DNA of 64,000 bases from Clostridia bacterium (GTDB taxonomy: Bacteria; Bacillota; Clostridia; Monoglobales; Monoglobaceae). The DNA is taken from NCBI GenBank assembly GCA_045586925.1, contig JAZNBG010000035.1, positions 6,417-70,416 of the forward strand, written 5' to 3'. Below the pieces are notes generated by a model. It was not told where the DNA came from. It made no database searches and was given only the letters and a program-made list of their open reading frames with translations. Shown here in pieces: positions 1-64,000 of the stretch. The position numbers and the translations under genes are program-made. How positions within the stretch are numbered: the first letter of the stretch is position 1; every line of letters starts with the position of its first letter.

Positions 1-34
1 CGATTTTAAATAATGCGGAAACATCTATATCCAT
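1..34 (-). CDS. 5' end of an unidentified gene that runs off the window (about 11 codons visible)
   Basis: Minus-strand ATG at 34-32 with AAGGAG 9 nt upstream; no product can be assigned. Confidence 0.2.
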   Translation of the reverse strand, partial: MDIDVSALFKI

Positions 35-238
35 ACACTTGTTCTCCTTGTTTTGTAATTTAGGTTTTATTTTAATACCACTCCGAGATGGCATTGCCAA
101 CCAACTTTCCGGAAATCCTCCCACCGTCTGCGACGGTCCCCCCTCCTTTAGGCAAGGAGGGCTTTGCGGAATGGCGAATCGGGGAGGCAGGGTTAATTGC
201 ATATTGCTACAAAACTAGTATATGTAATTCCTTGAAAA

Positions 239-778
239 TTAAAACAGTTTTGGAGTTTTTTTCAAAGCCTTTGTTCTTGCAAGTGCTTTAACCAGAACAA
301 TCGCAATTATGTAGTCTACGATGTGATGTATGATTGTTCCCACACCGGTAACATAAAATGCGATATAAAACATATTTCCGTTTGACTCCGACCAACCAAC
401 GCTTAAGAAGAGCAATGAAACGAGTGCTTCAAAGATTGCGTGGAGTATCATAGTTGTTGCGCCAACAAGCACAATGCTGCAGTTTTTATTAATCATATAA
501 GCACCAACAACCGCAAAAATGATGTGGGATGCTGCGCGTGCAGTAACTGCGGGGTCAAGACCGGCAAAGATAAAACCTAAGGTTGTGCCCAAAGCGGTAA
601 AGATTGCTGAAATCGGCGAGATAAACATAGCAATAAAAACCGGAACATGTGCTGTCAAAGTAGCTGAAAATGGCGGAAGGTATACTCTAAGCCCACTGAA
701 CATTGTAGGAATGATTATTCCAAAAGCAATGAGCAATGCGGTAATGACCATATCTTTTGTGTTAAATGTCTTTTTCAT
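239..778 (-). CDS. polytopic membrane protein, ECF-transporter S-component-like
   Basis: 179 aa with several hydrophobic helices; size and composition resemble ECF substrate-specific components. Its own minus-strand promoter is at ~828-856. Confidence 0.45.
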   Translation of the reverse strand: MKKTFNTKDMVITALLIAFGIIIPTMFSGLRVYLPPFSATLTAHVPVFIAMFISPISAIFTALGTTLGFIFAGLDPAVTARAASHIIFAVVGAYMINKNCSIVLVGATTMILHAIFEALVSLLFLSVGWSESNGNMFYIAFYVTGVGTIIHHIVDYIIAIVLVKALARTKALKKTPKLF

Positions 779-894
779 CTTTAATTCTCCTTTGCATTTT
801 TGTTAACACTACCATTTTAAGACTTTTATCAAAATATGTCAAGTTTTTAGCACGAATAAACAGGTTTTTCTTTGAAATATAAAGACTTTTGTGG

Positions 895-923
895 TTGACA
901 GTATGCAAAAAAAAGAGTATAAT
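895..923 (+). promoter_or_regulatory. sigma-A type promoter upstream of metK (TTGACA-17-TATAAT)
   Basis: TTGACA at 895-900, a 17-nt spacer, TATAAT at 918-923. It is divergent from a minus-strand TTGACA/TAAAAT promoter at ~828-856. Confidence 0.5.
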
Positions 924-986
924 GTTATTTAGTAAAATAGGTGGATTGTGTAAGCTATTCGGCTTAAAATATAGGAGGAAGAAAAA

Positions 987-2147
987 ATGAGTTACAAGAA
1001 GTTGTTCACATCCGAGTCGGTTACAGAGGGGCATCCCGATAAAATTTCCGACTTGATTTCAGATGCGGTACTTGATGCGATTTATGCGAAGGACCCTCAG
1101 GCTCGTGTTGCTTGCGAGGTTACTGTGACAACAGGTTTGGTGGTTGTAGTTGGCGAAATCAGCACAAGTGCAAATATTGATGTACAGGAGATTGTAAGAG
1201 AAACTGTCCGCGAGGTAGGTTATGACCGTGCAAAATACGGTTTTGATTGCGACACCTGCGGTGTTATCTGTGCTCTTGACAAGCAGTCAAGCGATATTGC
1301 AATGGGCGTTGATGACAATGGCGAAGGCCACGGCGCAGGCGACCAGGGTATGATGTTTGGTTTTGCTTGTGACGAAACCGAAAGCTATATGCCTATGGCA
1401 ATTGACCTTGCACACAAGATGGCAAGACGCCTTACTGAAGTCAGAAAGAGCGGGCTTCTCCCATATCTCAGACCTGATGGAAAGACTCAGGTTACCGTCG
1501 AATACAACGAGGATGGAACGGTTAAGAGAATTGACGCCGTTGTTGTATCTAGCCAGCATGACGAAAAGGTTGAAATGGCTGACCTTCGTGCAGATATCGA
1601 AAAGTGGGTTATTCGTGCAACGATTCCTGCGGAGTTGATGGATGCAGATACGAAGATTTATATTAACCCCACGGGCAGATTTGTTATAGGCGGCCCTCAG
1701 GGTGATTCGGGACACACCGGCAGAAAGATTATTGTTGACACCTATGGCGGCTATGCGCGTCACGGCGGCGGTGCGTTCTCGGGCAAGGATCCCACAAAGG
1801 TTGACAGATCTGCGGCGTATGCGGCACGTTATGTTGCCAAGAACGTTGTTGCGGCAGGTCTTGCAAAATCCTGCGAGGTTCAGCTTGCTTATTCGATTGG
1901 TGTTGCAAAGCCTGTATCACTTAGAATTGATACCTTTGGAACAGGTAAAATCAGCGAAGAAAAAATTTCCGAACTGGTTAGCAAGGTGTTTGACCTGACA
2001 CCCAGCGGAATTATTAATACTCTTAATCTTAGAAGACCCATCTATAAACAGACAGCGGCTTATGGACATTTTGGACGCACAGACATTGACCTTCCGTGGG
2101 AGGCAACCGACAAGGCGGGCGTTCTTAAAGAAATGGCAGGGTTTTAA
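987..2147 (+). CDS. metK: S-adenosylmethionine synthetase
   Basis: 386 aa; N-terminal [12 protein letters not shown] and the [19 protein letters not shown] motif; RBS AGGAGG upstream. Confidence 0.97.
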
Positions 2148-2268
2148 AATTCTGCTGCTCTGCGGAGCAGAAAGAAAATGATAAAATATAAAAGATCTGT
2201 CATACTTTAGGCAGGTCTTTTGCTTTAAAGTGGTAAAGCACCGGATGCTTCCCAGAGAGGATTACAAA

Positions 2269-2868
2269 ATGGATTATTATGTTTCACCCCTTCAAAATCT
2301 TATAGACGAATTTCAAAAGCTTCCCGGAATCGGCAACAAAACCGCGCAACGTCTTGCGTATTATGTGCTTAATATGCCAGAGCAGTCGGCTAATCGTTTT
2401 GCAAATGCGATTGTTGATGCAAAGAAAAAGATTACCTATTGTAAGGTGTGTCAAAACTTTTCTGATCGTGAAGAATGTTCGGTTTGCAGCAATCCCGCCC
2501 GTGATAAGGGTGTTATTTGTGTTGTTGAAAATCCCCGTGATGTAATTCAGATGGAAAAAACGAACGAGTTCAAGGGCACATATCACGTTCTTCATGGCGC
2601 GATTTCGCCAATGGATAACGTAGGTCCCGAGGATATACGAATAAAAGAACTGATGGCAAGGATTACCTCTGGCGAGGTAAGAGAGGTTATTATGGCAACC
2701 AACCCCAATTTAGAGGGCGAAACAACGGCGATGTATATTTCAAAGCTGATAAAGCCTTTTGGAGTAAAGGTGACAAGAATTGCTCACGGCGTGCCTGTGG
2801 GCGGTGAGCTTGAATATGCCGACGAAATAACTTTGGCAAGGGCACTTCAATGGCGGATTGAGTTATGA
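2269..2868 (+). CDS. recR: recombination protein RecR
   Basis: HhH motif ([15 protein letters not shown]), C4 zinc finger (CKVCQNFSD...CSVCSN) and a Toprim region. Start set at MDYYVSPL, 8 nt after AGAGAGG. Confidence 0.9.
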
Positions 2869-3644
2869 TGAAGGAAAAGATTCGTGAATTTGCTAAGACG
2901 CTTGGACTGCAGAAGGTAGGCTTTTCGGATAATGCGGTGGTTGTATTGTTCCCTTATTTCGTTAAGGGCGAGGAAGGCAACATTTCAATGTACGCACGGG
3001 GGCTTGATTATCACCGCATTGCAGAGGCTAAACTGAAACGGCTGGAGAGCTTTTTGCAGACTTTAGGTGCCACAGAAACTCTTATTCACGCAGACAAGGG
3101 TACACTTGACGACCGTCGGGCGGCATATGATGCGGGGCTTGGCTTTTTTGGAGAAAACGGAATGTTGATTTGCCGCGAATATGGCTCGTATTTCTTTATC
3201 GGGCAGGTGGTGCACAATCTGCCGATTAAATGTGATACTCCACAGACTGAAAAATGTCTGGCGTGCGGAGCGTGCAAAAGGTTCTGCCCCGGTGGAGCTT
3301 TAGGCGAGGATGGGTTTAAAATTGATAAATGCCTATCACAGATTTCGCAGAAAAAGGGAGAGCTTTCTGCTTATGAACAGAAGCTTTTAAAGGAGAATGG
3401 TCTTTGCTGGGGCTGTGATGTATGTCAGGCGGTTTGTCCTCACAATAAGGATTTGCAAACCACGGCAATGCCCGAATTTTGTGAAAGACGAATAATCCGA
3501 CTTAAACCTGAAGATTTAGAGGGCTTAAGCAATCGTGAGTTTAAAGATAAATTTGGCGAATATGCGTTTTCGTGGCGTGGCAAAGGCGTGCTCGAAAGGA
3601 ATTTGAAGATATTGTTTTCTCAAATGGAGGGCATAAATGAATAA
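2865..3644 (+). CDS. 4Fe-4S dicluster protein, epoxyqueuosine-reductase (QueG)-like short form
   Basis: Two CxxCxxC...CP motifs ([24 protein letters not shown]); overlaps the recR stop by 4 nt. Confidence 0.55.
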
Positions 3645-4962
3645 AAATGACATTTTTGAAATAGAAATAACAGGAACAACCGATCAGGGCGATGGCGTAG
3701 GCCGGGCCGAAGGTATGGCGGTGTTTGTTCCTTATGCACTTATGGGCGAGGTTGTGCGAGTTATAATTGTCAAGGTAATGAAATCCTTTGCATACGGCAA
3801 GCTGATGGAGGTAATATCCCCGTCACAGCACAGAATCAAAGCCGAGTGCGAGTATTTTTATAAATGTGGCGGATGTCGGTTCTGGAATGTTGAATACTCT
3901 CAGGAACTTGAATACAAACGACAGAATGTTAAAGATTGTCTGGAGCGGATTGGCAAGATTTATATTGATGTTCCCGAAACATTGGGATGCCTGAACTGCA
4001 GGGGTTACCGCAATAAAGGGCAGTTCCCCGTCAGCAAGGATGGTATTGGTATTTATGCCCAAAACAGCCACAGGGTTATTGATGTTGACAGGTGCATTAT
4101 TCAGGGTGACGAAAACCCTCAGGTCTTGTCTGCTGTTCGTGAGTGGATGACCGAGTGCGGTGTGGAGCCATATAATGAGGAAAACCATTCAGGGTGTATT
4201 CGGCATATTTATACCAGATGTGCACAATCGGGTGTTATGGTGTGCATTGTCACAAGAACAGAGGCTATTCCTTGCCGTGAAAGGCTGGTTGAAATTCTTC
4301 GCCAAAAGGTTGAAGGACTTTCGGGTGTCATTCACAATATGAATGAAAAGCAAACAAATGTTGTTCTTGGCAGACGGTTCAGGACGCTCTGGGGAGAGGA
4401 TTATTTAATTGACAGCATCGGGCACTGCAAATTCAAGTTGTCACCGCTTTCTTTCTATCAGGTAAACAATGCCCAGACAAAGGTTTTATATGACAAGGTA
4501 GCAGAGTTTACACAACTGAACGGATGCGAGGTTGTGTGGGATTTATATTGCGGCATCGGTACAATCGGTCAGTATCTTGCAAAAGATGCAAAGAAAATCG
4601 TGGGTTGCGAGGTTGTTCCTCAGGCGATTGAAAATGCTAAAGAAAATGCAAGGCTCAACGGGATTGAAAATACCGAGTATTATTGTGGAACAGCAGAAGA
4701 GATTGCACCAAAGCTAAATGGCGAAAGACCGGATGTTGTTATTCTTGACCCGCCAAGAAAGGGATGTGAGGAAAGCCTGCTTAAAACTGTTGCAAAAACC
4801 GGTGCAAAGCGGATTGTATATGTTTCCTGCAAACCTTCAACTTTGGCAAGAGATTTGAAAATTCTTGAGGAGCTGGGCTATAAAGTCCAAAAGGTTCAAC
4901 CGGTTGATATGTTCCCCAGGACGCATCATGTTGAGTGCGTCGTGCGACTATATCGGGAATAA
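3637..4962 (+). CDS. rlmD: 23S rRNA (uracil-5-)-methyltransferase, RumA/RlmD family
   Basis: N-terminal TRAM domain, Fe-S cysteines (CGGCRF...) and a C-terminal SAM-MTase fold (DLYCGIGTIG, DPPRKG). Confidence 0.85.
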   Translation: MNKNDIFEIEITGTTDQGDGVGRAEGMAVFVPYALMGEVVRVIIVKVMKSFAYGKLMEVISPSQHRIKAECEYFYKCGGCRFWNVEYSQELEYKRQNVKDCLERIGKIYIDVPETLGCLNCRGYRNKGQFPVSKDGIGIYAQNSHRVIDVDRCIIQGDENPQVLSAVREWMTECGVEPYNEENHSGCIRHIYTRCAQSGVMVCIVTRTEAIPCRERLVEILRQKVEGLSGVIHNMNEKQTNVVLGRRFRTLWGEDYLIDSIGHCKFKLSPLSFYQVNNAQTKVLYDKVAEFTQLNGCEVVWDLYCGIGTIGQYLAKDAKKIVGCEVVPQAIENAKENARLNGIENTEYYCGTAEEIAPKLNGERPDVVILDPPRKGCEESLLKTVAKTGAKRIVYVSCKPSTLARDLKILEELGYKVQKVQPVDMFPRTHHVECVVRLYRE

Positions 4963-5001
4963 TTTTAGCTCACTTAAATAATCTATGCTTTGGAGGTAAT
5001 T

Positions 5002-6135
5002 ATGAAAGCAAATACAACACAATCAAATAATAAAAGAACCAGAAATAGTGCTATTGAGTTGTTGCGTATTTTTTCTATGTTCGCAATTGTTTTGTGCCAT
5101 TTTGCAACACATGGAAGCTTTAGGTTTTCATCACAAAGCATTACAATACCACGTCTTTGGTGGAGTTTTATTGAAATGGGCGGAAACTTCGGCGTTGATG
5201 TCTTTGTTCTGATTTCCGGATACTTTTTAATTGATAATAAAAACACATATTTTAGTTTTACAAAGACAATGAGAATTTGGGGGCAAATAGTTTTTTATTC
5301 CATTTTCCTTTTCGTGTTCTCATTTTTTATTGGGTATGGCAGGTTTAATCTGAGGAATATTATACAAACCTTCTTTCCGATTACTTTTTCTACATGGTGG
5401 TTTGCCAGCACATATTTTGTGTTGTTCCTCTTGCATCCATATATTAATAAATTACTGCATAATTTAGAGAAAAAACAGTATCAGAAACTTTTGATAATTC
5501 TTACAATTTGCTGGTGCATCATTCCAACATTAACGAATAAAAAATTTCAATTAAGTCCGTTGCTGGAATTTGTTTATTTATATTCAATAGCAGGGTACAT
5601 TAAAATATATGGAATTAATCATAAATTGAAAAGCAGTCACTGTTTAGGACTTTTTTGCATATTTACATTTATTACATATCTATCTTGTGTGTTCTTTATG
5701 GTTGCGGGAACAAAAATTGCATCTTTTTCGAACCACTCTCTATATTTTTATGAAAGAAATAAATTACCTACCCTTGCGATGGCGCTTTTCATTTTTATCT
5801 TCTTTATAAAAATGAAACCTTTTTGCAACAACGGGATAAATAAAGTTGCATCTGCAACATTTGGTGTGTATCTTTTGCATGATAGTCCTCTTCTTAGAAG
5901 GTTTTTCTGGATAGACATATTTAAAAATGCCTCATTTCAAAACTCCATTTGGATTATCTTTTATTCTATTGGTGTTTGCATTTTGATTTACAGCGTATGT
6001 ACGCTTATGGATTTAGCCAGACAAAAATTTATTGAAGGACCATATATGAATCTTTTAAGCAAGCATCAGTCAAAAATTATAAGACCAATTAGTTTTGTAT
6101 ATGATAAGGCAAGAAAAATTATCTTTGACGATTAA
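5002..6135 (+). CDS. acyltransferase-3 family membrane protein (OatA-like)
   Basis: Multi-TM protein with the N-terminal AIELLRIFSMFAIVLCHF signature; ATG at 5002 follows GGAGG. Confidence 0.65.
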   Translation: MKANTTQSNNKRTRNSAIELLRIFSMFAIVLCHFATHGSFRFSSQSITIPRLWWSFIEMGGNFGVDVFVLISGYFLIDNKNTYFSFTKTMRIWGQIVFYSIFLFVFSFFIGYGRFNLRNIIQTFFPITFSTWWFASTYFVLFLLHPYINKLLHNLEKKQYQKLLIILTICWCIIPTLTNKKFQLSPLLEFVYLYSIAGYIKIYGINHKLKSSHCLGLFCIFTFITYLSCVFFMVAGTKIASFSNHSLYFYERNKLPTLAMALFIFIFFIKMKPFCNNGINKVASATFGVYLLHDSPLLRRFFWIDIFKNASFQNSIWIIFYSIGVCILIYSVCTLMDLARQKFIEGPYMNLLSKHQSKIIRPISFVYDKARKIIFDD

Positions 6136-6234
6136 TGATATTATAGCAGACCTCAACAAGACACGTCGAAACTTTAGTGCAGGTCGTGAGAATTGATCAA
6201 GAACTGAAATATGACAGAAAAAGGAGGCGAAAAT

Positions 6235-6762
6235 ATGAACACAGTTGTAATTTACAAATCAAAATACGGCTCTACCAAGGCCTATGCCGAATGGATTGCC
6301 GAGGAGCTTGGATGCCCGGCAGTTGATGCCGAAGTTATCAACCCGACGGATTTTGATAAATACGATACAATAGTATATGGCGGAGGTCTGTATGCAGAAA
6401 TGATTGCAGGCATCAGCCTGATAACAAAAAATATGGATAAGCTGAAAAATAAAAAAATAGCTGTATTTTCAGCCGGACTGACACCTCTTGATTGTCGTGA
6501 ATATTATGACAAAATGGTAATAGAGAAGAACTTTAAGCAAGGTGTTCCTTCGAATATAAAGATTTTTAATTTTATGGGCAAGATGATAATTGATGAACTC
6601 AGCCTCCCGCATAAGGCGGCAATAAAAATGCTCAAAAAGGTGATGTCAGGCAAGAAAAACCCCACCGATATGGAACGCTTGCTGATTGATTTATGTGATG
6701 CAGATGGAGATTTTACAAACCGTGATGAAATTGTAGCACTTGTGGAATATATAAAGGGATAA
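6235..6762 (+). CDS. flavodoxin-domain protein
   Basis: VVIYKSKYGSTKAYAEWIAEEL flavodoxin-like FMN-binding start; AGGAGG 8 nt upstream of the ATG at 6235. Confidence 0.7.
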   Translation: MNTVVIYKSKYGSTKAYAEWIAEELGCPAVDAEVINPTDFDKYDTIVYGGGLYAEMIAGISLITKNMDKLKNKKIAVFSAGLTPLDCREYYDKMVIEKNFKQGVPSNIKIFNFMGKMIIDELSLPHKAAIKMLKKVMSGKKNPTDMERLLIDLCDADGDFTNRDEIVALVEYIKG

Positions 6763-6784
6763 ACACGAAGGATGCGGTAAGCGA

Positions 6785-7477
6785 ATGAACAAAAGAAAAT
6801 TCTTTACGGGAAATCAACTGAAAGTTATTGCTGCAATTGCTATGGTTATTGACCATATTGGTGCTTGCTTATTTCCCCAATTGACTGTTTTGCGAATAAT
6901 CGGACGGCTGGCATATCCTATATTTGCATTTATGATTGCAGAGGGCTTTGAACATACCAAAAACCGTAAAAAATATTTAATCAGAATGGTTGTTATGGCT
7001 GTGTTTTTACAGTTGGTTTATGCGGTGGTAGTGCGGTCGGCGTTTCAGTGCATATTTATAACGTTCTCGTTGTCAATAGTTCTTTGTATGCTTGCAGATA
7101 ACGCAATGAAAAGGAATAATACAATTAATTGGGCTTTGTTTGCGTTAGCGGTGATTGTGGTGTGCTTTTACACAACTGTCTTGCCGGATATTCTGGCAGG
7201 TACAGGATTTGCAGTGGATTACGGTTTCTTTGGCGTTATGCTGCCGGTGGCGGTGTTTATGGCTAGGACAAAAAACGCTAAGCTGATTATATTTACTGTT
7301 ATGCTATGCCTGCTATGGACGGTTTGTGGATATATACAGGGATTTGCACTTATGACAGTTCCGCTTATTGCGATGTACAATGGCGAAAGAGGAAGACGGA
7401 GATTAAAAAACTTCTTTTACATCTTTTATCCGGTGCATATGGCGGTCATTTATCTGATACAGCTTTTTATAAATTGA
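6785..7477 (+). CDS. TraX family membrane protein
   Basis: QLKVIAAIAMVIDHIG...RLAYPIFAFMIAEG is a TraX-family signature; multi-TM. Confidence 0.65.
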   Translation: MNKRKFFTGNQLKVIAAIAMVIDHIGACLFPQLTVLRIIGRLAYPIFAFMIAEGFEHTKNRKKYLIRMVVMAVFLQLVYAVVVRSAFQCIFITFSLSIVLCMLADNAMKRNNTINWALFALAVIVVCFYTTVLPDILAGTGFAVDYGFFGVMLPVAVFMARTKNAKLIIFTVMLCLLWTVCGYIQGFALMTVPLIAMYNGERGRRRLKNFFYIFYPVHMAVIYLIQLFIN

Positions 7478-7507
7478 ATACACATAGAATAATACGGAGG
7501 ATTAAAA

Positions 7508-8302
7508 ATGGAAACAGGAATAAATTTGTTTTGTTACGGAGACAAAAGTGTACTTGATATATCCGAACAGGTTAAACTGATGAAGGAAAATGATTTTACT
7601 CATACCTTTATAATGGCAGACCATCCGCACCTTGACGCTGCTGTGGTAGACAAGGTTAAGCGCGCCGGGATTACATTTGACACACTCCACGCACCATTTT
7701 ACGGAATTAATGATATGTGGAAGGAAGGTATCGACGGCGACGAAATGCTGCAAAGGCTTGTTGAATGTATCCGGAAATGTGCAGACTTTGATATCCCTGT
7801 TGCGATTGTACATTTGTCATCGGGCAAGCCTGCTCCGGTAATTAGCGATATAGGCAACAGCCGGTTTGCTCGGCTGATTGAAAAAGCGCGGGAGAAAAAT
7901 ATAACATTGGCGTTTGAAAATCAGCGTTTTGTTGCAAATCTTGCGTCTGTGATGGAACAACACGCAGATGCCGGTTTTTGCTGGGATGTTGGTCATGAGG
8001 GCTGTTTTACAAAAGGAATACATTTTATGAACCTGTTTGGCAATAGGCTGACGGCGGTTCATCTGCATGACAACCATCACTTGCCCGATGAGGATGAACA
8101 CCTTATACCATTTGACGGAATTTGCGACTATTCCCATATTGCAGAAACTTTGATTCACTATAATTTTAGTGGGACAGTAATGCTTGAGGTGTTCAGGTCA
8201 GAAAGCGATAAATATATAAATTTTACGGCAAAGGAATATTATAAACACGCAGGAGAGGCTGCAAAAAAGCTTGTCAGCCTGATAGAGAGCAAAAAACAAT
8301 GA
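7508..8302 (+). CDS. sugar phosphate isomerase/epimerase (xylose-isomerase-like TIM barrel)
   Basis: 264 aa with conserved His/Asp/Glu metal-ligand pattern (LHAPF..., VHLHDN...). Confidence 0.6.
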   Translation: METGINLFCYGDKSVLDISEQVKLMKENDFTHTFIMADHPHLDAAVVDKVKRAGITFDTLHAPFYGINDMWKEGIDGDEMLQRLVECIRKCADFDIPVAIVHLSSGKPAPVISDIGNSRFARLIEKAREKNITLAFENQRFVANLASVMEQHADAGFCWDVGHEGCFTKGIHFMNLFGNRLTAVHLHDNHHLPDEDEHLIPFDGICDYSHIAETLIHYNFSGTVMLEVFRSESDKYINFTAKEYYKHAGEAAKKLVSLIESKKQ

Positions 8303-8404
8303 TAAAGGGGCTGTCTGTTTAAACAGACAGCTATCTTTATGTGCATATATCTGTATTTAAATTCATATAATTAAACATCCTACTTGCGAGAAAGGAAATA
8401 CAGA

Positions 8405-9607
8405 ATGAAACGATACAGAGCCGTAATAATTGACGGAAAAAAGATTATAAGACGAGGGCTGCAAATTGGCATAATGATGGTTGTTGCAAGCCTTGCCCTT
8501 GTTAATATAAAAATTGCAGACATCCAATGGAATGTCCCTGACGGTCGGCAAATCATCAGCGAAAGCATACCGGCAATTCATGGGGGTAACGACGAAGGCG
8601 GGCTGGCGATTTCAGGCGTTCTTAAGAAGATATTCAGTTTTGTTATGACAATTGACCCAAATGACGAAAGAACGGTAATTTTTTCGGAGCTGCCTGTTGT
8701 CCGTGCGGTAAGCGGTGGTTATCTTGCAAGACTGGCAAATGAAGCTGTTGAGGGGGCATATAGCCACAAGAATACTGATAATAGTCAAGGAACGGCTGAA
8801 ACGCCAATTTCCCAAGAAAATCAATATCCGATAAAAGAGATTGATTCAAGTCAGGCAAAGGCGTTGGGTAAAAATTCAGGAAAGATACTTATTCGCAACG
8901 AAACAACATATAGCATAAATGTTGACGAAATGCTAAAAGCTCCTCTCACATTTGATATGAAGGGAAATGCCCCCAAAATTCTGATAGTACATACACATGG
9001 CACCGAATGCTATTCCCCTGAAGGCGCAGAAACCTATCAGGCAGATAAAAGCGACCGCAGCCTTGACAAATCCCAAAATGTGGTCAAGGTGGGTGAGGCG
9101 ATGAAACAAATCTTTGAGGAACAAGGCATTTCTGTCATTCATGACACCACGCTGCACGACCATCCTGACTTCAACGGCTCCTACGAGAATTCCCGCAAGA
9201 CGGTCGAAGGCTATTTATCAAAATACCCGAGCATATGTATGGTGCTTGATATTCACCGTGATGCCTTTGTATACGAGGATGGCAGCAAGGCAAAATTCAT
9301 TTCCGAAATAGATGGCAAAAAGGTTGCCCAGCTTATGTTTGTTGTGGGAAGCGACGCCGGTGGACTTGAGCATCCTAACTGGCGTGAAAATATGAAGCTG
9401 GCACTTAAACTGCAAAATCACATCAACGGCGACTACCCAACGCTGATGCGTGGTGTAAATCTGCGCACCGAAAGGTTTAACGGGCATACTACCTGCGGCA
9501 GTATGATAATTGAGGTGGGCAGCAGCGGTAATACCCTTTCTGAAGCCGTAGACGGAGCAAAATACGGAGCCTCAGCAATTGCCGAATATTTAAACACCCT
9601 AAAATAG
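8405..9607 (+). CDS. spoIIP: stage II sporulation protein P
   Basis: N-terminal TM, then the ILIVHTHGTECY...HRD amidase-like SpoIIP core; ATG at 8405. Confidence 0.8.
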   Translation: MKRYRAVIIDGKKIIRRGLQIGIMMVVASLALVNIKIADIQWNVPDGRQIISESIPAIHGGNDEGGLAISGVLKKIFSFVMTIDPNDERTVIFSELPVVRAVSGGYLARLANEAVEGAYSHKNTDNSQGTAETPISQENQYPIKEIDSSQAKALGKNSGKILIRNETTYSINVDEMLKAPLTFDMKGNAPKILIVHTHGTECYSPEGAETYQADKSDRSLDKSQNVVKVGEAMKQIFEEQGISVIHDTTLHDHPDFNGSYENSRKTVEGYLSKYPSICMVLDIHRDAFVYEDGSKAKFISEIDGKKVAQLMFVVGSDAGGLEHPNWRENMKLALKLQNHINGDYPTLMRGVNLRTERFNGHTTCGSMIIEVGSSGNTLSEAVDGAKYGASAIAEYLNTLK

Positions 9608-9610
9608 AAT

Positions 9611-9643
9611 AAAGGAGCTGTCGCAAAAAGCGGCAGCTCCTTT
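9611..9643. terminator. bidirectional intrinsic terminator between convergent spoIIP and the fumarase alpha gene
   Basis: GGAGCTGTCGC-AAAAA-GCGGCAGCTCC hairpin flanked by A/T runs. Confidence 0.6.
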
Positions 9644-9748
9644 GGGATGGACGCAAAATAGTGCAGATTGGAAAAACTTAGGTCTGAGACTGTATGTGGA
9701 TGCTGCGAGAGGCGAAGTTTTTTCAAAACGCAAAGCGTTTGCAATAAG

Positions 9749-10591
9749 TCATATCTCGTATGTCAGATGCCGTGTAACGTGGCAACTGATATTAACAGCC
9801 ACAGGCAGACCGGCAATGTGGGTAGGAAATGTTTCTACATTCACACCCAAAGCGGTGGTAATTCCGCCGTAGCCCTGAGGACCGATATCAAGTGCGTTAA
9901 TACGTTTAAGCAGCGTATCTTCAATATCTGCATAATATTTATCAGGATTGCTCTTTTGTATATCACGCAGCAATGCCTTTTTTGAAAGGATTGCTGCTTT
10001 TTCCATTGTACCGCCGATACCAACGCCTACAACAATGGGTGGGCAAGGATTACCGGATGCGTTCTTCACTGTTTCAACCACAAAGTCAAGAACACCGTCA
10101 AGCCCGTCTGATGGCTTTAACATTTTTATGGCACTCATATTTTCGCTGCCAAACCCCTTTGGAGCAATGGTAATTTTAAATCCGTTGCCGTCAACAATCT
10201 CGGTGTGAATTATTGCCGGTGTATTGTCCTCTGTATTTCCACGACGAATTGGGTCAGCGACCACCGATTTCCTAAGATAGCCGTCGCGATAGCCTTGCCT
10301 TACACCTTCGTTAATGGCATCATAAAGACCGCCACCGACAATATGTACGTCCTGTCCAAGCTCCAGAAAGAAAACAGCCATACCGGTGTCCTGACAAATG
10401 GGAACATCATTACGCCGCGCAATCTCGGCATTTTTGATAATATCACCTAAGATTTCTGCAGCAAGGGGATTATTTTCTGCATTCCTACCTTCTTTAAGAG
10501 CGTTTTCTATATCTTCGTTAAGATAACAGTTTGATTCTATACACATACGGGCAACAAGTGCCGTAATATCATTTGCATTGATTTCTCGCAT
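9749..10591 (-). CDS. Fe-S hydro-lyase, fumarate hydratase class I / tartrate dehydratase alpha subunit
   Basis: Alpha-subunit signature (CQDTGM, GGGxxN); start at MREIN with GGAGGAA RBS. No beta subunit is adjacent. Confidence 0.8.
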   Translation of the reverse strand: MREINANDITALVARMCIESNCYLNEDIENALKEGRNAENNPLAAEILGDIIKNAEIARRNDVPICQDTGMAVFFLELGQDVHIVGGGLYDAINEGVRQGYRDGYLRKSVVADPIRRGNTEDNTPAIIHTEIVDGNGFKITIAPKGFGSENMSAIKMLKPSDGLDGVLDFVVETVKNASGNPCPPIVVGVGIGGTMEKAAILSKKALLRDIQKSNPDKYYADIEDTLLKRINALDIGPQGYGGITTALGVNVETFPTHIAGLPVAVNISCHVTRHLTYEI

Positions 10592-10702
10592 AAAAATTCC
10601 TCCACAAACATCTTGTTCTAAGTATAACACCAACTTTCGCAAAAATCAAGGCAGTAATACTTTTAACATCTCATCATATATTAGTATGTAGAGGTGATAT
10701 AA

Positions 10703-11596
10703 ATGAAAAAATATAGTTTTGAAATGCTAAAAGCTGACATTGAAACACTTGTACAAAGATTTCCTCAGGTCGAGTGGGGCAGCATAGGGAAGTCTGTGTG
10801 GGGTAACGATTTGTATTACATAAAGCTGGGGCACGGAAAAAAGAAAATTTCATACAATGGTGCTCATCACGGTATGGAATGGATAACATCGGCGTTGCTG
10901 ATGGAATTTGCAAAGGTTTTTCTTGATGCACAGCGGGCAGACAAATGCCTTTGCGGATTTTCTGTTGGAGCATTATGCGAAAAAACTTCCTTATATATAA
11001 TACCAATGGTAAATCCTGACGGCGTAGAGCTATCGACAAAAGGCTTGTCTCGATGGCTAGCCAAAAACGAACGTGATTATCTTATAAAATGCAACGGCTC
11101 GGAAGATTTTACAAAATGGCAGGCAAATGCACACGGCGTTGACTTAAATCACAATTACGATGCAATGTGGCAACAATCCAAAGCTATGGAAAGGGAGTAT
11201 GGAATTTTTGGACCGGGGCCAACACGTTTTTCGGGAGATGCGCCCATATGCGAGCCGGAGAGCCGTGCCCTTGCAGAATTTACTGTCAAGCACGATTTTG
11301 AGATGGTGCTTGCTTTTCACAGTCAGGGCAAGGTGATTTATCAAGGCTTTCAGGGCAAAGAACCGCCCGTGTCAATCAAAATTGCAAACGCCTTTGAATT
11401 AATTTCTCCATATAAAGTCGATACCACCGAGGGAATAGCATCTTTTGGCGGATATAAAGATTGGTTTGTTGACAAATTCTGTCGTCCGGGCTTTACAATA
11501 GAGGTTGGCGAAGGCACAAATCCTCTGCCTTACGAAAATCTTCCTATAATATATAAGGAGACCCTTCCTTTATTGTTAGGCGCAATGACTGTATAA
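10703..11596 (+). CDS. M14 family zinc carboxypeptidase (gamma-D-glutamyl-diamino acid peptidase-like)
   Basis: HHGMEW zinc-binding motif with a downstream His and Glu, typical of M14 peptidases. Confidence 0.65.
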   Translation: MKKYSFEMLKADIETLVQRFPQVEWGSIGKSVWGNDLYYIKLGHGKKKISYNGAHHGMEWITSALLMEFAKVFLDAQRADKCLCGFSVGALCEKTSLYIIPMVNPDGVELSTKGLSRWLAKNERDYLIKCNGSEDFTKWQANAHGVDLNHNYDAMWQQSKAMEREYGIFGPGPTRFSGDAPICEPESRALAEFTVKHDFEMVLAFHSQGKVIYQGFQGKEPPVSIKIANAFELISPYKVDTTEGIASFGGYKDWFVDKFCRPGFTIEVGEGTNPLPYENLPIIYKETLPLLLGAMTV

Positions 11597-11662
11597 AGTC
11601 TTGCTAAACCGACAGATATGTGATATACTTACCAAAGAAAATAATCCGAAAGGAATGTTGAT

Positions 11663-12982
11663 ATGACACAGGGAAAAAGGATAAAAGTTATCGGCGCAGG
11701 TCTTGCGGGATGCGAGGCTGCGTGGCAGCTTGCAAACAGGGGCGTTTTTGTGGAACTTTATGAAATGAAACCGCAAAAATTTTCTCCGGCACATAAAAGC
11801 CCCGACTTTGCGGAGTTGGTTTGCAGCAACTCCTTTCGTGCAGACGGAATTTACAATGCAGTCGGTTTGCTTAAAGAGGAGATGCGTCGGCTTGGGTCAT
11901 TGATTATGGAATGTGCAGATAGCGTAAAGGTTCCGGCAGGGGGAGCTTTGGCTGTTGACCGTGATGCCTTTTCAAAAATGGTTACTGAAAAGATAAAAGC
12001 CCATCCCAATATAAATGTAATTGAAGAAGAAGTGACAAAAATCGATACTGATGAATATACTGTTATAGCGGCAGGACCTCTGGCTTCAGATGCCATTGCC
12101 GAGCAGATACTACAGCTAACAGGCAACACAGCTCTTCATTTCTATGATGCGGCAGCACCGATTGTTTCGTTTGAAAGTATTGATATGTCAAAAGCCTTCA
12201 AGGCGGCACGTTACGGAAAGGGCGGCGATGACTATATCAATTGCCCTATGAATAAAGAAGAATACATTGCCTTTCGTGAAGAATTGGTCAATGCCGAGGC
12301 GGCACAGCTCCACGATGGAGTGGAAAATCCAAAAGTGTTTGAAGGCTGTATGCCGATCGAGATTATGGCGGCACGTGGCACAGATACAATGCGTTATGGA
12401 CCGTTGAAACCTGTTGGACTTACCAATCCGCATGACAACAGCCGCCCTTATGCGGTGGTGCAGCTTCGTCAGGATAATGGCGCTGCAAGTATGTATAACA
12501 TAGTAGGCTTTCAAACCCATCTTAAATTCGGCGAACAAAAAAGGGTGTTTGGTATGATTCCGGGACTTGAAAATGCTGAATTTGTCAGATATGGTGTTAT
12601 GCATCGCAACACCTATATAAATTCTCCACAACTGCTAAGCAGTAATTATAGTATGAAGGAATTTCCCAAAGTGTACTTTGCGGGACAGATAACCGGTGTT
12701 GAAGGGTATATCGAATCTGCGTCCTCGGGTCTGTGGGCAGGATTGAGCGCGGCTTGTACGATTAGTGGCAAGGATGCGCCTGAAATTTCTGCAAAGACAG
12801 CAATGGGAGCTTTGGCAAAATATATATCCAACACCGCTGTTACGGACTTTCAGCCTATGAATGTGAATTTTGGCATTTTCGAGGATTTGGGTGAGCGGAT
12901 TAAGGACAAGCGTGAAAAAGCAGAACGATATGCTGCAAGGAGTTTTGAAGAGATAGATAGAATTGCCAAAGAGGTTAGTTAG
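11663..12982 (+). CDS. trmFO: methylenetetrahydrofolate--tRNA-(uracil-5-)-methyltransferase
   Basis: FAD-binding [12 protein letters not shown] start and the TrmFO/Gid family body. Confidence 0.92.
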
Positions 12983-13034
12983 CATAAAAAACACCTTTAT
13001 TTTCCAAAAGTTGCTTTTAAATTACAAAAAACAC

Positions 13035-13063
13035 TTGACATAATTGACAAAGAGTATTACAAT
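13035..13063 (+). promoter_or_regulatory. distal promoter of the S-layer gene (TTGACA-17-TACAAT)
   Basis: TTGACA at 13035-13040, 17-nt spacer, TACAAT. Confidence 0.4.
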
Positions 13064-13205
13064 ATATGACGTAGAAGTTTGTTTTTTAAAACAATATGTT
13101 GTTGTTTGAAAAAACAATAAAGAAAATATATAATATTTCTGAAATACCGAATTTGACAAAAGAATTTAAAATGTGTTACAATAATGTTACATTTTTAAAT
13201 TGGTG

Positions 13206-13235
13206 TTGACACATCCGGTGTTTTGGTGATATAAT
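13206..13235 (+). promoter_or_regulatory. proximal promoter of the S-layer gene (TTGACA-18-TATAAT), giving a ~170-nt leader
   Basis: TTGACA at 13206-13211, TATAAT at 13230-13235. The leader contains a CCTCCC/GGGAGG hairpin of the kind that stabilises S-layer mRNAs. Confidence 0.5.
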
Positions 13236-13405
13236 CAACCTAAGTTAATGGGAGTAGTACGCAATGATGTGTGTTTCCCGTTAACAAAGCCTCCCTTACC
13301 TAAATGGAGGGGGACCACACAAATCGTGGTGGTGGGTTTATTCTTATTTATTACTTTGTAAAAAAATTAATAAACATATATTTATTTTTAAAGGAGGATT
13401 TGAGA

Positions 13406-16309
13406 ATGTATAATCTCAAAAAAGTGATTGCTTCTATCTGCGTTATCGCTATGATGCTCACAACTGTTGCTTTTGGTGCAACATACAGTGACGTTGCAGA
13501 AGATAGTGCTTACTATGAAGCAGTTGAAACACTCAACAAACTCGAAATCGTTACAGGTTACGAAGACGGTACTTACAAGCCCGAAGAAGGCGTAACAAGA
13601 GCTGAAATGGCTGCTCTTATCGCTAGAATCCAGGGTTATGGCGACACTGCTGCCGGCAGTGCTAACACAGCTTTCGTTGACGTTCCCGCAAGCCACTGGG
13701 CATCTGGCTATGTTGCTAATGCTGCTGGTATGGGCATCATCAACGGCTATGGCGACGGCAACTTCGGTCCCGATGATCCCGTTCTTTACGAACAGGCTGT
13801 TAAGATGATCATGGCAACTCTTGGCTACACACCTTACGCTGAAAACAACGGTGGTTACCCTGGTGGTTACCTCGCTGCAGCACAGAGATATGATGTAGTT
13901 AACGGCGTTTCAAACGCTACAATGGGTACAAAGGCTAACCGTGGTACAATTGCACAGCTTCTTGTTAATGCAATTGACACACCTCTTATGGCTCAGAAGA
14001 CTTGGGCTACAGATGGTTCAGCTGAATACGTTATCTATGATGGCGAAGACAACCCTCTTAAGACTCTTATGAGTGTAAACCTTGGTTACGTTAAGATCCG
14101 TGGTATCGTTACAGAAAACGCATACACTGACCTTGATGCTGTTAAGTCAATTGACACATCAGTAGAAGAGACAGTTGAAATCGTTATTTCTGACGCATTT
14201 GACACAGCTAACAAAGACTTCCAGGATACAGACAGCACAACAGCTGGTATTCAGTATGAAGTAAGAGATTACCTCGTTGGCGCAACAGATGCTGCTGATT
14301 TCCTTGGTAAGTCAGTTCTTGCTTATGTAAAGAAGCTTGACAACAATGATTACGAAATCGTTTCTATTGCAATTGATACTGCAAGAAATGATGTTCTTGA
14401 AATCGACCTTACACAGTTCAACCAGATTAACGGTCAGGGTAAGTTTGAATACTTCAAGACAGAAGATGCTAAGTCTGCAACAGCTGTAGTTGTTGAAGAA
14501 GACGTAGTTGTATTGAATGGCGATGGTAATGAAACTCTTGCAAGCGTATTCGGTGTTGCAGTTGCTAATAATGGTGCAACAGAATTTGGTGGTAAGATTA
14601 CTCTTATCGACAACGATACAATAAATGGTTATGATGTAATCTTTGTTGAGATTGCTGAAACAGCAGTTGTTAAGAAGGCTGAAGAAGGTTATGTTACATT
14701 CAAGGCTAACACAGCTCTTAACACTCTCGGTGAACTTGTAATTGATGAAGAAGATGAAACTGTTATCATCAACATCACAAAGGATGGCGAAGCTATTGCT
14801 GCTGCTGACCTTAATGAATGGGATGTTCTTTCAATTATTACAAATGCAAATGGTTCATACATCAACGCTGAAGTAATTACTAACTCTGTTGTTGGTACAA
14901 TTAAGTCAGTTTCTAAGTCAACTCCTTCTGCAAATGATAATGCATACACAATTGAAGGTACAAAGTATGACGTAGCTCAGGGCGCTTATGGTTTGAGTGA
15001 CCTTGCTATCGGTGCTGGCGGTACATTCTACATTGATAAGTATGGCAAGATTGCCGCATTCAACGAAGACGCAGCTCTCGCTTCAGGTGTTGCTGCTAAC
15101 TATGCTTATGTAACAGCTACAGCTATTGACACAGATGTTCTTACTAATGCAAACACAGCTCTCATTCAGATGGTTACAGCTGATGGTGTTGTAGCTCTTA
15201 ACGTTAAGACTACAAATGCTAAGATCAACGGTGCTGTATTTGATGCAGATGCTGCTGGTGCAGCTGCTACATTGACAGCTCTTGAAAACACTGTTGTTAA
15301 GTACACAAAGAACTCAGCTAACCTTATTACAGCTATCACAGCTGCTGACGTTCCCGGCGAAGATTTCGTAAGTGTTGCTCAGTCTGGTACACAGACATAT
15401 GATGCTGAAAACGGCAAGTTCACAAACTTCTACCTTGATGCAGATGCACTTGTATTCTTTATCGATGGTACTGATGTTGAAGACAGCTTCCTTGGTTCAG
15501 TTGCTGACCTTGAAGACGAAACACCTTACACAGTTAATGCTCTTTATGCAGATGAAAAGGCTGAAGACAACAACATTCTTGTTGTAGCAGGTGGCGTTGG
15601 TACAGTTAGCCCCAAGACAAACATGGGTGTTCTTACAGCTGTTGGCACATCTGAAAACGAAGATGGCGAATCTATCTACGCTGTAGAAGTTATGGTTAAC
15701 GGTGAAACAATCGTTGCTAACACAACTTCAGACGTATACAACGATGTAAATGTTACTAACCTCACAGTTGGTGATATCGTTAAGGTTAAGGTTGGCAGTG
15801 ATGGTCTTATCTCTTCACTCGAAATCGTTTACAACTTCGCTGAAGGTGTAAGAACATTTGATGCTACTACACTTGCAAACAATGCTGTTACAGCTGCAGT
15901 TGGTACTCCTTCAACAGCTAAAGAAGCATACGTTGGTGGTAAGGTAACATTCTATAAGGATAGCTCAACACAGGCTGACGTTGATGTTGATGGTGATGAC
16001 ACTGCTGATGCAACAATCAAGCTTTCACAGGCTCAGAATGTTTACGTTATCGATGCTAACGGCAGAAATGTTAACATTAAGAAGAACGGTGCTTTCAAGG
16101 CATATGAGTCACTTTACAAGACAGGTCTTGTTGACGTAAAGGTTTCTATCGACCGCGGTGCTGATATCACAGCAACTCAGGCTGATGCTCAGAAAGCTGC
16201 TGACTACGTTTACGCAAGAGTTTATGACGGTAAGGTTGTAGACCTCGTAATTGTTAAGGGTATTGCTGACATGATCGTTCGTGACGGCGCTGCTGTTCCT
16301 GCAGTATAA
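13406..16309 (+). CDS. S-layer protein with three N-terminal SLH domains
   Basis: Signal peptide, three SLH repeats (FSDV.. / GYEDGTYKP / GYGDGNFGP), then ~800 aa of Thr/Ala/Val-rich low-complexity sequence. AAGGAGG RBS. Confidence 0.85.
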   Translation: MYNLKKVIASICVIAMMLTTVAFGATYSDVAEDSAYYEAVETLNKLEIVTGYEDGTYKPEEGVTRAEMAALIARIQGYGDTAAGSANTAFVDVPASHWASGYVANAAGMGIINGYGDGNFGPDDPVLYEQAVKMIMATLGYTPYAENNGGYPGGYLAAAQRYDVVNGVSNATMGTKANRGTIAQLLVNAIDTPLMAQKTWATDGSAEYVIYDGEDNPLKTLMSVNLGYVKIRGIVTENAYTDLDAVKSIDTSVEETVEIVISDAFDTANKDFQDTDSTTAGIQYEVRDYLVGATDAADFLGKSVLAYVKKLDNNDYEIVSIAIDTARNDVLEIDLTQFNQINGQGKFEYFKTEDAKSATAVVVEEDVVVLNGDGNETLASVFGVAVANNGATEFGGKITLIDNDTINGYDVIFVEIAETAVVKKAEEGYVTFKANTALNTLGELVIDEEDETVIINITKDGEAIAAADLNEWDVLSIITNANGSYINAEVITNSVVGTIKSVSKSTPSANDNAYTIEGTKYDVAQGAYGLSDLAIGAGGTFYIDKYGKIAAFNEDAALASGVAANYAYVTATAIDTDVLTNANTALIQMVTADGVVALNVKTTNAKINGAVFDADAAGAAATLTALENTVVKYTKNSANLITAITAADVPGEDFVSVAQSGTQTYDAENGKFTNFYLDADALVFFIDGTDVEDSFLGSVADLEDETPYTVNALYADEKAEDNNILVVAGGVGTVSPKTNMGVLTAVGTSENEDGESIYAVEVMVNGETIVANTTSDVYNDVNVTNLTVGDIVKVKVGSDGLISSLEIVYNFAEGVRTFDATTLANNAVTAAVGTPSTAKEAYVGGKVTFYKDSSTQADVDVDGDDTADATIKLSQAQNVYVIDANGRNVNIKKNGAFKAYESLYKTGLVDVKVSIDRGADITATQADAQKAADYVYARVYDGKVVDLVIVKGIADMIVRDGAAVPAV

Positions 16310-16331
16310 TATCACAATTAGCTTAATTTAA

Positions 16332-16361
16332 AGAGACGGCATTATGCCGTCTCTTTTTTTG
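16332..16361 (+). terminator. intrinsic terminator of the S-layer gene
   Basis: AGAGACGGC-ATTAT-GCCGTCTCT hairpin followed by TTTTTTTG. Confidence 0.85.
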
Positions 16362-16513
16362 TCCATTTTGAATGTCCATAGTAACTAAACTAAAAAGCTT
16401 TACCTTTATTTGTCGAGAAAGATGGAGTGAGAAGGCAAAATGGTGGTATTATTTGCCTGTTGCACAAACAGGAATATTATGATAAAATAAAATGTATAAT
16501 ATTAGAAATTACG

Positions 16514-17965
16514 ATGCAGGCGGAGGTTTTTGATTTGAAAAGAAAAAGTGGTGTTCTTATGCACATTTCATCATTGCCGGGGGATTATTCCTGCGGCAGT
16601 TTTGGAAAAGATGCAAAGAAATTTGTTGATTTTTTGGCAGACTGTGGGTTTTCATATTGGCAGGTTCTGCCGTTTTGCCCTGTGGATGAATATAATTCTC
16701 CGTACAAATCATATTCTACGTTTGCCGGTAATCCATATTTTATAGATCTTGAAATACTTTATGGCAAGGGCTTGATTACCCGTGCCGAGCTTGACGAAGC
16801 AAAACAAGGCTCTCCTTATTTGTGCGAGTTTGAACGACTTTCTACAGACCGTCTGTCTTTGTTGTTAAATGCATCAAAGCGTGTTAACAACAAAGAGGAA
16901 ATAAAACAGTTTATTTTGGAAAATTCGTACATAGAAAGTTTTTGTAGGTTTATGGCGTTAAAGACTGCTAACGATAATATTCAATGGCAGAATTGGGAAA
17001 ATGAAAGTTATGATGCCGATGTTCTTTTTATGTGGCAGTTTATTCAATATGAATTTTTTGCTCAATGGAAGGAAATAAAAAACTATGCCAACAAAAAGGG
17101 GATTGAAATTATTGGGGATATTCCCTTTTATGTATCTCCCGACAGTGCAGATGTATGGGCAAAAAAGGAGCTTTTCCAACTTGACGAAATCGGGTTTCCC
17201 ACATCTGTTGCGGGTGTACCTCCCGATTATTTTTCGGAGGATGGCCAGTTATGGGGAAATCCATTATACAACTGGGATAAGATGGAGTCAGATGGTTACA
17301 GGTGGTGGCTTGACCGTATAGAGTTTATGCTGAAGATTTTCGATGGACTAAGAATTGACCATTTTCGTGCCTTTGAGTCATATTGGGCAGTACCTGCAGA
17401 TGAAAAGACTGCAAAAAATGGAGAATGGATAAAGGGTCCGGGTATGGACCTGATTGCAAAAATCAATGAGATTGCCGGAGATAAACTTATTATTGCCGAA
17501 GATTTAGGGCATATCACCAAAGAGGTTGAGCAGCTTGTCGAAGATAGCGGATTTCCGGGCATGAGGGTCTTTCAATTTGGATTTTTTGGTGGCGAGTCAA
17601 CCCATATGCCACACAATTACAAAAACAACTGTATTGCATATGCCGGAACTCACGACAACAATACCCTTCTTGGCTATCTGTGGGAGCTTGATGCTGAAAA
17701 TCGTCGCAATATGCTTGAATACTGTGGATATACAGACAACGACTGGACACAGGGTCTTGCGGCAATGCAACGTACAATATGGGCAAGTTCGGCAGGGGTG
17801 GTTATGTTTATCATTCAGGATCTGTTAAAATTTGGTTCGGACACAAGACTTAACTTTCCCGGCAGGGCAGAAAACAACTGGCGTTTTCGTGTGACACAGG
17901 AACAGATTAATTCTATTAGTAAAGAAGAGTTTAGACGGCTGAATGAAATTTATTACAGAACATAA
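16514..17965 (+). CDS. malQ: 4-alpha-glucanotransferase (amylomaltase, GH77)
   Basis: GVLMHISSLPG...SFG start and the GH77 body. The start is ambiguous between ATG 16514 and TTG 16535. Confidence 0.88.
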   Translation: MQAEVFDLKRKSGVLMHISSLPGDYSCGSFGKDAKKFVDFLADCGFSYWQVLPFCPVDEYNSPYKSYSTFAGNPYFIDLEILYGKGLITRAELDEAKQGSPYLCEFERLSTDRLSLLLNASKRVNNKEEIKQFILENSYIESFCRFMALKTANDNIQWQNWENESYDADVLFMWQFIQYEFFAQWKEIKNYANKKGIEIIGDIPFYVSPDSADVWAKKELFQLDEIGFPTSVAGVPPDYFSEDGQLWGNPLYNWDKMESDGYRWWLDRIEFMLKIFDGLRIDHFRAFESYWAVPADEKTAKNGEWIKGPGMDLIAKINEIAGDKLIIAEDLGHITKEVEQLVEDSGFPGMRVFQFGFFGGESTHMPHNYKNNCIAYAGTHDNNTLLGYLWELDAENRRNMLEYCGYTDNDWTQGLAAMQRTIWASSAGVVMFIIQDLLKFGSDTRLNFPGRAENNWRFRVTQEQINSISKEEFRRLNEIYYRT

Positions 17966-17983
17966 AAACTTAATAACCTTAAA

Positions 17984-18010
17984 ATAACGCTGTAAAGCGT
18001 TATTTTTTTG
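17984..18010 (+). terminator. intrinsic terminator of malQ
   Basis: TAACGC-TGTAAA-GCGTTA hairpin followed by TTTTTTTG. Confidence 0.75.
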
Positions 18011-18066
18011 CATACAATCTTTTAAACTGCAAATAATACTAAAAATACTAAATCGGAGGAAAGTAT

Positions 18067-18516
18067 ATGGATTTTACTAAGCAGGACTATTCCAGTTATA
18101 TAGAACAAAAATCGCCAAACAGCAAGCTGTGGAAAAATATTTTATGTGCCTTTGTAATCGGTGGTATTATCTGCACAATAGGGCAGGCTATAGGCAACAT
18201 TTATAAAATCGTCTTTGGTCTTAATGAAGAAAGCGTAAAGACTGCAGTACCAATAACAATGGTGTTTTTGGGTGCTTTGCTTACGGGGTTTAATGTATAT
18301 AACAAAATTGCAAAAGTTGCAGGAGCAGGAACGTTAGTACCCATTACCGGTTTCGCAAATGCTGTAGTGTCACCTGCAATTGAATTTAAGCGCGAGGGGT
18401 ATGTGCTGGGGGTGGCTGCAAAAATGTTTACCATTGCAGGACCTGTGCTTGTATATGGAATAAATACCTCAATTGTATTGGGACTTTTATATTATCTTTT
18501 TGGGCTGGGGGTGTAG
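18067..18516 (+). CDS. spoVAC: stage V sporulation protein AC
   Basis: 149 aa, 4-TM SpoVAC signature (VPITGFANAVVSPAIEFKREG); GGAGG RBS. Confidence 0.9.
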   Translation: MDFTKQDYSSYIEQKSPNSKLWKNILCAFVIGGIICTIGQAIGNIYKIVFGLNEESVKTAVPITMVFLGALLTGFNVYNKIAKVAGAGTLVPITGFANAVVSPAIEFKREGYVLGVAAKMFTIAGPVLVYGINTSIVLGLLYYLFGLGV

Positions 18517-18518
18517 TT

Positions 18519-19166
18519 GTGGATAAAAGACTTGGCGTACAAACTGTAAAAATGGAGCATCCTGTCAATATTCTTTCTGTGGCAAGTGTGGCAGGACAAA
18601 AGGAGTCGCAAGGCCCTTTGGCACAGCATTTTGATATCATTATGGAAGATGCCGAATGGGGCGAGCAAACTTGGGAAAAAACCGAGAGTAAGATGCAAAA
18701 ATCAGCGGTTATACGTGCTGTTGAAAAGGCTAGGGTTGACATTAAGGATATAAACTATCTTTTTGCAGGAGACCTTCTTAATCAGTGTATCAGTTCAACC
18801 TTTGGGCTAATGGATTTTGATATTCCCTTTATGGGAGTTTACGGTGCTTGCTCTACAATGGCAGAGACAATCGGACTTTCGGCAATAGCTATTGACGGCG
18901 GTTTTGCTAGGCTTGCGGCAGCAGTGACGTCAAGTCACTTCTGTACGGCTGAACGGCAGTACAGAAACCCGTTGGAATATGGTGGTCAGCGAACGCCTAC
19001 AGCACAATGGACTGTTACAGGCTCTGGGGCGGCAGTGCTTTCCAAAGAGGGGAAAGGCCCATATGTGACACATTTTACCTCGGGAAAGATTGTTGATTAT
19101 GGCATAAAGGATGCCAATAATATGGGTGCAGCGATGGCACCTGTAAGTGTTAAACTAACACCATAA
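18519..19166 (+). CDS. spoVAD: stage V sporulation protein AD, 5' part, interrupted by the element
   Basis: 207 codons match the SpoVAD N-terminal two-thirds (GACSTMAE, SSHFCTAERQYR, GGQRTP). After ...MGAAMAP it runs into 7 foreign codons (VSVKLTP*) at the left element junction. Confidence 0.9.
   Translation: MDKRLGVQTVKMEHPVNILSVASVAGQKESQGPLAQHFDIIMEDAEWGEQTWEKTESKMQKSAVIRAVEKARVDIKDINYLFAGDLLNQCISSTFGLMDFDIPFMGVYGACSTMAETIGLSAIAIDGGFARLAAAVTSSHFCTAERQYRNPLEYGGQRTPTAQWTVTGSGAAVLSKEGKGPYVTHFTSGKIVDYGIKDANNMGAAMAPVSVKLTP
19140..19166. other. attL: CCTG core plus the element-side half-site ending in arm ACACCATAA
   Basis: The sequence after the last native spoVAD codon (cct) diverges from the 3' part of the gene. 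The 9-bp arm at 19158-19166 is the exact reverse complement of 55684-55692. Confidence 0.7.
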
Positions 19167-19271
19167 GGCGATGTGCTAAATCTCTACAAATTATGCGCTT
19201 TTAAGCCTGATTTTGCATTTTGAGAGGTGATGGTTTAACACTTTTTATTATGGGAAGACGGAGGGGTGAAA

Positions 19272-19625
19272 GTGAGAAAAATTTATACTTATGGGAATGT
19301 ACAAAATTTTATAGAAAGAAGTGATGAAAAACTTAAAAACAAATTTCAAAATATTCTTGCCTATATCTCAAATGAGAAAAACGAACTTCGTGAACCTTAT
19401 GTGAGACATATTTCTCAAAACCGATTTAAAGGACTTTATGAAATAAGACTAAAGGTATCGGGAGCTATGTCAAGAGTTGTCTTTTCAAAGCAAGACGAAA
19501 ATATCATCCTTTTATATGCTTTTTATAAGAATGACAAGAAAGACACCAAAAGAGCACTTGAGCATTCGCTCAGGTTGTTAAATGACACAAGAAAAAATAA
19601 TTACAAGGAGGTACTTATAGCATGA
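19272..19625 (+). CDS. RelE/HigB-type toxin-like protein (Gp49/DUF891 family)
   Basis: The EPYVRHI...GLYEIRLK...RVVF...ILLYAFYK pattern matches phage Gp49/HigB-like toxins. GTG 19272 sits 6 nt after GGAGGGG. Confidence 0.5.
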   Translation: MRKIYTYGNVQNFIERSDEKLKNKFQNILAYISNEKNELREPYVRHISQNRFKGLYEIRLKVSGAMSRVVFSKQDENIILLYAFYKNDKKDTKRALEHSLRLLNDTRKNNYKEVLIA

Positions 19626-20671
19626 GGAAAATATTTGCAGTTAGTATAGTTTTGATAATTCTGTTGCTCGGGAGCGAAGTTTTTGCAGCATATATTGTTT
19701 CAGGTCAGGATATTTATATCAACGGCTCAAAAGCAGAAATGTCAGCAATAAATTTTAATGATAATAATTATGTGAAACTTCGGGATATTACAAAAGCATT
19801 GAATATTGAGATTACATACAATGCAGAAACAAATACTGTTTCAATCAATACCAACAAGCCTTACACAGAGGAAAATCCGAAAGTTGATTACATAAACGGG
19901 AAATCGTATGCAAGAGAAGATTTCACGCAAAAAGCTAATTCCGGTATTTTTAATGATGTGTATACAAGAGATGCTTATAATGCAATCAGGCAATCTATTA
20001 TTGATATTGCAGAAATTACAAATAATACCGATGAGAATGGATATAATGCAAATTATGAGTATGCTCACTTTGTTGATGACACATCTGACGGAATGGGAGA
20101 AACAATAGAAGCAATGAAATCCGTAACAGCAACAATGTTTGGTTATTACAATTTCAGTTTCGGTTATGAGCCAACAATATCAAACTTCTATGAATATCCC
20201 GGATACCGAATTTGCAAACCACAGATACATAAATACTTTGAACCAGCAAACAATGCAACCGACAGCTTTGTTGCAGAGATATCCAATTTTGCTGACCGAG
20301 AAAAAGTCAAACGGATTGCTGATTATATCTGCGAAAGGGTTGCATATAAGAATGAGAATGTTGCAGGAATAAATAAAGTATTTACAGGCACACCTCCTGT
20401 CAATGGAGTATGCGGTACTTATGCAGATGCATTTGTTTATCTTTGCCAACGAGCAGAAATTCCTTGCATATCAGTTGTTGATGATATTCACGCATGGAAC
20501 GAAGTGTATGTTGACGGCAAATGGTACACTACAGATATAAGCTATTATGATGTAGCAAGAACAGATGAATACCTGTTCCCTAAAAACTATCCTCGCACTG
20601 ATATAAACAAACAGAAAACAAATTTTACAAAAGAATTACTTGTTCCTGGAAGTACAAAAAGTACCGATTAA
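19622..20671 (+). CDS. secreted protein: copper-amine-oxidase-N-like stalk domain plus transglutaminase-like Cys-protease core
   Basis: Signal peptide; YVKLRDITKALN stalk-domain motif; a Cys...His...Asp triad context (GVCGTYADAF ... HAWNEVYVDGKWYTTD). Confidence 0.55.
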   Translation: MRKIFAVSIVLIILLLGSEVFAAYIVSGQDIYINGSKAEMSAINFNDNNYVKLRDITKALNIEITYNAETNTVSINTNKPYTEENPKVDYINGKSYAREDFTQKANSGIFNDVYTRDAYNAIRQSIIDIAEITNNTDENGYNANYEYAHFVDDTSDGMGETIEAMKSVTATMFGYYNFSFGYEPTISNFYEYPGYRICKPQIHKYFEPANNATDSFVAEISNFADREKVKRIADYICERVAYKNENVAGINKVFTGTPPVNGVCGTYADAFVYLCQRAEIPCISVVDDIHAWNEVYVDGKWYTTDISYYDVARTDEYLFPKNYPRTDINKQKTNFTKELLVPGSTKSTD

Positions 20672-20809
20672 AAACAAATTTTTAATCATATAGGGGGTTG
20701 CAAAAAAATTATTTTTTGGCCAAATTTTTAAATGTGTAGATATTGAAAAAATTGCACACCCCCTAAATGTGCTAAAAACGCAGTAATACAGGCGTTTTCA
20801 GGATGTGCA

Positions 20810-21140
20810 GAATTGTGAATTTTCAGGAAGATTTTGCACTAGTAGGGAGGGTTGCAAAATAGTCTTGAAAATAAGCACTAAAAGTTGTATCAAAGAACAG
20901 AAGTCGCCAAAGCATTTTTGCAGGGACTGTAGTTAAACATTATAATGTAGTTTTGAGTAAAAAGCAGATAAAAGAATTAAAGTTATTGCAAGAGCCTTGA
21001 AGGAAATAAGGAGTATGAACTCTAGAAATAAACTTGCAAAAGACGGAGTATTAGAGTTAAAACACACAACGCTTTGAAGAAAAAAAGAAAAGCAATCCGG
21101 CACCTTTGAAAGAACAAATCTTTTAAGGGTGCTTTTCATT
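20810..21140 (+). repeat. copy 1 of a ~330-bp diverged direct repeat (promoter-like TTGCAG-17-TATAAT, conserved blocks, terminal intrinsic terminator)
   Basis: Shares ACTAGTAGGGAGGGTTG, AGTCGCCAAAGCATTTTTGCAGGGA, AAAAGACGGAG...AAACACACAACG.TTTGAAG and a terminal hairpin plus T-run with the copy at 27850-28170. Confidence 0.6.
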
Positions 21141-21256
21141 ACTAAGAAGTCGATATAACATTACAGATTATACTCAAACACAAATTAGTAAATCATACTT
21201 GACTAATTTATTTTTATATGCTATAATGTAGATAACCTAAAATGGAGGTCATGTAT

Positions 21257-22648
21257 ATGTTTATAGGCAGAGAAAGAGAGCTTGAAGCTCTGAATAAGCT
21301 TTATAAATCAAATAAATTTGAATTTGCGGTTATCTATGGCAGACGCCGCGTTGGTAAAACTGCGCTCATAAATGAGTTTATAGATAACAAAAAAGCCATA
21401 TATTTTATGGGTGTTGAAAGCAATGCAAAGCAGAATCTTGAAAACTTCTCAAAAAGCATTATGGAGTTTGCAAGTGGTATTGAAACGGAATCCTCTTTCC
21501 TTTCGTTCCAGGCGGCGTTAGAGTATGTATTCAAGCTTGCGGAAAACGAAAGAATCATTCTTGCTATTGATGAATACCCTTATGTGGCTCGTTCATCAAA
21601 AAGCCTTGCATCTACTTTACAACTTCTAATTGATAAATATAAAGATACATCAAAATTGATGCTTATTCTCTGTGGTTCTTCTATGTCCTATATAGAAGAC
21701 CATGTGCTTGCATATAAAGCGCCTCTTTATGGCAGAAGAACAGCACAAATGAAACTTTTGCCATTTGACTTTGAGGAAACATGCAGATATTTCAAAAATC
21801 TATCTGATGAAGATAAAGCACTTATTTATGGCGTTGCAGGTGGCACACCGCAGTACCTTTTGCAGATGGACGATAAATTAAGCGTTGAAGACAATATAAA
21901 AAACACATACTTAAATCCAATTTCATTCTTGTATGAGGAACCAACTAATCTTTTAAAACAAGAAGTGCGTGAACCGGCTATTTACACTGCGATCATTACA
22001 GCTATTGCAACTGGCTCATCAAGAATGTCAGAGATTTCAAGTAAAGTTGGCGAAGATACAAATGTATGTGCAACTTATATTAAAAACTTGATTAATCTTG
22101 GCATTGTTCAGAAAGAAACACCGTATGGTGAAAAGGCATCTCGTAAGTCAGTTTACTCCATTGAGGACAATATGTTCCGCTTCTGGTATCGCTTTGTTCT
22201 TGAAAACAACTCAATCATTGCACGTGGTGCTGCTGATTTGGTTTACAAAAGAATTGAACCACATTTTTCTAACTATATGGGTAAGGTTTTTGAAGAAATT
22301 TGTAAACAGTATCTTTGGAAACAACTTCTTTCCGGTAACTGCCCTGTAGAGTTTACCTCTCTCGGCCGCTGGTGGGGTAATGATCCGAAAGAAAAGAGCC
22401 AAACTGAAATTGATATTATGGGAGAACAGGATAAAAACACAGCTCTCTTTGCAGAATGTAAGTGGACTAACGAAAAGGTTGACCTCGGTGTTTTAGAAAC
22501 ACTTATAAAACGAGGTAATTTGTTCTCATATAAAACAAAGCATTATTACCTGTTCTCAAAATCAGGATTTACAAAAGGTTGTATTGATAAGGCTAACGAG
22601 ATGAGTAATGTAAGTTTGATAGAGTTTGCGGATATGATGGAGGTATAG
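21257..22648 (+). CDS. AAA+ ATPase with a DUF234-type C-terminal region
   Basis: Walker A GRRRVGKT and Walker B ILAIDEYPY; ATG 21257 follows GGAGG. Confidence 0.7.
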   Translation: MFIGRERELEALNKLYKSNKFEFAVIYGRRRVGKTALINEFIDNKKAIYFMGVESNAKQNLENFSKSIMEFASGIETESSFLSFQAALEYVFKLAENERIILAIDEYPYVARSSKSLASTLQLLIDKYKDTSKLMLILCGSSMSYIEDHVLAYKAPLYGRRTAQMKLLPFDFEETCRYFKNLSDEDKALIYGVAGGTPQYLLQMDDKLSVEDNIKNTYLNPISFLYEEPTNLLKQEVREPAIYTAIITAIATGSSRMSEISSKVGEDTNVCATYIKNLINLGIVQKETPYGEKASRKSVYSIEDNMFRFWYRFVLENNSIIARGAADLVYKRIEPHFSNYMGKVFEEICKQYLWKQLLSGNCPVEFTSLGRWWGNDPKEKSQTEIDIMGEQDKNTALFAECKWTNEKVDLGVLETLIKRGNLFSYKTKHYYLFSKSGFTKGCIDKANEMSNVSLIEFADMMEV

Positions 22649-22649
22649 T

Positions 22650-24737
22650 ATGGCTAAGAAAAAGAATAAACATGAAGCATTGTCTGTTGGAAGATTAATT
22701 AACGAAGTTTTAGTCGATCAGCTAGGAATCCCATTTCGAAACATAGTTAATGATACAACTTTTTCAGATTTTACAGGTTCTAAAAGACCAGATATTTTAA
22801 TAGGAAATTTTGAATATACTGGATCAAACAATGAACAATATATAAAAAATCTTGTTGCATATGCAGAAGCAAAAGACATTACATGCAAAGTGGATGATAC
22901 TGAGTGGAAAGATGCGGTAAATCAAGGTAAAGAAAAGGCTGCAAAATTAGGATTACCATTTTTCGGTGTAACAAATTGTAAAACAACATATTTTTACAAT
23001 TTAAAAACCGGAAATAGAATTTCTTTAAACGGTAATGTCATCTATGAATTTCAGACATTGGATGTTTTTAGAATAATAAAAAAGCAATTAACCGAAAAAC
23101 CAAATGTTGATGATATAAAAATAGGTATAGATTCACTATCCTCTGTTTCAGAAGCTGTTTTCAACAAAAAACTTTGGGAGCTAAAAGAAGAATATCGTGC
23201 GATAGATTTCGAAAATAATACACAAAAAATAGATTTTACTGTAGGAATGATTGCGTTAGAATATTATGAAGAAAAAGCTGAGATAGATGGAACTAAAGAT
23301 AATTCTATGCAGTATTGGTCTACATGTAAGGCGATGATTCCCAATCCATATACATATGAAAACTCAAACACAATAACAACGATTTTAGTAACATATATAG
23401 ATAGACTTACTGGCGAAGAGTCGGAGTTTAAAGAATTTTCTCCGCTTTTAAAGAAGGTAAAGGAATTAATAAGCGGTCAGAAACCTATGATTAATTCTAA
23501 ACGTTTGCAATCTATATATTTTATTATTGATTCTATGCGACCTCTGCATGGTACGGGCTTTGACTTGTTCGGTGCAGTGTATGAAAATTTTGCAAACACA
23601 AAAGAGAAGAAGGATTTTGGTGAGTATTTTACAAGGCGACATTATGCACATGTTTTTGCGGAGTTATTGTTGCAGAAAGAAGATATTTTTAATTCCGAAT
23701 ATAAATTTTCTATTTTAGACCCAGCTTGTGGAACTGGCGGAATGCTTACAGAAAGTTTTAAGGTTTTGAAAAACAACTATGAATCTTCGGGTACATTTGA
23801 TCAAGAAGCACAAACTTTTTTGTCCGAAGAGTGCTTTTATGGAATAGATGTAAGAGGAGAAAATATTTCAAGAACCCGTTTAAATATGTTTTTGGTTGGT
23901 GATGGGCACACAAACATGCACTCTGATGACTCATTAAACCCAACAACAAAAACTGGGAAGAAATTTTTGAATAAAAAATATAAATATATCATAACAAACC
24001 CTCCTTATGGACCGGGTACAGAATTAGCAAACACAGATAGTATAAACTCTTATAGGTTCGAAATAGCGTTTATCTGTAGAATTATAGATCTCCTAGAAAG
24101 AAATGGTCAAGCGTGTATAATCACCCCTGATGGCATTTTGGAAAACCCTTCTTTGAAAAAGTTTCGAAATGAGATTTTGCAAACATGTGAAATATATGCA
24201 ATAGTTTCTTTACCCAAGTTTGCTTTTGCACCTTATACAAAAGAAAAAACATACGCATTATTCATTAGAAAACTACATGATAGAGCGTCCTCGGAGCAAA
24301 CCAATAAAAAATTGCCTACTGGGAAATTCCAATCAACTCCAATTTGGATGTATATCATTGATAACGATGGCTTTGCTAATTCTGATAAGAGATTCCCTAC
24401 TAGACTTAGAGATTCAAGTCAAAGATGGCAGCATGATGAGGTTTCGGGTTATGCTGATAGCGAAGGTATAGAAAGAAAAAGTATTCTTGAACAGCGATGG
24501 TTAAATTTTGACGATACAGCTACGGGTGGAACATTGTGGATTGATGAAGATGGCATTGAAGTAAAAATGAGAAAAGGTGGCTTTGTACAAATTGACTCTA
24601 TTCGAAATAATGATTTTTTGACTTTACTTCCAGAATATTATCTAAGACCATATGAACCTAAGTTTATAACAGAGGAACAATTTAATGAAAGTATGGATAA
24701 TATTGAACGTGAGATAAAAGAGTTTTTTGGACTGTAG
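22650..24737 (+). CDS. fused restriction endonuclease / N6-adenine DNA methyltransferase (type IIB BcgI-A-like or type IIG)
   Basis: N-terminal PD-(D/E)xK (RPDILI ... AYAEAKD), MTase motif I ILDPACGTGGML and motif IV IITNPPYG. Confidence 0.7.
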   Translation: MAKKKNKHEALSVGRLINEVLVDQLGIPFRNIVNDTTFSDFTGSKRPDILIGNFEYTGSNNEQYIKNLVAYAEAKDITCKVDDTEWKDAVNQGKEKAAKLGLPFFGVTNCKTTYFYNLKTGNRISLNGNVIYEFQTLDVFRIIKKQLTEKPNVDDIKIGIDSLSSVSEAVFNKKLWELKEEYRAIDFENNTQKIDFTVGMIALEYYEEKAEIDGTKDNSMQYWSTCKAMIPNPYTYENSNTITTILVTYIDRLTGEESEFKEFSPLLKKVKELISGQKPMINSKRLQSIYFIIDSMRPLHGTGFDLFGAVYENFANTKEKKDFGEYFTRRHYAHVFAELLLQKEDIFNSEYKFSILDPACGTGGMLTESFKVLKNNYESSGTFDQEAQTFLSEECFYGIDVRGENISRTRLNMFLVGDGHTNMHSDDSLNPTTKTGKKFLNKKYKYIITNPPYGPGTELANTDSINSYRFEIAFICRIIDLLERNGQACIITPDGILENPSLKKFRNEILQTCEIYAIVSLPKFAFAPYTKEKTYALFIRKLHDRASSEQTNKKLPTGKFQSTPIWMYIIDNDGFANSDKRFPTRLRDSSQRWQHDEVSGYADSEGIERKSILEQRWLNFDDTATGGTLWIDEDGIEVKMRKGGFVQIDSIRNNDFLTLLPEYYLRPYEPKFITEEQFNESMDNIEREIKEFFGL

Positions 24738-24746
24738 GAGGAATAA

Positions 24747-25901
24747 ATGAAATATCAAGTAAAAGATTATCCTATTTGTGATGCTATCTCTTGCATGAGT
24801 GGAAATTCTGGTTTAACAGAGGAATTTATATATAGTACGACACAGATAAAGGGTAAAAGGTATATAGTTTTATCCAGTGCTTTAGAAGAGGAAACAATGA
24901 TGGGCGAAGTTCCGATGTGTACTTTAAACGATAAACCAATTAAAGTCTTTGAAAATAAGGAAGGGCTACTGGTTGCCAGAAATGGCAGAGCCGGGACAAC
25001 AAGATATTTAACCCCAGGGCGATATACAATTAATGATCATGCATATATCCTTTCGGTTAAAAAAGGTTGTCCATATAAAATTGATCTGAGATGGTTGGCT
25101 ATTCAATATAAAACTGAATTTCTTTCATATTCATCAGCTTCAGATAATGGCACATGGAACAAAACTGGCTTTTTTAAAAATGTTACAATAGACGTTCCTG
25201 ATATTGATGAGCAGATACGAATCGTTAATATGGTAGAAAAGGCACAACAAACTATAGAAAAGATAAAAATAATTAAGAAGGATTTGCTTAAAGCATTTGA
25301 ACGCATAATTTCTGTCGAATATTCTAAATATGTTAAACGTAATATACCAATTAATGATGTTTTAGATTGTATGAGTGGCAATTCGGGATTAACATCCGAA
25401 TTCATATATAGCACTTTACATAAGCCAGGTAAAAGATTCAAAGTTTTGTCTGGAGCAACACAAGAAGAGAATTTATTAGGAGAAATCCCCAAATGTGCAA
25501 TAGACGATAAAATGATTAAAACTTTTGAAGATAAAGAAGGTCTCCTAGTTGTTAGAAAAGGGAAAGCAGGTGCTACAAAGTTTCTGCCAAAGGGTAACTA
25601 TACAATAAATGATGATGCATATATCTTGTCTGTAAAGCCGGACTTTGAAAAGTTGGTTGATATTAGGTGGATAAAGATTCATTGTAAAACAGACTTTATG
25701 AATTATTCATCATCTTCGGACAATGGTACATGGAACAAAACAGGCTTTTTTAAAAATGTTACAATAGACATTCCAGCGTTGGAAGAACAAAAACGTGTTG
25801 CAGCAACATATGAGAAGGCCGAAAAGTATTTTGAAAAAATACAAAAAATCGAAAAGCAACTAACAGAATTGTTGGATAAAAGGCTCTGTTCAGAATTGTA
25901 A
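24747..25901 (+). CDS. R-M specificity (S) subunit with two target-recognition domains
   Basis: Two internally repeated halves, each ending in an HsdS-type conserved helix (NVTIDVPDIDEQIRIV / NVTIDIPALEEQKRVA). Confidence 0.8.
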   Translation: MKYQVKDYPICDAISCMSGNSGLTEEFIYSTTQIKGKRYIVLSSALEEETMMGEVPMCTLNDKPIKVFENKEGLLVARNGRAGTTRYLTPGRYTINDHAYILSVKKGCPYKIDLRWLAIQYKTEFLSYSSASDNGTWNKTGFFKNVTIDVPDIDEQIRIVNMVEKAQQTIEKIKIIKKDLLKAFERIISVEYSKYVKRNIPINDVLDCMSGNSGLTSEFIYSTLHKPGKRFKVLSGATQEENLLGEIPKCAIDDKMIKTFEDKEGLLVVRKGKAGATKFLPKGNYTINDDAYILSVKPDFEKLVDIRWIKIHCKTDFMNYSSSSDNGTWNKTGFFKNVTIDIPALEEQKRVAATYEKAEKYFEKIQKIEKQLTELLDKRLCSEL

Positions 25902-26018
25902 TGATAGTCAGATGTGTGAAGTTTTTTGATTTGCATATACCAAGAGCTCAAAAAAACATAGACTTTAGATAAGATTGATGTTTAAGTGATTGAACTCTTC
26001 TTACAGGAGGGAATATAA

Positions 26019-26660
26019 ATGTGGAGAAAGTTCCGTTGGGATATGTTTGTTACATCATTTATCCCATTATGGTTTTCTATTATTGTTTTTAATCTATGGA
26101 AAGTAGTAGAAATTTCAATTGATGTTTGGGATAAGAAAAGCAAGTACATTGATAACATAGTAAATTGCATTGAAAAAAGCTATGTTGAACTCGGTGTTAT
26201 GCTTGTTGTTATTTTACTTGTTTGGATTAGTATTAGTGGAATTAGCTCTTTTATAAAGGAACGTAAGTCTACAGAAAATAATCCTAAAGGGAAAATAATA
26301 CGAGCAACTAAAGCTAACAAACTTTCTTCTGAGTTTTTGTTAGCATACATACTTCCTATGATAGCTTTTGACTTTGGAGAAATAAAGGATATAGTTTTGT
26401 TTGTTATATACTTTTCTGTATTGGCCTTTTTGTGCATAAGAAACAATAATATTTATACAAATATTCTTTTGGAATTTAAGGGTTATAAAATGTACAACTG
26501 CGATATTGAGTGTTCGGTGCTTGAAAAGAAAAAGATTTATCACGACAGCTTGATAATAAGTGAAGTAGACTTAACTCAGATGGAAGAAAATGAGATACCA
26601 TATTGGGATTTTGACAAATATATTTATATAGCAATAAACGAGGTGGAAGATAGTGAGTAA
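26019..26660 (+). CDS. hypothetical 4-TM membrane protein (first gene of a two-gene module)
   Basis: 213 aa with four predicted TM helices; GGAGGG RBS. Confidence 0.5.
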   Translation: MWRKFRWDMFVTSFIPLWFSIIVFNLWKVVEISIDVWDKKSKYIDNIVNCIEKSYVELGVMLVVILLVWISISGISSFIKERKSTENNPKGKIIRATKANKLSSEFLLAYILPMIAFDFGEIKDIVLFVIYFSVLAFLCIRNNNIYTNILLEFKGYKMYNCDIECSVLEKKKIYHDSLIISEVDLTQMEENEIPYWDFDKYIYIAINEVEDSE

Positions 26661-27585
26661 AACCGTACTAAAGACAATATGTGAATGTGGAAAAAATGGT
26701 CAATATTCATGGAGTTTGTTTTTCTTCAAAACAGACAAAAGAAATAAACAGCCTTATAAAATGTTTAAGGTTCGTTTTAAAAACGCTAATTATCTTACTA
26801 CATATGCAGCAAACTTAATTGAGACTGTTGATAAGTTTCAAATTGAACCTATAAGCGATGTCCAGGATTACGATGGTGAGAATTCAAAAGTATCATGTGA
26901 TAAGATTGAATTGTCTAATCAACTAATTAGCGAACAGTGGACCTTATTCACCGAAGCTGTTGCAAGTGCCGCTGATGGTAAAGCCGACGGAAGAATTAAT
27001 GGTTATATATTGTACGGACAATCTTTAAAAGAAGATGACAAGCCTATTACACTTGTTAAAGTGGCAAATCCGATAACAAAGCTTACAAACAAAAAAAGTG
27101 TAATATTCACGACTACTGCAGATGATGAACTGGAATTAATGTCTGATGATGTATGTAGGCTTTATCTTACTACTGACTTTATTGTTTTTGATGGAACCAT
27201 GTATACATTCAACCATACATTTGAAACAATCTTTAATCTTGAGAAAACAATGGCTAAGGTGAAGAATGATGCTATAGAAGAGATATTAAGTACAAATGCT
27301 TTTTCTAATCCTGAAGAATTTAAAGCATTGGCAGGAAAATACAAATCATCACGCACCTTTATAACTCTTAAAAAAGAACGTGTAAATAGAATTAAAGATA
27401 AACGCAGTAGGAAGAAAGTCGCAGAAATGCTCAAACTTCCACTTGGTAGTGATGGAGAGTTTAATATAACAAAACCAGAAGATGCGTCTCTTTTATTGCG
27501 ATATCTGTGTTTTAAAATATTCCAGGATAATGAGACAATGGATGTGCTTGAGGCTAATACTGTAAACAAATTAAATCTTGCATAA
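26653..27585 (+). CDS. hypothetical soluble protein (second gene of the two-gene module)
   Basis: 310 aa; overlaps the upstream gene by 8 nt, so the two are translationally coupled. Confidence 0.5.
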   Translation: MSKTVLKTICECGKNGQYSWSLFFFKTDKRNKQPYKMFKVRFKNANYLTTYAANLIETVDKFQIEPISDVQDYDGENSKVSCDKIELSNQLISEQWTLFTEAVASAADGKADGRINGYILYGQSLKEDDKPITLVKVANPITKLTNKKSVIFTTTADDELELMSDDVCRLYLTTDFIVFDGTMYTFNHTFETIFNLEKTMAKVKNDAIEEILSTNAFSNPEEFKALAGKYKSSRTFITLKKERVNRIKDKRSRKKVAEMLKLPLGSDGEFNITKPEDASLLLRYLCFKIFQDNETMDVLEANTVNKLNLA

Positions 27586-27849
27586 GGTTCAATAAAAAGA
27601 CATGGAGAAATCAAACTCCACAGCTTTGCAGGAATATATGTTTTCTGAAACAAAATGAATATAAAATATACATTCATTTTAGGTGAGAAATATACAAATT
27701 TTACTCCCGAGGGGGTTGGGAAAAACGGAAATTTTAGCGTTTTTTGAAAAGTAGTCAAAAAAGCATAACAACTCCACATATCAAATGCCGCTTATCCCTA
27801 GTAAAATAGCCACATTCAGGACTTGTAAAAATTTAATTTTCAGACCACT

Positions 27850-28170
27850 TTTCCCACTAGTAGGGAGGGTTGGGGAAAACGCTTTTTGGTGTAATATTAA
27901 AAACGGTAAAAAATACACAAGTCGCCAAAGCATTTTTGCAGGGAATGTAGTTAGACGTAACGAGGTAATTTTGAGTGAAAACCAGTTAAACGTACAAAAG
28001 TAGTTACAAGAGCTTTGGAGGAAATAGCGAGAACAAAACTTGCGGATATAGTTAGCAAAAGACGGAGCAATAAAGTTGAAACACACAACGATTTGAAGGA
28101 ATAAAACATAAATAAATTCAGCACCGTTGAAAGATTTAAAATCTTTTGAGGGTGCTTTTTCTATAAACAA
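27850..28170 (+). repeat. copy 2 of the ~330-bp diverged direct repeat, ending in an intrinsic terminator
   Basis: Same conserved blocks as 20810-21140. It ends in a GCACCGTTGAAAGATTT...AAATCTTTTGAGGGTGC hairpin followed by TTTTTC. Confidence 0.6.
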
Positions 28171-28233
28171 AATAATAACACCTGTCCGGTGATATAATAT
28201 CATAAAAAGCCATTATGGTTTGGAGGTGTTGTT

Positions 28234-28908
28234 ATGACATATGGATATGTTAGAGTGTCCTCAAGTGATCAAAATGTAGACAGACAATTAATTGAAATGG
28301 AAGGATTAACAATCCCCGTACAAAATATTTTTATAGATAAACAATCGGGTAAAGACTTTAAGCGCCCACAATATATTAAATTGCTTGAGGTTCTTAAAAA
28401 AGGTGATTTATTATATGTAAAGTCAATAGACCGTTTGGGGCGAAACTATAAAGAAATACTGGAACAATGGCAAATGCTGACTAAAGAAATGGAAGTTGAT
28501 GTTGTTGTAATAGATATGCCACTTTTAGATACACGAACTGCTAAAGATTTGCTCGGTACATTCATAGCGGACTTGGTTTTACAAGTGCTTTCTTTTGTGG
28601 CTCAAAGCGAGCGTGAAAACATAAAGAAACGCCAAGAAGAAGGCATAAAAGCTGCCAGACTTCGTGGCGTTAAATTTGGACGACCTGTTATTCCCGTGCC
28701 GGATAATTTTGAGTTTCTTGTTGAACAATGGGAACATGGGGAAATATCCGCCGATTATGTGGCTCAGAAAAGCGAAATGAGTGAATCAACCTTTTATAGA
28801 AGATTAAAAGAATTAAGGAAAAACACAAAACAAAAATCACTGTCAAATGGTACACTTTTTGACAGTGATTATTTTTTGTTGATATATACTGTTAAAAACA
28901 GATTTTAA
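28234..28908 (+). CDS. small serine recombinase (resolvase/invertase family)
   Basis: YGYVRVSSSDQNVDRQ catalytic-Ser N-terminus and a C-terminal HTH; GGAGGTG RBS. Confidence 0.85.
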   Translation: MTYGYVRVSSSDQNVDRQLIEMEGLTIPVQNIFIDKQSGKDFKRPQYIKLLEVLKKGDLLYVKSIDRLGRNYKEILEQWQMLTKEMEVDVVVIDMPLLDTRTAKDLLGTFIADLVLQVLSFVAQSERENIKKRQEEGIKAARLRGVKFGRPVIPVPDNFEFLVEQWEHGEISADYVAQKSEMSESTFYRRLKELRKNTKQKSLSNGTLFDSDYFLLIYTVKNRF

Positions 28909-29051
28909 CACAAAAATTATACTATATTCCCCTTGAAAAGTCAATTAAATGATTTTATTTCTTACCAATCTCCAGTTGAACTGCCTTTGTCAAAAAGTGT
29001 ACTTTTTGGTAAAGCTATCAAGTTATTAGCTAATGGAGGTGTTCGACAAGA

Positions 29052-29552
29052 ATGGAAAACAACAGAGAACAGGAACTGAGGAAGCATAGATGCTGTTTTA
29101 CAGGTCATAGACCTGATAAAATGATACAAGGCGAAAAAGAGATTAAACCGCTACTTGAGGCGGCTATAGATAAGGCAATAGCTGAAGGTTATGTAACTTT
29201 TTTAACGGGCATGGCAATGGGGACAGATATATGGGCTGCTGAAATAATTTTAGATAGAAAGAAAAAGAACAAAAATTTACATCTTATTTGCGCACTGCCG
29301 CATCCTGGCTTCGATAGCAAAAGAAGTGTTGCAGAGAAAATACGGTTTGCAAAAATACTAAAGAAAGCAGATATAGTAAGAGAAATAAGCAATCACTTCT
29401 TCAAGTCATGTTACCAAAAACGAAATGAATGGATGGTTGACAGATCAAATTTGGTTATAGCGGTATTCAACGGAGAACCAAGTGGGACTAAAAATACGGT
29501 CATTTACGCTCAAAGGAAGGGCGTAGAAATCAATAATGTTTTAAAAAACTAA
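29052..29552 (+). CDS. SLOG-superfamily protein (DUF1273/YpsA-like)
   Basis: CCFTGHRP motif near the N-terminus and a Rossmann-like body. Confidence 0.5.
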   Translation: MENNREQELRKHRCCFTGHRPDKMIQGEKEIKPLLEAAIDKAIAEGYVTFLTGMAMGTDIWAAEIILDRKKKNKNLHLICALPHPGFDSKRSVAEKIRFAKILKKADIVREISNHFFKSCYQKRNEWMVDRSNLVIAVFNGEPSGTKNTVIYAQRKGVEINNVLKN

Positions 29553-29637
29553 ATATACAAATACAACAAATCATTGACAACTTCATTATATTATTTTAAA
29601 GCAGTGGTAGAATATATACATAAAGGAGTTGTCGAAT

Positions 29638-30477
29638 ATGAAAAGAATTACAAACGAATTAATTAAGAAATTCAGAGAATATCTGTTAAGTGAAGAAAAG
29701 GCAGTAGCAACGATAGAAAAGTATATCCACGATGTTCTTGTGTTTATGACTTGGCTTGCAGGAGCAGAGGTTACCAAAATGGCAGTTCTTGAATATAAAC
29801 AGGAACTAACTGAGAAGTATGCTCCCACAAGTGTTAATGCCGCGCTTTCTTCGTTGAATAGTTTCTTTGTTTTCAATGAATGGTACGATTGTAAAGCGAA
29901 AGCTGTGAAAATTCAAAAGCAGATTTTTGCCAATAAAGAGAAGGAATTATCAAAGGCTGAATACGAAAGACTGCTTTTAGCGGCAAAACAAAAGAAAAAT
30001 CAAAGACTTTACTTTCTTATGCAGACGATATGCAGCACCGGGATACGTGTATCTGAGTTGAGATTTATAACAGTTGAAGCTGTTTTAAGAGGACAGGCAC
30101 ATATTAACTGTAAAGGTAAGATGCGGGTTGTTATTCTCACAAATCAACTCTGTAAAATGCTGAAGAACTATATAAAAGATAATAAAATAATAAGTGGCTC
30201 GGTTTTTGTTACTAAAACAGGTAAGCCACTTGATCGTTCTAATATATGGTCGGATTTGAAAAAACTCTGTGAATGTGCGGGAGTAGATAAAGAAAAAGTT
30301 TTTCCACATAATTTTAGGCATTTGTTTGCGCGCACTTATTATACTTTGCAAAAAGATATAGTTCGTCTTGCTGATATCCTCGGTCATTCCAATGTAAACA
30401 CTACAAGGATTTACACAATGGAAAGCGGAGAGATGCATCGCAAGCAATTGCAAAAACTTGGATTACTGATATGTTAA
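29638..30477 (+). CDS. tyrosine site-specific recombinase (XerC/D-like integrase family)
   Basis: Core-binding domain plus the catalytic R...HxxR...Y pattern (GIRVSEL, HNFRHLFA, RIYTM). Confidence 0.85.
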   Translation: MKRITNELIKKFREYLLSEEKAVATIEKYIHDVLVFMTWLAGAEVTKMAVLEYKQELTEKYAPTSVNAALSSLNSFFVFNEWYDCKAKAVKIQKQIFANKEKELSKAEYERLLLAAKQKKNQRLYFLMQTICSTGIRVSELRFITVEAVLRGQAHINCKGKMRVVILTNQLCKMLKNYIKDNKIISGSVFVTKTGKPLDRSNIWSDLKKLCECAGVDKEKVFPHNFRHLFARTYYTLQKDIVRLADILGHSNVNTTRIYTMESGEMHRKQLQKLGLLIC

Positions 30478-30584
30478 ATTAAAAAACCACATAATTTCTC
30501 TTATGTGGTAAAACTGAATGAAGAGTTCCCCAATTTGTGTGTTATGAAATATGCATAACGGCTATTTTAACCCGAAAAAAGAAC

Positions 30585-30645
30585 GCCAATAAGACCAATG
30601 TATTGTGGTATTTTTGCATTGGTCTTATTGGCATTTATTTTTTTG
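30585..30645 (+). terminator. strong intrinsic terminator
   Basis: GCCAATAAGACCAATG ... CATTGGTCTTATTGGC 16-bp stem followed by a T9 run. Confidence 0.85.
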
Positions 30646-30847
30646 TAGAGTTTCGATGAAATTTTACAAAATTCTCTCAAATCATTGACATTTCGATAAT
30701 AATATGTTACCATATTAAAGTATAATTATGTATAGAGCAGTTGTGCGTACCACATAAGAGAAATTATGTTGTAAGTGGAGTTTATTTTTTTTGAGTAAAA
30801 TTATGACCGACTGGTCGGTATAGTGTAAACAAAAAGAGGTGTTACTA

Positions 30848-31417
30848 GTGCTTAGCGATGAACAGAGAGAACAGAAAAAGCAAGAATTGCTGGAAAAATG
30901 CTTTGAACTTTTCGTAAAACAAGGATTAGAGAATACCAGTCTGAACGAGTTGGTGGCATACTGCAATGTTCACAAATCAACTATGTATAGCTACTTGGCG
31001 TCAAAAGATGAGATTGTAATCGAATGTGCAAAAATGCATATGCTTGAACTTGATAAGATGTTCAGCAATGTATTTAAAAATCCACCAAATACACTTAAAG
31101 AAGTATTGCAACATGGTTTTGAAAAGATTGTAGAGGAAAAAAGTAAACTAAGGTTTGTATATCAGGTTATATCAAGTCCATTGTACGGAGAACAGGCACA
31201 AAAAGAGTTATCTTCAATTTATATGAAATATGTAGATTATTCTGAACCTATTGCAAAGATGTATAAGGTTGATGAAGCAGAATTTAGGACATGCTTTGTT
31301 TTATTTTTAAGTACAATGCATGACTATTGTATGTGGGGGAATGAATTCCTTGCTAGAGAAAAGTTGGTATACATATATAACAAGGTAACGGAATTAGACA
31401 AAAATAAAGCAAATTAA
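30848..31417 (+). CDS. TetR/AcrR family transcriptional regulator
   Basis: N-terminal HTH (KQGLENTSLNELVAYCNVHKSTMYSY); GTG 30848 is 9 nt after AAAGAGG. Confidence 0.65.
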   Translation: MLSDEQREQKKQELLEKCFELFVKQGLENTSLNELVAYCNVHKSTMYSYLASKDEIVIECAKMHMLELDKMFSNVFKNPPNTLKEVLQHGFEKIVEEKSKLRFVYQVISSPLYGEQAQKELSSIYMKYVDYSEPIAKMYKVDEAEFRTCFVLFLSTMHDYCMWGNEFLAREKLVYIYNKVTELDKNKAN

Positions 31418-31432
31418 GGAGTTGTTTTTAAA

Positions 31433-32569
31433 ATGGCTATAATTGATAGAATAAAATATGATGGTCCACAAGATGCTTCGCCATGGTTGATTCACAAATA
31501 TCCAAGTGAAGAATTTGTTTTAGGTTCGCAGTTGATTGTAAATCAGGGACAAGAGGCTTTGTTCTTCAAAGGTGGAGAAGCACTCGATTTATTTGGTGCG
31601 GGAACTCACACTTTACATACGGGAAATCTACCCTTACTGAAAAAAATAGTTAATTTACCGTTTGGTGGAGAAACACCGTTCTCAGCAGAAATTTATTATA
31701 TTAATAAAACTTCAAAATTAGATATGAATTGGGGTACTGCAAACCCATTTCAGCTTGAAGATCCCAAATATGGTCTTATATTATCTATAAGATCACACGG
31801 CAAGTATGGATTGCGTATTACGGATTCAAGAATGTTTGTTAATGAGCTTGTTGGCGCTATTCCTAATGGTGCAACAGTAAACTATCCGTTTGTTGCAAGT
31901 TATTTTAGTGGTTTGTTAACTACATATGTAAAAACTGTTATTTCTAATTTTATGATAAAACAAAAGATTTCTTTTCTTGAGGTAACGGCGTACTTAAGGG
32001 AATTATCGGAAGAATGCCAAAAAGAGATTTCAAACGAGTTCGATAAATATGGTGTTGAAATACAAAATTTCTTTATTGAAGCTATTTCACCTCCAAAAGA
32101 AGAATTTGAAAAGCTTCGCACATATAAAGAAGAGTTGTCTTTGGGAAATGATTTCTATAAACAACGTCGTTCTTTTGATGTATTAGAAAAATTGGCAGAT
32201 AACCCCAATGCAGGTGGAATGGCTAATGCAGGAATCGGATTGGGTATGGGCTTAGGGGTCGCTCCTAATATGGGAAATATTTTTGGTGGAATTGGTGAAA
32301 ATACCATGAATATCAATGGTCAGACAGGCGCGCAAGGAAAAGTATGCCCTAAATGTTCTGCCCAGGTTGCTGAAGGATTAAAGTTCTGTGGTAATTGTGG
32401 GGAGAGGATTAGCAATTCGTTGATATGTCCATCATGCAATCATGAAAATCCTGAAAATACTAAGTTCTGTGGCAACTGTGGTCAAAAACTTGTAAACAAA
32501 TGCAGCGAATGTGGAACAGAGAACGATTTAGGTCAAAAATTCTGCGGTAATTGTGGAAATAAACTGTAA
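31433..32569 (+). CDS. SPFH/band-7-like protein with three C-terminal zinc ribbons
   Basis: N-terminal SPFH-like region (DGPQDASPWLIHKYP...) and three CxxC...CGNCG ribbons at the C-terminus. Confidence 0.65.
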   Translation: MAIIDRIKYDGPQDASPWLIHKYPSEEFVLGSQLIVNQGQEALFFKGGEALDLFGAGTHTLHTGNLPLLKKIVNLPFGGETPFSAEIYYINKTSKLDMNWGTANPFQLEDPKYGLILSIRSHGKYGLRITDSRMFVNELVGAIPNGATVNYPFVASYFSGLLTTYVKTVISNFMIKQKISFLEVTAYLRELSEECQKEISNEFDKYGVEIQNFFIEAISPPKEEFEKLRTYKEELSLGNDFYKQRRSFDVLEKLADNPNAGGMANAGIGLGMGLGVAPNMGNIFGGIGENTMNINGQTGAQGKVCPKCSAQVAEGLKFCGNCGERISNSLICPSCNHENPENTKFCGNCGQKLVNKCSECGTENDLGQKFCGNCGNKL

Positions 32570-32589
32570 AAGAGGTGAAAAGACAGAAT

Positions 32590-35500
32590 ATGGGCAAATA
32601 TATAGCATATTTTTACATAGACAATCAATTAATGCAATTTGATCTCGACTTGTTGCTAAATAATTGTGTTGATAATTATTTAGGTGAATCAATTCTTCCG
32701 GTAGGAAGTAAGCAACTATTTCCCATTAAAACAGAGAATAAAAAATATTACCTTTATGGGAATTTTAGCAATTGGAAAATTGTTTGTAACGGAAGTGAAG
32801 TCGGAGAAAAAGTTGAAATATCACATGGAAGTTACATCAATTTTTCATCTAAGAAAAGCTCCTATTCTGTTTTGATATCAGAAACAGCTAACTTTAGTAT
32901 ATATAATAATTGTTTGGAAATTCAAAAAAATCAGAATATCTTTATAGGTAGGGCTCCGGAGAGCAACATTGTAATAGATATTAACGATAGTGTATCAAGA
33001 AAACATGCAGCAATAAGATTAGATGCATCAGGCAATGGCTTTGTTGAGGATTTGTCACGTAAAACAGGTGTTTTCCTAAATGGAAAAAGAATTGTTTCAA
33101 GCGAAATAAAATGTGGGGACATTATTCATATAATGGGTGTGTCTATATGTTTTATGGGGACATTTCTTGTTGTTCCTAAAAATATTGTTACAAACGGGAT
33201 GAAAGAGGTCAAGTCTTTTAATGTTGCGCAGCCAACAGATAAAGAGCTTGAAGATACTTATGCAAGGACACCAAGAATATTAAAGTCATTGGATAGAAAC
33301 AAAATAATTATAGATGCACCTACACAGCCTCAAAAATCCAAACAACAACCTTTTATTCTGGTTGCGGGACCTTCTGCGACAATGGCATTAGGTATGATGG
33401 CTAGTTTTGGAGTAACTTTAGCTAATGCACTGAATGGTGGAAACATATCTTCAACTATTACCGGTGGTGTAATGGTTATAAGTATGTTGTTGGGTTCTTT
33501 AATGTGGCCTTCTTTACTTAGAAATTACACTAAAAGACAAGAAATCGCAAATGAAAAGTATAGAGTAGAGAAATATAAATACTATTTGTCGGAAAAAGAA
33601 GCAGAAATAAGAAAATCCTACGAAAGAAATTGCAGAATATGGAATGAAAATCTTTTGCCAGCACCCGATAAATTGTCTCAAATTGTTTTTGAACGAGGTA
33701 TAAATCTTTGGGAAAGAACATTTACAGATGAGGACTTTCTGCAGGTTAGACTTGGAATAGGTGCCAAATTATTTGAAACAGAAATCCAACATCCAAATAA
33801 AGGCTTTACATTGCATGATGACGCATTGATAGATGAAGCAATAAACTTAGCAAACAAATATAAAATGTTAGAAAATGTTCCAATTAGCGTATCATTAATA
33901 AACCAAAGAACAGTTGGAATAGTTGGAGAAAGTGAAAAAATACATAATACACTTAGATGTATGATTCTAAACACGGTTGCACTTCACTCACCTGAGGATG
34001 TAAAGATTTGTGTTATTTGTAATGAACTTCAAATTGAGCAGGTAGAGTGGATAAAAGATTTGCCTCATTGTTGGGATTCTGCTAAAACAACACGATATTT
34101 TGCAACTAATAATATGGAAGCACAAAGACTGCTCAATGATATGGATGAGAAAATTCAAGAAAGAGAAGAATTGATTGACAAAGATGCAATCAGAACCCCT
34201 CATACCATAGTTGTTGTTTTGGATGAAAAAGTAGTTGAAAATATACCTTTTTATAGATACTTAATTGATTCCAAAAACAATGTAGGCATATCCTCTATTT
34301 TTATTGCAGAACACTTTAATAGAATACCTAAAGAGTGTACTGCAATAATTCAAAACGAAAAAGATATATGCGGAATTTATACAAAGAATGAAAACGATAA
34401 TAGATTTGTTTGTTTCAAATCTGATGAGTTTAAACTGACGGATGCTAAAAAAATCAGTCAGAGTATGTCTGAGATTCCGGTTAAGGTTGAGAAAACAAAA
34501 CTTAGTGTTCCTAACCGTGTATCATTTTTGGATATGTATAAGGTGGGAAATATTGAGAATCTTTCAATTGAACAAAAATGGGCAAATAATATGTCAGACA
34601 AAACGCTTGCTGTTCCTATTGGAATAAAAGCAGGCGGAGAATTGTTCTGTTTGGATATACACGAAAAACACCATGGTTGTCACGGATTAGTTGCCGGAAT
34701 GACAGGCTCGGGTAAAAGTGAATTTTTACAGGCATTTATATTATCAGCATTAATTAATTTTAGTCCTAATGAAATTGCATTTGTACTGGTGGACTTTAAA
34801 GGTGGAGATATGGCTCGACCATTTTTGAAGGTTCCGCATCTTTCTGCAACTATATCAAATCTATCCGAAAATATTTTGTATAGAGCATTGATTTCTTTGG
34901 AGGCAGAAGTAAAATCAAGACAAAAAATATTTAATGAAGCCGCATCATTGTTGGGCATTGATAAAATTGATATTAATTCATACCATAAATATTTTAAGGA
35001 AGGTAGATTAACATTACCATTACCACACTTAGTAATTGTAATAGATGAGTTTGCACAATTGAAATCTCAACAACCTGAATTCATGGCTAAACTTGTTGAA
35101 ATAGCTCAGGTCGGAAGAAGTTTAGGAATTCATCTGATATTAGCAACGCAAAAACCGAGCGGTGTTGTTGATCCGCAAATATGGAGCAACTCAAGATTTA
35201 AAGTATGTTTGAAAGTGTTGGATAAGCAGGATAGTACGGAAATGATAAACAGACCGGATGCTGCTTTAATTAAATCTCCTGGACGTGCTTATGTTCAGGT
35301 CGGCTATGATGAAATTTTCGAACAGTTACAGTCAGGTTATAGCGGTGCTGATTATGTTGAACAAAAAGAGTATACAGATGATGAAGATGTAACAATAAAA
35401 CTTATAGATTCTGCTGCTATGCCAATTAGAAGCGCTCGTAGTATATCAGGAAATCTTAAGAGTGGTAAGACACAGTTAGAAGAAACTATAAATAAGATTG

Positions 35501-37239
35501 TTGAAATCGCTGATGAAAAGGGATTAAGTGTAAAGCCTTTGTGGTTGGAGCCACTAAAGGAAACAATATATCTTACAGAATGTGTTGATAAGTTATACAC
35601 AGATTCTTTCGAAATTTGTTGGGATCAAGATTTAGATATCTCAACTACATTGGGAATCATCGATATAATTGAAACACAGAAACAGATACCTTTAAATATT
35701 TCATTGCCGCAGAGCGGACATATTGCTATTTATGGTTCTTCTGGAACTGGAAAGACTACATTGTTACAAACAATTATTTTCTCGCTGGCAACAAAATATT
35801 CACCGGAACTGTTAAACATTTTTGCTTTTGATTTTGGCGGACGCAATTTAGGGAATTTATCGCTTCTTCCGCATTGCGTTAACGTAGCTTTTGGCGATGA
35901 AGAGGACAAAATTTCATATATGTTTGAGCAGATACTTGAATGTATCGAATCAAGAAAAGTTTTGTTTGCAAAAAATAACTGCGCTACATATGAATCGTAT
36001 TTAGCAACAACAAAAAATAAACTTCCTGCAGTTCTTTTGGTGCTGGATAACTATGCTATATTCAGAGAAAAAATGTTCAAGAATGAAGATGATTTAGTTA
36101 GAATTGTTGCTAATGCAAAGGCGTACGGAATATATTTGATCGTTACAGGAAATAGCAAGAATGCAATTTATTACAAAGTTTCTGAACACATATCAAATAA
36201 TATTACTTTGCGTATGAATGATAAAATGAATTACCGTGATATATTAAATGTTTCTATACCTATTGAACCTGATAATATCAAAGGAAGAGGGTTGACAGTC
36301 TTTAATAAAAAAGCGGTAGAAATTCAGGCAGCACTTCCGTTGGAAGCAGAGAACGAGGCTGACAGAGCTGAAAAGCTGAACAAAATATACACTGCTATGT
36401 CACAGGCATATAACGGAACCAATGTGGCTAGTGTTTACTCTTCTTCAACTGAAAATAGTAAATCTAATATTTCAGAAGAAAATAGTACAATTAAAACATC
36501 TGTTATTTCAACAAGGAAAGTTCCGTCAACACTTCCTATTGTTAATGCTGATGATCATACAATTGTTTGTGGTTCTTCTGTTGTAAGCGGTCAGCTTCAA
36601 GGGTTTGAAATGCGTAATACTACAAATGTATTTATAGGTGTTAATGGTTCTGAATATCCAAATCGATTGCTTGAAAGAATTATTAATTTAAACAATGCTG
36701 CATTTTACGATATTTGCTCCTCATCATCGTTAGAAGGTGAATTTATTACATCGGTAAATACGGAATCTGAAATTCATGAAATGCTTCAAAATCTCGTTTA
36801 TGAAGTTAATGATCGAGAGAGTGAACTTCAAATGTTGCAGGCTGCGAATGTCGATGATTCTGAAGTATACGGATATATGCAAAAATATAAGAGGATTTTC
36901 TTGTTGATAAGAAGTTTCTCTAAGTTCTATGATGAGATAAGTGATGATGATTTAAAATTGTTGTTGACAATGTTGAAGAAGCAACGTCATCTAGGTATAT
37001 ATATTCTCACCATAGATGATATTGAAAGTATAGAACCATATTGTGATACAGCTTTATACATTGAATTAATAAAAACCGAAAAAGGCGTTGTTCTTGGTGG
37101 CAATATTAGTGATAAACAGGCGGCTCGATTGTGTAAACAATTCTCTGAAATACCTGTTGCAGAAAGAAACAAGAAACTGTCTGATAACAATGCATTTATG
37201 TATAATGATGCAAAATGGTCAGTAATTGAAATCAATTAA
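32590..37239 (+). CDS. essC: type VII secretion (T7SSb) FtsK/SpoIIIE-family ATPase EssC/YukB-like with an N-terminal FHA domain
   Basis: FHA signature (GR...SRKHA...NG), TM helices, then three FtsK-like domains with Walker A GMTGSGKSEF and GSSGTGKTTL. Start may be GTG 32575 or ATG 32590. Confidence 0.85.
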   Translation: MGKYIAYFYIDNQLMQFDLDLLLNNCVDNYLGESILPVGSKQLFPIKTENKKYYLYGNFSNWKIVCNGSEVGEKVEISHGSYINFSSKKSSYSVLISETANFSIYNNCLEIQKNQNIFIGRAPESNIVIDINDSVSRKHAAIRLDASGNGFVEDLSRKTGVFLNGKRIVSSEIKCGDIIHIMGVSICFMGTFLVVPKNIVTNGMKEVKSFNVAQPTDKELEDTYARTPRILKSLDRNKIIIDAPTQPQKSKQQPFILVAGPSATMALGMMASFGVTLANALNGGNISSTITGGVMVISMLLGSLMWPSLLRNYTKRQEIANEKYRVEKYKYYLSEKEAEIRKSYERNCRIWNENLLPAPDKLSQIVFERGINLWERTFTDEDFLQVRLGIGAKLFETEIQHPNKGFTLHDDALIDEAINLANKYKMLENVPISVSLINQRTVGIVGESEKIHNTLRCMILNTVALHSPEDVKICVICNELQIEQVEWIKDLPHCWDSAKTTRYFATNNMEAQRLLNDMDEKIQEREELIDKDAIRTPHTIVVVLDEKVVENIPFYRYLIDSKNNVGISSIFIAEHFNRIPKECTAIIQNEKDICGIYTKNENDNRFVCFKSDEFKLTDAKKISQSMSEIPVKVEKTKLSVPNRVSFLDMYKVGNIENLSIEQKWANNMSDKTLAVPIGIKAGGELFCLDIHEKHHGCHGLVAGMTGSGKSEFLQAFILSALINFSPNEIAFVLVDFKGGDMARPFLKVPHLSATISNLSENILYRALISLEAEVKSRQKIFNEAASLLGIDKIDINSYHKYFKEGRLTLPLPHLVIVIDEFAQLKSQQPEFMAKLVEIAQVGRSLGIHLILATQKPSGVVDPQIWSNSRFKVCLKVLDKQDSTEMINRPDAALIKSPGRAYVQVGYDEIFEQLQSGYSGADYVEQKEYTDDEDVTIKLIDSAAMPIRSARSISGNLKSGKTQLEETINKIVEIADEKGLSVKPLWLEPLKETIYLTECVDKLYTDSFEICWDQDLDISTTLGIIDIIETQKQIPLNISLPQSGHIAIYGSSGTGKTTLLQTIIFSLATKYSPELLNIFAFDFGGRNLGNLSLLPHCVNVAFGDEEDKISYMFEQILECIESRKVLFAKNNCATYESYLATTKNKLPAVLLVLDNYAIFREKMFKNEDDLVRIVANAKAYGIYLIVTGNSKNAIYYKVSEHISNNITLRMNDKMNYRDILNVSIPIEPDNIKGRGLTVFNKKAVEIQAALPLEAENEADRAEKLNKIYTAMSQAYNGTNVASVYSSSTENSKSNISEENSTIKTSVISTRKVPSTLPIVNADDHTIVCGSSVVSGQLQGFEMRNTTNVFIGVNGSEYPNRLLERIINLNNAAFYDICSSSSLEGEFITSVNTESEIHEMLQNLVYEVNDRESELQMLQAANVDDSEVYGYMQKYKRIFLLIRSFSKFYDEISDDDLKLLLTMLKKQRHLGIYILTIDDIESIEPYCDTALYIELIKTEKGVVLGGNISDKQAARLCKQFSEIPVAERNKKLSDNNAFMYNDAKWSVIEIN

Positions 37240-37255
37240 ATAGGAGGTGTATAAT

Positions 37256-38044
37256 ATGAATTTTTCTGACAAATCTTTACATTTAACATATGATGAGTTT
37301 TATGCATTAATGTGTTTGTTAGGTGCAAAAAGTGTTCAAGGAACTTTTGTTGAAAATCATAATAATATATCTCCAAATGATTTCGAGAATATATGGGCAG
37401 TCTGCGAAAAATCACTGATTTCTAAAGGATATATGACATTAGACGGTGAGGATTTGCAGCTGGATATTAGTTTATATAGCATTATAACAGCATGTGTGAA
37501 TGCCGAAAGAAAATATAGTGTACAATTGTCAAAAGATAAATCCAATATTATTGATACAGTTTTTTATGATGGAAATAAGGCAATGGTATGTATCAATAAT
37601 TGTGATGAAAAGAAAGAGGTTTATTTAAGTTATTGCAATAAAAAGAAATCTTTTGATAATGTGGTTAAGGAAATTCCGGATATTACACAAAATATGCTTA
37701 ACGAAAAATCTGCTGAAATTACCCTTTCACAGCAGGAATATTTCACACTCATGTCTAGTGCTAATTTGGGGGACTATACCAAGGCTCGAAATCTATTCCC
37801 TGATGATATGGAAGAAGAATATTTAATGGATTTGATAAACACATTAAAAAATTCTTATGGGTTACTATCGGTTAATGAATTTGAAGATGAGGAAATTAGC
37901 ACTTACAGCATTTTATTTGGAAAAGAATCTTTATGGGCTATTTATGCACAGGATGAAGAAACAATATCCTTTAAATTGGTATCCAAAACTGATTTAGAAG
38001 ATAGCCTCGCGCAAACTTTTGGTTATGACGGAGGTGGCAAATAA
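37256..38044 (+). CDS. hypothetical cytoplasmic protein in the T7SS locus
   Basis: 263 aa, acidic, no TM; ATG 37256 is 8 nt after AGGAGG; overlaps the esaB start. Confidence 0.45.
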   Translation: MNFSDKSLHLTYDEFYALMCLLGAKSVQGTFVENHNNISPNDFENIWAVCEKSLISKGYMTLDGEDLQLDISLYSIITACVNAERKYSVQLSKDKSNIIDTVFYDGNKAMVCINNCDEKKEVYLSYCNKKKSFDNVVKEIPDITQNMLNEKSAEITLSQQEYFTLMSSANLGDYTKARNLFPDDMEEEYLMDLINTLKNSYGLLSVNEFEDEEISTYSILFGKESLWAIYAQDEETISFKLVSKTDLEDSLAQTFGYDGGGK

Positions 38045-38045
38045 A

Positions 38046-38303
38046 ATGACTGAAAAAATTACGTTATCGGTATGTGTACTAGGAATTAATAAAAATTGTG
38101 ATTTTTCTGTTCCGACAAATATGTCAGTTAGAGAAGCAATTAAGTTAATGAAAAAGGTGATAACCGAAGAATATTGGGGTAACTCACCTATGCCAAAGAG
38201 CAGAATGAATTTGATGAAGTTGTCTGATCTTGAGGTATTAAATGATTCATTGAGTTTTGCCCAACTCGGTATTTCAAGTGGAGAAAGATTGATTTTTGTT
38301 TAA
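38046..38303 (+). CDS. esaB: EsaB/YukD-like ubiquitin-fold T7SS protein
   Basis: ~85 aa; a beta-grasp-type pattern ending in ...LGISSGERLIFV, as in YukD (...GDRLEIL); lies directly after essC. Confidence 0.65.
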   Translation: MTEKITLSVCVLGINKNCDFSVPTNMSVREAIKLMKKVITEEYWGNSPMPKSRMNLMKLSDLEVLNDSLSFAQLGISSGERLIFV

Positions 38304-38317
38304 GGAGTGTAAAAAAT

Positions 38318-38614
38318 ATGGCAACGTTTAGAATTAACTATTCAAGAGTTATTTCGCAAGCTAACTCTATGAATAATTTAAGTGGCGATCTTTCTTCTGA
38401 AATACGTAGGTTAGAAAATATGTTAAGCGAAGCTCGAAGTAATTGGAAAGGTCCAGCATCAGAAACATTTCAAAGACAATTAAGTAATTTAATAGGAGAT
38501 ATGAAGAACACAAAAAGTAAAATGTCAAGTGTTTCAAGTACAATTAAGAGTGTCGCAAGAAGGATACAAGCAGAAGATGAGCGAGCTGCTGAAAGAGCAA
38601 AAAAACTGAAATAA
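38318..38614 (+). CDS. WXG100 family protein (EsxA-like)
   Basis: 98 aa helical hairpin with a central W-x-G (NWKGPASETF). Confidence 0.8.
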   Translation: MATFRINYSRVISQANSMNNLSGDLSSEIRRLENMLSEARSNWKGPASETFQRQLSNLIGDMKNTKSKMSSVSSTIKSVARRIQAEDERAAERAKKLK

Positions 38615-38632
38615 GAATTTGGAGGTGGAAAT

Positions 38633-38743
38633 ATGGAAGCTGCGGCTGCAACACCGATTAATTCAGTAGCAAGTACAGTGGTACCTATAGCGGTTGCTGT
38701 GCTTGTTGGAGTGGCAATTTTCGCTTTTTTAAGGCGAAAGTAA
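38633..38743 (+). CDS. unannotated 36-aa single-TM micropeptide
   Basis: GGAGGTGG 6 nt upstream of the ATG; MEAAAATPINSVASTVVPIAVAVLVGVAIFAFLRRK has an Ala/Val-rich TM helix and a basic tail. Confidence 0.4.
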   Translation: MEAAAATPINSVASTVVPIAVAVLVGVAIFAFLRRK

Positions 38744-38809
38744 AGATTAACTTAGGGTTATAAAATAATTATTATAACAAAATTATTTTTCGAAAGGAGC
38801 AAATTTATT

Positions 38810-39121
38810 ATGGCAAACGCATGGTCAGTAACCACAGAAAGACTTACATCTTCTGCAAACATTTTGGAGGAAAAAGTCGCAACGTACAATTCAGAATGGG
38901 GCAAACTTTACACAGAGGTTCAGAATTTAAAATCCTCACAGTGGCAGGGTATCGCAAGTGATGCATTCAACGCAAAACTTGAGTCCTACAAAAATGATTT
39001 TGAAGAATTAGCAAAAGTATTGAACAGCTATAAAGATTTCTTGAAATCAGCAGCAGAAAGATATGAGAAAACAGAAGAAGCAGTAAAAGATGCAGCTGGA
39101 AATCTTAATGCCGGAATATAA
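38810..39121 (+). CDS. WXG100 family protein
   Basis: 103 aa; W-x-G at SQWQGIASDAF. Confidence 0.8.
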   Translation: MANAWSVTTERLTSSANILEEKVATYNSEWGKLYTEVQNLKSSQWQGIASDAFNAKLESYKNDFEELAKVLNSYKDFLKSAAERYEKTEEAVKDAAGNLNAGI

Positions 39122-39145
39122 ATAAAATTTTAGGAGGATTTTAAA

Positions 39146-39445
39146 ATGGCTACAATTAAAGTTGATTCAACAGTAATGAGAGACAAAGCAGGCACATTTA
39201 AGAATGTTGCTAACACAATAAAAAATTTAACAGATGAAATGACTCAGGAGATAGAAAGTTTACGTTCAGCATGGGAAGGCGAATCCGCTGAAGCAACTGT
39301 ATCAAAATTTAAAAGTTTAGCTTCAACATTTGAAGAAAAGTTCAATACAATTAACCAGTATGCATCTTTCCTTGAGGAAGCAGCTAATGCTTATGACGAT
39401 GCAGAAAAGGCTGTCGCTCAGGGAGCAGAAGGCACACAGGCTTAA
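39146..39445 (+). CDS. WXG100 family protein
   Basis: 99 aa; W-x-G at SAWEGESAEA; AGGAGG RBS. Confidence 0.8.
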   Translation: MATIKVDSTVMRDKAGTFKNVANTIKNLTDEMTQEIESLRSAWEGESAEATVSKFKSLASTFEEKFNTINQYASFLEEAANAYDDAEKAVAQGAEGTQA

Positions 39446-39531
39446 TTTGAAGTTTGATAAACACAGAGGCATATAAAATGCATATCTGAAATTATATGTC
39501 TCTGTGAAGTTTGAATTAAGGAGGTGTAAAG

Positions 39532-40791
39532 GTGCCTTACATAAAAGTTGACACAAGGAGATTATCCAACTTTGGAAATGTTGCATCTTCTACAAGAGGT
39601 AGAGTTGGTAATATAAAATCTTCATTTTCCTCTATTGGGAGTTCTCTTGATTGGGATGTAAAGGCTTGTTCTGGTATCAATAGGACAATAAGCCAAATTA
39701 ACAACGAACTTTCAGCAGAGATGTCGAGTTTAAGGAGAATTGAAACTTTTTTTGATTTGGCAGTTAGGAAATATAATGACGCCGAAAAATCCAAAGAAAA
39801 ACTATCAAAAATTCCTCAAACGAGAAGGGTAGCTACTCTTGGTCCAGGAGGTAGAATGAATAATACAACTAAAAATGTTGCATTATTATCTGTTTATAAA
39901 AATAACAAAGCCAGTATAACATCCCAGGTAAAAGTGAAAGAAAATTCCGAATGGACAAAACTTCTCAAGAAAATAGCAAAAAAAGCAGGTTTCGCTGGCT
40001 CCATTTACGGAATTTTAAGTGGAGAATCTGAAACCATTCAACATATAAAAGATGGAGAATATGCAAAAGCGATGCAGAGCTTTGCTGGAGTGGCGAAAGG
40101 TGTAATTAAAACTGTTCCAAAGATATTTGATAAATATGGAAAGATGAAAAAAGCATCCCATTTATTGACCCCTATGCAGAAATTAAAAAATTGGGGGAAA
40201 TCAATAGTTGGATTAGATGATATGATAAAAGCACCTTCAAAAGCTTCAAAAGTAACATCAAGAATCTATAATAATATGCAAAAGTTAGATATAAAAAAAC
40301 TTGGCAAGGTTACGAAGTGTGATGTTATTATAAGTAGCATTGTAAGTATTATTGGTAATGCCTCTGAATATATGGAAGGCAAGATAAGCGCTGCGAGAGC
40401 GGCAGCTGAAACCATTGGAGAAACTGTAATAGAAATTGGAAAAACCGCACTACTGTATAAAGTAGTTGGTGTTGCTGCAACTGCTGTAGCAAGTGCTGCA
40501 GGCATAGCTGCTGTTCCTGCAATTGCAGTAGCCGGTGCTGTAGTTGTGATTAGTTGGGGCATTGATAAGTTGACAGAAAAACTAACAGGAAAAAATTTCA
40601 CTGAATGGTTATCTGATGGAATAATTGATGTTGCTTCATACGTCGGCAAGTCAGTGAAACAGGTTGCAAATACTGTAGTTCCAGCAATTCGTAATACCTG
40701 TACCAATGTTATAAACAAGGCTGGTGAATTCTTCGGAAACGTAAAAAATGGCGTGAATAATTTCTTTGGAAAATTAAGATTTGCATTTTAA
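39532..40791 (+). CDS. putative T7SS-secreted effector: WXG-like N-terminal helical domain plus C-terminal glycine-zipper membrane-active region
   Basis: N-terminal ~90-aa helical hairpin ending in a YNDAEK-type C-terminal helix like Esx proteins. The C-terminus has VVGVAATAVASAAGIAAVPAIAVAGAVVVISWGI (AxxxG/GxxxA zipper). Confidence 0.45.
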   Translation: MPYIKVDTRRLSNFGNVASSTRGRVGNIKSSFSSIGSSLDWDVKACSGINRTISQINNELSAEMSSLRRIETFFDLAVRKYNDAEKSKEKLSKIPQTRRVATLGPGGRMNNTTKNVALLSVYKNNKASITSQVKVKENSEWTKLLKKIAKKAGFAGSIYGILSGESETIQHIKDGEYAKAMQSFAGVAKGVIKTVPKIFDKYGKMKKASHLLTPMQKLKNWGKSIVGLDDMIKAPSKASKVTSRIYNNMQKLDIKKLGKVTKCDVIISSIVSIIGNASEYMEGKISAARAAAETIGETVIEIGKTALLYKVVGVAATAVASAAGIAAVPAIAVAGAVVVISWGIDKLTEKLTGKNFTEWLSDGIIDVASYVGKSVKQVANTVVPAIRNTCTNVINKAGEFFGNVKNGVNNFFGKLRFAF

Positions 40792-40809
40792 AAAAAGGAG
40801 TGAATTTAA

Positions 40810-41079
40810 ATGATTAAAGATTTATTGCCGGTTGGTAGTGTAGTTTTACTTAAAGGTGGCATAAAAAAGTTAGTTATTATGGGGATTAAGCAGGCTAACG
40901 CTGAAGAACCTGATGTTGAATATGACTATGCAGGAGTAATGTATCCAGAAGGATATTTGGGAAATGATACCCTTTACCTTTTTAACCACGCTGATATAAA
41001 TGATATTATTTTTACTGGATATACCAATCCTGAACGTGATGAGTTTTTATTAGAAGTAGAAAAATTATACAATGATTAA
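40810..41079 (+). CDS. small DUF4176-like protein (candidate immunity or chaperone partner of the upstream effector)
   Basis: 89 aa, MIKDLLPVGSVVLLKGG...; this is a family I recall as recurrent in T7SSb islands; assigned from memory. Confidence 0.4.
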   Translation: MIKDLLPVGSVVLLKGGIKKLVIMGIKQANAEEPDVEYDYAGVMYPEGYLGNDTLYLFNHADINDIIFTGYTNPERDEFLLEVEKLYND

Positions 41080-41863
41080 TGCAGTTGCTTTTTCAAATGT
41101 TGGGAATATCAGGAGTAACCACGAAGACAATTATTTACTTGGCGTTGGCAACCACATTGACGAAGTGATACAGAGGCAAATGAGAAATAATCTCTACATG
41201 CAGAAATCCACCTATACGGGTGATGCAGGTGTATTTGCAGTTTGTGATGGTATGGGTGGACATGCTTCTGGAGAGGTTGCAAGTTATGCAGCTATTTGCT
41301 GGTTAAACAATAAAGCTAATTTATTGCTGAATTCTCAACCTACAGAAATAATCAGTTGCATAACAGAATTGAATTCACATATATGTAATGAAGCTGATAA
41401 ATCCTCATGTTGTAACAACATGGGAAGTACTTTAAGTGCAATGATAATCAATGGCAGAAGTATTCATACCATTAATGCCGGAGATAGCCGTATATATTCC
41501 TTTAAAAATGATAAATTATCACAGATAACTACAGACCACACTGAGGGACAGCGATTATTGGACCTTGGATTACTTACAATGAATGAGTTGCCAGAATTTT
41601 CGTCACGAAAATCGTTATATAAGTACTTGGGACGAAAGGGAGAATTGATAGCTGATGTAGTAGATATTAGTGGTAGTGATGGGTTGTATATGATCTGCAG
41701 TGACGGCCTTACGGATGCACTTAATGATTGCGAAATTGAGGGAATATTTTTAAAACGTGATTCAATTTCGGATATCGGACAAGAGCTAATGGATTCTGCT
41801 TTAGCGAAAGGAAATTTATGTGCTGATAATGTGACGTTATTATTAGTTGAAATATCTTACTGA
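41072..41863 (+). CDS. PP2C-family Ser/Thr protein phosphatase
   Basis: FAVCDGMGGHASGEVAS and downstream Asp motifs (GDSR, DGL); overlaps neighbours on both sides. Confidence 0.85.
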   Translation: MINAVAFSNVGNIRSNHEDNYLLGVGNHIDEVIQRQMRNNLYMQKSTYTGDAGVFAVCDGMGGHASGEVASYAAICWLNNKANLLLNSQPTEIISCITELNSHICNEADKSSCCNNMGSTLSAMIINGRSIHTINAGDSRIYSFKNDKLSQITTDHTEGQRLLDLGLLTMNELPEFSSRKSLYKYLGRKGELIADVVDISGSDGLYMICSDGLTDALNDCEIEGIFLKRDSISDIGQELMDSALAKGNLCADNVTLLLVEISY

Positions 41864-43653
41864 TGAAAGAAGGGATAAATTTGATAGGAAAAACCATTTT
41901 AGGTTATACCATTGAGGAAGAAATTGGTTCGGGTGGTTTTGGAACAGTTTATAAGGCTTATAAAAGGGACGAATCCGGAACATTTATTAGAGCAATTAAA
42001 CATATATCCCTTCCTACAAAAAAACAATACAACGATGTACTAAATTCAATGGGTGGAGATTATGCTAAGGCAGATAACTATTTCAATGATATATTGAACG
42101 ATCTCGTCAGCGAAATAAAGATATTATATAATCTTACAGAGCAAGGAGTTCTAAACGTTGTAAGATATACTGATCACCACATTGAGAAACAACAGAACCC
42201 TATCAAATATGATATATACCTTTCTATGGAATATCTAACACCATTTGACGAATATATCCAAACAAGCAAACTTGCGGTTAGGGATGTTATAAAATTAGGA
42301 AAGGATATTTCAGCTGCACTTATCGCTTGCCATAAGAATACCATTATGCATCGAGATATTAAAGATGAAAACATCTTTGTATCTAACGATGGCACATATA
42401 AATTAGGAGATTTTGGGGTTTCAAAAAAAATGCAAGACAGCTCAAGGGCTGAAAGTATGAAAGGTACACCTAATTATATCGCACCTGAAGTGTATTTAGG
42501 AAAAGGCAAATATGATTGCACTGTCGATATATACTCATTGGGGATTGTATTATACAAGCTTCTCAACTATAATCGTAATCCGTTTTTGCCTGAATATCCG
42601 TTGGAATACAATAGTGTAGATGAAGATAAAGCTTTTGAAATGCGTATGAAAGGAGATACGCCTCCTGCTCCGCTTAATGCAAACAATAAACTTGGCGAAG
42701 TAATTTTGAAAGCTATAAGCATTAGAGAAAATCGCTATAACGATGCAGCCGAGCTATATGAATGCTTAAATGAAATCGAAAAAAGCTTAACAAACGAGGA
42801 ACTTAATAAGGTTGTTATATCTCCAATAAAGAATATTGTTGATAAAAAGCCTGAACCTACACCACAGATTCAGAGTGACAAAAATTTAAAAGAAACTATT
42901 GGTGAAGATTATAATGTAACCAATCAGGAAGAAAAAGAGACAGGAAATGGCGCTCTTTTTGAAACTCATGGAGATGATTATACTCCTCCGGTAATAAAAA
43001 GAGAAGAGTCCCAAACAGAATCTATAGTAACAAAGGACGAAGAAGCAGAAGATTGCATAGAAGATGTTGAACAGGAAAAGCCATTAGTGAAAACAAAAAC
43101 AAGAAAGAAAACTTTGCTATATGTCGGCATGGTTTTGGCTGTATTTGTAGCATTGCTTGGATTTAAAATAGCAAACAATATAATGTCAAAAGATAATTGG
43201 ACCGGATTTAGTCATGTATATAATGTTACTGCTGAAGGAAAATATGCAGACGGAAAAAGCGAAGATGAAACAGGAGAAAAATTTGAAATAGATTCAGAGA
43301 CAATTAAAATGGCTTTGGAAGATAATATTCCTAAAAAATTGCCATTAGATCAAGAATATAACTTTGAATTTACAATATATTCACCTGATATGCCAGAGAG
43401 CATAATGGTTTTAGCCGGTAAAGGTGGCGGATATGTTAATTTCGAATATATATCTTGTGCAGAGGAAACAAGCAAGGCATATATAAAATTTCCGTGGGAG
43501 TTTCAAAGTAACCTTAATGGAGAAACTCTGTATTCCCCAGGAGAGAAAATTAGATTTAGAATTGTGGTAGAATACAGAACGAAAAACGATGATGGTTCTA
43601 CTCGTTATGAGAAAATCTATCTTGATAAAACAGCTTTAACATTAACAAAATAA
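41863..43653 (+). CDS. Hanks-type Ser/Thr protein kinase, membrane-anchored with a C-terminal extracytoplasmic domain
   Basis: GSGGFGTVYKA, AIKHI (Lys), HRDIKDEN, DFG, GTPNYIAPE; one TM helix (LLYVGMVLAVFVALLGF). Confidence 0.9.
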   Translation: MKEGINLIGKTILGYTIEEEIGSGGFGTVYKAYKRDESGTFIRAIKHISLPTKKQYNDVLNSMGGDYAKADNYFNDILNDLVSEIKILYNLTEQGVLNVVRYTDHHIEKQQNPIKYDIYLSMEYLTPFDEYIQTSKLAVRDVIKLGKDISAALIACHKNTIMHRDIKDENIFVSNDGTYKLGDFGVSKKMQDSSRAESMKGTPNYIAPEVYLGKGKYDCTVDIYSLGIVLYKLLNYNRNPFLPEYPLEYNSVDEDKAFEMRMKGDTPPAPLNANNKLGEVILKAISIRENRYNDAAELYECLNEIEKSLTNEELNKVVISPIKNIVDKKPEPTPQIQSDKNLKETIGEDYNVTNQEEKETGNGALFETHGDDYTPPVIKREESQTESIVTKDEEAEDCIEDVEQEKPLVKTKTRKKTLLYVGMVLAVFVALLGFKIANNIMSKDNWTGFSHVYNVTAEGKYADGKSEDETGEKFEIDSETIKMALEDNIPKKLPLDQEYNFEFTIYSPDMPESIMVLAGKGGGYVNFEYISCAEETSKAYIKFPWEFQSNLNGETLYSPGEKIRFRIVVEYRTKNDDGSTRYEKIYLDKTALTLTK

Positions 43654-43698
43654 AAGCAATATGTTGATAATTTTGAAATTAAGAAAGAAGGGATAAAG

Positions 43699-45585
43699 TT
43701 GATAGGACAAACAATTTTGGGATATACAATCGAAGAAGAAATAGGTTCAGGTGGCTTTGGCACAGTATATAAAGCGAGAAAAAGTAACCAATCAGGAACT
43801 TATGTGCGTGCAATTAAACATATATCCCTTCCTACAAAAAAACAATACAATGATGTTTTGAACTCAATGGGTGGAGATTATTCGAAGGCGGACGATTATT
43901 TTTCGGATATCCTAAAAGATATTGTTGGAGAAATTCAAATATTAAATAACCTTACTGAACAAGGTGTTCGTAACGTTGTTTGGTATTATGAAAATCAAAT
44001 AGATGAGTGCCAATCTCCACTAAGGTATGACATATATATTTTAATGGAATATCTAACCCCGTTTGATGAATACATACAAGTAAATGAATTTACGGTGAGA
44101 GATGTAATAAAACTAGGTAAAGATATTGCAACAGCACTTGTTGCTTGTCATAAAAATAATGTTATACATCGTGATATTAAAGATGAAAATATATTTGTTG
44201 CAAACGACGGAACATATAAATTAGGTGATTTTGGAGTATCAAAGAAACTTCAAGACCGTTCCCGGGCTGAAAGTATGAAAGGTACACCAAATTACATTGC
44301 ACCAGAGGTATATTTGGGTAGAGGAACCTACGATAATACTGTAGATATATATTCACTTGGGATAGTGTTATATAAATTACTTAATTATAATCGTAATCCA
44401 TTTATGCCTAAATATCCTGAACCATTCAACAGCAATGATGAAGATGTTGCCTTTGAAAACAGAATGAAGGAATTAACACCAGAACTTCCTCAAAATGCTG
44501 AAAACAGTCTTGGTAACATCATTTTGAAGGCTATTGGAAAGCGTGATGAACGTTATGATTCAGCAACAGATTTTTTAGATATTCTTATGGAAACTGAAAA
44601 AAGCTTAACAAACGAGGAATTGAACAAGGTTATAATCACACCTGTAGCAAACGATAAACAGCAAACAGCAGGAACAGTGAATAAAGAAAGTAATATTCCT
44701 CTGAAAGAAACAATTGGTGAGAATTATGAGGTTACGTCAAATGTTGTTAAGGGACAAGGAAATGGGAATCTTTTTGAAACTCAAGGCGAAAAATATGTTC
44801 CACCAGTATTGCCGGATGAGCCAAAAAGGATAATTCATGAAGCAAAAGCGGAGCCTCCTAAAATAGAAACACCCAAAGAAGAAAAATATGAATATGATTA
44901 TGCTCCAAAAGGTCCTCGTACTGCACCACCAGAAGAACCGCATGTTGAACCTATTCAAAAAGGAAGTTTTGATTGGTTATTATATGCTACACCTTTTGTG
45001 ATTTTATTGGTATATATCGTATTGTTTTTCGTGTTACTACCAAAAGCTTATGATAACACAGTATCATTTATAGATTGGGCAATTAAAAATCCGCAGGATT
45101 TGCTTGAAGCGATGAAATCGTCTGATAATGTATTGCCGCCAATATATAAGGTTATTTTCCTTAAATTATTAAATATAGCGTTGTTTTCAGGGTTGGTTAT
45201 ATCGTTATATTTCATCGGAAGAAAACTTCATTTTTCTAAACCAAATTATGCATCCAATGCAACATTGATAGACAAAGAAGCTTACTATTTGTCCTTGGAA
45301 ATATACGAAGAATTAAAGGCTGAATCTATACCCAATACGTCAGATATTATATCTTCTGTAAAAGTAGTACATGACAGATTGAAAAATGATAGCTCTTTTG
45401 GTATAGGAAATCAAAGTGTGATTCGTTGCGAACAGGAAATTGAGTCACTATTAAGAGTTGTTCAGTCAAATATTGCAGGTTTGAAAAATGATAGTACATT
45501 TTCTGGCTCAAAACAGACTATACTAACTTCCTGCAACAGAATAATGGCAAAAATCAAAATGAGAACAGAGTTAAAAAAGAGATAA
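43699..45585 (+). CDS. Hanks-type Ser/Thr protein kinase, tandem paralog with a two-TM C-terminal region
   Basis: Kinase domain ~75% identical to 41863-43653 with all catalytic motifs intact; TTG start; C-terminal region diverged. Confidence 0.9.
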   Translation: MIGQTILGYTIEEEIGSGGFGTVYKARKSNQSGTYVRAIKHISLPTKKQYNDVLNSMGGDYSKADDYFSDILKDIVGEIQILNNLTEQGVRNVVWYYENQIDECQSPLRYDIYILMEYLTPFDEYIQVNEFTVRDVIKLGKDIATALVACHKNNVIHRDIKDENIFVANDGTYKLGDFGVSKKLQDRSRAESMKGTPNYIAPEVYLGRGTYDNTVDIYSLGIVLYKLLNYNRNPFMPKYPEPFNSNDEDVAFENRMKELTPELPQNAENSLGNIILKAIGKRDERYDSATDFLDILMETEKSLTNEELNKVIITPVANDKQQTAGTVNKESNIPLKETIGENYEVTSNVVKGQGNGNLFETQGEKYVPPVLPDEPKRIIHEAKAEPPKIETPKEEKYEYDYAPKGPRTAPPEEPHVEPIQKGSFDWLLYATPFVILLVYIVLFFVLLPKAYDNTVSFIDWAIKNPQDLLEAMKSSDNVLPPIYKVIFLKLLNIALFSGLVISLYFIGRKLHFSKPNYASNATLIDKEAYYLSLEIYEELKAESIPNTSDIISSVKVVHDRLKNDSSFGIGNQSVIRCEQEIESLLRVVQSNIAGLKNDSTFSGSKQTILTSCNRIMAKIKMRTELKKR

Positions 45586-45602
45586 AAAGGAGCGAATAAA
45601 TA

Positions 45603-46196
45603 ATGGCACATCAAGTAGTTGAACTGGAATGTCCAGGCTGTGGAAAACCCATAACAACAAGTACAAAACAATGCCCACAATGTTTTAGGGAGATTGTAAT
45701 CACCACCTTTAATAGTGTAGCATCTATGTCACCGTTGGATATAAACAAATATGCAAGTGCATATAGAAAAGCTTTAGCTGGAAATCCGGATAATAAAGAT
45801 TTGAACACATCAATAGCATTTTGTTACTTGAAATTAAAACTGTATGATAAAGCGTTACCTTGCTTTGAAAAAGCTATTGAAGACAATTTTGATAATTCAG
45901 AAACATATTTTTATGCGGCTATATGCCTGCTGAAAGGTAAAAAAGCATTTCTTACTCTTAGAACTGATATTGATAAGATTGAAGAGTACATACAAGCTGC
46001 AATCATGATAGAGCCTAAAGCTATCTATTATTACTTTTGGGCATATATAAGATACGATCATCATTTTAGAAAGGCGTATAATATGAGTCCAAATTATAGG
46101 GAGTTATTATCACAAGCTACACAAATAGGATTATCACAAACTGATGTACAGGAATTGTATAGTACTTTAGGAATTGACCGTCCTGCACAGTTATAA
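45603..46196 (+). CDS. zinc-ribbon plus TPR-like repeat protein
   Basis: N-terminal CPGCG...CPQCF ribbon followed by TPR-like helical repeats. Confidence 0.5.
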   Translation: MAHQVVELECPGCGKPITTSTKQCPQCFREIVITTFNSVASMSPLDINKYASAYRKALAGNPDNKDLNTSIAFCYLKLKLYDKALPCFEKAIEDNFDNSETYFYAAICLLKGKKAFLTLRTDIDKIEEYIQAAIMIEPKAIYYYFWAYIRYDHHFRKAYNMSPNYRELLSQATQIGLSQTDVQELYSTLGIDRPAQL

Positions 46197-46228
46197 AAAG
46201 TACAATTTAAGAAGGGAGTTGTTTATTT

Positions 46229-47422
46229 TTGATCTGTAAAAAATGTGGAATACGATTAGAAGAAGATGCATTGTTTTGTGGCAATTGCGGAAGCAAAGTA
46301 GAACCTGATTCTGCTAAAACCGCGGTTGAGGATTCAAGTCATGAGTTTGTTTACCCAGAGATACCTATGCCTTCAAAAACAACAACGGTAAAGAGGAAAA
46401 ATAACATGTTGATTCCAATAATATCAATTTCTGTTGTTGCTATTGTTCTAATTGTAGCTTTGATATTATTTTTACTACCAAAATTTTTGAATACTAGTGA
46501 AGATGTGGGCACAGATGTTACAACACAGGATGTTATAACAAAAACAGAAGATTTATCTGATTCCTCTTCAAGTACTGAAAGAACAGAAATAGAAGATAGT
46601 GAAATCAGAAATATTATAAATCAATATTCAAACTACACCGATTTTGGTATATATGTTCATAATTTAAACAATGATTATGAATATGGTTTTAATGATGATT
46701 CTGTGTTTTTAGCTTCTGCTATGTGTCAGGTTGTAATATTAGATACCTTATCAAGAACTGTAGAAGATAACAATATAGATATTAATCAGGAGGAACTATA
46801 TTTTAGCTATATACCTAATGGTAAAGAAGCTCCTACGAGCAAAAATGAATCTGACACATATATAAATTTAAAAAAATGCATAGAAGATGTTGCAGTCTAT
46901 GGAGATAATAACAAATCTAATCATATCGTCGATTATATTGGACAAGTCAATAATGTTAACAATGGATTTGACGTAATAAACAATATGCTTAGACGTAACG
47001 GATATACAGATACACATATTAACAGGAAAACTTTTATTAATCCGGATTATATTGATAATAGCGTACCTGCTAATACGACTACTCCAAGCGAAATAGCAGA
47101 TATATTTGAAAATCTAATCAACAACGGCGGATTTGGAAATAAAAATTATATGATGAACATATTCAAATCTGTTGCACTTGATGGACAACCTATAGGCTTG
47201 AAAAAATGTGTGCCTGCGTATTACGATATTTGCAATGTAAATGCTTTGAACTCGCAATCCACTAACAATGTTGCTATTATTAGCGATGGTAATACGGAAT
47301 TAGCTATTGCAATACTATCAACAACCGATGAATCAAAAACTGATGTAGAAAATAACGAAGATCGTGAAATTGTTATAGCAGAATTAATGAAATACATATT
47401 AGATACACAGTTTGAAAATTAG
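46229..47422 (+). CDS. zinc-ribbon / TM / beta-lactamase-like ectodomain protein with degenerate catalytic motifs
   Basis: CKKCG...CGNCG ribbon, one TM, then a domain similar to 47432-48445 but lacking SxxK (ASAMCQV) and a clear KTG. Confidence 0.45.
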   Translation: MICKKCGIRLEEDALFCGNCGSKVEPDSAKTAVEDSSHEFVYPEIPMPSKTTTVKRKNNMLIPIISISVVAIVLIVALILFLLPKFLNTSEDVGTDVTTQDVITKTEDLSDSSSSTERTEIEDSEIRNIINQYSNYTDFGIYVHNLNNDYEYGFNDDSVFLASAMCQVVILDTLSRTVEDNNIDINQEELYFSYIPNGKEAPTSKNESDTYINLKKCIEDVAVYGDNNKSNHIVDYIGQVNNVNNGFDVINNMLRRNGYTDTHINRKTFINPDYIDNSVPANTTTPSEIADIFENLINNGGFGNKNYMMNIFKSVALDGQPIGLKKCVPAYYDICNVNALNSQSTNNVAIISDGNTELAIAILSTTDESKTDVENNEDREIVIAELMKYILDTQFEN

Positions 47423-47431
47423 AGGTGTGGA

Positions 47432-48445
47432 ATGAATAACGAAAGATTAGACCGAAAACAAAGAAAAGTACGAAAAAAGAGATTGTTTATGGTTAAGGTA
47501 ATTGCATTCATTCTTTTTATCGTTATAGTTTTTATTGCAGGATTTTACTTTGGTAAAACATATAGCTCTAAAAGCATTCCAGTAGCAAATTTTGACAATG
47601 AATATTCTGAGGAAAAGAGCAAATTAACTGATAATTCCGATGAATTTGATAAATTAAACATTTTAAAGACGGATTTAGTTAGTATTATGAATAACAAATA
47701 TCCTACTGTAGATTTGTCCTTTGCAATCAAAAATCTTGATACGGGTGCTATGGTAGTACATAATAACAAAAAAATGAATAGTGCAAGCATAATTAAATTA
47801 TTCATTTTAGAAACTGTATATAATGAAATTATTCAAGGTAAGTATGTGCTTTCCGAGGAACGAGAAAAAGAATTGGAAAAAATGATTACGGAAAGTGATA
47901 ATAACGCTGCCAACAACTTTATAGATGACTTTGGTGGACAAAATGAAAAGCGTAAGGTTGATGAAACTAATTTAATTAATAAAACAATAAAAGAAAAAGG
48001 ATATTTGTTTACTGAATTAAATCGAAAAATGCATGATAAAACACCACCAGAAGGTCCGTCGGGATATCAGAATTATACCTGTGTCGAAGATGTATGTAAA
48101 TTCTTAGAAGGAATATACAACAAAACTCTTTTTGAAGAACCATACAATACATATGCTTTAAATTTAATGAAAAATCAAAAAAGAAGAGCCAAAATCCCTG
48201 CTATGATAACAGACGAATATAACGATGTTATAGTTGCAAATAAAACTGGTGAGTTGTCCCAGGTGGAAAATGATGCAGCAATAATAATGAGTGATGATTT
48301 TAACATTATATTTGTGGTATTAACTGATAACATACCATTCAAGGCGGATGGTACAACTGATTATGATTTAAAAGAAGAAGTTCAAAAAACCATTTCTAAA
48401 CTAGGGTTAAAGGTTGTTGAATTTTATAATGCAAATCAGTTTTAA
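47432..48445 (+). CDS. membrane-anchored class-A-beta-lactamase-fold serine hydrolase
   Basis: One N-terminal TM; SxxK (SASIIK), SDN (ESDNNAANN) and KTG (NKTGE) motifs. Confidence 0.6.
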   Translation: MNNERLDRKQRKVRKKRLFMVKVIAFILFIVIVFIAGFYFGKTYSSKSIPVANFDNEYSEEKSKLTDNSDEFDKLNILKTDLVSIMNNKYPTVDLSFAIKNLDTGAMVVHNNKKMNSASIIKLFILETVYNEIIQGKYVLSEEREKELEKMITESDNNAANNFIDDFGGQNEKRKVDETNLINKTIKEKGYLFTELNRKMHDKTPPEGPSGYQNYTCVEDVCKFLEGIYNKTLFEEPYNTYALNLMKNQKRRAKIPAMITDEYNDVIVANKTGELSQVENDAAIIMSDDFNIIFVVLTDNIPFKADGTTDYDLKEEVQKTISKLGLKVVEFYNANQF

Positions 48446-48518
48446 GCTTAAAACGCAACTTGACAAAAAATTAGTTCTGACAACAAAACAAAATATATAA
48501 AACAAAGGAGAATAAATT

Positions 48519-49976
48519 ATGCAATGTCCAAAATGTGGAAAAGAGAATGCAGACAAAATGAAATTTTGTAGTCAATGCGGAAGCCCATTGGCTGACAATG
48601 AACAAAGAAAAGATGAAAGTACAGTGGTAGCTGGTGAAACAATATCGTCAAATGCATCATATACAAAACCTAAAAATTCAGTTGATGAAAATGTTAAAAG
48701 ATCAAAAATTTATTCATACTTCTATGGTTCAAACACTGTTTTTCAGCAGTTTATAATCATATTAGGTGTTTTCTGTCTTATGATGATTAATGTTGCTAAT
48801 GTAGCACAATATGCAAAGTACAACTCTATGCAAGAGAAGTATTATGAGTTGCGAGAAGAAGTATCAATGGCTGAAAGCGAGTATGAAGAGCTCTACTATG
48901 AATATAGATATGACTTTGATGTTGACCGATATGAGGCTGTTTCAGTTACAAAAGACGAAAAAGATTATGATGAAAAAGTTGAATATAATAAAGCTTTAGA
49001 AAAATATGAAAAAGCTAATGAAAAATGTGAACAGTATTCAGAAAAAATGAACAATGCACATTCTTCAACACCGTTTATGGAAACTGTTTTCAAATTTCTA
49101 GGATATATAGCAATTTTAGTTGGTGTTATTTGGTTTATTTATAAAAAAATCACTTTTGATAAAAGTGGAGAATATGTATATGATCAAGAATTGAAAGATA
49201 AAATTGAAGAAGCAAAACAAAAAGGAATGGACAAGCTTAACATTATTTCTGAGCAAATTGAGAAGGTAGAACCGGTTGTACTTAACGGTATTGCTCATGT
49301 TGATAATGATTTAGTGTCAGCAATATCCATAGGTAAGCTCGGCGCGTTATTCCAAACTTTGTTCAAGTTTATTTTGTCCTTTGATAAGATAATTATAGGA
49401 TTAATAGGTTCGTCTATTTTAACTACAATAAGTACATTTTTAGTTTCTAAAAATGTGCCGTTTATAATTGTATTTTTGCTGGTATTTGGCGGTATAGGAT
49501 ATTTAGGATGTCTCGTATATAAAAAGTATGAAATTGATTCCTACATAAAGCCTAAAACCATTGAAAGATTAAATAAATTTGCACCGCACTACATTGAAAG
49601 AGTAGGTAGTGATGACAGATTAAGAGTATCCCTTCCTGCTATTACGGTTTATATGTTTGGTGACGACCAGTTGTATATGTACTATCAGTATTTGGATATT
49701 GTAACTGGTAAAATATTCTGCGAAGGTGTTCATGAATACTTCTATGAGGATATCGTGGGTGTTACCTCTGCTCAGGAAACTAAAAAGACATATAAACGCT
49801 ATGGATTTATGAATCTCTTCTTGAGAAGCATTGATTATCTTAAAGAACATATTACAGTGGTTTCAAGCGGATGCATGCATAAGGAATCATATGTTGTTGA
49901 TATCGGACATTCTCTTCTCGACACACAATTTGTTGGTATGAGAAATCTTATTCGTCAGAAGAAAATGGAAAAGTGA
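48519..49976 (+). CDS. zinc-ribbon membrane protein with a coiled-coil, acidic region
   Basis: N-terminal CPKCG...CSQCG ribbon, several TM helices and an E/Y-rich repeat segment. Confidence 0.5.
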   Translation: MQCPKCGKENADKMKFCSQCGSPLADNEQRKDESTVVAGETISSNASYTKPKNSVDENVKRSKIYSYFYGSNTVFQQFIIILGVFCLMMINVANVAQYAKYNSMQEKYYELREEVSMAESEYEELYYEYRYDFDVDRYEAVSVTKDEKDYDEKVEYNKALEKYEKANEKCEQYSEKMNNAHSSTPFMETVFKFLGYIAILVGVIWFIYKKITFDKSGEYVYDQELKDKIEEAKQKGMDKLNIISEQIEKVEPVVLNGIAHVDNDLVSAISIGKLGALFQTLFKFILSFDKIIIGLIGSSILTTISTFLVSKNVPFIIVFLLVFGGIGYLGCLVYKKYEIDSYIKPKTIERLNKFAPHYIERVGSDDRLRVSLPAITVYMFGDDQLYMYYQYLDIVTGKIFCEGVHEYFYEDIVGVTSAQETKKTYKRYGFMNLFLRSIDYLKEHITVVSSGCMHKESYVVDIGHSLLDTQFVGMRNLIRQKKMEK

Positions 49977-50060
49977 TAAAGAATTATTTTAATGTTAACT
50001 ACTGTGTAATGCCACTACATAGATGTTATATACAAACAACACAAAAGGAGATGTTTAAAC

Positions 50061-50720
50061 ATGGGACTTATTGATGGCGCAGCAGCTGCAGCTGAATTCG
50101 CACAATGGCAAGCACAAAGAAAGAACCTGATGAAAGCGGCTAATCCCACTCAGAAAAAGGCAATTAAATACTTTATTCCTGAACCAGGATGCAAAGGTCT
50201 TTTTGACAAAGTATCAGACGAAGAATATGATGAAATCGTAAAGGGTATGGTTAAGTCAAGCAATTCTTATCAGAGAGCTCTTGACAAAATCGGTCTTGAT
50301 GAAAGCGAACTTAAAGAGATTCCTCCGGTTACATTATACGGATACGAAGAAGGCAAGAATAGCTTTTCAAAAACAAATATAGATGGAACATACAGAACTA
50401 ACCTTTACTCCATCACACACTTGTTCTTCTCTGCTACACAGGTTTATATGTATCAGCTCGTTTTAAATACAATGAAGAATGACCGCAAGGAAAGAACTGA
50501 AGAATATTTCTATAAGGATATTACAAACTTCTCAACTCTTTCCGATACTGTTGAGTCTATTACTTTCAAGGGCTGTCAGAATACAGTGCAGAAAGTATCT
50601 GTTGAAGTACAGAAATTCTCTCTTATCGTACCTGGCGACAAATTCACTTGTGCTACATACGGTGATATCGATCAGCAGGTAAGAGCAATGAAAAATAAGC
50701 TTAGAGAAAAGAAACAATAA
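50061..50720 (+). CDS. hypothetical soluble protein
   Basis: 219 aa, good RBS, no recognisable motif. Confidence 0.45.
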   Translation: MGLIDGAAAAAEFAQWQAQRKNLMKAANPTQKKAIKYFIPEPGCKGLFDKVSDEEYDEIVKGMVKSSNSYQRALDKIGLDESELKEIPPVTLYGYEEGKNSFSKTNIDGTYRTNLYSITHLFFSATQVYMYQLVLNTMKNDRKERTEEYFYKDITNFSTLSDTVESITFKGCQNTVQKVSVEVQKFSLIVPGDKFTCATYGDIDQQVRAMKNKLREKKQ

Positions 50721-50763
50721 TTAGTTATAGCGTGCACGCTAAAGGTAATTATAGGTGATATAG

Positions 50764-58463: not shown

Positions 58464-61082
58464 ATGGCAGAATTTACGCCAATGATGCGTCAGTATTTTG
58501 AAATAAAGGAGCAGTATAAGGACAGCATCCTTATGTACCGTCTCGGTGATTTTTACGAGATGTTTTTTGACGATGCTCTGACGGCGTCAAAGGTTCTTGA
58601 AATAACCCTTACCGGCAGAGATTGCGGTCAGGAGGAGCGTGCTCCTATGTGCGGTGTGCCTTTTCACTCGGTGGACAGCTATATTGCCAAGCTGGTTGAA
58701 AATGGTTATACCGTTGCCATTTGCGAACAGACTGAAGACCCAAGCACAGCAAAAGGTATTGTCAAGCGTGATGTTGTTCGTGTTATTACCCCCGGTACGA
58801 TTATGGATTCTGCAGCTTTAGATGAATCTAAGAATAATTATCTGGCAGCCGTGTATATTGAAGGACAGGGTGCAGGTATTTCATTCGTGGATATTACCAC
58901 GGGTGAAATATCGGTAAATGAGTTTGAGGGCGAGGACTTAGAAATTCAAATTCTTAATGAAATCAGCAGATTTTCACCTGCTGAAATTATTCTTAACCTT
59001 GAGGCGTATGAAAAAGAACAACTCCTTGGTATGATTGCCGAAAGATTCGGGTGCCCTATACGAAATTATTACAACTGGGCATTTGAACGAGATGCGGCAA
59101 AAAAGAGTGTTGCAGAAAAATTCGGCGAAGTACAGCAGGAACTGTTTGAAAAGGGTTTTGCTATATGCAGTCTTGGGGCACTTTTAATGTTCCTGGGAGA
59201 GACCCAGAAAACTGAACTTGCCAACCTGCGTGAAGTTCAGGTTATTGAATCTCAGGAATATATGGAGCTTGACCTTTACAGCATTCGTAACCTTGAACTT
59301 TTAGAGACTATGCGTGATAAAAAAGCAAAGGGTAGCCTTCTTGCGGTGCTTAACAAAACCAAGACATCAATGGGTGGAAGACTTTTAAGAAAATGGATTA
59401 CAATGCCCCTTGCCAATTGTGCAAAAATCCAAAACAGACATCGTGCGGTGGCAGAACTGGTTGCAAACCCCATTCTGCGTGAAGAGATTATCGAAGCGCT
59501 GAAGTCAATTCAGGATATTGAACGATTGATAGCTAAGGCGGCATATAAAACTGCCAACTGTCGTGATTTGCTTGCAATAGCAGATTCTCTTGAAAAGCTG
59601 CCGCAAATAAAAAATCTTTTGGGCAAATGCACATCAGGCGTCTTGCAGAGACTTTACGAGCAGATGGATGAGCTTGCAGATGTAAGAGATGTAATCCGTG
59701 ATGCGATTAATCCTGACCCACCGATTTCGTTGAGAGAGGGTAATCTTATCCGTGATGGTTTCAGTCACGAGGTTGACTCCAGACGTGAGCTTATGCAAAA
59801 TGGCGTAAGCTGGATAAAGAATTTTGCCGAGGAAGAAAAGGAAAAGACAGGAATTAAAAATATCAAAGTGGGGTACAACCGTGTCTTCGGCTATTATCTT
59901 GAAGTAAGCAAGCAAAGCACAGGGGATGTTCCTGAATATTTTGTAAGAAAGCAGACTCTTTCAAACTGCGAAAGATACATAACACCACAGATTAAAGAGG
60001 TTGAAGAAAAGATTGTCGAGGCAGAAAGCCAGATTGTCAATATGGAATATGAGATGTTCTGCAAGGTTCGTGACCTTGTGGCAGATCAGGTGGCAAGAAT
60101 TCAGCTTACGGCGCACGCTGTTGCCACAACCGATGTTTTGTGCTCTTTTGCCTTTGTTGCCGAGAAAAATCGGTACGTTATGCCTGATATGAATATTTCG
60201 GATAAAATTATAATTAAAGACGGCAGGCATCCTGTTGTTGAATCTTTGTCGGCTATGTTTATTCCCAACGACACTCAGCTTGATGGTGCAGACAGTCAGA
60301 TTGCAATTATTACAGGTCCTAACATGGCGGGCAAGTCAACCTATATGCGACAGACGGCGCTTATTGTTCTTATGGCGCAGCTGGGATCGTTTGTTCCTGC
60401 AAGCTCTGCGGAGATAGGGGTTGTAGATAAAATCTTCACTCGTGTCGGCGCATCAGATGATTTATCTGCAGGACAAAGTACATTTATGGTTGAAATGAGT
60501 GAGGTGGCATATATTCTTGACAATGCTACAAAGAAAAGTCTTGTAATATTTGATGAAATCGGCCGTGGAACAAGTACTTTTGATGGACTGGCAATTGCAT
60601 GGTCGGTGGTTGAATATATGGCAAACAAAAATAAATGCGGGGCAAAAACTCTGTTTGCAACTCATTATCACGAGCTTACCGAGCTTGAGGACAGGCTGGG
60701 TGGTGTAAAGAATTATTGCATTGCAGTTAAAAAGCATGGTGATGACATCACCTTCCTGAGAAAGATAATCCGTGGCGGTGCTGACGGCAGTTATGGTGTT
60801 GAGGTTGCGGCTTTGGCAGGGGTCAAAAAGGAAGTTACCAAACGCGCCAAGGAAATCCTTAAGGAACTTGAAATTCGTGACGGCAACGGCGCATCAAATG
60901 TTACGGTAAAAAATACTCAGAAGAAAAAAACTGAAGATACCAGCCTTGACCAACTGAGCTTGGGCGGATTTGAGGAAAACGAAATCGTTAGTGAAATCAA
61001 GAGCCTTACGCTTGATAATATGTCGCCTATGGAGGCACTGACAAAGCTTTATGCATTAAAGGCAAAAGCAGAAAATTTATAA
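58464..61082 (+). CDS. mutS: DNA mismatch repair protein MutS
   Basis: 872 aa; the mismatch-binding N-terminus contains GDFYEMFFDDA, whose Phe-x-Glu is the mismatch-contacting motif; Walker A GPNMAGKST. Confidence 0.97.
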   Translation: MAEFTPMMRQYFEIKEQYKDSILMYRLGDFYEMFFDDALTASKVLEITLTGRDCGQEERAPMCGVPFHSVDSYIAKLVENGYTVAICEQTEDPSTAKGIVKRDVVRVITPGTIMDSAALDESKNNYLAAVYIEGQGAGISFVDITTGEISVNEFEGEDLEIQILNEISRFSPAEIILNLEAYEKEQLLGMIAERFGCPIRNYYNWAFERDAAKKSVAEKFGEVQQELFEKGFAICSLGALLMFLGETQKTELANLREVQVIESQEYMELDLYSIRNLELLETMRDKKAKGSLLAVLNKTKTSMGGRLLRKWITMPLANCAKIQNRHRAVAELVANPILREEIIEALKSIQDIERLIAKAAYKTANCRDLLAIADSLEKLPQIKNLLGKCTSGVLQRLYEQMDELADVRDVIRDAINPDPPISLREGNLIRDGFSHEVDSRRELMQNGVSWIKNFAEEEKEKTGIKNIKVGYNRVFGYYLEVSKQSTGDVPEYFVRKQTLSNCERYITPQIKEVEEKIVEAESQIVNMEYEMFCKVRDLVADQVARIQLTAHAVATTDVLCSFAFVAEKNRYVMPDMNISDKIIIKDGRHPVVESLSAMFIPNDTQLDGADSQIAIITGPNMAGKSTYMRQTALIVLMAQLGSFVPASSAEIGVVDKIFTRVGASDDLSAGQSTFMVEMSEVAYILDNATKKSLVIFDEIGRGTSTFDGLAIAWSVVEYMANKNKCGAKTLFATHYHELTELEDRLGGVKNYCIAVKKHGDDITFLRKIIRGGADGSYGVEVAALAGVKKEVTKRAKEILKELEIRDGNGASNVTVKNTQKKKTEDTSLDQLSLGGFEENEIVSEIKSLTLDNMSPMEALTKLYALKAKAENL

Positions 61083-61126
61083 ACAATATACGGTGTACCG
61101 TGAATTAGTTAAAAGAGGAAAAAGTT

Positions 61127-63058
61127 ATGGCACAAATCAAAGTATTGTCGCAGGCTGTTGCTGACAAAATTGCTGCAGGCGAGGTTGCTGAAAGACCTTC
61201 GGCTGTGGTTAAGGAGCTTGTTGAAAACTCAATAGATGCAGGGGCTGACAGGATTACTGTTGAAATAAAAAAGGGCGGCATCACATACATATCCGTTGAG
61301 GATAATGGAAAGGGAATTCCATATGACGAGGTGGAATTTGCCTTTCTTCGTCACGCAACAAGCAAGCTGAGAGATATAGACGATTTGTTTGAGATACAGA
61401 CAATGGGATTTCGTGGCGAGGCACTGGCAAGTATTTGTGCGGTGTCGGATGTGACGGCAATCACTAAGGAAAAAGGTGCGGTAGAGGGTGCCCACGTGAC
61501 AGTAAACCACGGCAAAGCATCACAAAAGGAGACTGTGGCTTGCAATGAAGGTACAATTATGATAGTTGAAAACCTTTTTGCATCTGTGCCTGCCAGAATG
61601 AAATTTTTAAAGAAGGATTCTACCGAGTCGGGTTATGTGGCAGATGTGCTGAGCCGTATTGCTCTGTCAAAACCTGATATTGCTTTCAGATATATCTGTG
61701 ACGGAAAGGAACAGTTTTCAACTTCCGGTGACGGAAATCTTAAAAATGCAATTCTTAACATTTATGGCATAGACCACGCCAAAGGCGTGCTGGAGGTAGA
61801 ACATACCGAGCAAGGCGTAACGGTTTCGGGTATGGTCGGCAAGGCAGAGCTTGCTCGTGGCAATCGTTCTCGGCAAACCTTGTTTGTAAACGGCAGATAC
61901 ATTAAAAATCATGTTATTTCAAAGATTGTTGAGGAAGCCTATCGTAATGTTCTTATGACAGGGAAGTTCCCGTTTTTTGTGCTGAACATTAAGCTTGCAC
62001 CAAGCTTGGTTGATGTAAATGTTCATCCTGCAAAAACCGAGATTAAGTTTGCAAACGAAAAGGAAATATACGATATAGTTTATCACGGTGTTAAAAATGC
62101 TATATACCGACGCCCCGAAATTCCGGTAAAAGAGCCGGAAGCGGCAACGGAAAAGGTGATATATGAAGCAAAGCCGATTTCATCACCAACAGTAGTAAGC
62201 AAAGAACCGGAAAGGATTGACAGACAAACAGTTAGCGAATTTCTTAAAAACACAGTTCCAAGCAACTTGGGCAGAAGGTTTAATTCTCCAAGGCCTGAAA
62301 ATGTTTTTGAAAGCAAAAGTGAACAGTTGATTCAGGAAACTGCAAAGAGTGATATTGCAACATTCCCTGTTCTCGAAATGGAGGATATTCCGCATAAGAT
62401 AGATGTGGTTGTTCCGCAAAGCAATGAAAATACAGTACAATTGCCATTGTTTGAGGAAGGCAGTATTGATGCGGCCGAGCCTTCGGTGATTGTTGGTCAG
62501 GTTTTTGGGACTTATGTAATAGTGCAAAAGGGCGACAAGATGTTTTTGATAGACCAGCATGCCGCCCACGAGAGAAAGCGATTTGAGACCTTAAAAAAGG
62601 ACTACAGCGAACGTGGCGTTTCTGGTCAAATGCTGCTTGCACCCATTGTTATGGATGTGGACAACCGTGAGGTTCAGGTGGTTAAGGAAAATAAAGAAAC
62701 TCTTGAAAATATGGGATTTGACATTGAAGAATTTGGCCGAAATTCGGTAATTATCCGCCAGACCCCGCTTATTTCGGATGAGGAGGATATAAAAGACCTT
62801 GCAACAGAGGTAATATCCATATTAGGTGATGGCAGACCGTCGGGGCTTCTGAGCTTTGAAGAAAGGCTTCTTGACACCATATCCTGCAAATATGCCATTA
62901 AGGCAAATAAGAAACTCAGCACTCTTGAGATGGAGGTGCTTGTGCGGGACGTTGAGGAACTTGAAAATTCGGGTATTACAACCTGTCCTCATGGCAGACC
63001 TATCAGGATAGAGTTTACAAAGCGTGAAATTGAAAAAATGTTTAAGAGGATTGTTTAG
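61127..63058 (+). CDS. mutL: DNA mismatch repair protein MutL
   Basis: GHKL ATPase N-terminus (AVVKELVENSIDAGA) and a C-terminal dimerisation domain. Confidence 0.97.
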   Translation: MAQIKVLSQAVADKIAAGEVAERPSAVVKELVENSIDAGADRITVEIKKGGITYISVEDNGKGIPYDEVEFAFLRHATSKLRDIDDLFEIQTMGFRGEALASICAVSDVTAITKEKGAVEGAHVTVNHGKASQKETVACNEGTIMIVENLFASVPARMKFLKKDSTESGYVADVLSRIALSKPDIAFRYICDGKEQFSTSGDGNLKNAILNIYGIDHAKGVLEVEHTEQGVTVSGMVGKAELARGNRSRQTLFVNGRYIKNHVISKIVEEAYRNVLMTGKFPFFVLNIKLAPSLVDVNVHPAKTEIKFANEKEIYDIVYHGVKNAIYRRPEIPVKEPEAATEKVIYEAKPISSPTVVSKEPERIDRQTVSEFLKNTVPSNLGRRFNSPRPENVFESKSEQLIQETAKSDIATFPVLEMEDIPHKIDVVVPQSNENTVQLPLFEEGSIDAAEPSVIVGQVFGTYVIVQKGDKMFLIDQHAAHERKRFETLKKDYSERGVSGQMLLAPIVMDVDNREVQVVKENKETLENMGFDIEEFGRNSVIIRQTPLISDEEDIKDLATEVISILGDGRPSGLLSFEERLLDTISCKYAIKANKKLSTLEMEVLVRDVEELENSGITTCPHGRPIRIEFTKREIEKMFKRIV

Positions 63059-63061
63059 CTT

Positions 63062-63988
63062 ATGCTGAAAAAGATTATAGCAGTTGCAGGACCTACAGCC
63101 TCGGGCAAGACGTCTTTAGCGATAGAAATTGCCCGTAAATTTGACGGCGAGGTGGTTTCCTGTGATTCTATGCAGATTTACAGGTTTATGGATATTGGCA
63201 CGGCAAAGCCCGACAAGAGCGAGCAGGAGGCAGTGCGACATCATATGATTGATATATTGAACCCAACAGAGCGATGCAGTGTGGCAGACTTTGTGAGGTT
63301 GGCAAGAGAGTGTATTGATGATATTATCCGGCGAGGTAAATTGCCTATTCTTGCCGGTGGAACAGGTCTTTATATGGACAGCGTGCTTGAAAATATTGTG
63401 TTTGAGGATTTTGGCAGTGACCCGAAGTTCCGTGCCGAAATGCAGCAATTGGCAGATACAGAGGGTGTGGATGTGCTCCACAGCATACTTGCCAAAAGAG
63501 ATCCTGAAGCGGCAGAAAAAATTCATCCCAATAATGTAAGACGTGTTATTCGTGCATTGGAGGTGTGCCATCTTACAGGCAAAACCTTTACACAGGTAAA
63601 TCTTGAGTCAAGGCGGGAGCCTGTGTATGATGCATTGATACTGGGAATTGATGCCGATCGTGAAATTCTTTATGAAAGAATAAATATGCGTGTTGACAAA
63701 ATGATGGATGGTGGCTTGCTTGAAGAGGTTCGTACTCTCTGTGATATGGGGATAGACCGTGATACAACCGCTATGCAGGCAATCGGCTATAAGGAAATTC
63801 TGGAGTTTTTAGAGGGGAATGTCACCATTGATGAGGCGGTAGAAAAAATCAAAATGGAAAGCCGCCGATATGCAAAAAGACAGATGACCTGGTTCAGACG
63901 CAACGACAAAATACAATGGATCAGCGCCGAGTCACCAGAATATGTGGCGATTGTTACAGAGAAATGCAAAGAGTTTTTACAAATCTAG
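63062..63988 (+). CDS. miaA: tRNA dimethylallyltransferase
   Basis: P-loop GPTASGKT and the MiaA body; follows mutL as in many Firmicutes. Confidence 0.95.
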   Translation: MLKKIIAVAGPTASGKTSLAIEIARKFDGEVVSCDSMQIYRFMDIGTAKPDKSEQEAVRHHMIDILNPTERCSVADFVRLARECIDDIIRRGKLPILAGGTGLYMDSVLENIVFEDFGSDPKFRAEMQQLADTEGVDVLHSILAKRDPEAAEKIHPNNVRRVIRALEVCHLTGKTFTQVNLESRREPVYDALILGIDADREILYERINMRVDKMMDGGLLEEVRTLCDMGIDRDTTAMQAIGYKEILEFLEGNVTIDEAVEKIKMESRRYAKRQMTWFRRNDKIQWISAESPEYVAIVTEKCKEFLQI

Positions 63989-64000
63989 CGAAATGGAGCT

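What the first reader, a model, noticed from the sequence alone, without database searches (positions are those of the whole stretch)
41072..45585. PP2C phosphatase and two active membrane Ser/Thr kinases joined to the FHA-EssC locus suggest a phospho-regulated T7SS
Directly downstream, with overlapping stop and start codons, are a PP2C phosphatase and two paralogous Hanks kinases. Each kinase has a cytoplasmic kinase domain, a TM segment and an extracytoplasmic or membrane C-terminal region. That topology resembles EssB, the T7SSb pseudokinase, but all catalytic motifs are intact here (Gly loop, VAIK Lys, HRD, DFG, APE). The EssC FHA domain keeps the canonical pThr-binding residues (GR, SRKH, NG). 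EssB is missing. Together this suggests the kinases take the EssB position as active enzymes and regulate secretion by Thr phosphorylation, analogous to the PpkA/PppA/Fha pathway of type VI secretion.
Basis: inference. Interest (0 to 1): 0.85.

Follow-up and report, generated by a model that had tools for sequence, protein, structure and literature searches.

The report
Kinase-linked type VII secretion locus
A mobile element in a gut Clostridia genome carries a type VII protein-secretion gene cluster joined to two active Ser/Thr kinases and a phosphatase; the idea that such kinases switch secretion on through the FHA domain of EssC was published in 2024, but this gene arrangement looks like a subtype that has not been described.

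Summary
Window 41072-45585 encodes a PP2C phosphatase and two paralogous Hanks kinases with intact catalytic motifs. They sit in one tightly packed gene string with an FHA-EssC ATPase, a YukD-like protein, three WXG100 proteins and DUF4176. The EssC FHA domain keeps GR/SRKH/NG, and no EssB is in the locus.

Garrett, Higginson & Palmer 2024 (PMC11217815) already described T7SS variants with membrane kinases, PPM phosphatases and pThr-competent FHA-EssC, and already drew the EssB and T6SS analogies.

Comparative genomics supports a functional kinase-EssC link:
- 18 of 23 species-level loci with this kinase type carry the T7SS genes.
- 16 of 22 EssC-selected loci carry PP2C plus kinase.
- One kinase-less lineage has lost the pThr-binding Ser.

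The kinases are not EssB-like. The canonical one (K2) has a TM hairpin and a cytoplasmic four-helix bundle. K1 is a lineage-specific duplicate with an Ig-like ectodomain. The SPFH–PP2C–kinase–TPR module also occurs without any T7SS, once next to a TIR-FHA protein.

Gene content and an EssC tree separate this clade from all published subtypes b–j. The locus lies on a 36.6 kb element inserted in spoVAD.

The parts
31433..32569 (+). Cytosolic SPFH (Band_7_1) protein with three C-terminal zinc ribbons. It is the first gene of the conserved cluster.
   Evidence: Pfam Band_7_1 E = 3e-44 and Zn_Ribbon_1/DZR; no TM segment. It is conserved at 57-95% directly upstream of essC in relatives. It is fused to the kinase in P0061.
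32575..37239 (+). FHA-EssC (TsxC) ATPase with a pThr-competent FHA domain, 2 TM segments and FtsK/SpoIIIE P-loop domains.
   Evidence: Pfam FHA and FtsK_SpoIIIE. TIGR03928 scores 1019.8 bits against a cut-off of 778.4. Best PDB match is B. subtilis YukB, E = 1.3e-133. GR/SRKH/NG are present. Walker A motifs at residues 708 and 1054.
37247..38044 (+). 265-aa soluble protein of unknown function, present only in the closest relatives.
   Evidence: No Pfam, NCBIfam or PDB match. Homologues only in L001/L002/L007.
38046..38303 (+). YukD/EsaB-like small ubiquitin-fold protein (TsxB). The start is probably the internal ATG, giving 85 aa.
   Evidence: Weak Pfam YukD hit, E = 3e-4, below the cut-off. 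An 85-aa gene is called at the same position in relatives, some with a YukD hit.
38318..39445 (+). Three WXG100 genes (38318-38614, 38810-39121, 39146-39445). The third is PPE/ESAT-6-like.
   Evidence: Pfam WXG100 E = 2e-12 to 2e-14. TIGR03930 is above its cut-off for the third gene. All three are conserved in relatives.
39532..40791 (+). 419-aa protein with a helical WXG/LXG-like N-terminus, a variable middle and a conserved Ala/Gly-rich TM hairpin. It is a candidate substrate or membrane component.
   Evidence: TM segment 310-345. The family alignment shows conserved ends and a variable middle. It is only 50% identical in L001, where neighbouring genes are 80-95% identical. No Pfam or PDB hit.
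40810..41079 (+). DUF4176 protein, a T7SS-associated small protein.
   Evidence: Pfam E = 1.5e-24. A 2025 paper is titled 'A LXG toxin stabilized by DUF4176...' (PMC12482557, title only).
41072..41863 (+). PP2C/PPM Ser/Thr phosphatase (TsxF-like).
   Evidence: Pfam PP2C and PP2C_2. Similar to Stp1/IreP, E = 1e-46 but below the cut-off. Metal-binding motifs are intact.
41863..43653 (+). K1: active Hanks kinase, linker with ETIG and LFET motifs, 1 TM segment and a 154-aa extracytoplasmic beta-sandwich. It is a lineage-specific duplicate.
   Evidence: The only homologue of the ectodomain is P0121. No K1-type C-terminus occurs in 41 genome loci.
43699..45585 (+). K2: canonical kinase of the family. 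Active Hanks kinase, linker with invariant Thr338 (ETIG) and Thr361 (LFET), a TM hairpin and a cytoplasmic four-helix bundle.
   Evidence: The family consensus follows the K2 C-terminus.
45603..46196 (+). 197-aa zinc-ribbon + TPR protein. It follows the kinase in most K2-type loci and is the most conserved protein of the cluster.
   Evidence: Pfam TPR and DZR. It is 50-95% identical in loci where the kinase is about 45-50% identical. There are 1677 clusters, and the top 120 are 189-198 aa (116 of them exactly 197) at 76-96% identity.
46229..51556 (+). Downstream membrane/cell-wall genes.
- Zn-ribbon-TM-Beta-lactamase2 protein (46229-47422)
- TM-Beta-lactamase2 protein (47432-48445)
- Zn-ribbon polytopic membrane protein (48519-49976)
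- orf219 (50061-50720)
- YidD-domain membrane protein (50764-51294)
- 79-aa membrane protein (51317-51556)
   Evidence: Pfam and TM segments. The zr485, orf219 and YidD proteins recur in relatives. The beta-lactamase-like slot is replaced by YARHG + Amidase_3 in relatives.
19143..55712 (.). A ~36.6 kb low-GC integrative element that carries the whole locus and is inserted in spoVAD.
   Evidence: GC is 0.30-0.38 inside against 0.41-0.44 in the flanks. The SpoVAD halves are at 18519-19166 and 55697-56104, with a large serine recombinase at 53898-55580. The junction sequences restore ...MGAAMAPAAADT... when joined.

Best explanation
This is a type VII secretion gene cluster of the kinase/phosphatase-associated kind. 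It is carried on a mobile element in a gut Clostridia genome, possibly an Oscillospiraceae relative.

Shown:
- An EssC ATPase with a canonical pThr-binding FHA domain, a YukD-like protein, three WXG100 proteins, DUF4176 and a conserved 419-aa membrane-hairpin protein lie in one tightly packed gene string. That string is flanked by a signalling set: an SPFH-Zn-ribbon protein upstream, and PP2C, Hanks kinase(s) and a Zn-ribbon-TPR protein downstream.
- The arrangement is conserved across Lachnospiraceae, Oscillospiraceae and related MAGs.

Inferred mechanism:
- The membrane-anchored kinase has almost no ectodomain in its canonical K2 form, so it more likely reports on the state of the membrane or of a partner protein than on a soluble ligand.
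- It phosphorylates Thr residues. The best candidates are the conserved (E)T(I/V/L)(G/A)x(D/E) and LF(D/E)(T/S) motifs in its own juxtamembrane linker.
- The EssC FHA domain docks on the pThr, which promotes assembly or activation of the secretion ATPase. PP2C resets the switch.
- The SPFH-Zn-ribbon protein and the highly conserved Zn-ribbon-TPR protein are probable partners of the kinase on the input side.
- K1 is a recent duplicate that adds a second, extracellular (Ig-like) input.
For: - Domains and intact catalytic and pThr-binding motifs.
- Operon-like packing, with no + strand terminator-like site between genes from 31.4 to 49.4 kb.
- Conserved order in relatives whose kinases are only 40-50% identical.
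- Linkage from the kinase side: 18 of 23 species-representative loci with a K2-type kinase carry T7SS genes. Linkage from the EssC side: 16 of 22 loci selected by the EssC N-terminus, with at least 10 kb downstream of the essC start, carry PP2C plus kinase.
- Covariation: the kinase-less lineage L085/86/88 has V-D-E-[H/R]-H in place of V-S-R-K-H. This parallels Table S1 of Garrett 2024.
- An invariant Thr and a nearly invariant Thr in an otherwise variable linker.
- A related kinase next to a 2xFHA-ABC transporter carries five tandem NETVVVDS repeats in the same linker.
- A Rosetta-stone fusion of kinase-SPFH-Zn-ribbon lies inside a T7SS cluster.
- The published hypothesis for sister subtypes.
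Against: - There are no experimental data for any member of this clade.
- The phospho-acceptor is unknown. Other possible acceptors were not examined; for example EssC itself, as I recall for the FHA-ABC transporter Rv1747.
- The signalling set occurs without T7SS genes in L015, L017, L020 and L035, so it is not dedicated to T7SS.
- The linker motifs are degenerate in some EssC-linked lineages. Thr becomes Ser in the second motif of the L064 clade, and no motif is seen in L034 or L040.
- The FHA motif-2 His is Cys or Thr in one subclade.
- T7SSe-like loci L093 and L095 keep the motifs but show no kinase within 10 kb.
Confidence: 0.6

Rival explanations
1. The SPFH-PP2C-kinase-TPR genes form an autonomous membrane-stress or anti-phage sensing cassette. 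It acts on whatever FHA-tagged effector is encoded beside it. The T7SS genes are one interchangeable output inserted between the SPFH and PP2C genes, and the kinase is not a T7SS component as such. This reading overlaps with the best explanation, because the T7SS would still be phospho-controlled, but it changes what the system is.
For: - Cassette without T7SS: L015, L017, L020 and L035.
- L017 has a TIR_2-FHA protein downstream.
- Kinases of the same family sit beside 2xFHA-ABC transporters (L025, L042), a DUF6382-FHA protein (L044) and Tad-like ATPases (L032).
- SPFH and TPR are far more conserved than the T7SS parts.
- The element is rich in defence genes, including Kiwa.
- L105 carries a TIR protein next to the fused kinase.
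- In B. subtilis the cytosolic SPFH protein YdjI/SamI is part of a membrane-stress sensor.
Against: - Most K2-type kinases (18 of 23) are T7SS-linked.
- L015 and L020 show no FHA partner in the stretch available.
- SPFH, TPR and the other accessory proteins have no PADLOC match.
- T7SS-less loci could be decay products.
Confidence: 0.25
2. One reading: the kinases are structural stand-ins for the EssB pseudokinase. They would be core membrane subunits that bind the EssC FHA domains, with catalysis added on top.
For: - No EssB, EsaA or EssA in the locus or in related loci.
- K1 has an EssB-like N-in, single-TM, C-out topology.
- In T7SSb the EssC FHA domains contact the EssB pseudokinase (Garrett 2024 text).
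Against: - The K1 ectodomain is a beta-sandwich and is unique to this element.
- Kinase C-termini vary freely among EssC-linked loci such as L028, L029, L034 and L038.
- The EssC lineage L085 exists without any kinase.
- The module exists without EssC.
Confidence: 0.08
3. The kinase/phosphatase pair controls the locus transcriptionally, as reported for IreK and the E. faecalis T7SSb, or serves general cell-envelope homeostasis and is merely co-located.
For: - Precedent cited in Garrett 2024.
- The PP2C is most similar to Stp1/IreP.
- A TetR gene lies upstream at 30839-31417.
- Cell-wall enzymes lie downstream.
Against: - The TetR gene has no homologue in any related locus.
- No conserved transcription factor is in the cluster.
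- The pThr pocket of the EssC FHA domain is conserved where the kinase is present and lost in a kinase-less lineage.
- The kinases have no PASTA domain.
Confidence: 0.07

Closest known systems
T7SSe, T7SSd and T7SSj (Garrett, Higginson & Palmer 2024, Microlife, PMC11217815)
   Same: - FHA-TsxC with conserved GR/SxxH/NG motifs.
- A membrane Ser/Thr kinase (TsxD) with an intact active site.
- A PPM phosphatase (TsxF).
- YukD-like TsxB and several WXG100 proteins, one of them PPE-like.
- Zn-ribbon membrane proteins (compare TseK).
- A TPR element associated with the kinase (fused to the kinase in TsjD).
- The same proposed phospho-regulation.

The kinase domain is 50% identical to the kinase of an Adlercreutzia (Actinomycetota) PP2C-kinase-EssC locus (L040).
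   Different: - No large Ig-like TsxI, no DUF6382-FHA TsxJ and no obvious TsxH.
- It has an SPFH-Zn-ribbon protein, a separate 197-aa Zn-ribbon-TPR protein, DUF4176 and a conserved 419-aa hairpin protein.
- The kinase anchor is a hairpin plus a cytoplasmic four-helix bundle.
- EssC is at most 30% identical to every published representative over the TM-to-D1 region. It forms its own clade (NJ bootstrap 86), while TseC groups with other loci (bootstrap 98).
- The paper and its supplements do not mention SPFH, Lachnospiraceae or Butyrivibrio.
Canonical T7SSb (S. aureus Ess, B. subtilis Yuk)
   Same: An EssC of the Firmicutes type (TIGR03928 above its cut-off; best PDB hit YukB), a YukD/EsaB-like protein, WXG100 proteins and DUF4176.
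   Different: - No EssB, EsaA or EssA.
- The FHA domain is pThr-competent, whereas TsbC lacks GR and SxxH (Table S1).
- Active kinases and a phosphatase are present.
T6SS threonine-phosphorylation pathway (PpkA/PppA/Fha; A. tumefaciens TssL-Fha)
   Same: The same logic: a membrane Hanks kinase, a PP2C phosphatase and an FHA domain that reads a pThr on a membrane component to activate a secretion machine (as summarised).
   Different: The secretion machine is unrelated. Here the FHA domain is fused to the ATPase itself. No homology beyond the shared domains was tested.
PknF / Rv1747 (FHA-tagged ABC transporter of M. tuberculosis; from my own knowledge, not tested here)
   Same: A kinase regulating a membrane transporter that carries N-terminal FHA domains. 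Relatives of the window's kinases sit beside exactly such 2xFHA-ABC transporters (L025, L042).
   Different: In Rv1747 the pThr sites lie in the transporter's own inter-FHA linker. Here the conserved Thr motifs lie in the kinase linker.
SPFH scaffolds: B. subtilis YdjI/SamI-PspA membrane-stress complex, and S. aureus FloA, which promotes T7SS assembly
   Same: A cytosolic SPFH protein associated with a membrane sensor (PMC8581546; bioRxiv 10.64898/2026.02.06.704340). A flotillin is reported to help T7SS assembly (PMC5718613, title only).
   Different: Here the SPFH protein carries three zinc ribbons, is encoded next to essC, and is sometimes fused to the kinase. No PspA gene is in the locus. 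Whether YdjI belongs to Pfam Band_7_1 was not checked here.

Membership tests
Type VII secretion system (any subtype) | Membrane FtsK/SpoIIIE-family EssC/EccC ATPase with multiple P-loop domains | tested here: met
   Pfam FtsK_SpoIIIE in 3 stretches. TIGR03928 scores 1019.8 against a cut-off of 778.4. YukB match E = 1.3e-133.
Type VII secretion system (any subtype) | Adjacent WXG100 (EsxA-like) protein(s) | tested here: met
   Three WXG100 ORFs with E = 2e-12 to 2e-14. TIGR03930 is above its cut-off.
Type VII secretion system (any subtype) | YukD/EsaB ubiquitin-like protein (absent only from T7SSd) | tested here: inconclusive
   Pfam YukD E = 3e-4, 21.9 bits against a cut-off of 27. Position and size are conserved in relatives, some with a weak YukD hit. 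No structure was predicted.
T7SSb | EssB/YukC pseudokinase, EsaA and EssA encoded with EssC | tested here: not met
   No such Pfam hit in any ORF from 30.8 to 51.6 kb, nor in the called genes of L001-L006. The rest of the genome was not available.
T7SSb | EssC FHA domains lacking the pThr-binding motifs | tested here: not met
   GR, SRKH and NG are present. TsbC has 0% GR and 0% SxxH.
T7SSe (Garrett 2024) | Kinase TseD + PPM TseF + FHA-TseC with pThr motifs + two WXG100 + TseB | tested here: met
T7SSe (Garrett 2024) | TseI (large Sec-signal Ig-like protein), TseJ (DUF6382 + FHA) and TseH | tested here: not met
   No Ig-like, DUF6382 or second FHA protein in the cluster or in the related loci.
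T7SSe (Garrett 2024) | TsxC groups phylogenetically with TseC | tested here: not met
   26% identity. TseC clusters with L102/L095/L093/L096 (bootstrap 98), while the window's clade is separate (bootstrap 86). Caveat: the references are single sequences taken from machine-read figure text (about 620-690 aa of N-terminal sequence), and the tree is neighbour-joining only.
T7SSj (Garrett 2024) | TsjI, TsjJ, a TsjD kinase with a C-terminal TPR domain, and TsjC close to T7SSf/b | tested here: not met
   No I or J components. The TPR is a separate 197-aa protein. TsjC is 23% identical and does not group with the window.
T7SSd (Garrett 2024) | Actinomycetota only, no YukD-like protein, TsdI present | tested here: not met
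   The host has spoVA and spoIIP genes and its relatives are Clostridia MAGs. A YukD-like ORF is present.
Hanks-type (eukaryotic-like) Ser/Thr protein kinase, catalytically competent | Gly loop, beta3 Lys, alphaC Glu, HRD..N, DFG and APE | tested here: met
   All are present in K1 and K2. Pfam Pkinase E ~1e-42. A family profile hits PAK1, PknB and Stk1. Activity itself was not tested.
EssB/YukC pseudokinase family | YukC Pfam domain or degenerate kinase fold, plus a helical extracellular C-terminal domain | tested here: not met
PPM/PP2C phosphatase | Conserved metal-binding Asp motifs (ED, DGxGG, DG, DN) | tested here: met
pThr-binding FHA domain | GR, SxxH and NG motifs | tested here: met
   G125-R126, S141-R-K-H144 and N169-G170. 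Binding was not tested.

The most novel reading that the evidence does not exclude
The SPFH-Zn-ribbon / PP2C / hairpin-kinase / Zn-ribbon-TPR genes are a portable membrane-perturbation sensor, possibly triggered by phage or competitor attack. It fires different FHA-tagged outputs through the same pThr code: a T7SS through FHA-EssC in most genomes, and a TIR-FHA protein or FHA-ABC transporter in others. On this reading the locus is a previously undescribed T7SS subtype in abundant gut Clostridia whose secretion is a triggered, defence-like response, and it spreads on an element that splits spoVAD.
Probability: 0.3. Interest if true: 0.7.

Novelty: new variant of a known kind. Interest (0 to 1): 0.45.

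Why it matters
The general idea of kinase/phosphatase/FHA control of non-canonical T7SS is published but untested. This clade is a good place to test it:
- It is common in human and ruminant gut Clostridia.
- It has a minimal membrane complement.
- It has a clear candidate pThr motif.
- It offers natural controls: a kinase-less lineage with a Ser-to-Asp FHA domain, and T7SS-less sensor cassettes.

If the sensor cassette really serves interchangeable FHA-tagged outputs, that would link T7SS firing to membrane-stress or defence signalling in commensal Firmicutes.

Tried and rejected
- **orf265 as an EspG-like chaperone, and orf419 as a known LXG toxin.** No Pfam, NCBIfam or PDB sequence match.
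- **Known anti-phage system.** PADLOC hits on the kinases are generic kinase-domain matches (mad6, PD-T4-6). SPFH, TPR, zr485 and orf219 have none, and the PP2C has one weak hit.
- **Source record.** Exact look-ups of K2 and of the recombinase found nothing on record. The only information is that the proteins occur on an NCBI contig of 123,051 bp, and that the recombinase's 90% cluster includes Oscillospiraceae MAGs.
- **Promoter/terminator scan.** Counts were no different from shuffled sequence.
- **Rfam and tRNA scans of the window.** Nothing found.
- **Literature on this subtype.** Searches with Lachnospiraceae, EssC and kinase returned nothing relevant.
- **Clean correlation between linker Thr motifs and an FHA partner.** Only suggestive. 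L017 keeps the motifs. L015 and L020 lack the strict [E/D]-T form, but a Thr-hydrophobic remnant (TILA, TVAVD) is still visible in each.


Full report
**Observation.** The window has one long + strand gene string from 31433 to 51556. Pfam assigns the genes in this order:
- an SPFH (Band_7_1) protein with three zinc ribbons
- an FHA-FtsK/SpoIIIE EssC of 1554 aa
- an unassigned 265-aa ORF
- a weak YukD-like ORF
- three WXG100 proteins
- an unassigned 419-aa protein with a TM hairpin
- DUF4176
- PP2C (41072-41863)
- two Pkinase proteins (41863-43653 and 43699-45585)
- a zinc-ribbon-TPR protein
- membrane and cell-wall proteins

Both kinases have all the Hanks catalytic motifs, and the PP2C has its metal-binding motifs. 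DUF4176/PP2C and PP2C/K1 overlap, and K1/K2 are 45 nt apart. The EssC FHA domain has GR, SRKH and NG. No EssB, EsaA or EssA hit occurs in the locus. The PP2C>K1>K2 arrangement recurs in an independent metagenome.

**Prior art.** Garrett, Higginson & Palmer 2024 (PMC11217815) defined T7SSc-j. They report membrane Ser/Thr kinases (TsxD), which they describe as having 'similar topology to ... [quoted passage not shown] They also report PPM phosphatases (TsxF) and FHA-TsxC proteins whose GR/SxxH/NG motifs are conserved exactly in the subtypes that have a kinase (d, e, j). They propose phospho-regulation by analogy with the T6SS.

**Is the kinase-EssC link real here?** K1 has more than 3000 homologues in gut Clostridia metagenomes. 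Contexts of two homologues, including one only 51% identical to K1 and named Butyrivibrio in its record, show the same order: SPFH > FHA-EssC > YukD > 3 WXG100 > ~416-aa protein > DUF4176 > PP2C > kinase > 197-aa TPR.
- A scan of one genome per species with a kinase alignment gave 41 loci. Of the 23 with a K2-type kinase, 18 carry T7SS genes.
- A reciprocal metagenome scan with the EssC N-terminus gave 22 loci with full-length EssC and at least 10 kb downstream of the essC start. Of these, 16 have PP2C plus kinase.
- The one kinase-less lineage inside the clade (L085/86/88) has V-D-E-[H/R]-H in place of V-S-R-K-H, so it has lost the pThr-contacting Ser.

This is good comparative support for a functional kinase-FHA connection.

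**Where might the pThr be?** In an otherwise variable linker, K2 T338 (ETIG) is invariant and T361 (LFET) nearly invariant across 24 family members. Variants of both motifs recur across most EssC-linked loci. A related kinase that sits next to a 2xFHA-ABC transporter has five tandem NETVVVDS repeats at the same place. Autophosphorylated linker Thr residues read by the FHA domain are the most economical model. This step is an inference.

**Are the kinases EssB substitutes?** No.
- The family consensus follows K2. AF2 (pLDDT 79) shows a TM hairpin followed by a four-helix bundle, which must be cytoplasmic.
- The hairpin-bundle module also occurs as stand-alone ~210-aa proteins.
- K1's C-terminus is a single TM segment plus an all-beta Ig/FN3-like domain (pLDDT 61). 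Its only homologue is one 252-aa protein, so K1 is a recent duplicate with a new sensor domain.

**The signalling set is separable from the T7SS.** L015, L017, L020 and L035 have SPFH > (PP2C) > kinase > TPR with no EssC or WXG100 genes between them.
- L017 instead has a TIR-FHA protein downstream.
- Kinases of the wider family neighbour 2xFHA-ABC transporters, a DUF6382-FHA protein and Tad-like ATPases.
- P0061 fuses the kinase to the SPFH-zinc-ribbon protein inside a T7SS cluster.
- The TPR protein is the most conserved gene of the cluster, almost always 197 aa long and 76-96% identical over the top 120 clusters.

This suggests a portable sensor (SPFH, kinase, TPR, PP2C) whose usual output is the FHA-tagged EssC. 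Cytosolic SPFH proteins are implicated in membrane-stress sensing in B. subtilis, and a flotillin is reported to help T7SS assembly in S. aureus. These are analogies only.

**Which subtype?**
- By gene content the locus lacks TsxI, TsxJ and TsxH, which are required for T7SSe, and TsxI and TsxJ, which are required for T7SSj. It has SPFH, TPR, DUF4176 and the 419-aa protein instead.
- I rebuilt about 620-690 aa of N-terminal sequence for each published representative from machine-read Figure S2 text. The window's EssC is 19-30% identical to every one of them, which is the same range as the subtypes show among themselves (15-32%).
- In a neighbour-joining tree the window's clade is monophyletic (bootstrap 86) and excludes all representatives, while TseC groups with other fetched loci (bootstrap 98). 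Deep branches are unresolved, and the references are single, noisy sequences.
- The paper and its supplements never mention SPFH or Lachnospiraceae, and literature searches found no description of this arrangement.

I file it as a new variant of a known kind.

**Context.** The locus lies in a ~36.6 kb low-GC element. The element splits spoVAD and ends with a large serine recombinase, and joining the flanks restores the SpoVAD reading frame. The element also carries Kiwa and other defence-type genes. The flanks are housekeeping and sporulation genes.

**Verdict.** The phospho-switch reading is plausible and supported by comparative evidence, but it is already published. The EssB-replacement reading is not supported. 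Three things are new here: the subtype architecture, the candidate pThr motifs, and the evidence that the sensor cassette is modular.

Noticed in passing
window 19143-55712 (junctions near 19143 and 55712): A ~36.6 kb low-GC element interrupts spoVAD, with a large serine recombinase at 53898-55580. Joining the flanks restores ...MGAAMAPAAADT.... In B. subtilis spoVAD is forespore-expressed (my own knowledge), so skin-like excision in the mother cell would not obviously rescue it. No paper in the searched library mentions spoVA together with intervening elements.
   Followed up: partly
window 19266-30477: The element carries a defence-island-like cargo:
- Gp49-like toxin (19266-19625)
- PDC-S27-like ATPase/DUF234 (21242-22648)
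- probable DNA methyltransferase with an adjacent two-repeat ORF, judged from the translated sequence only, no family search run (22650-25901)
- Kiwa KwaA/KwaB (26019-27585)
- resolvase (28234-28908)
- tyrosine recombinase (29629-30477)

Family hits for the Gp49-like, ATPase and Kiwa genes are; the methyltransferase, resolvase and 29629-30477 recombinase labels rest on reading the translations.
   Followed up: partly
L017:13876-14802: A TIR_2 + FHA protein lies downstream of a T7SS-less SPFH-PP2C-kinase-TPR cassette. It may be an alternative pThr-controlled output.
   Followed up: partly
L025:7437-8969 (- strand), L042:14004-16334, L025:9989-11992: Related kinases sit beside ABC transporters that carry two N-terminal FHA domains. 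The L025 kinase linker has five tandem NETVVVDS repeats.
   Followed up: partly
L105:4225-6912 (protein P0061): A natural fusion of the kinase with the SPFH-zinc-ribbon protein, replacing the membrane hairpin, inside a WXG100/DUF4176/PP2C cluster. A TIR_2 protein lies downstream.
   Followed up: yes
window 45603-46196: The zinc-ribbon-TPR protein is strikingly conserved. There are 1677 clusters, and the top 120 are 189-198 aa (116 of them exactly 197) at 76-96% identity, far above the kinase or EssC. Its partner and role are unknown.
   Followed up: partly
window 39532-40791: The 419-aa protein is only 50% identical in the nearest relative, where neighbouring genes are 80-95% identical. The helical N-terminus and the Ala/Gly-rich TM hairpin are conserved and the middle is variable. 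No adjacent immunity-like gene is apparent.
   Followed up: partly
L085:9740-14377, L086, L088 (also L084): An EssC lineage with no PP2C or kinase within 10 kb has Asp in place of the pThr-binding Ser of the FHA domain (VDE[H/R]H). This resembles the published TsfC motif IDRKH.
   Followed up: partly
L060, L061, L063, L065, L067 (essC at about 10013-11335 in L060): Several gut metagenome contigs (L063 and L067 among them; sources of the others not checked) carry an essC ORF that ends at 440 aa, with none of the usual downstream genes. The FHA sequence differs by one residue from that of the full-length loci L062/L064/L092. The gene is probably disrupted in a common strain.
   Followed up: no
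window 44881-45582 (K2 C-terminus): The TM-hairpin + four-helix-bundle module has 122 representative clusters, and many of them are stand-alone proteins of about 205-240 aa without a kinase domain.
   Followed up: no
window 46229-48445 versus L001:12542-13989 and L004:13658-16210: The slot after the TPR gene is variable but always cell-wall related. The window has two membrane-anchored Beta-lactamase2-family proteins, and relatives have YARHG + Amidase_3.
   Followed up: no
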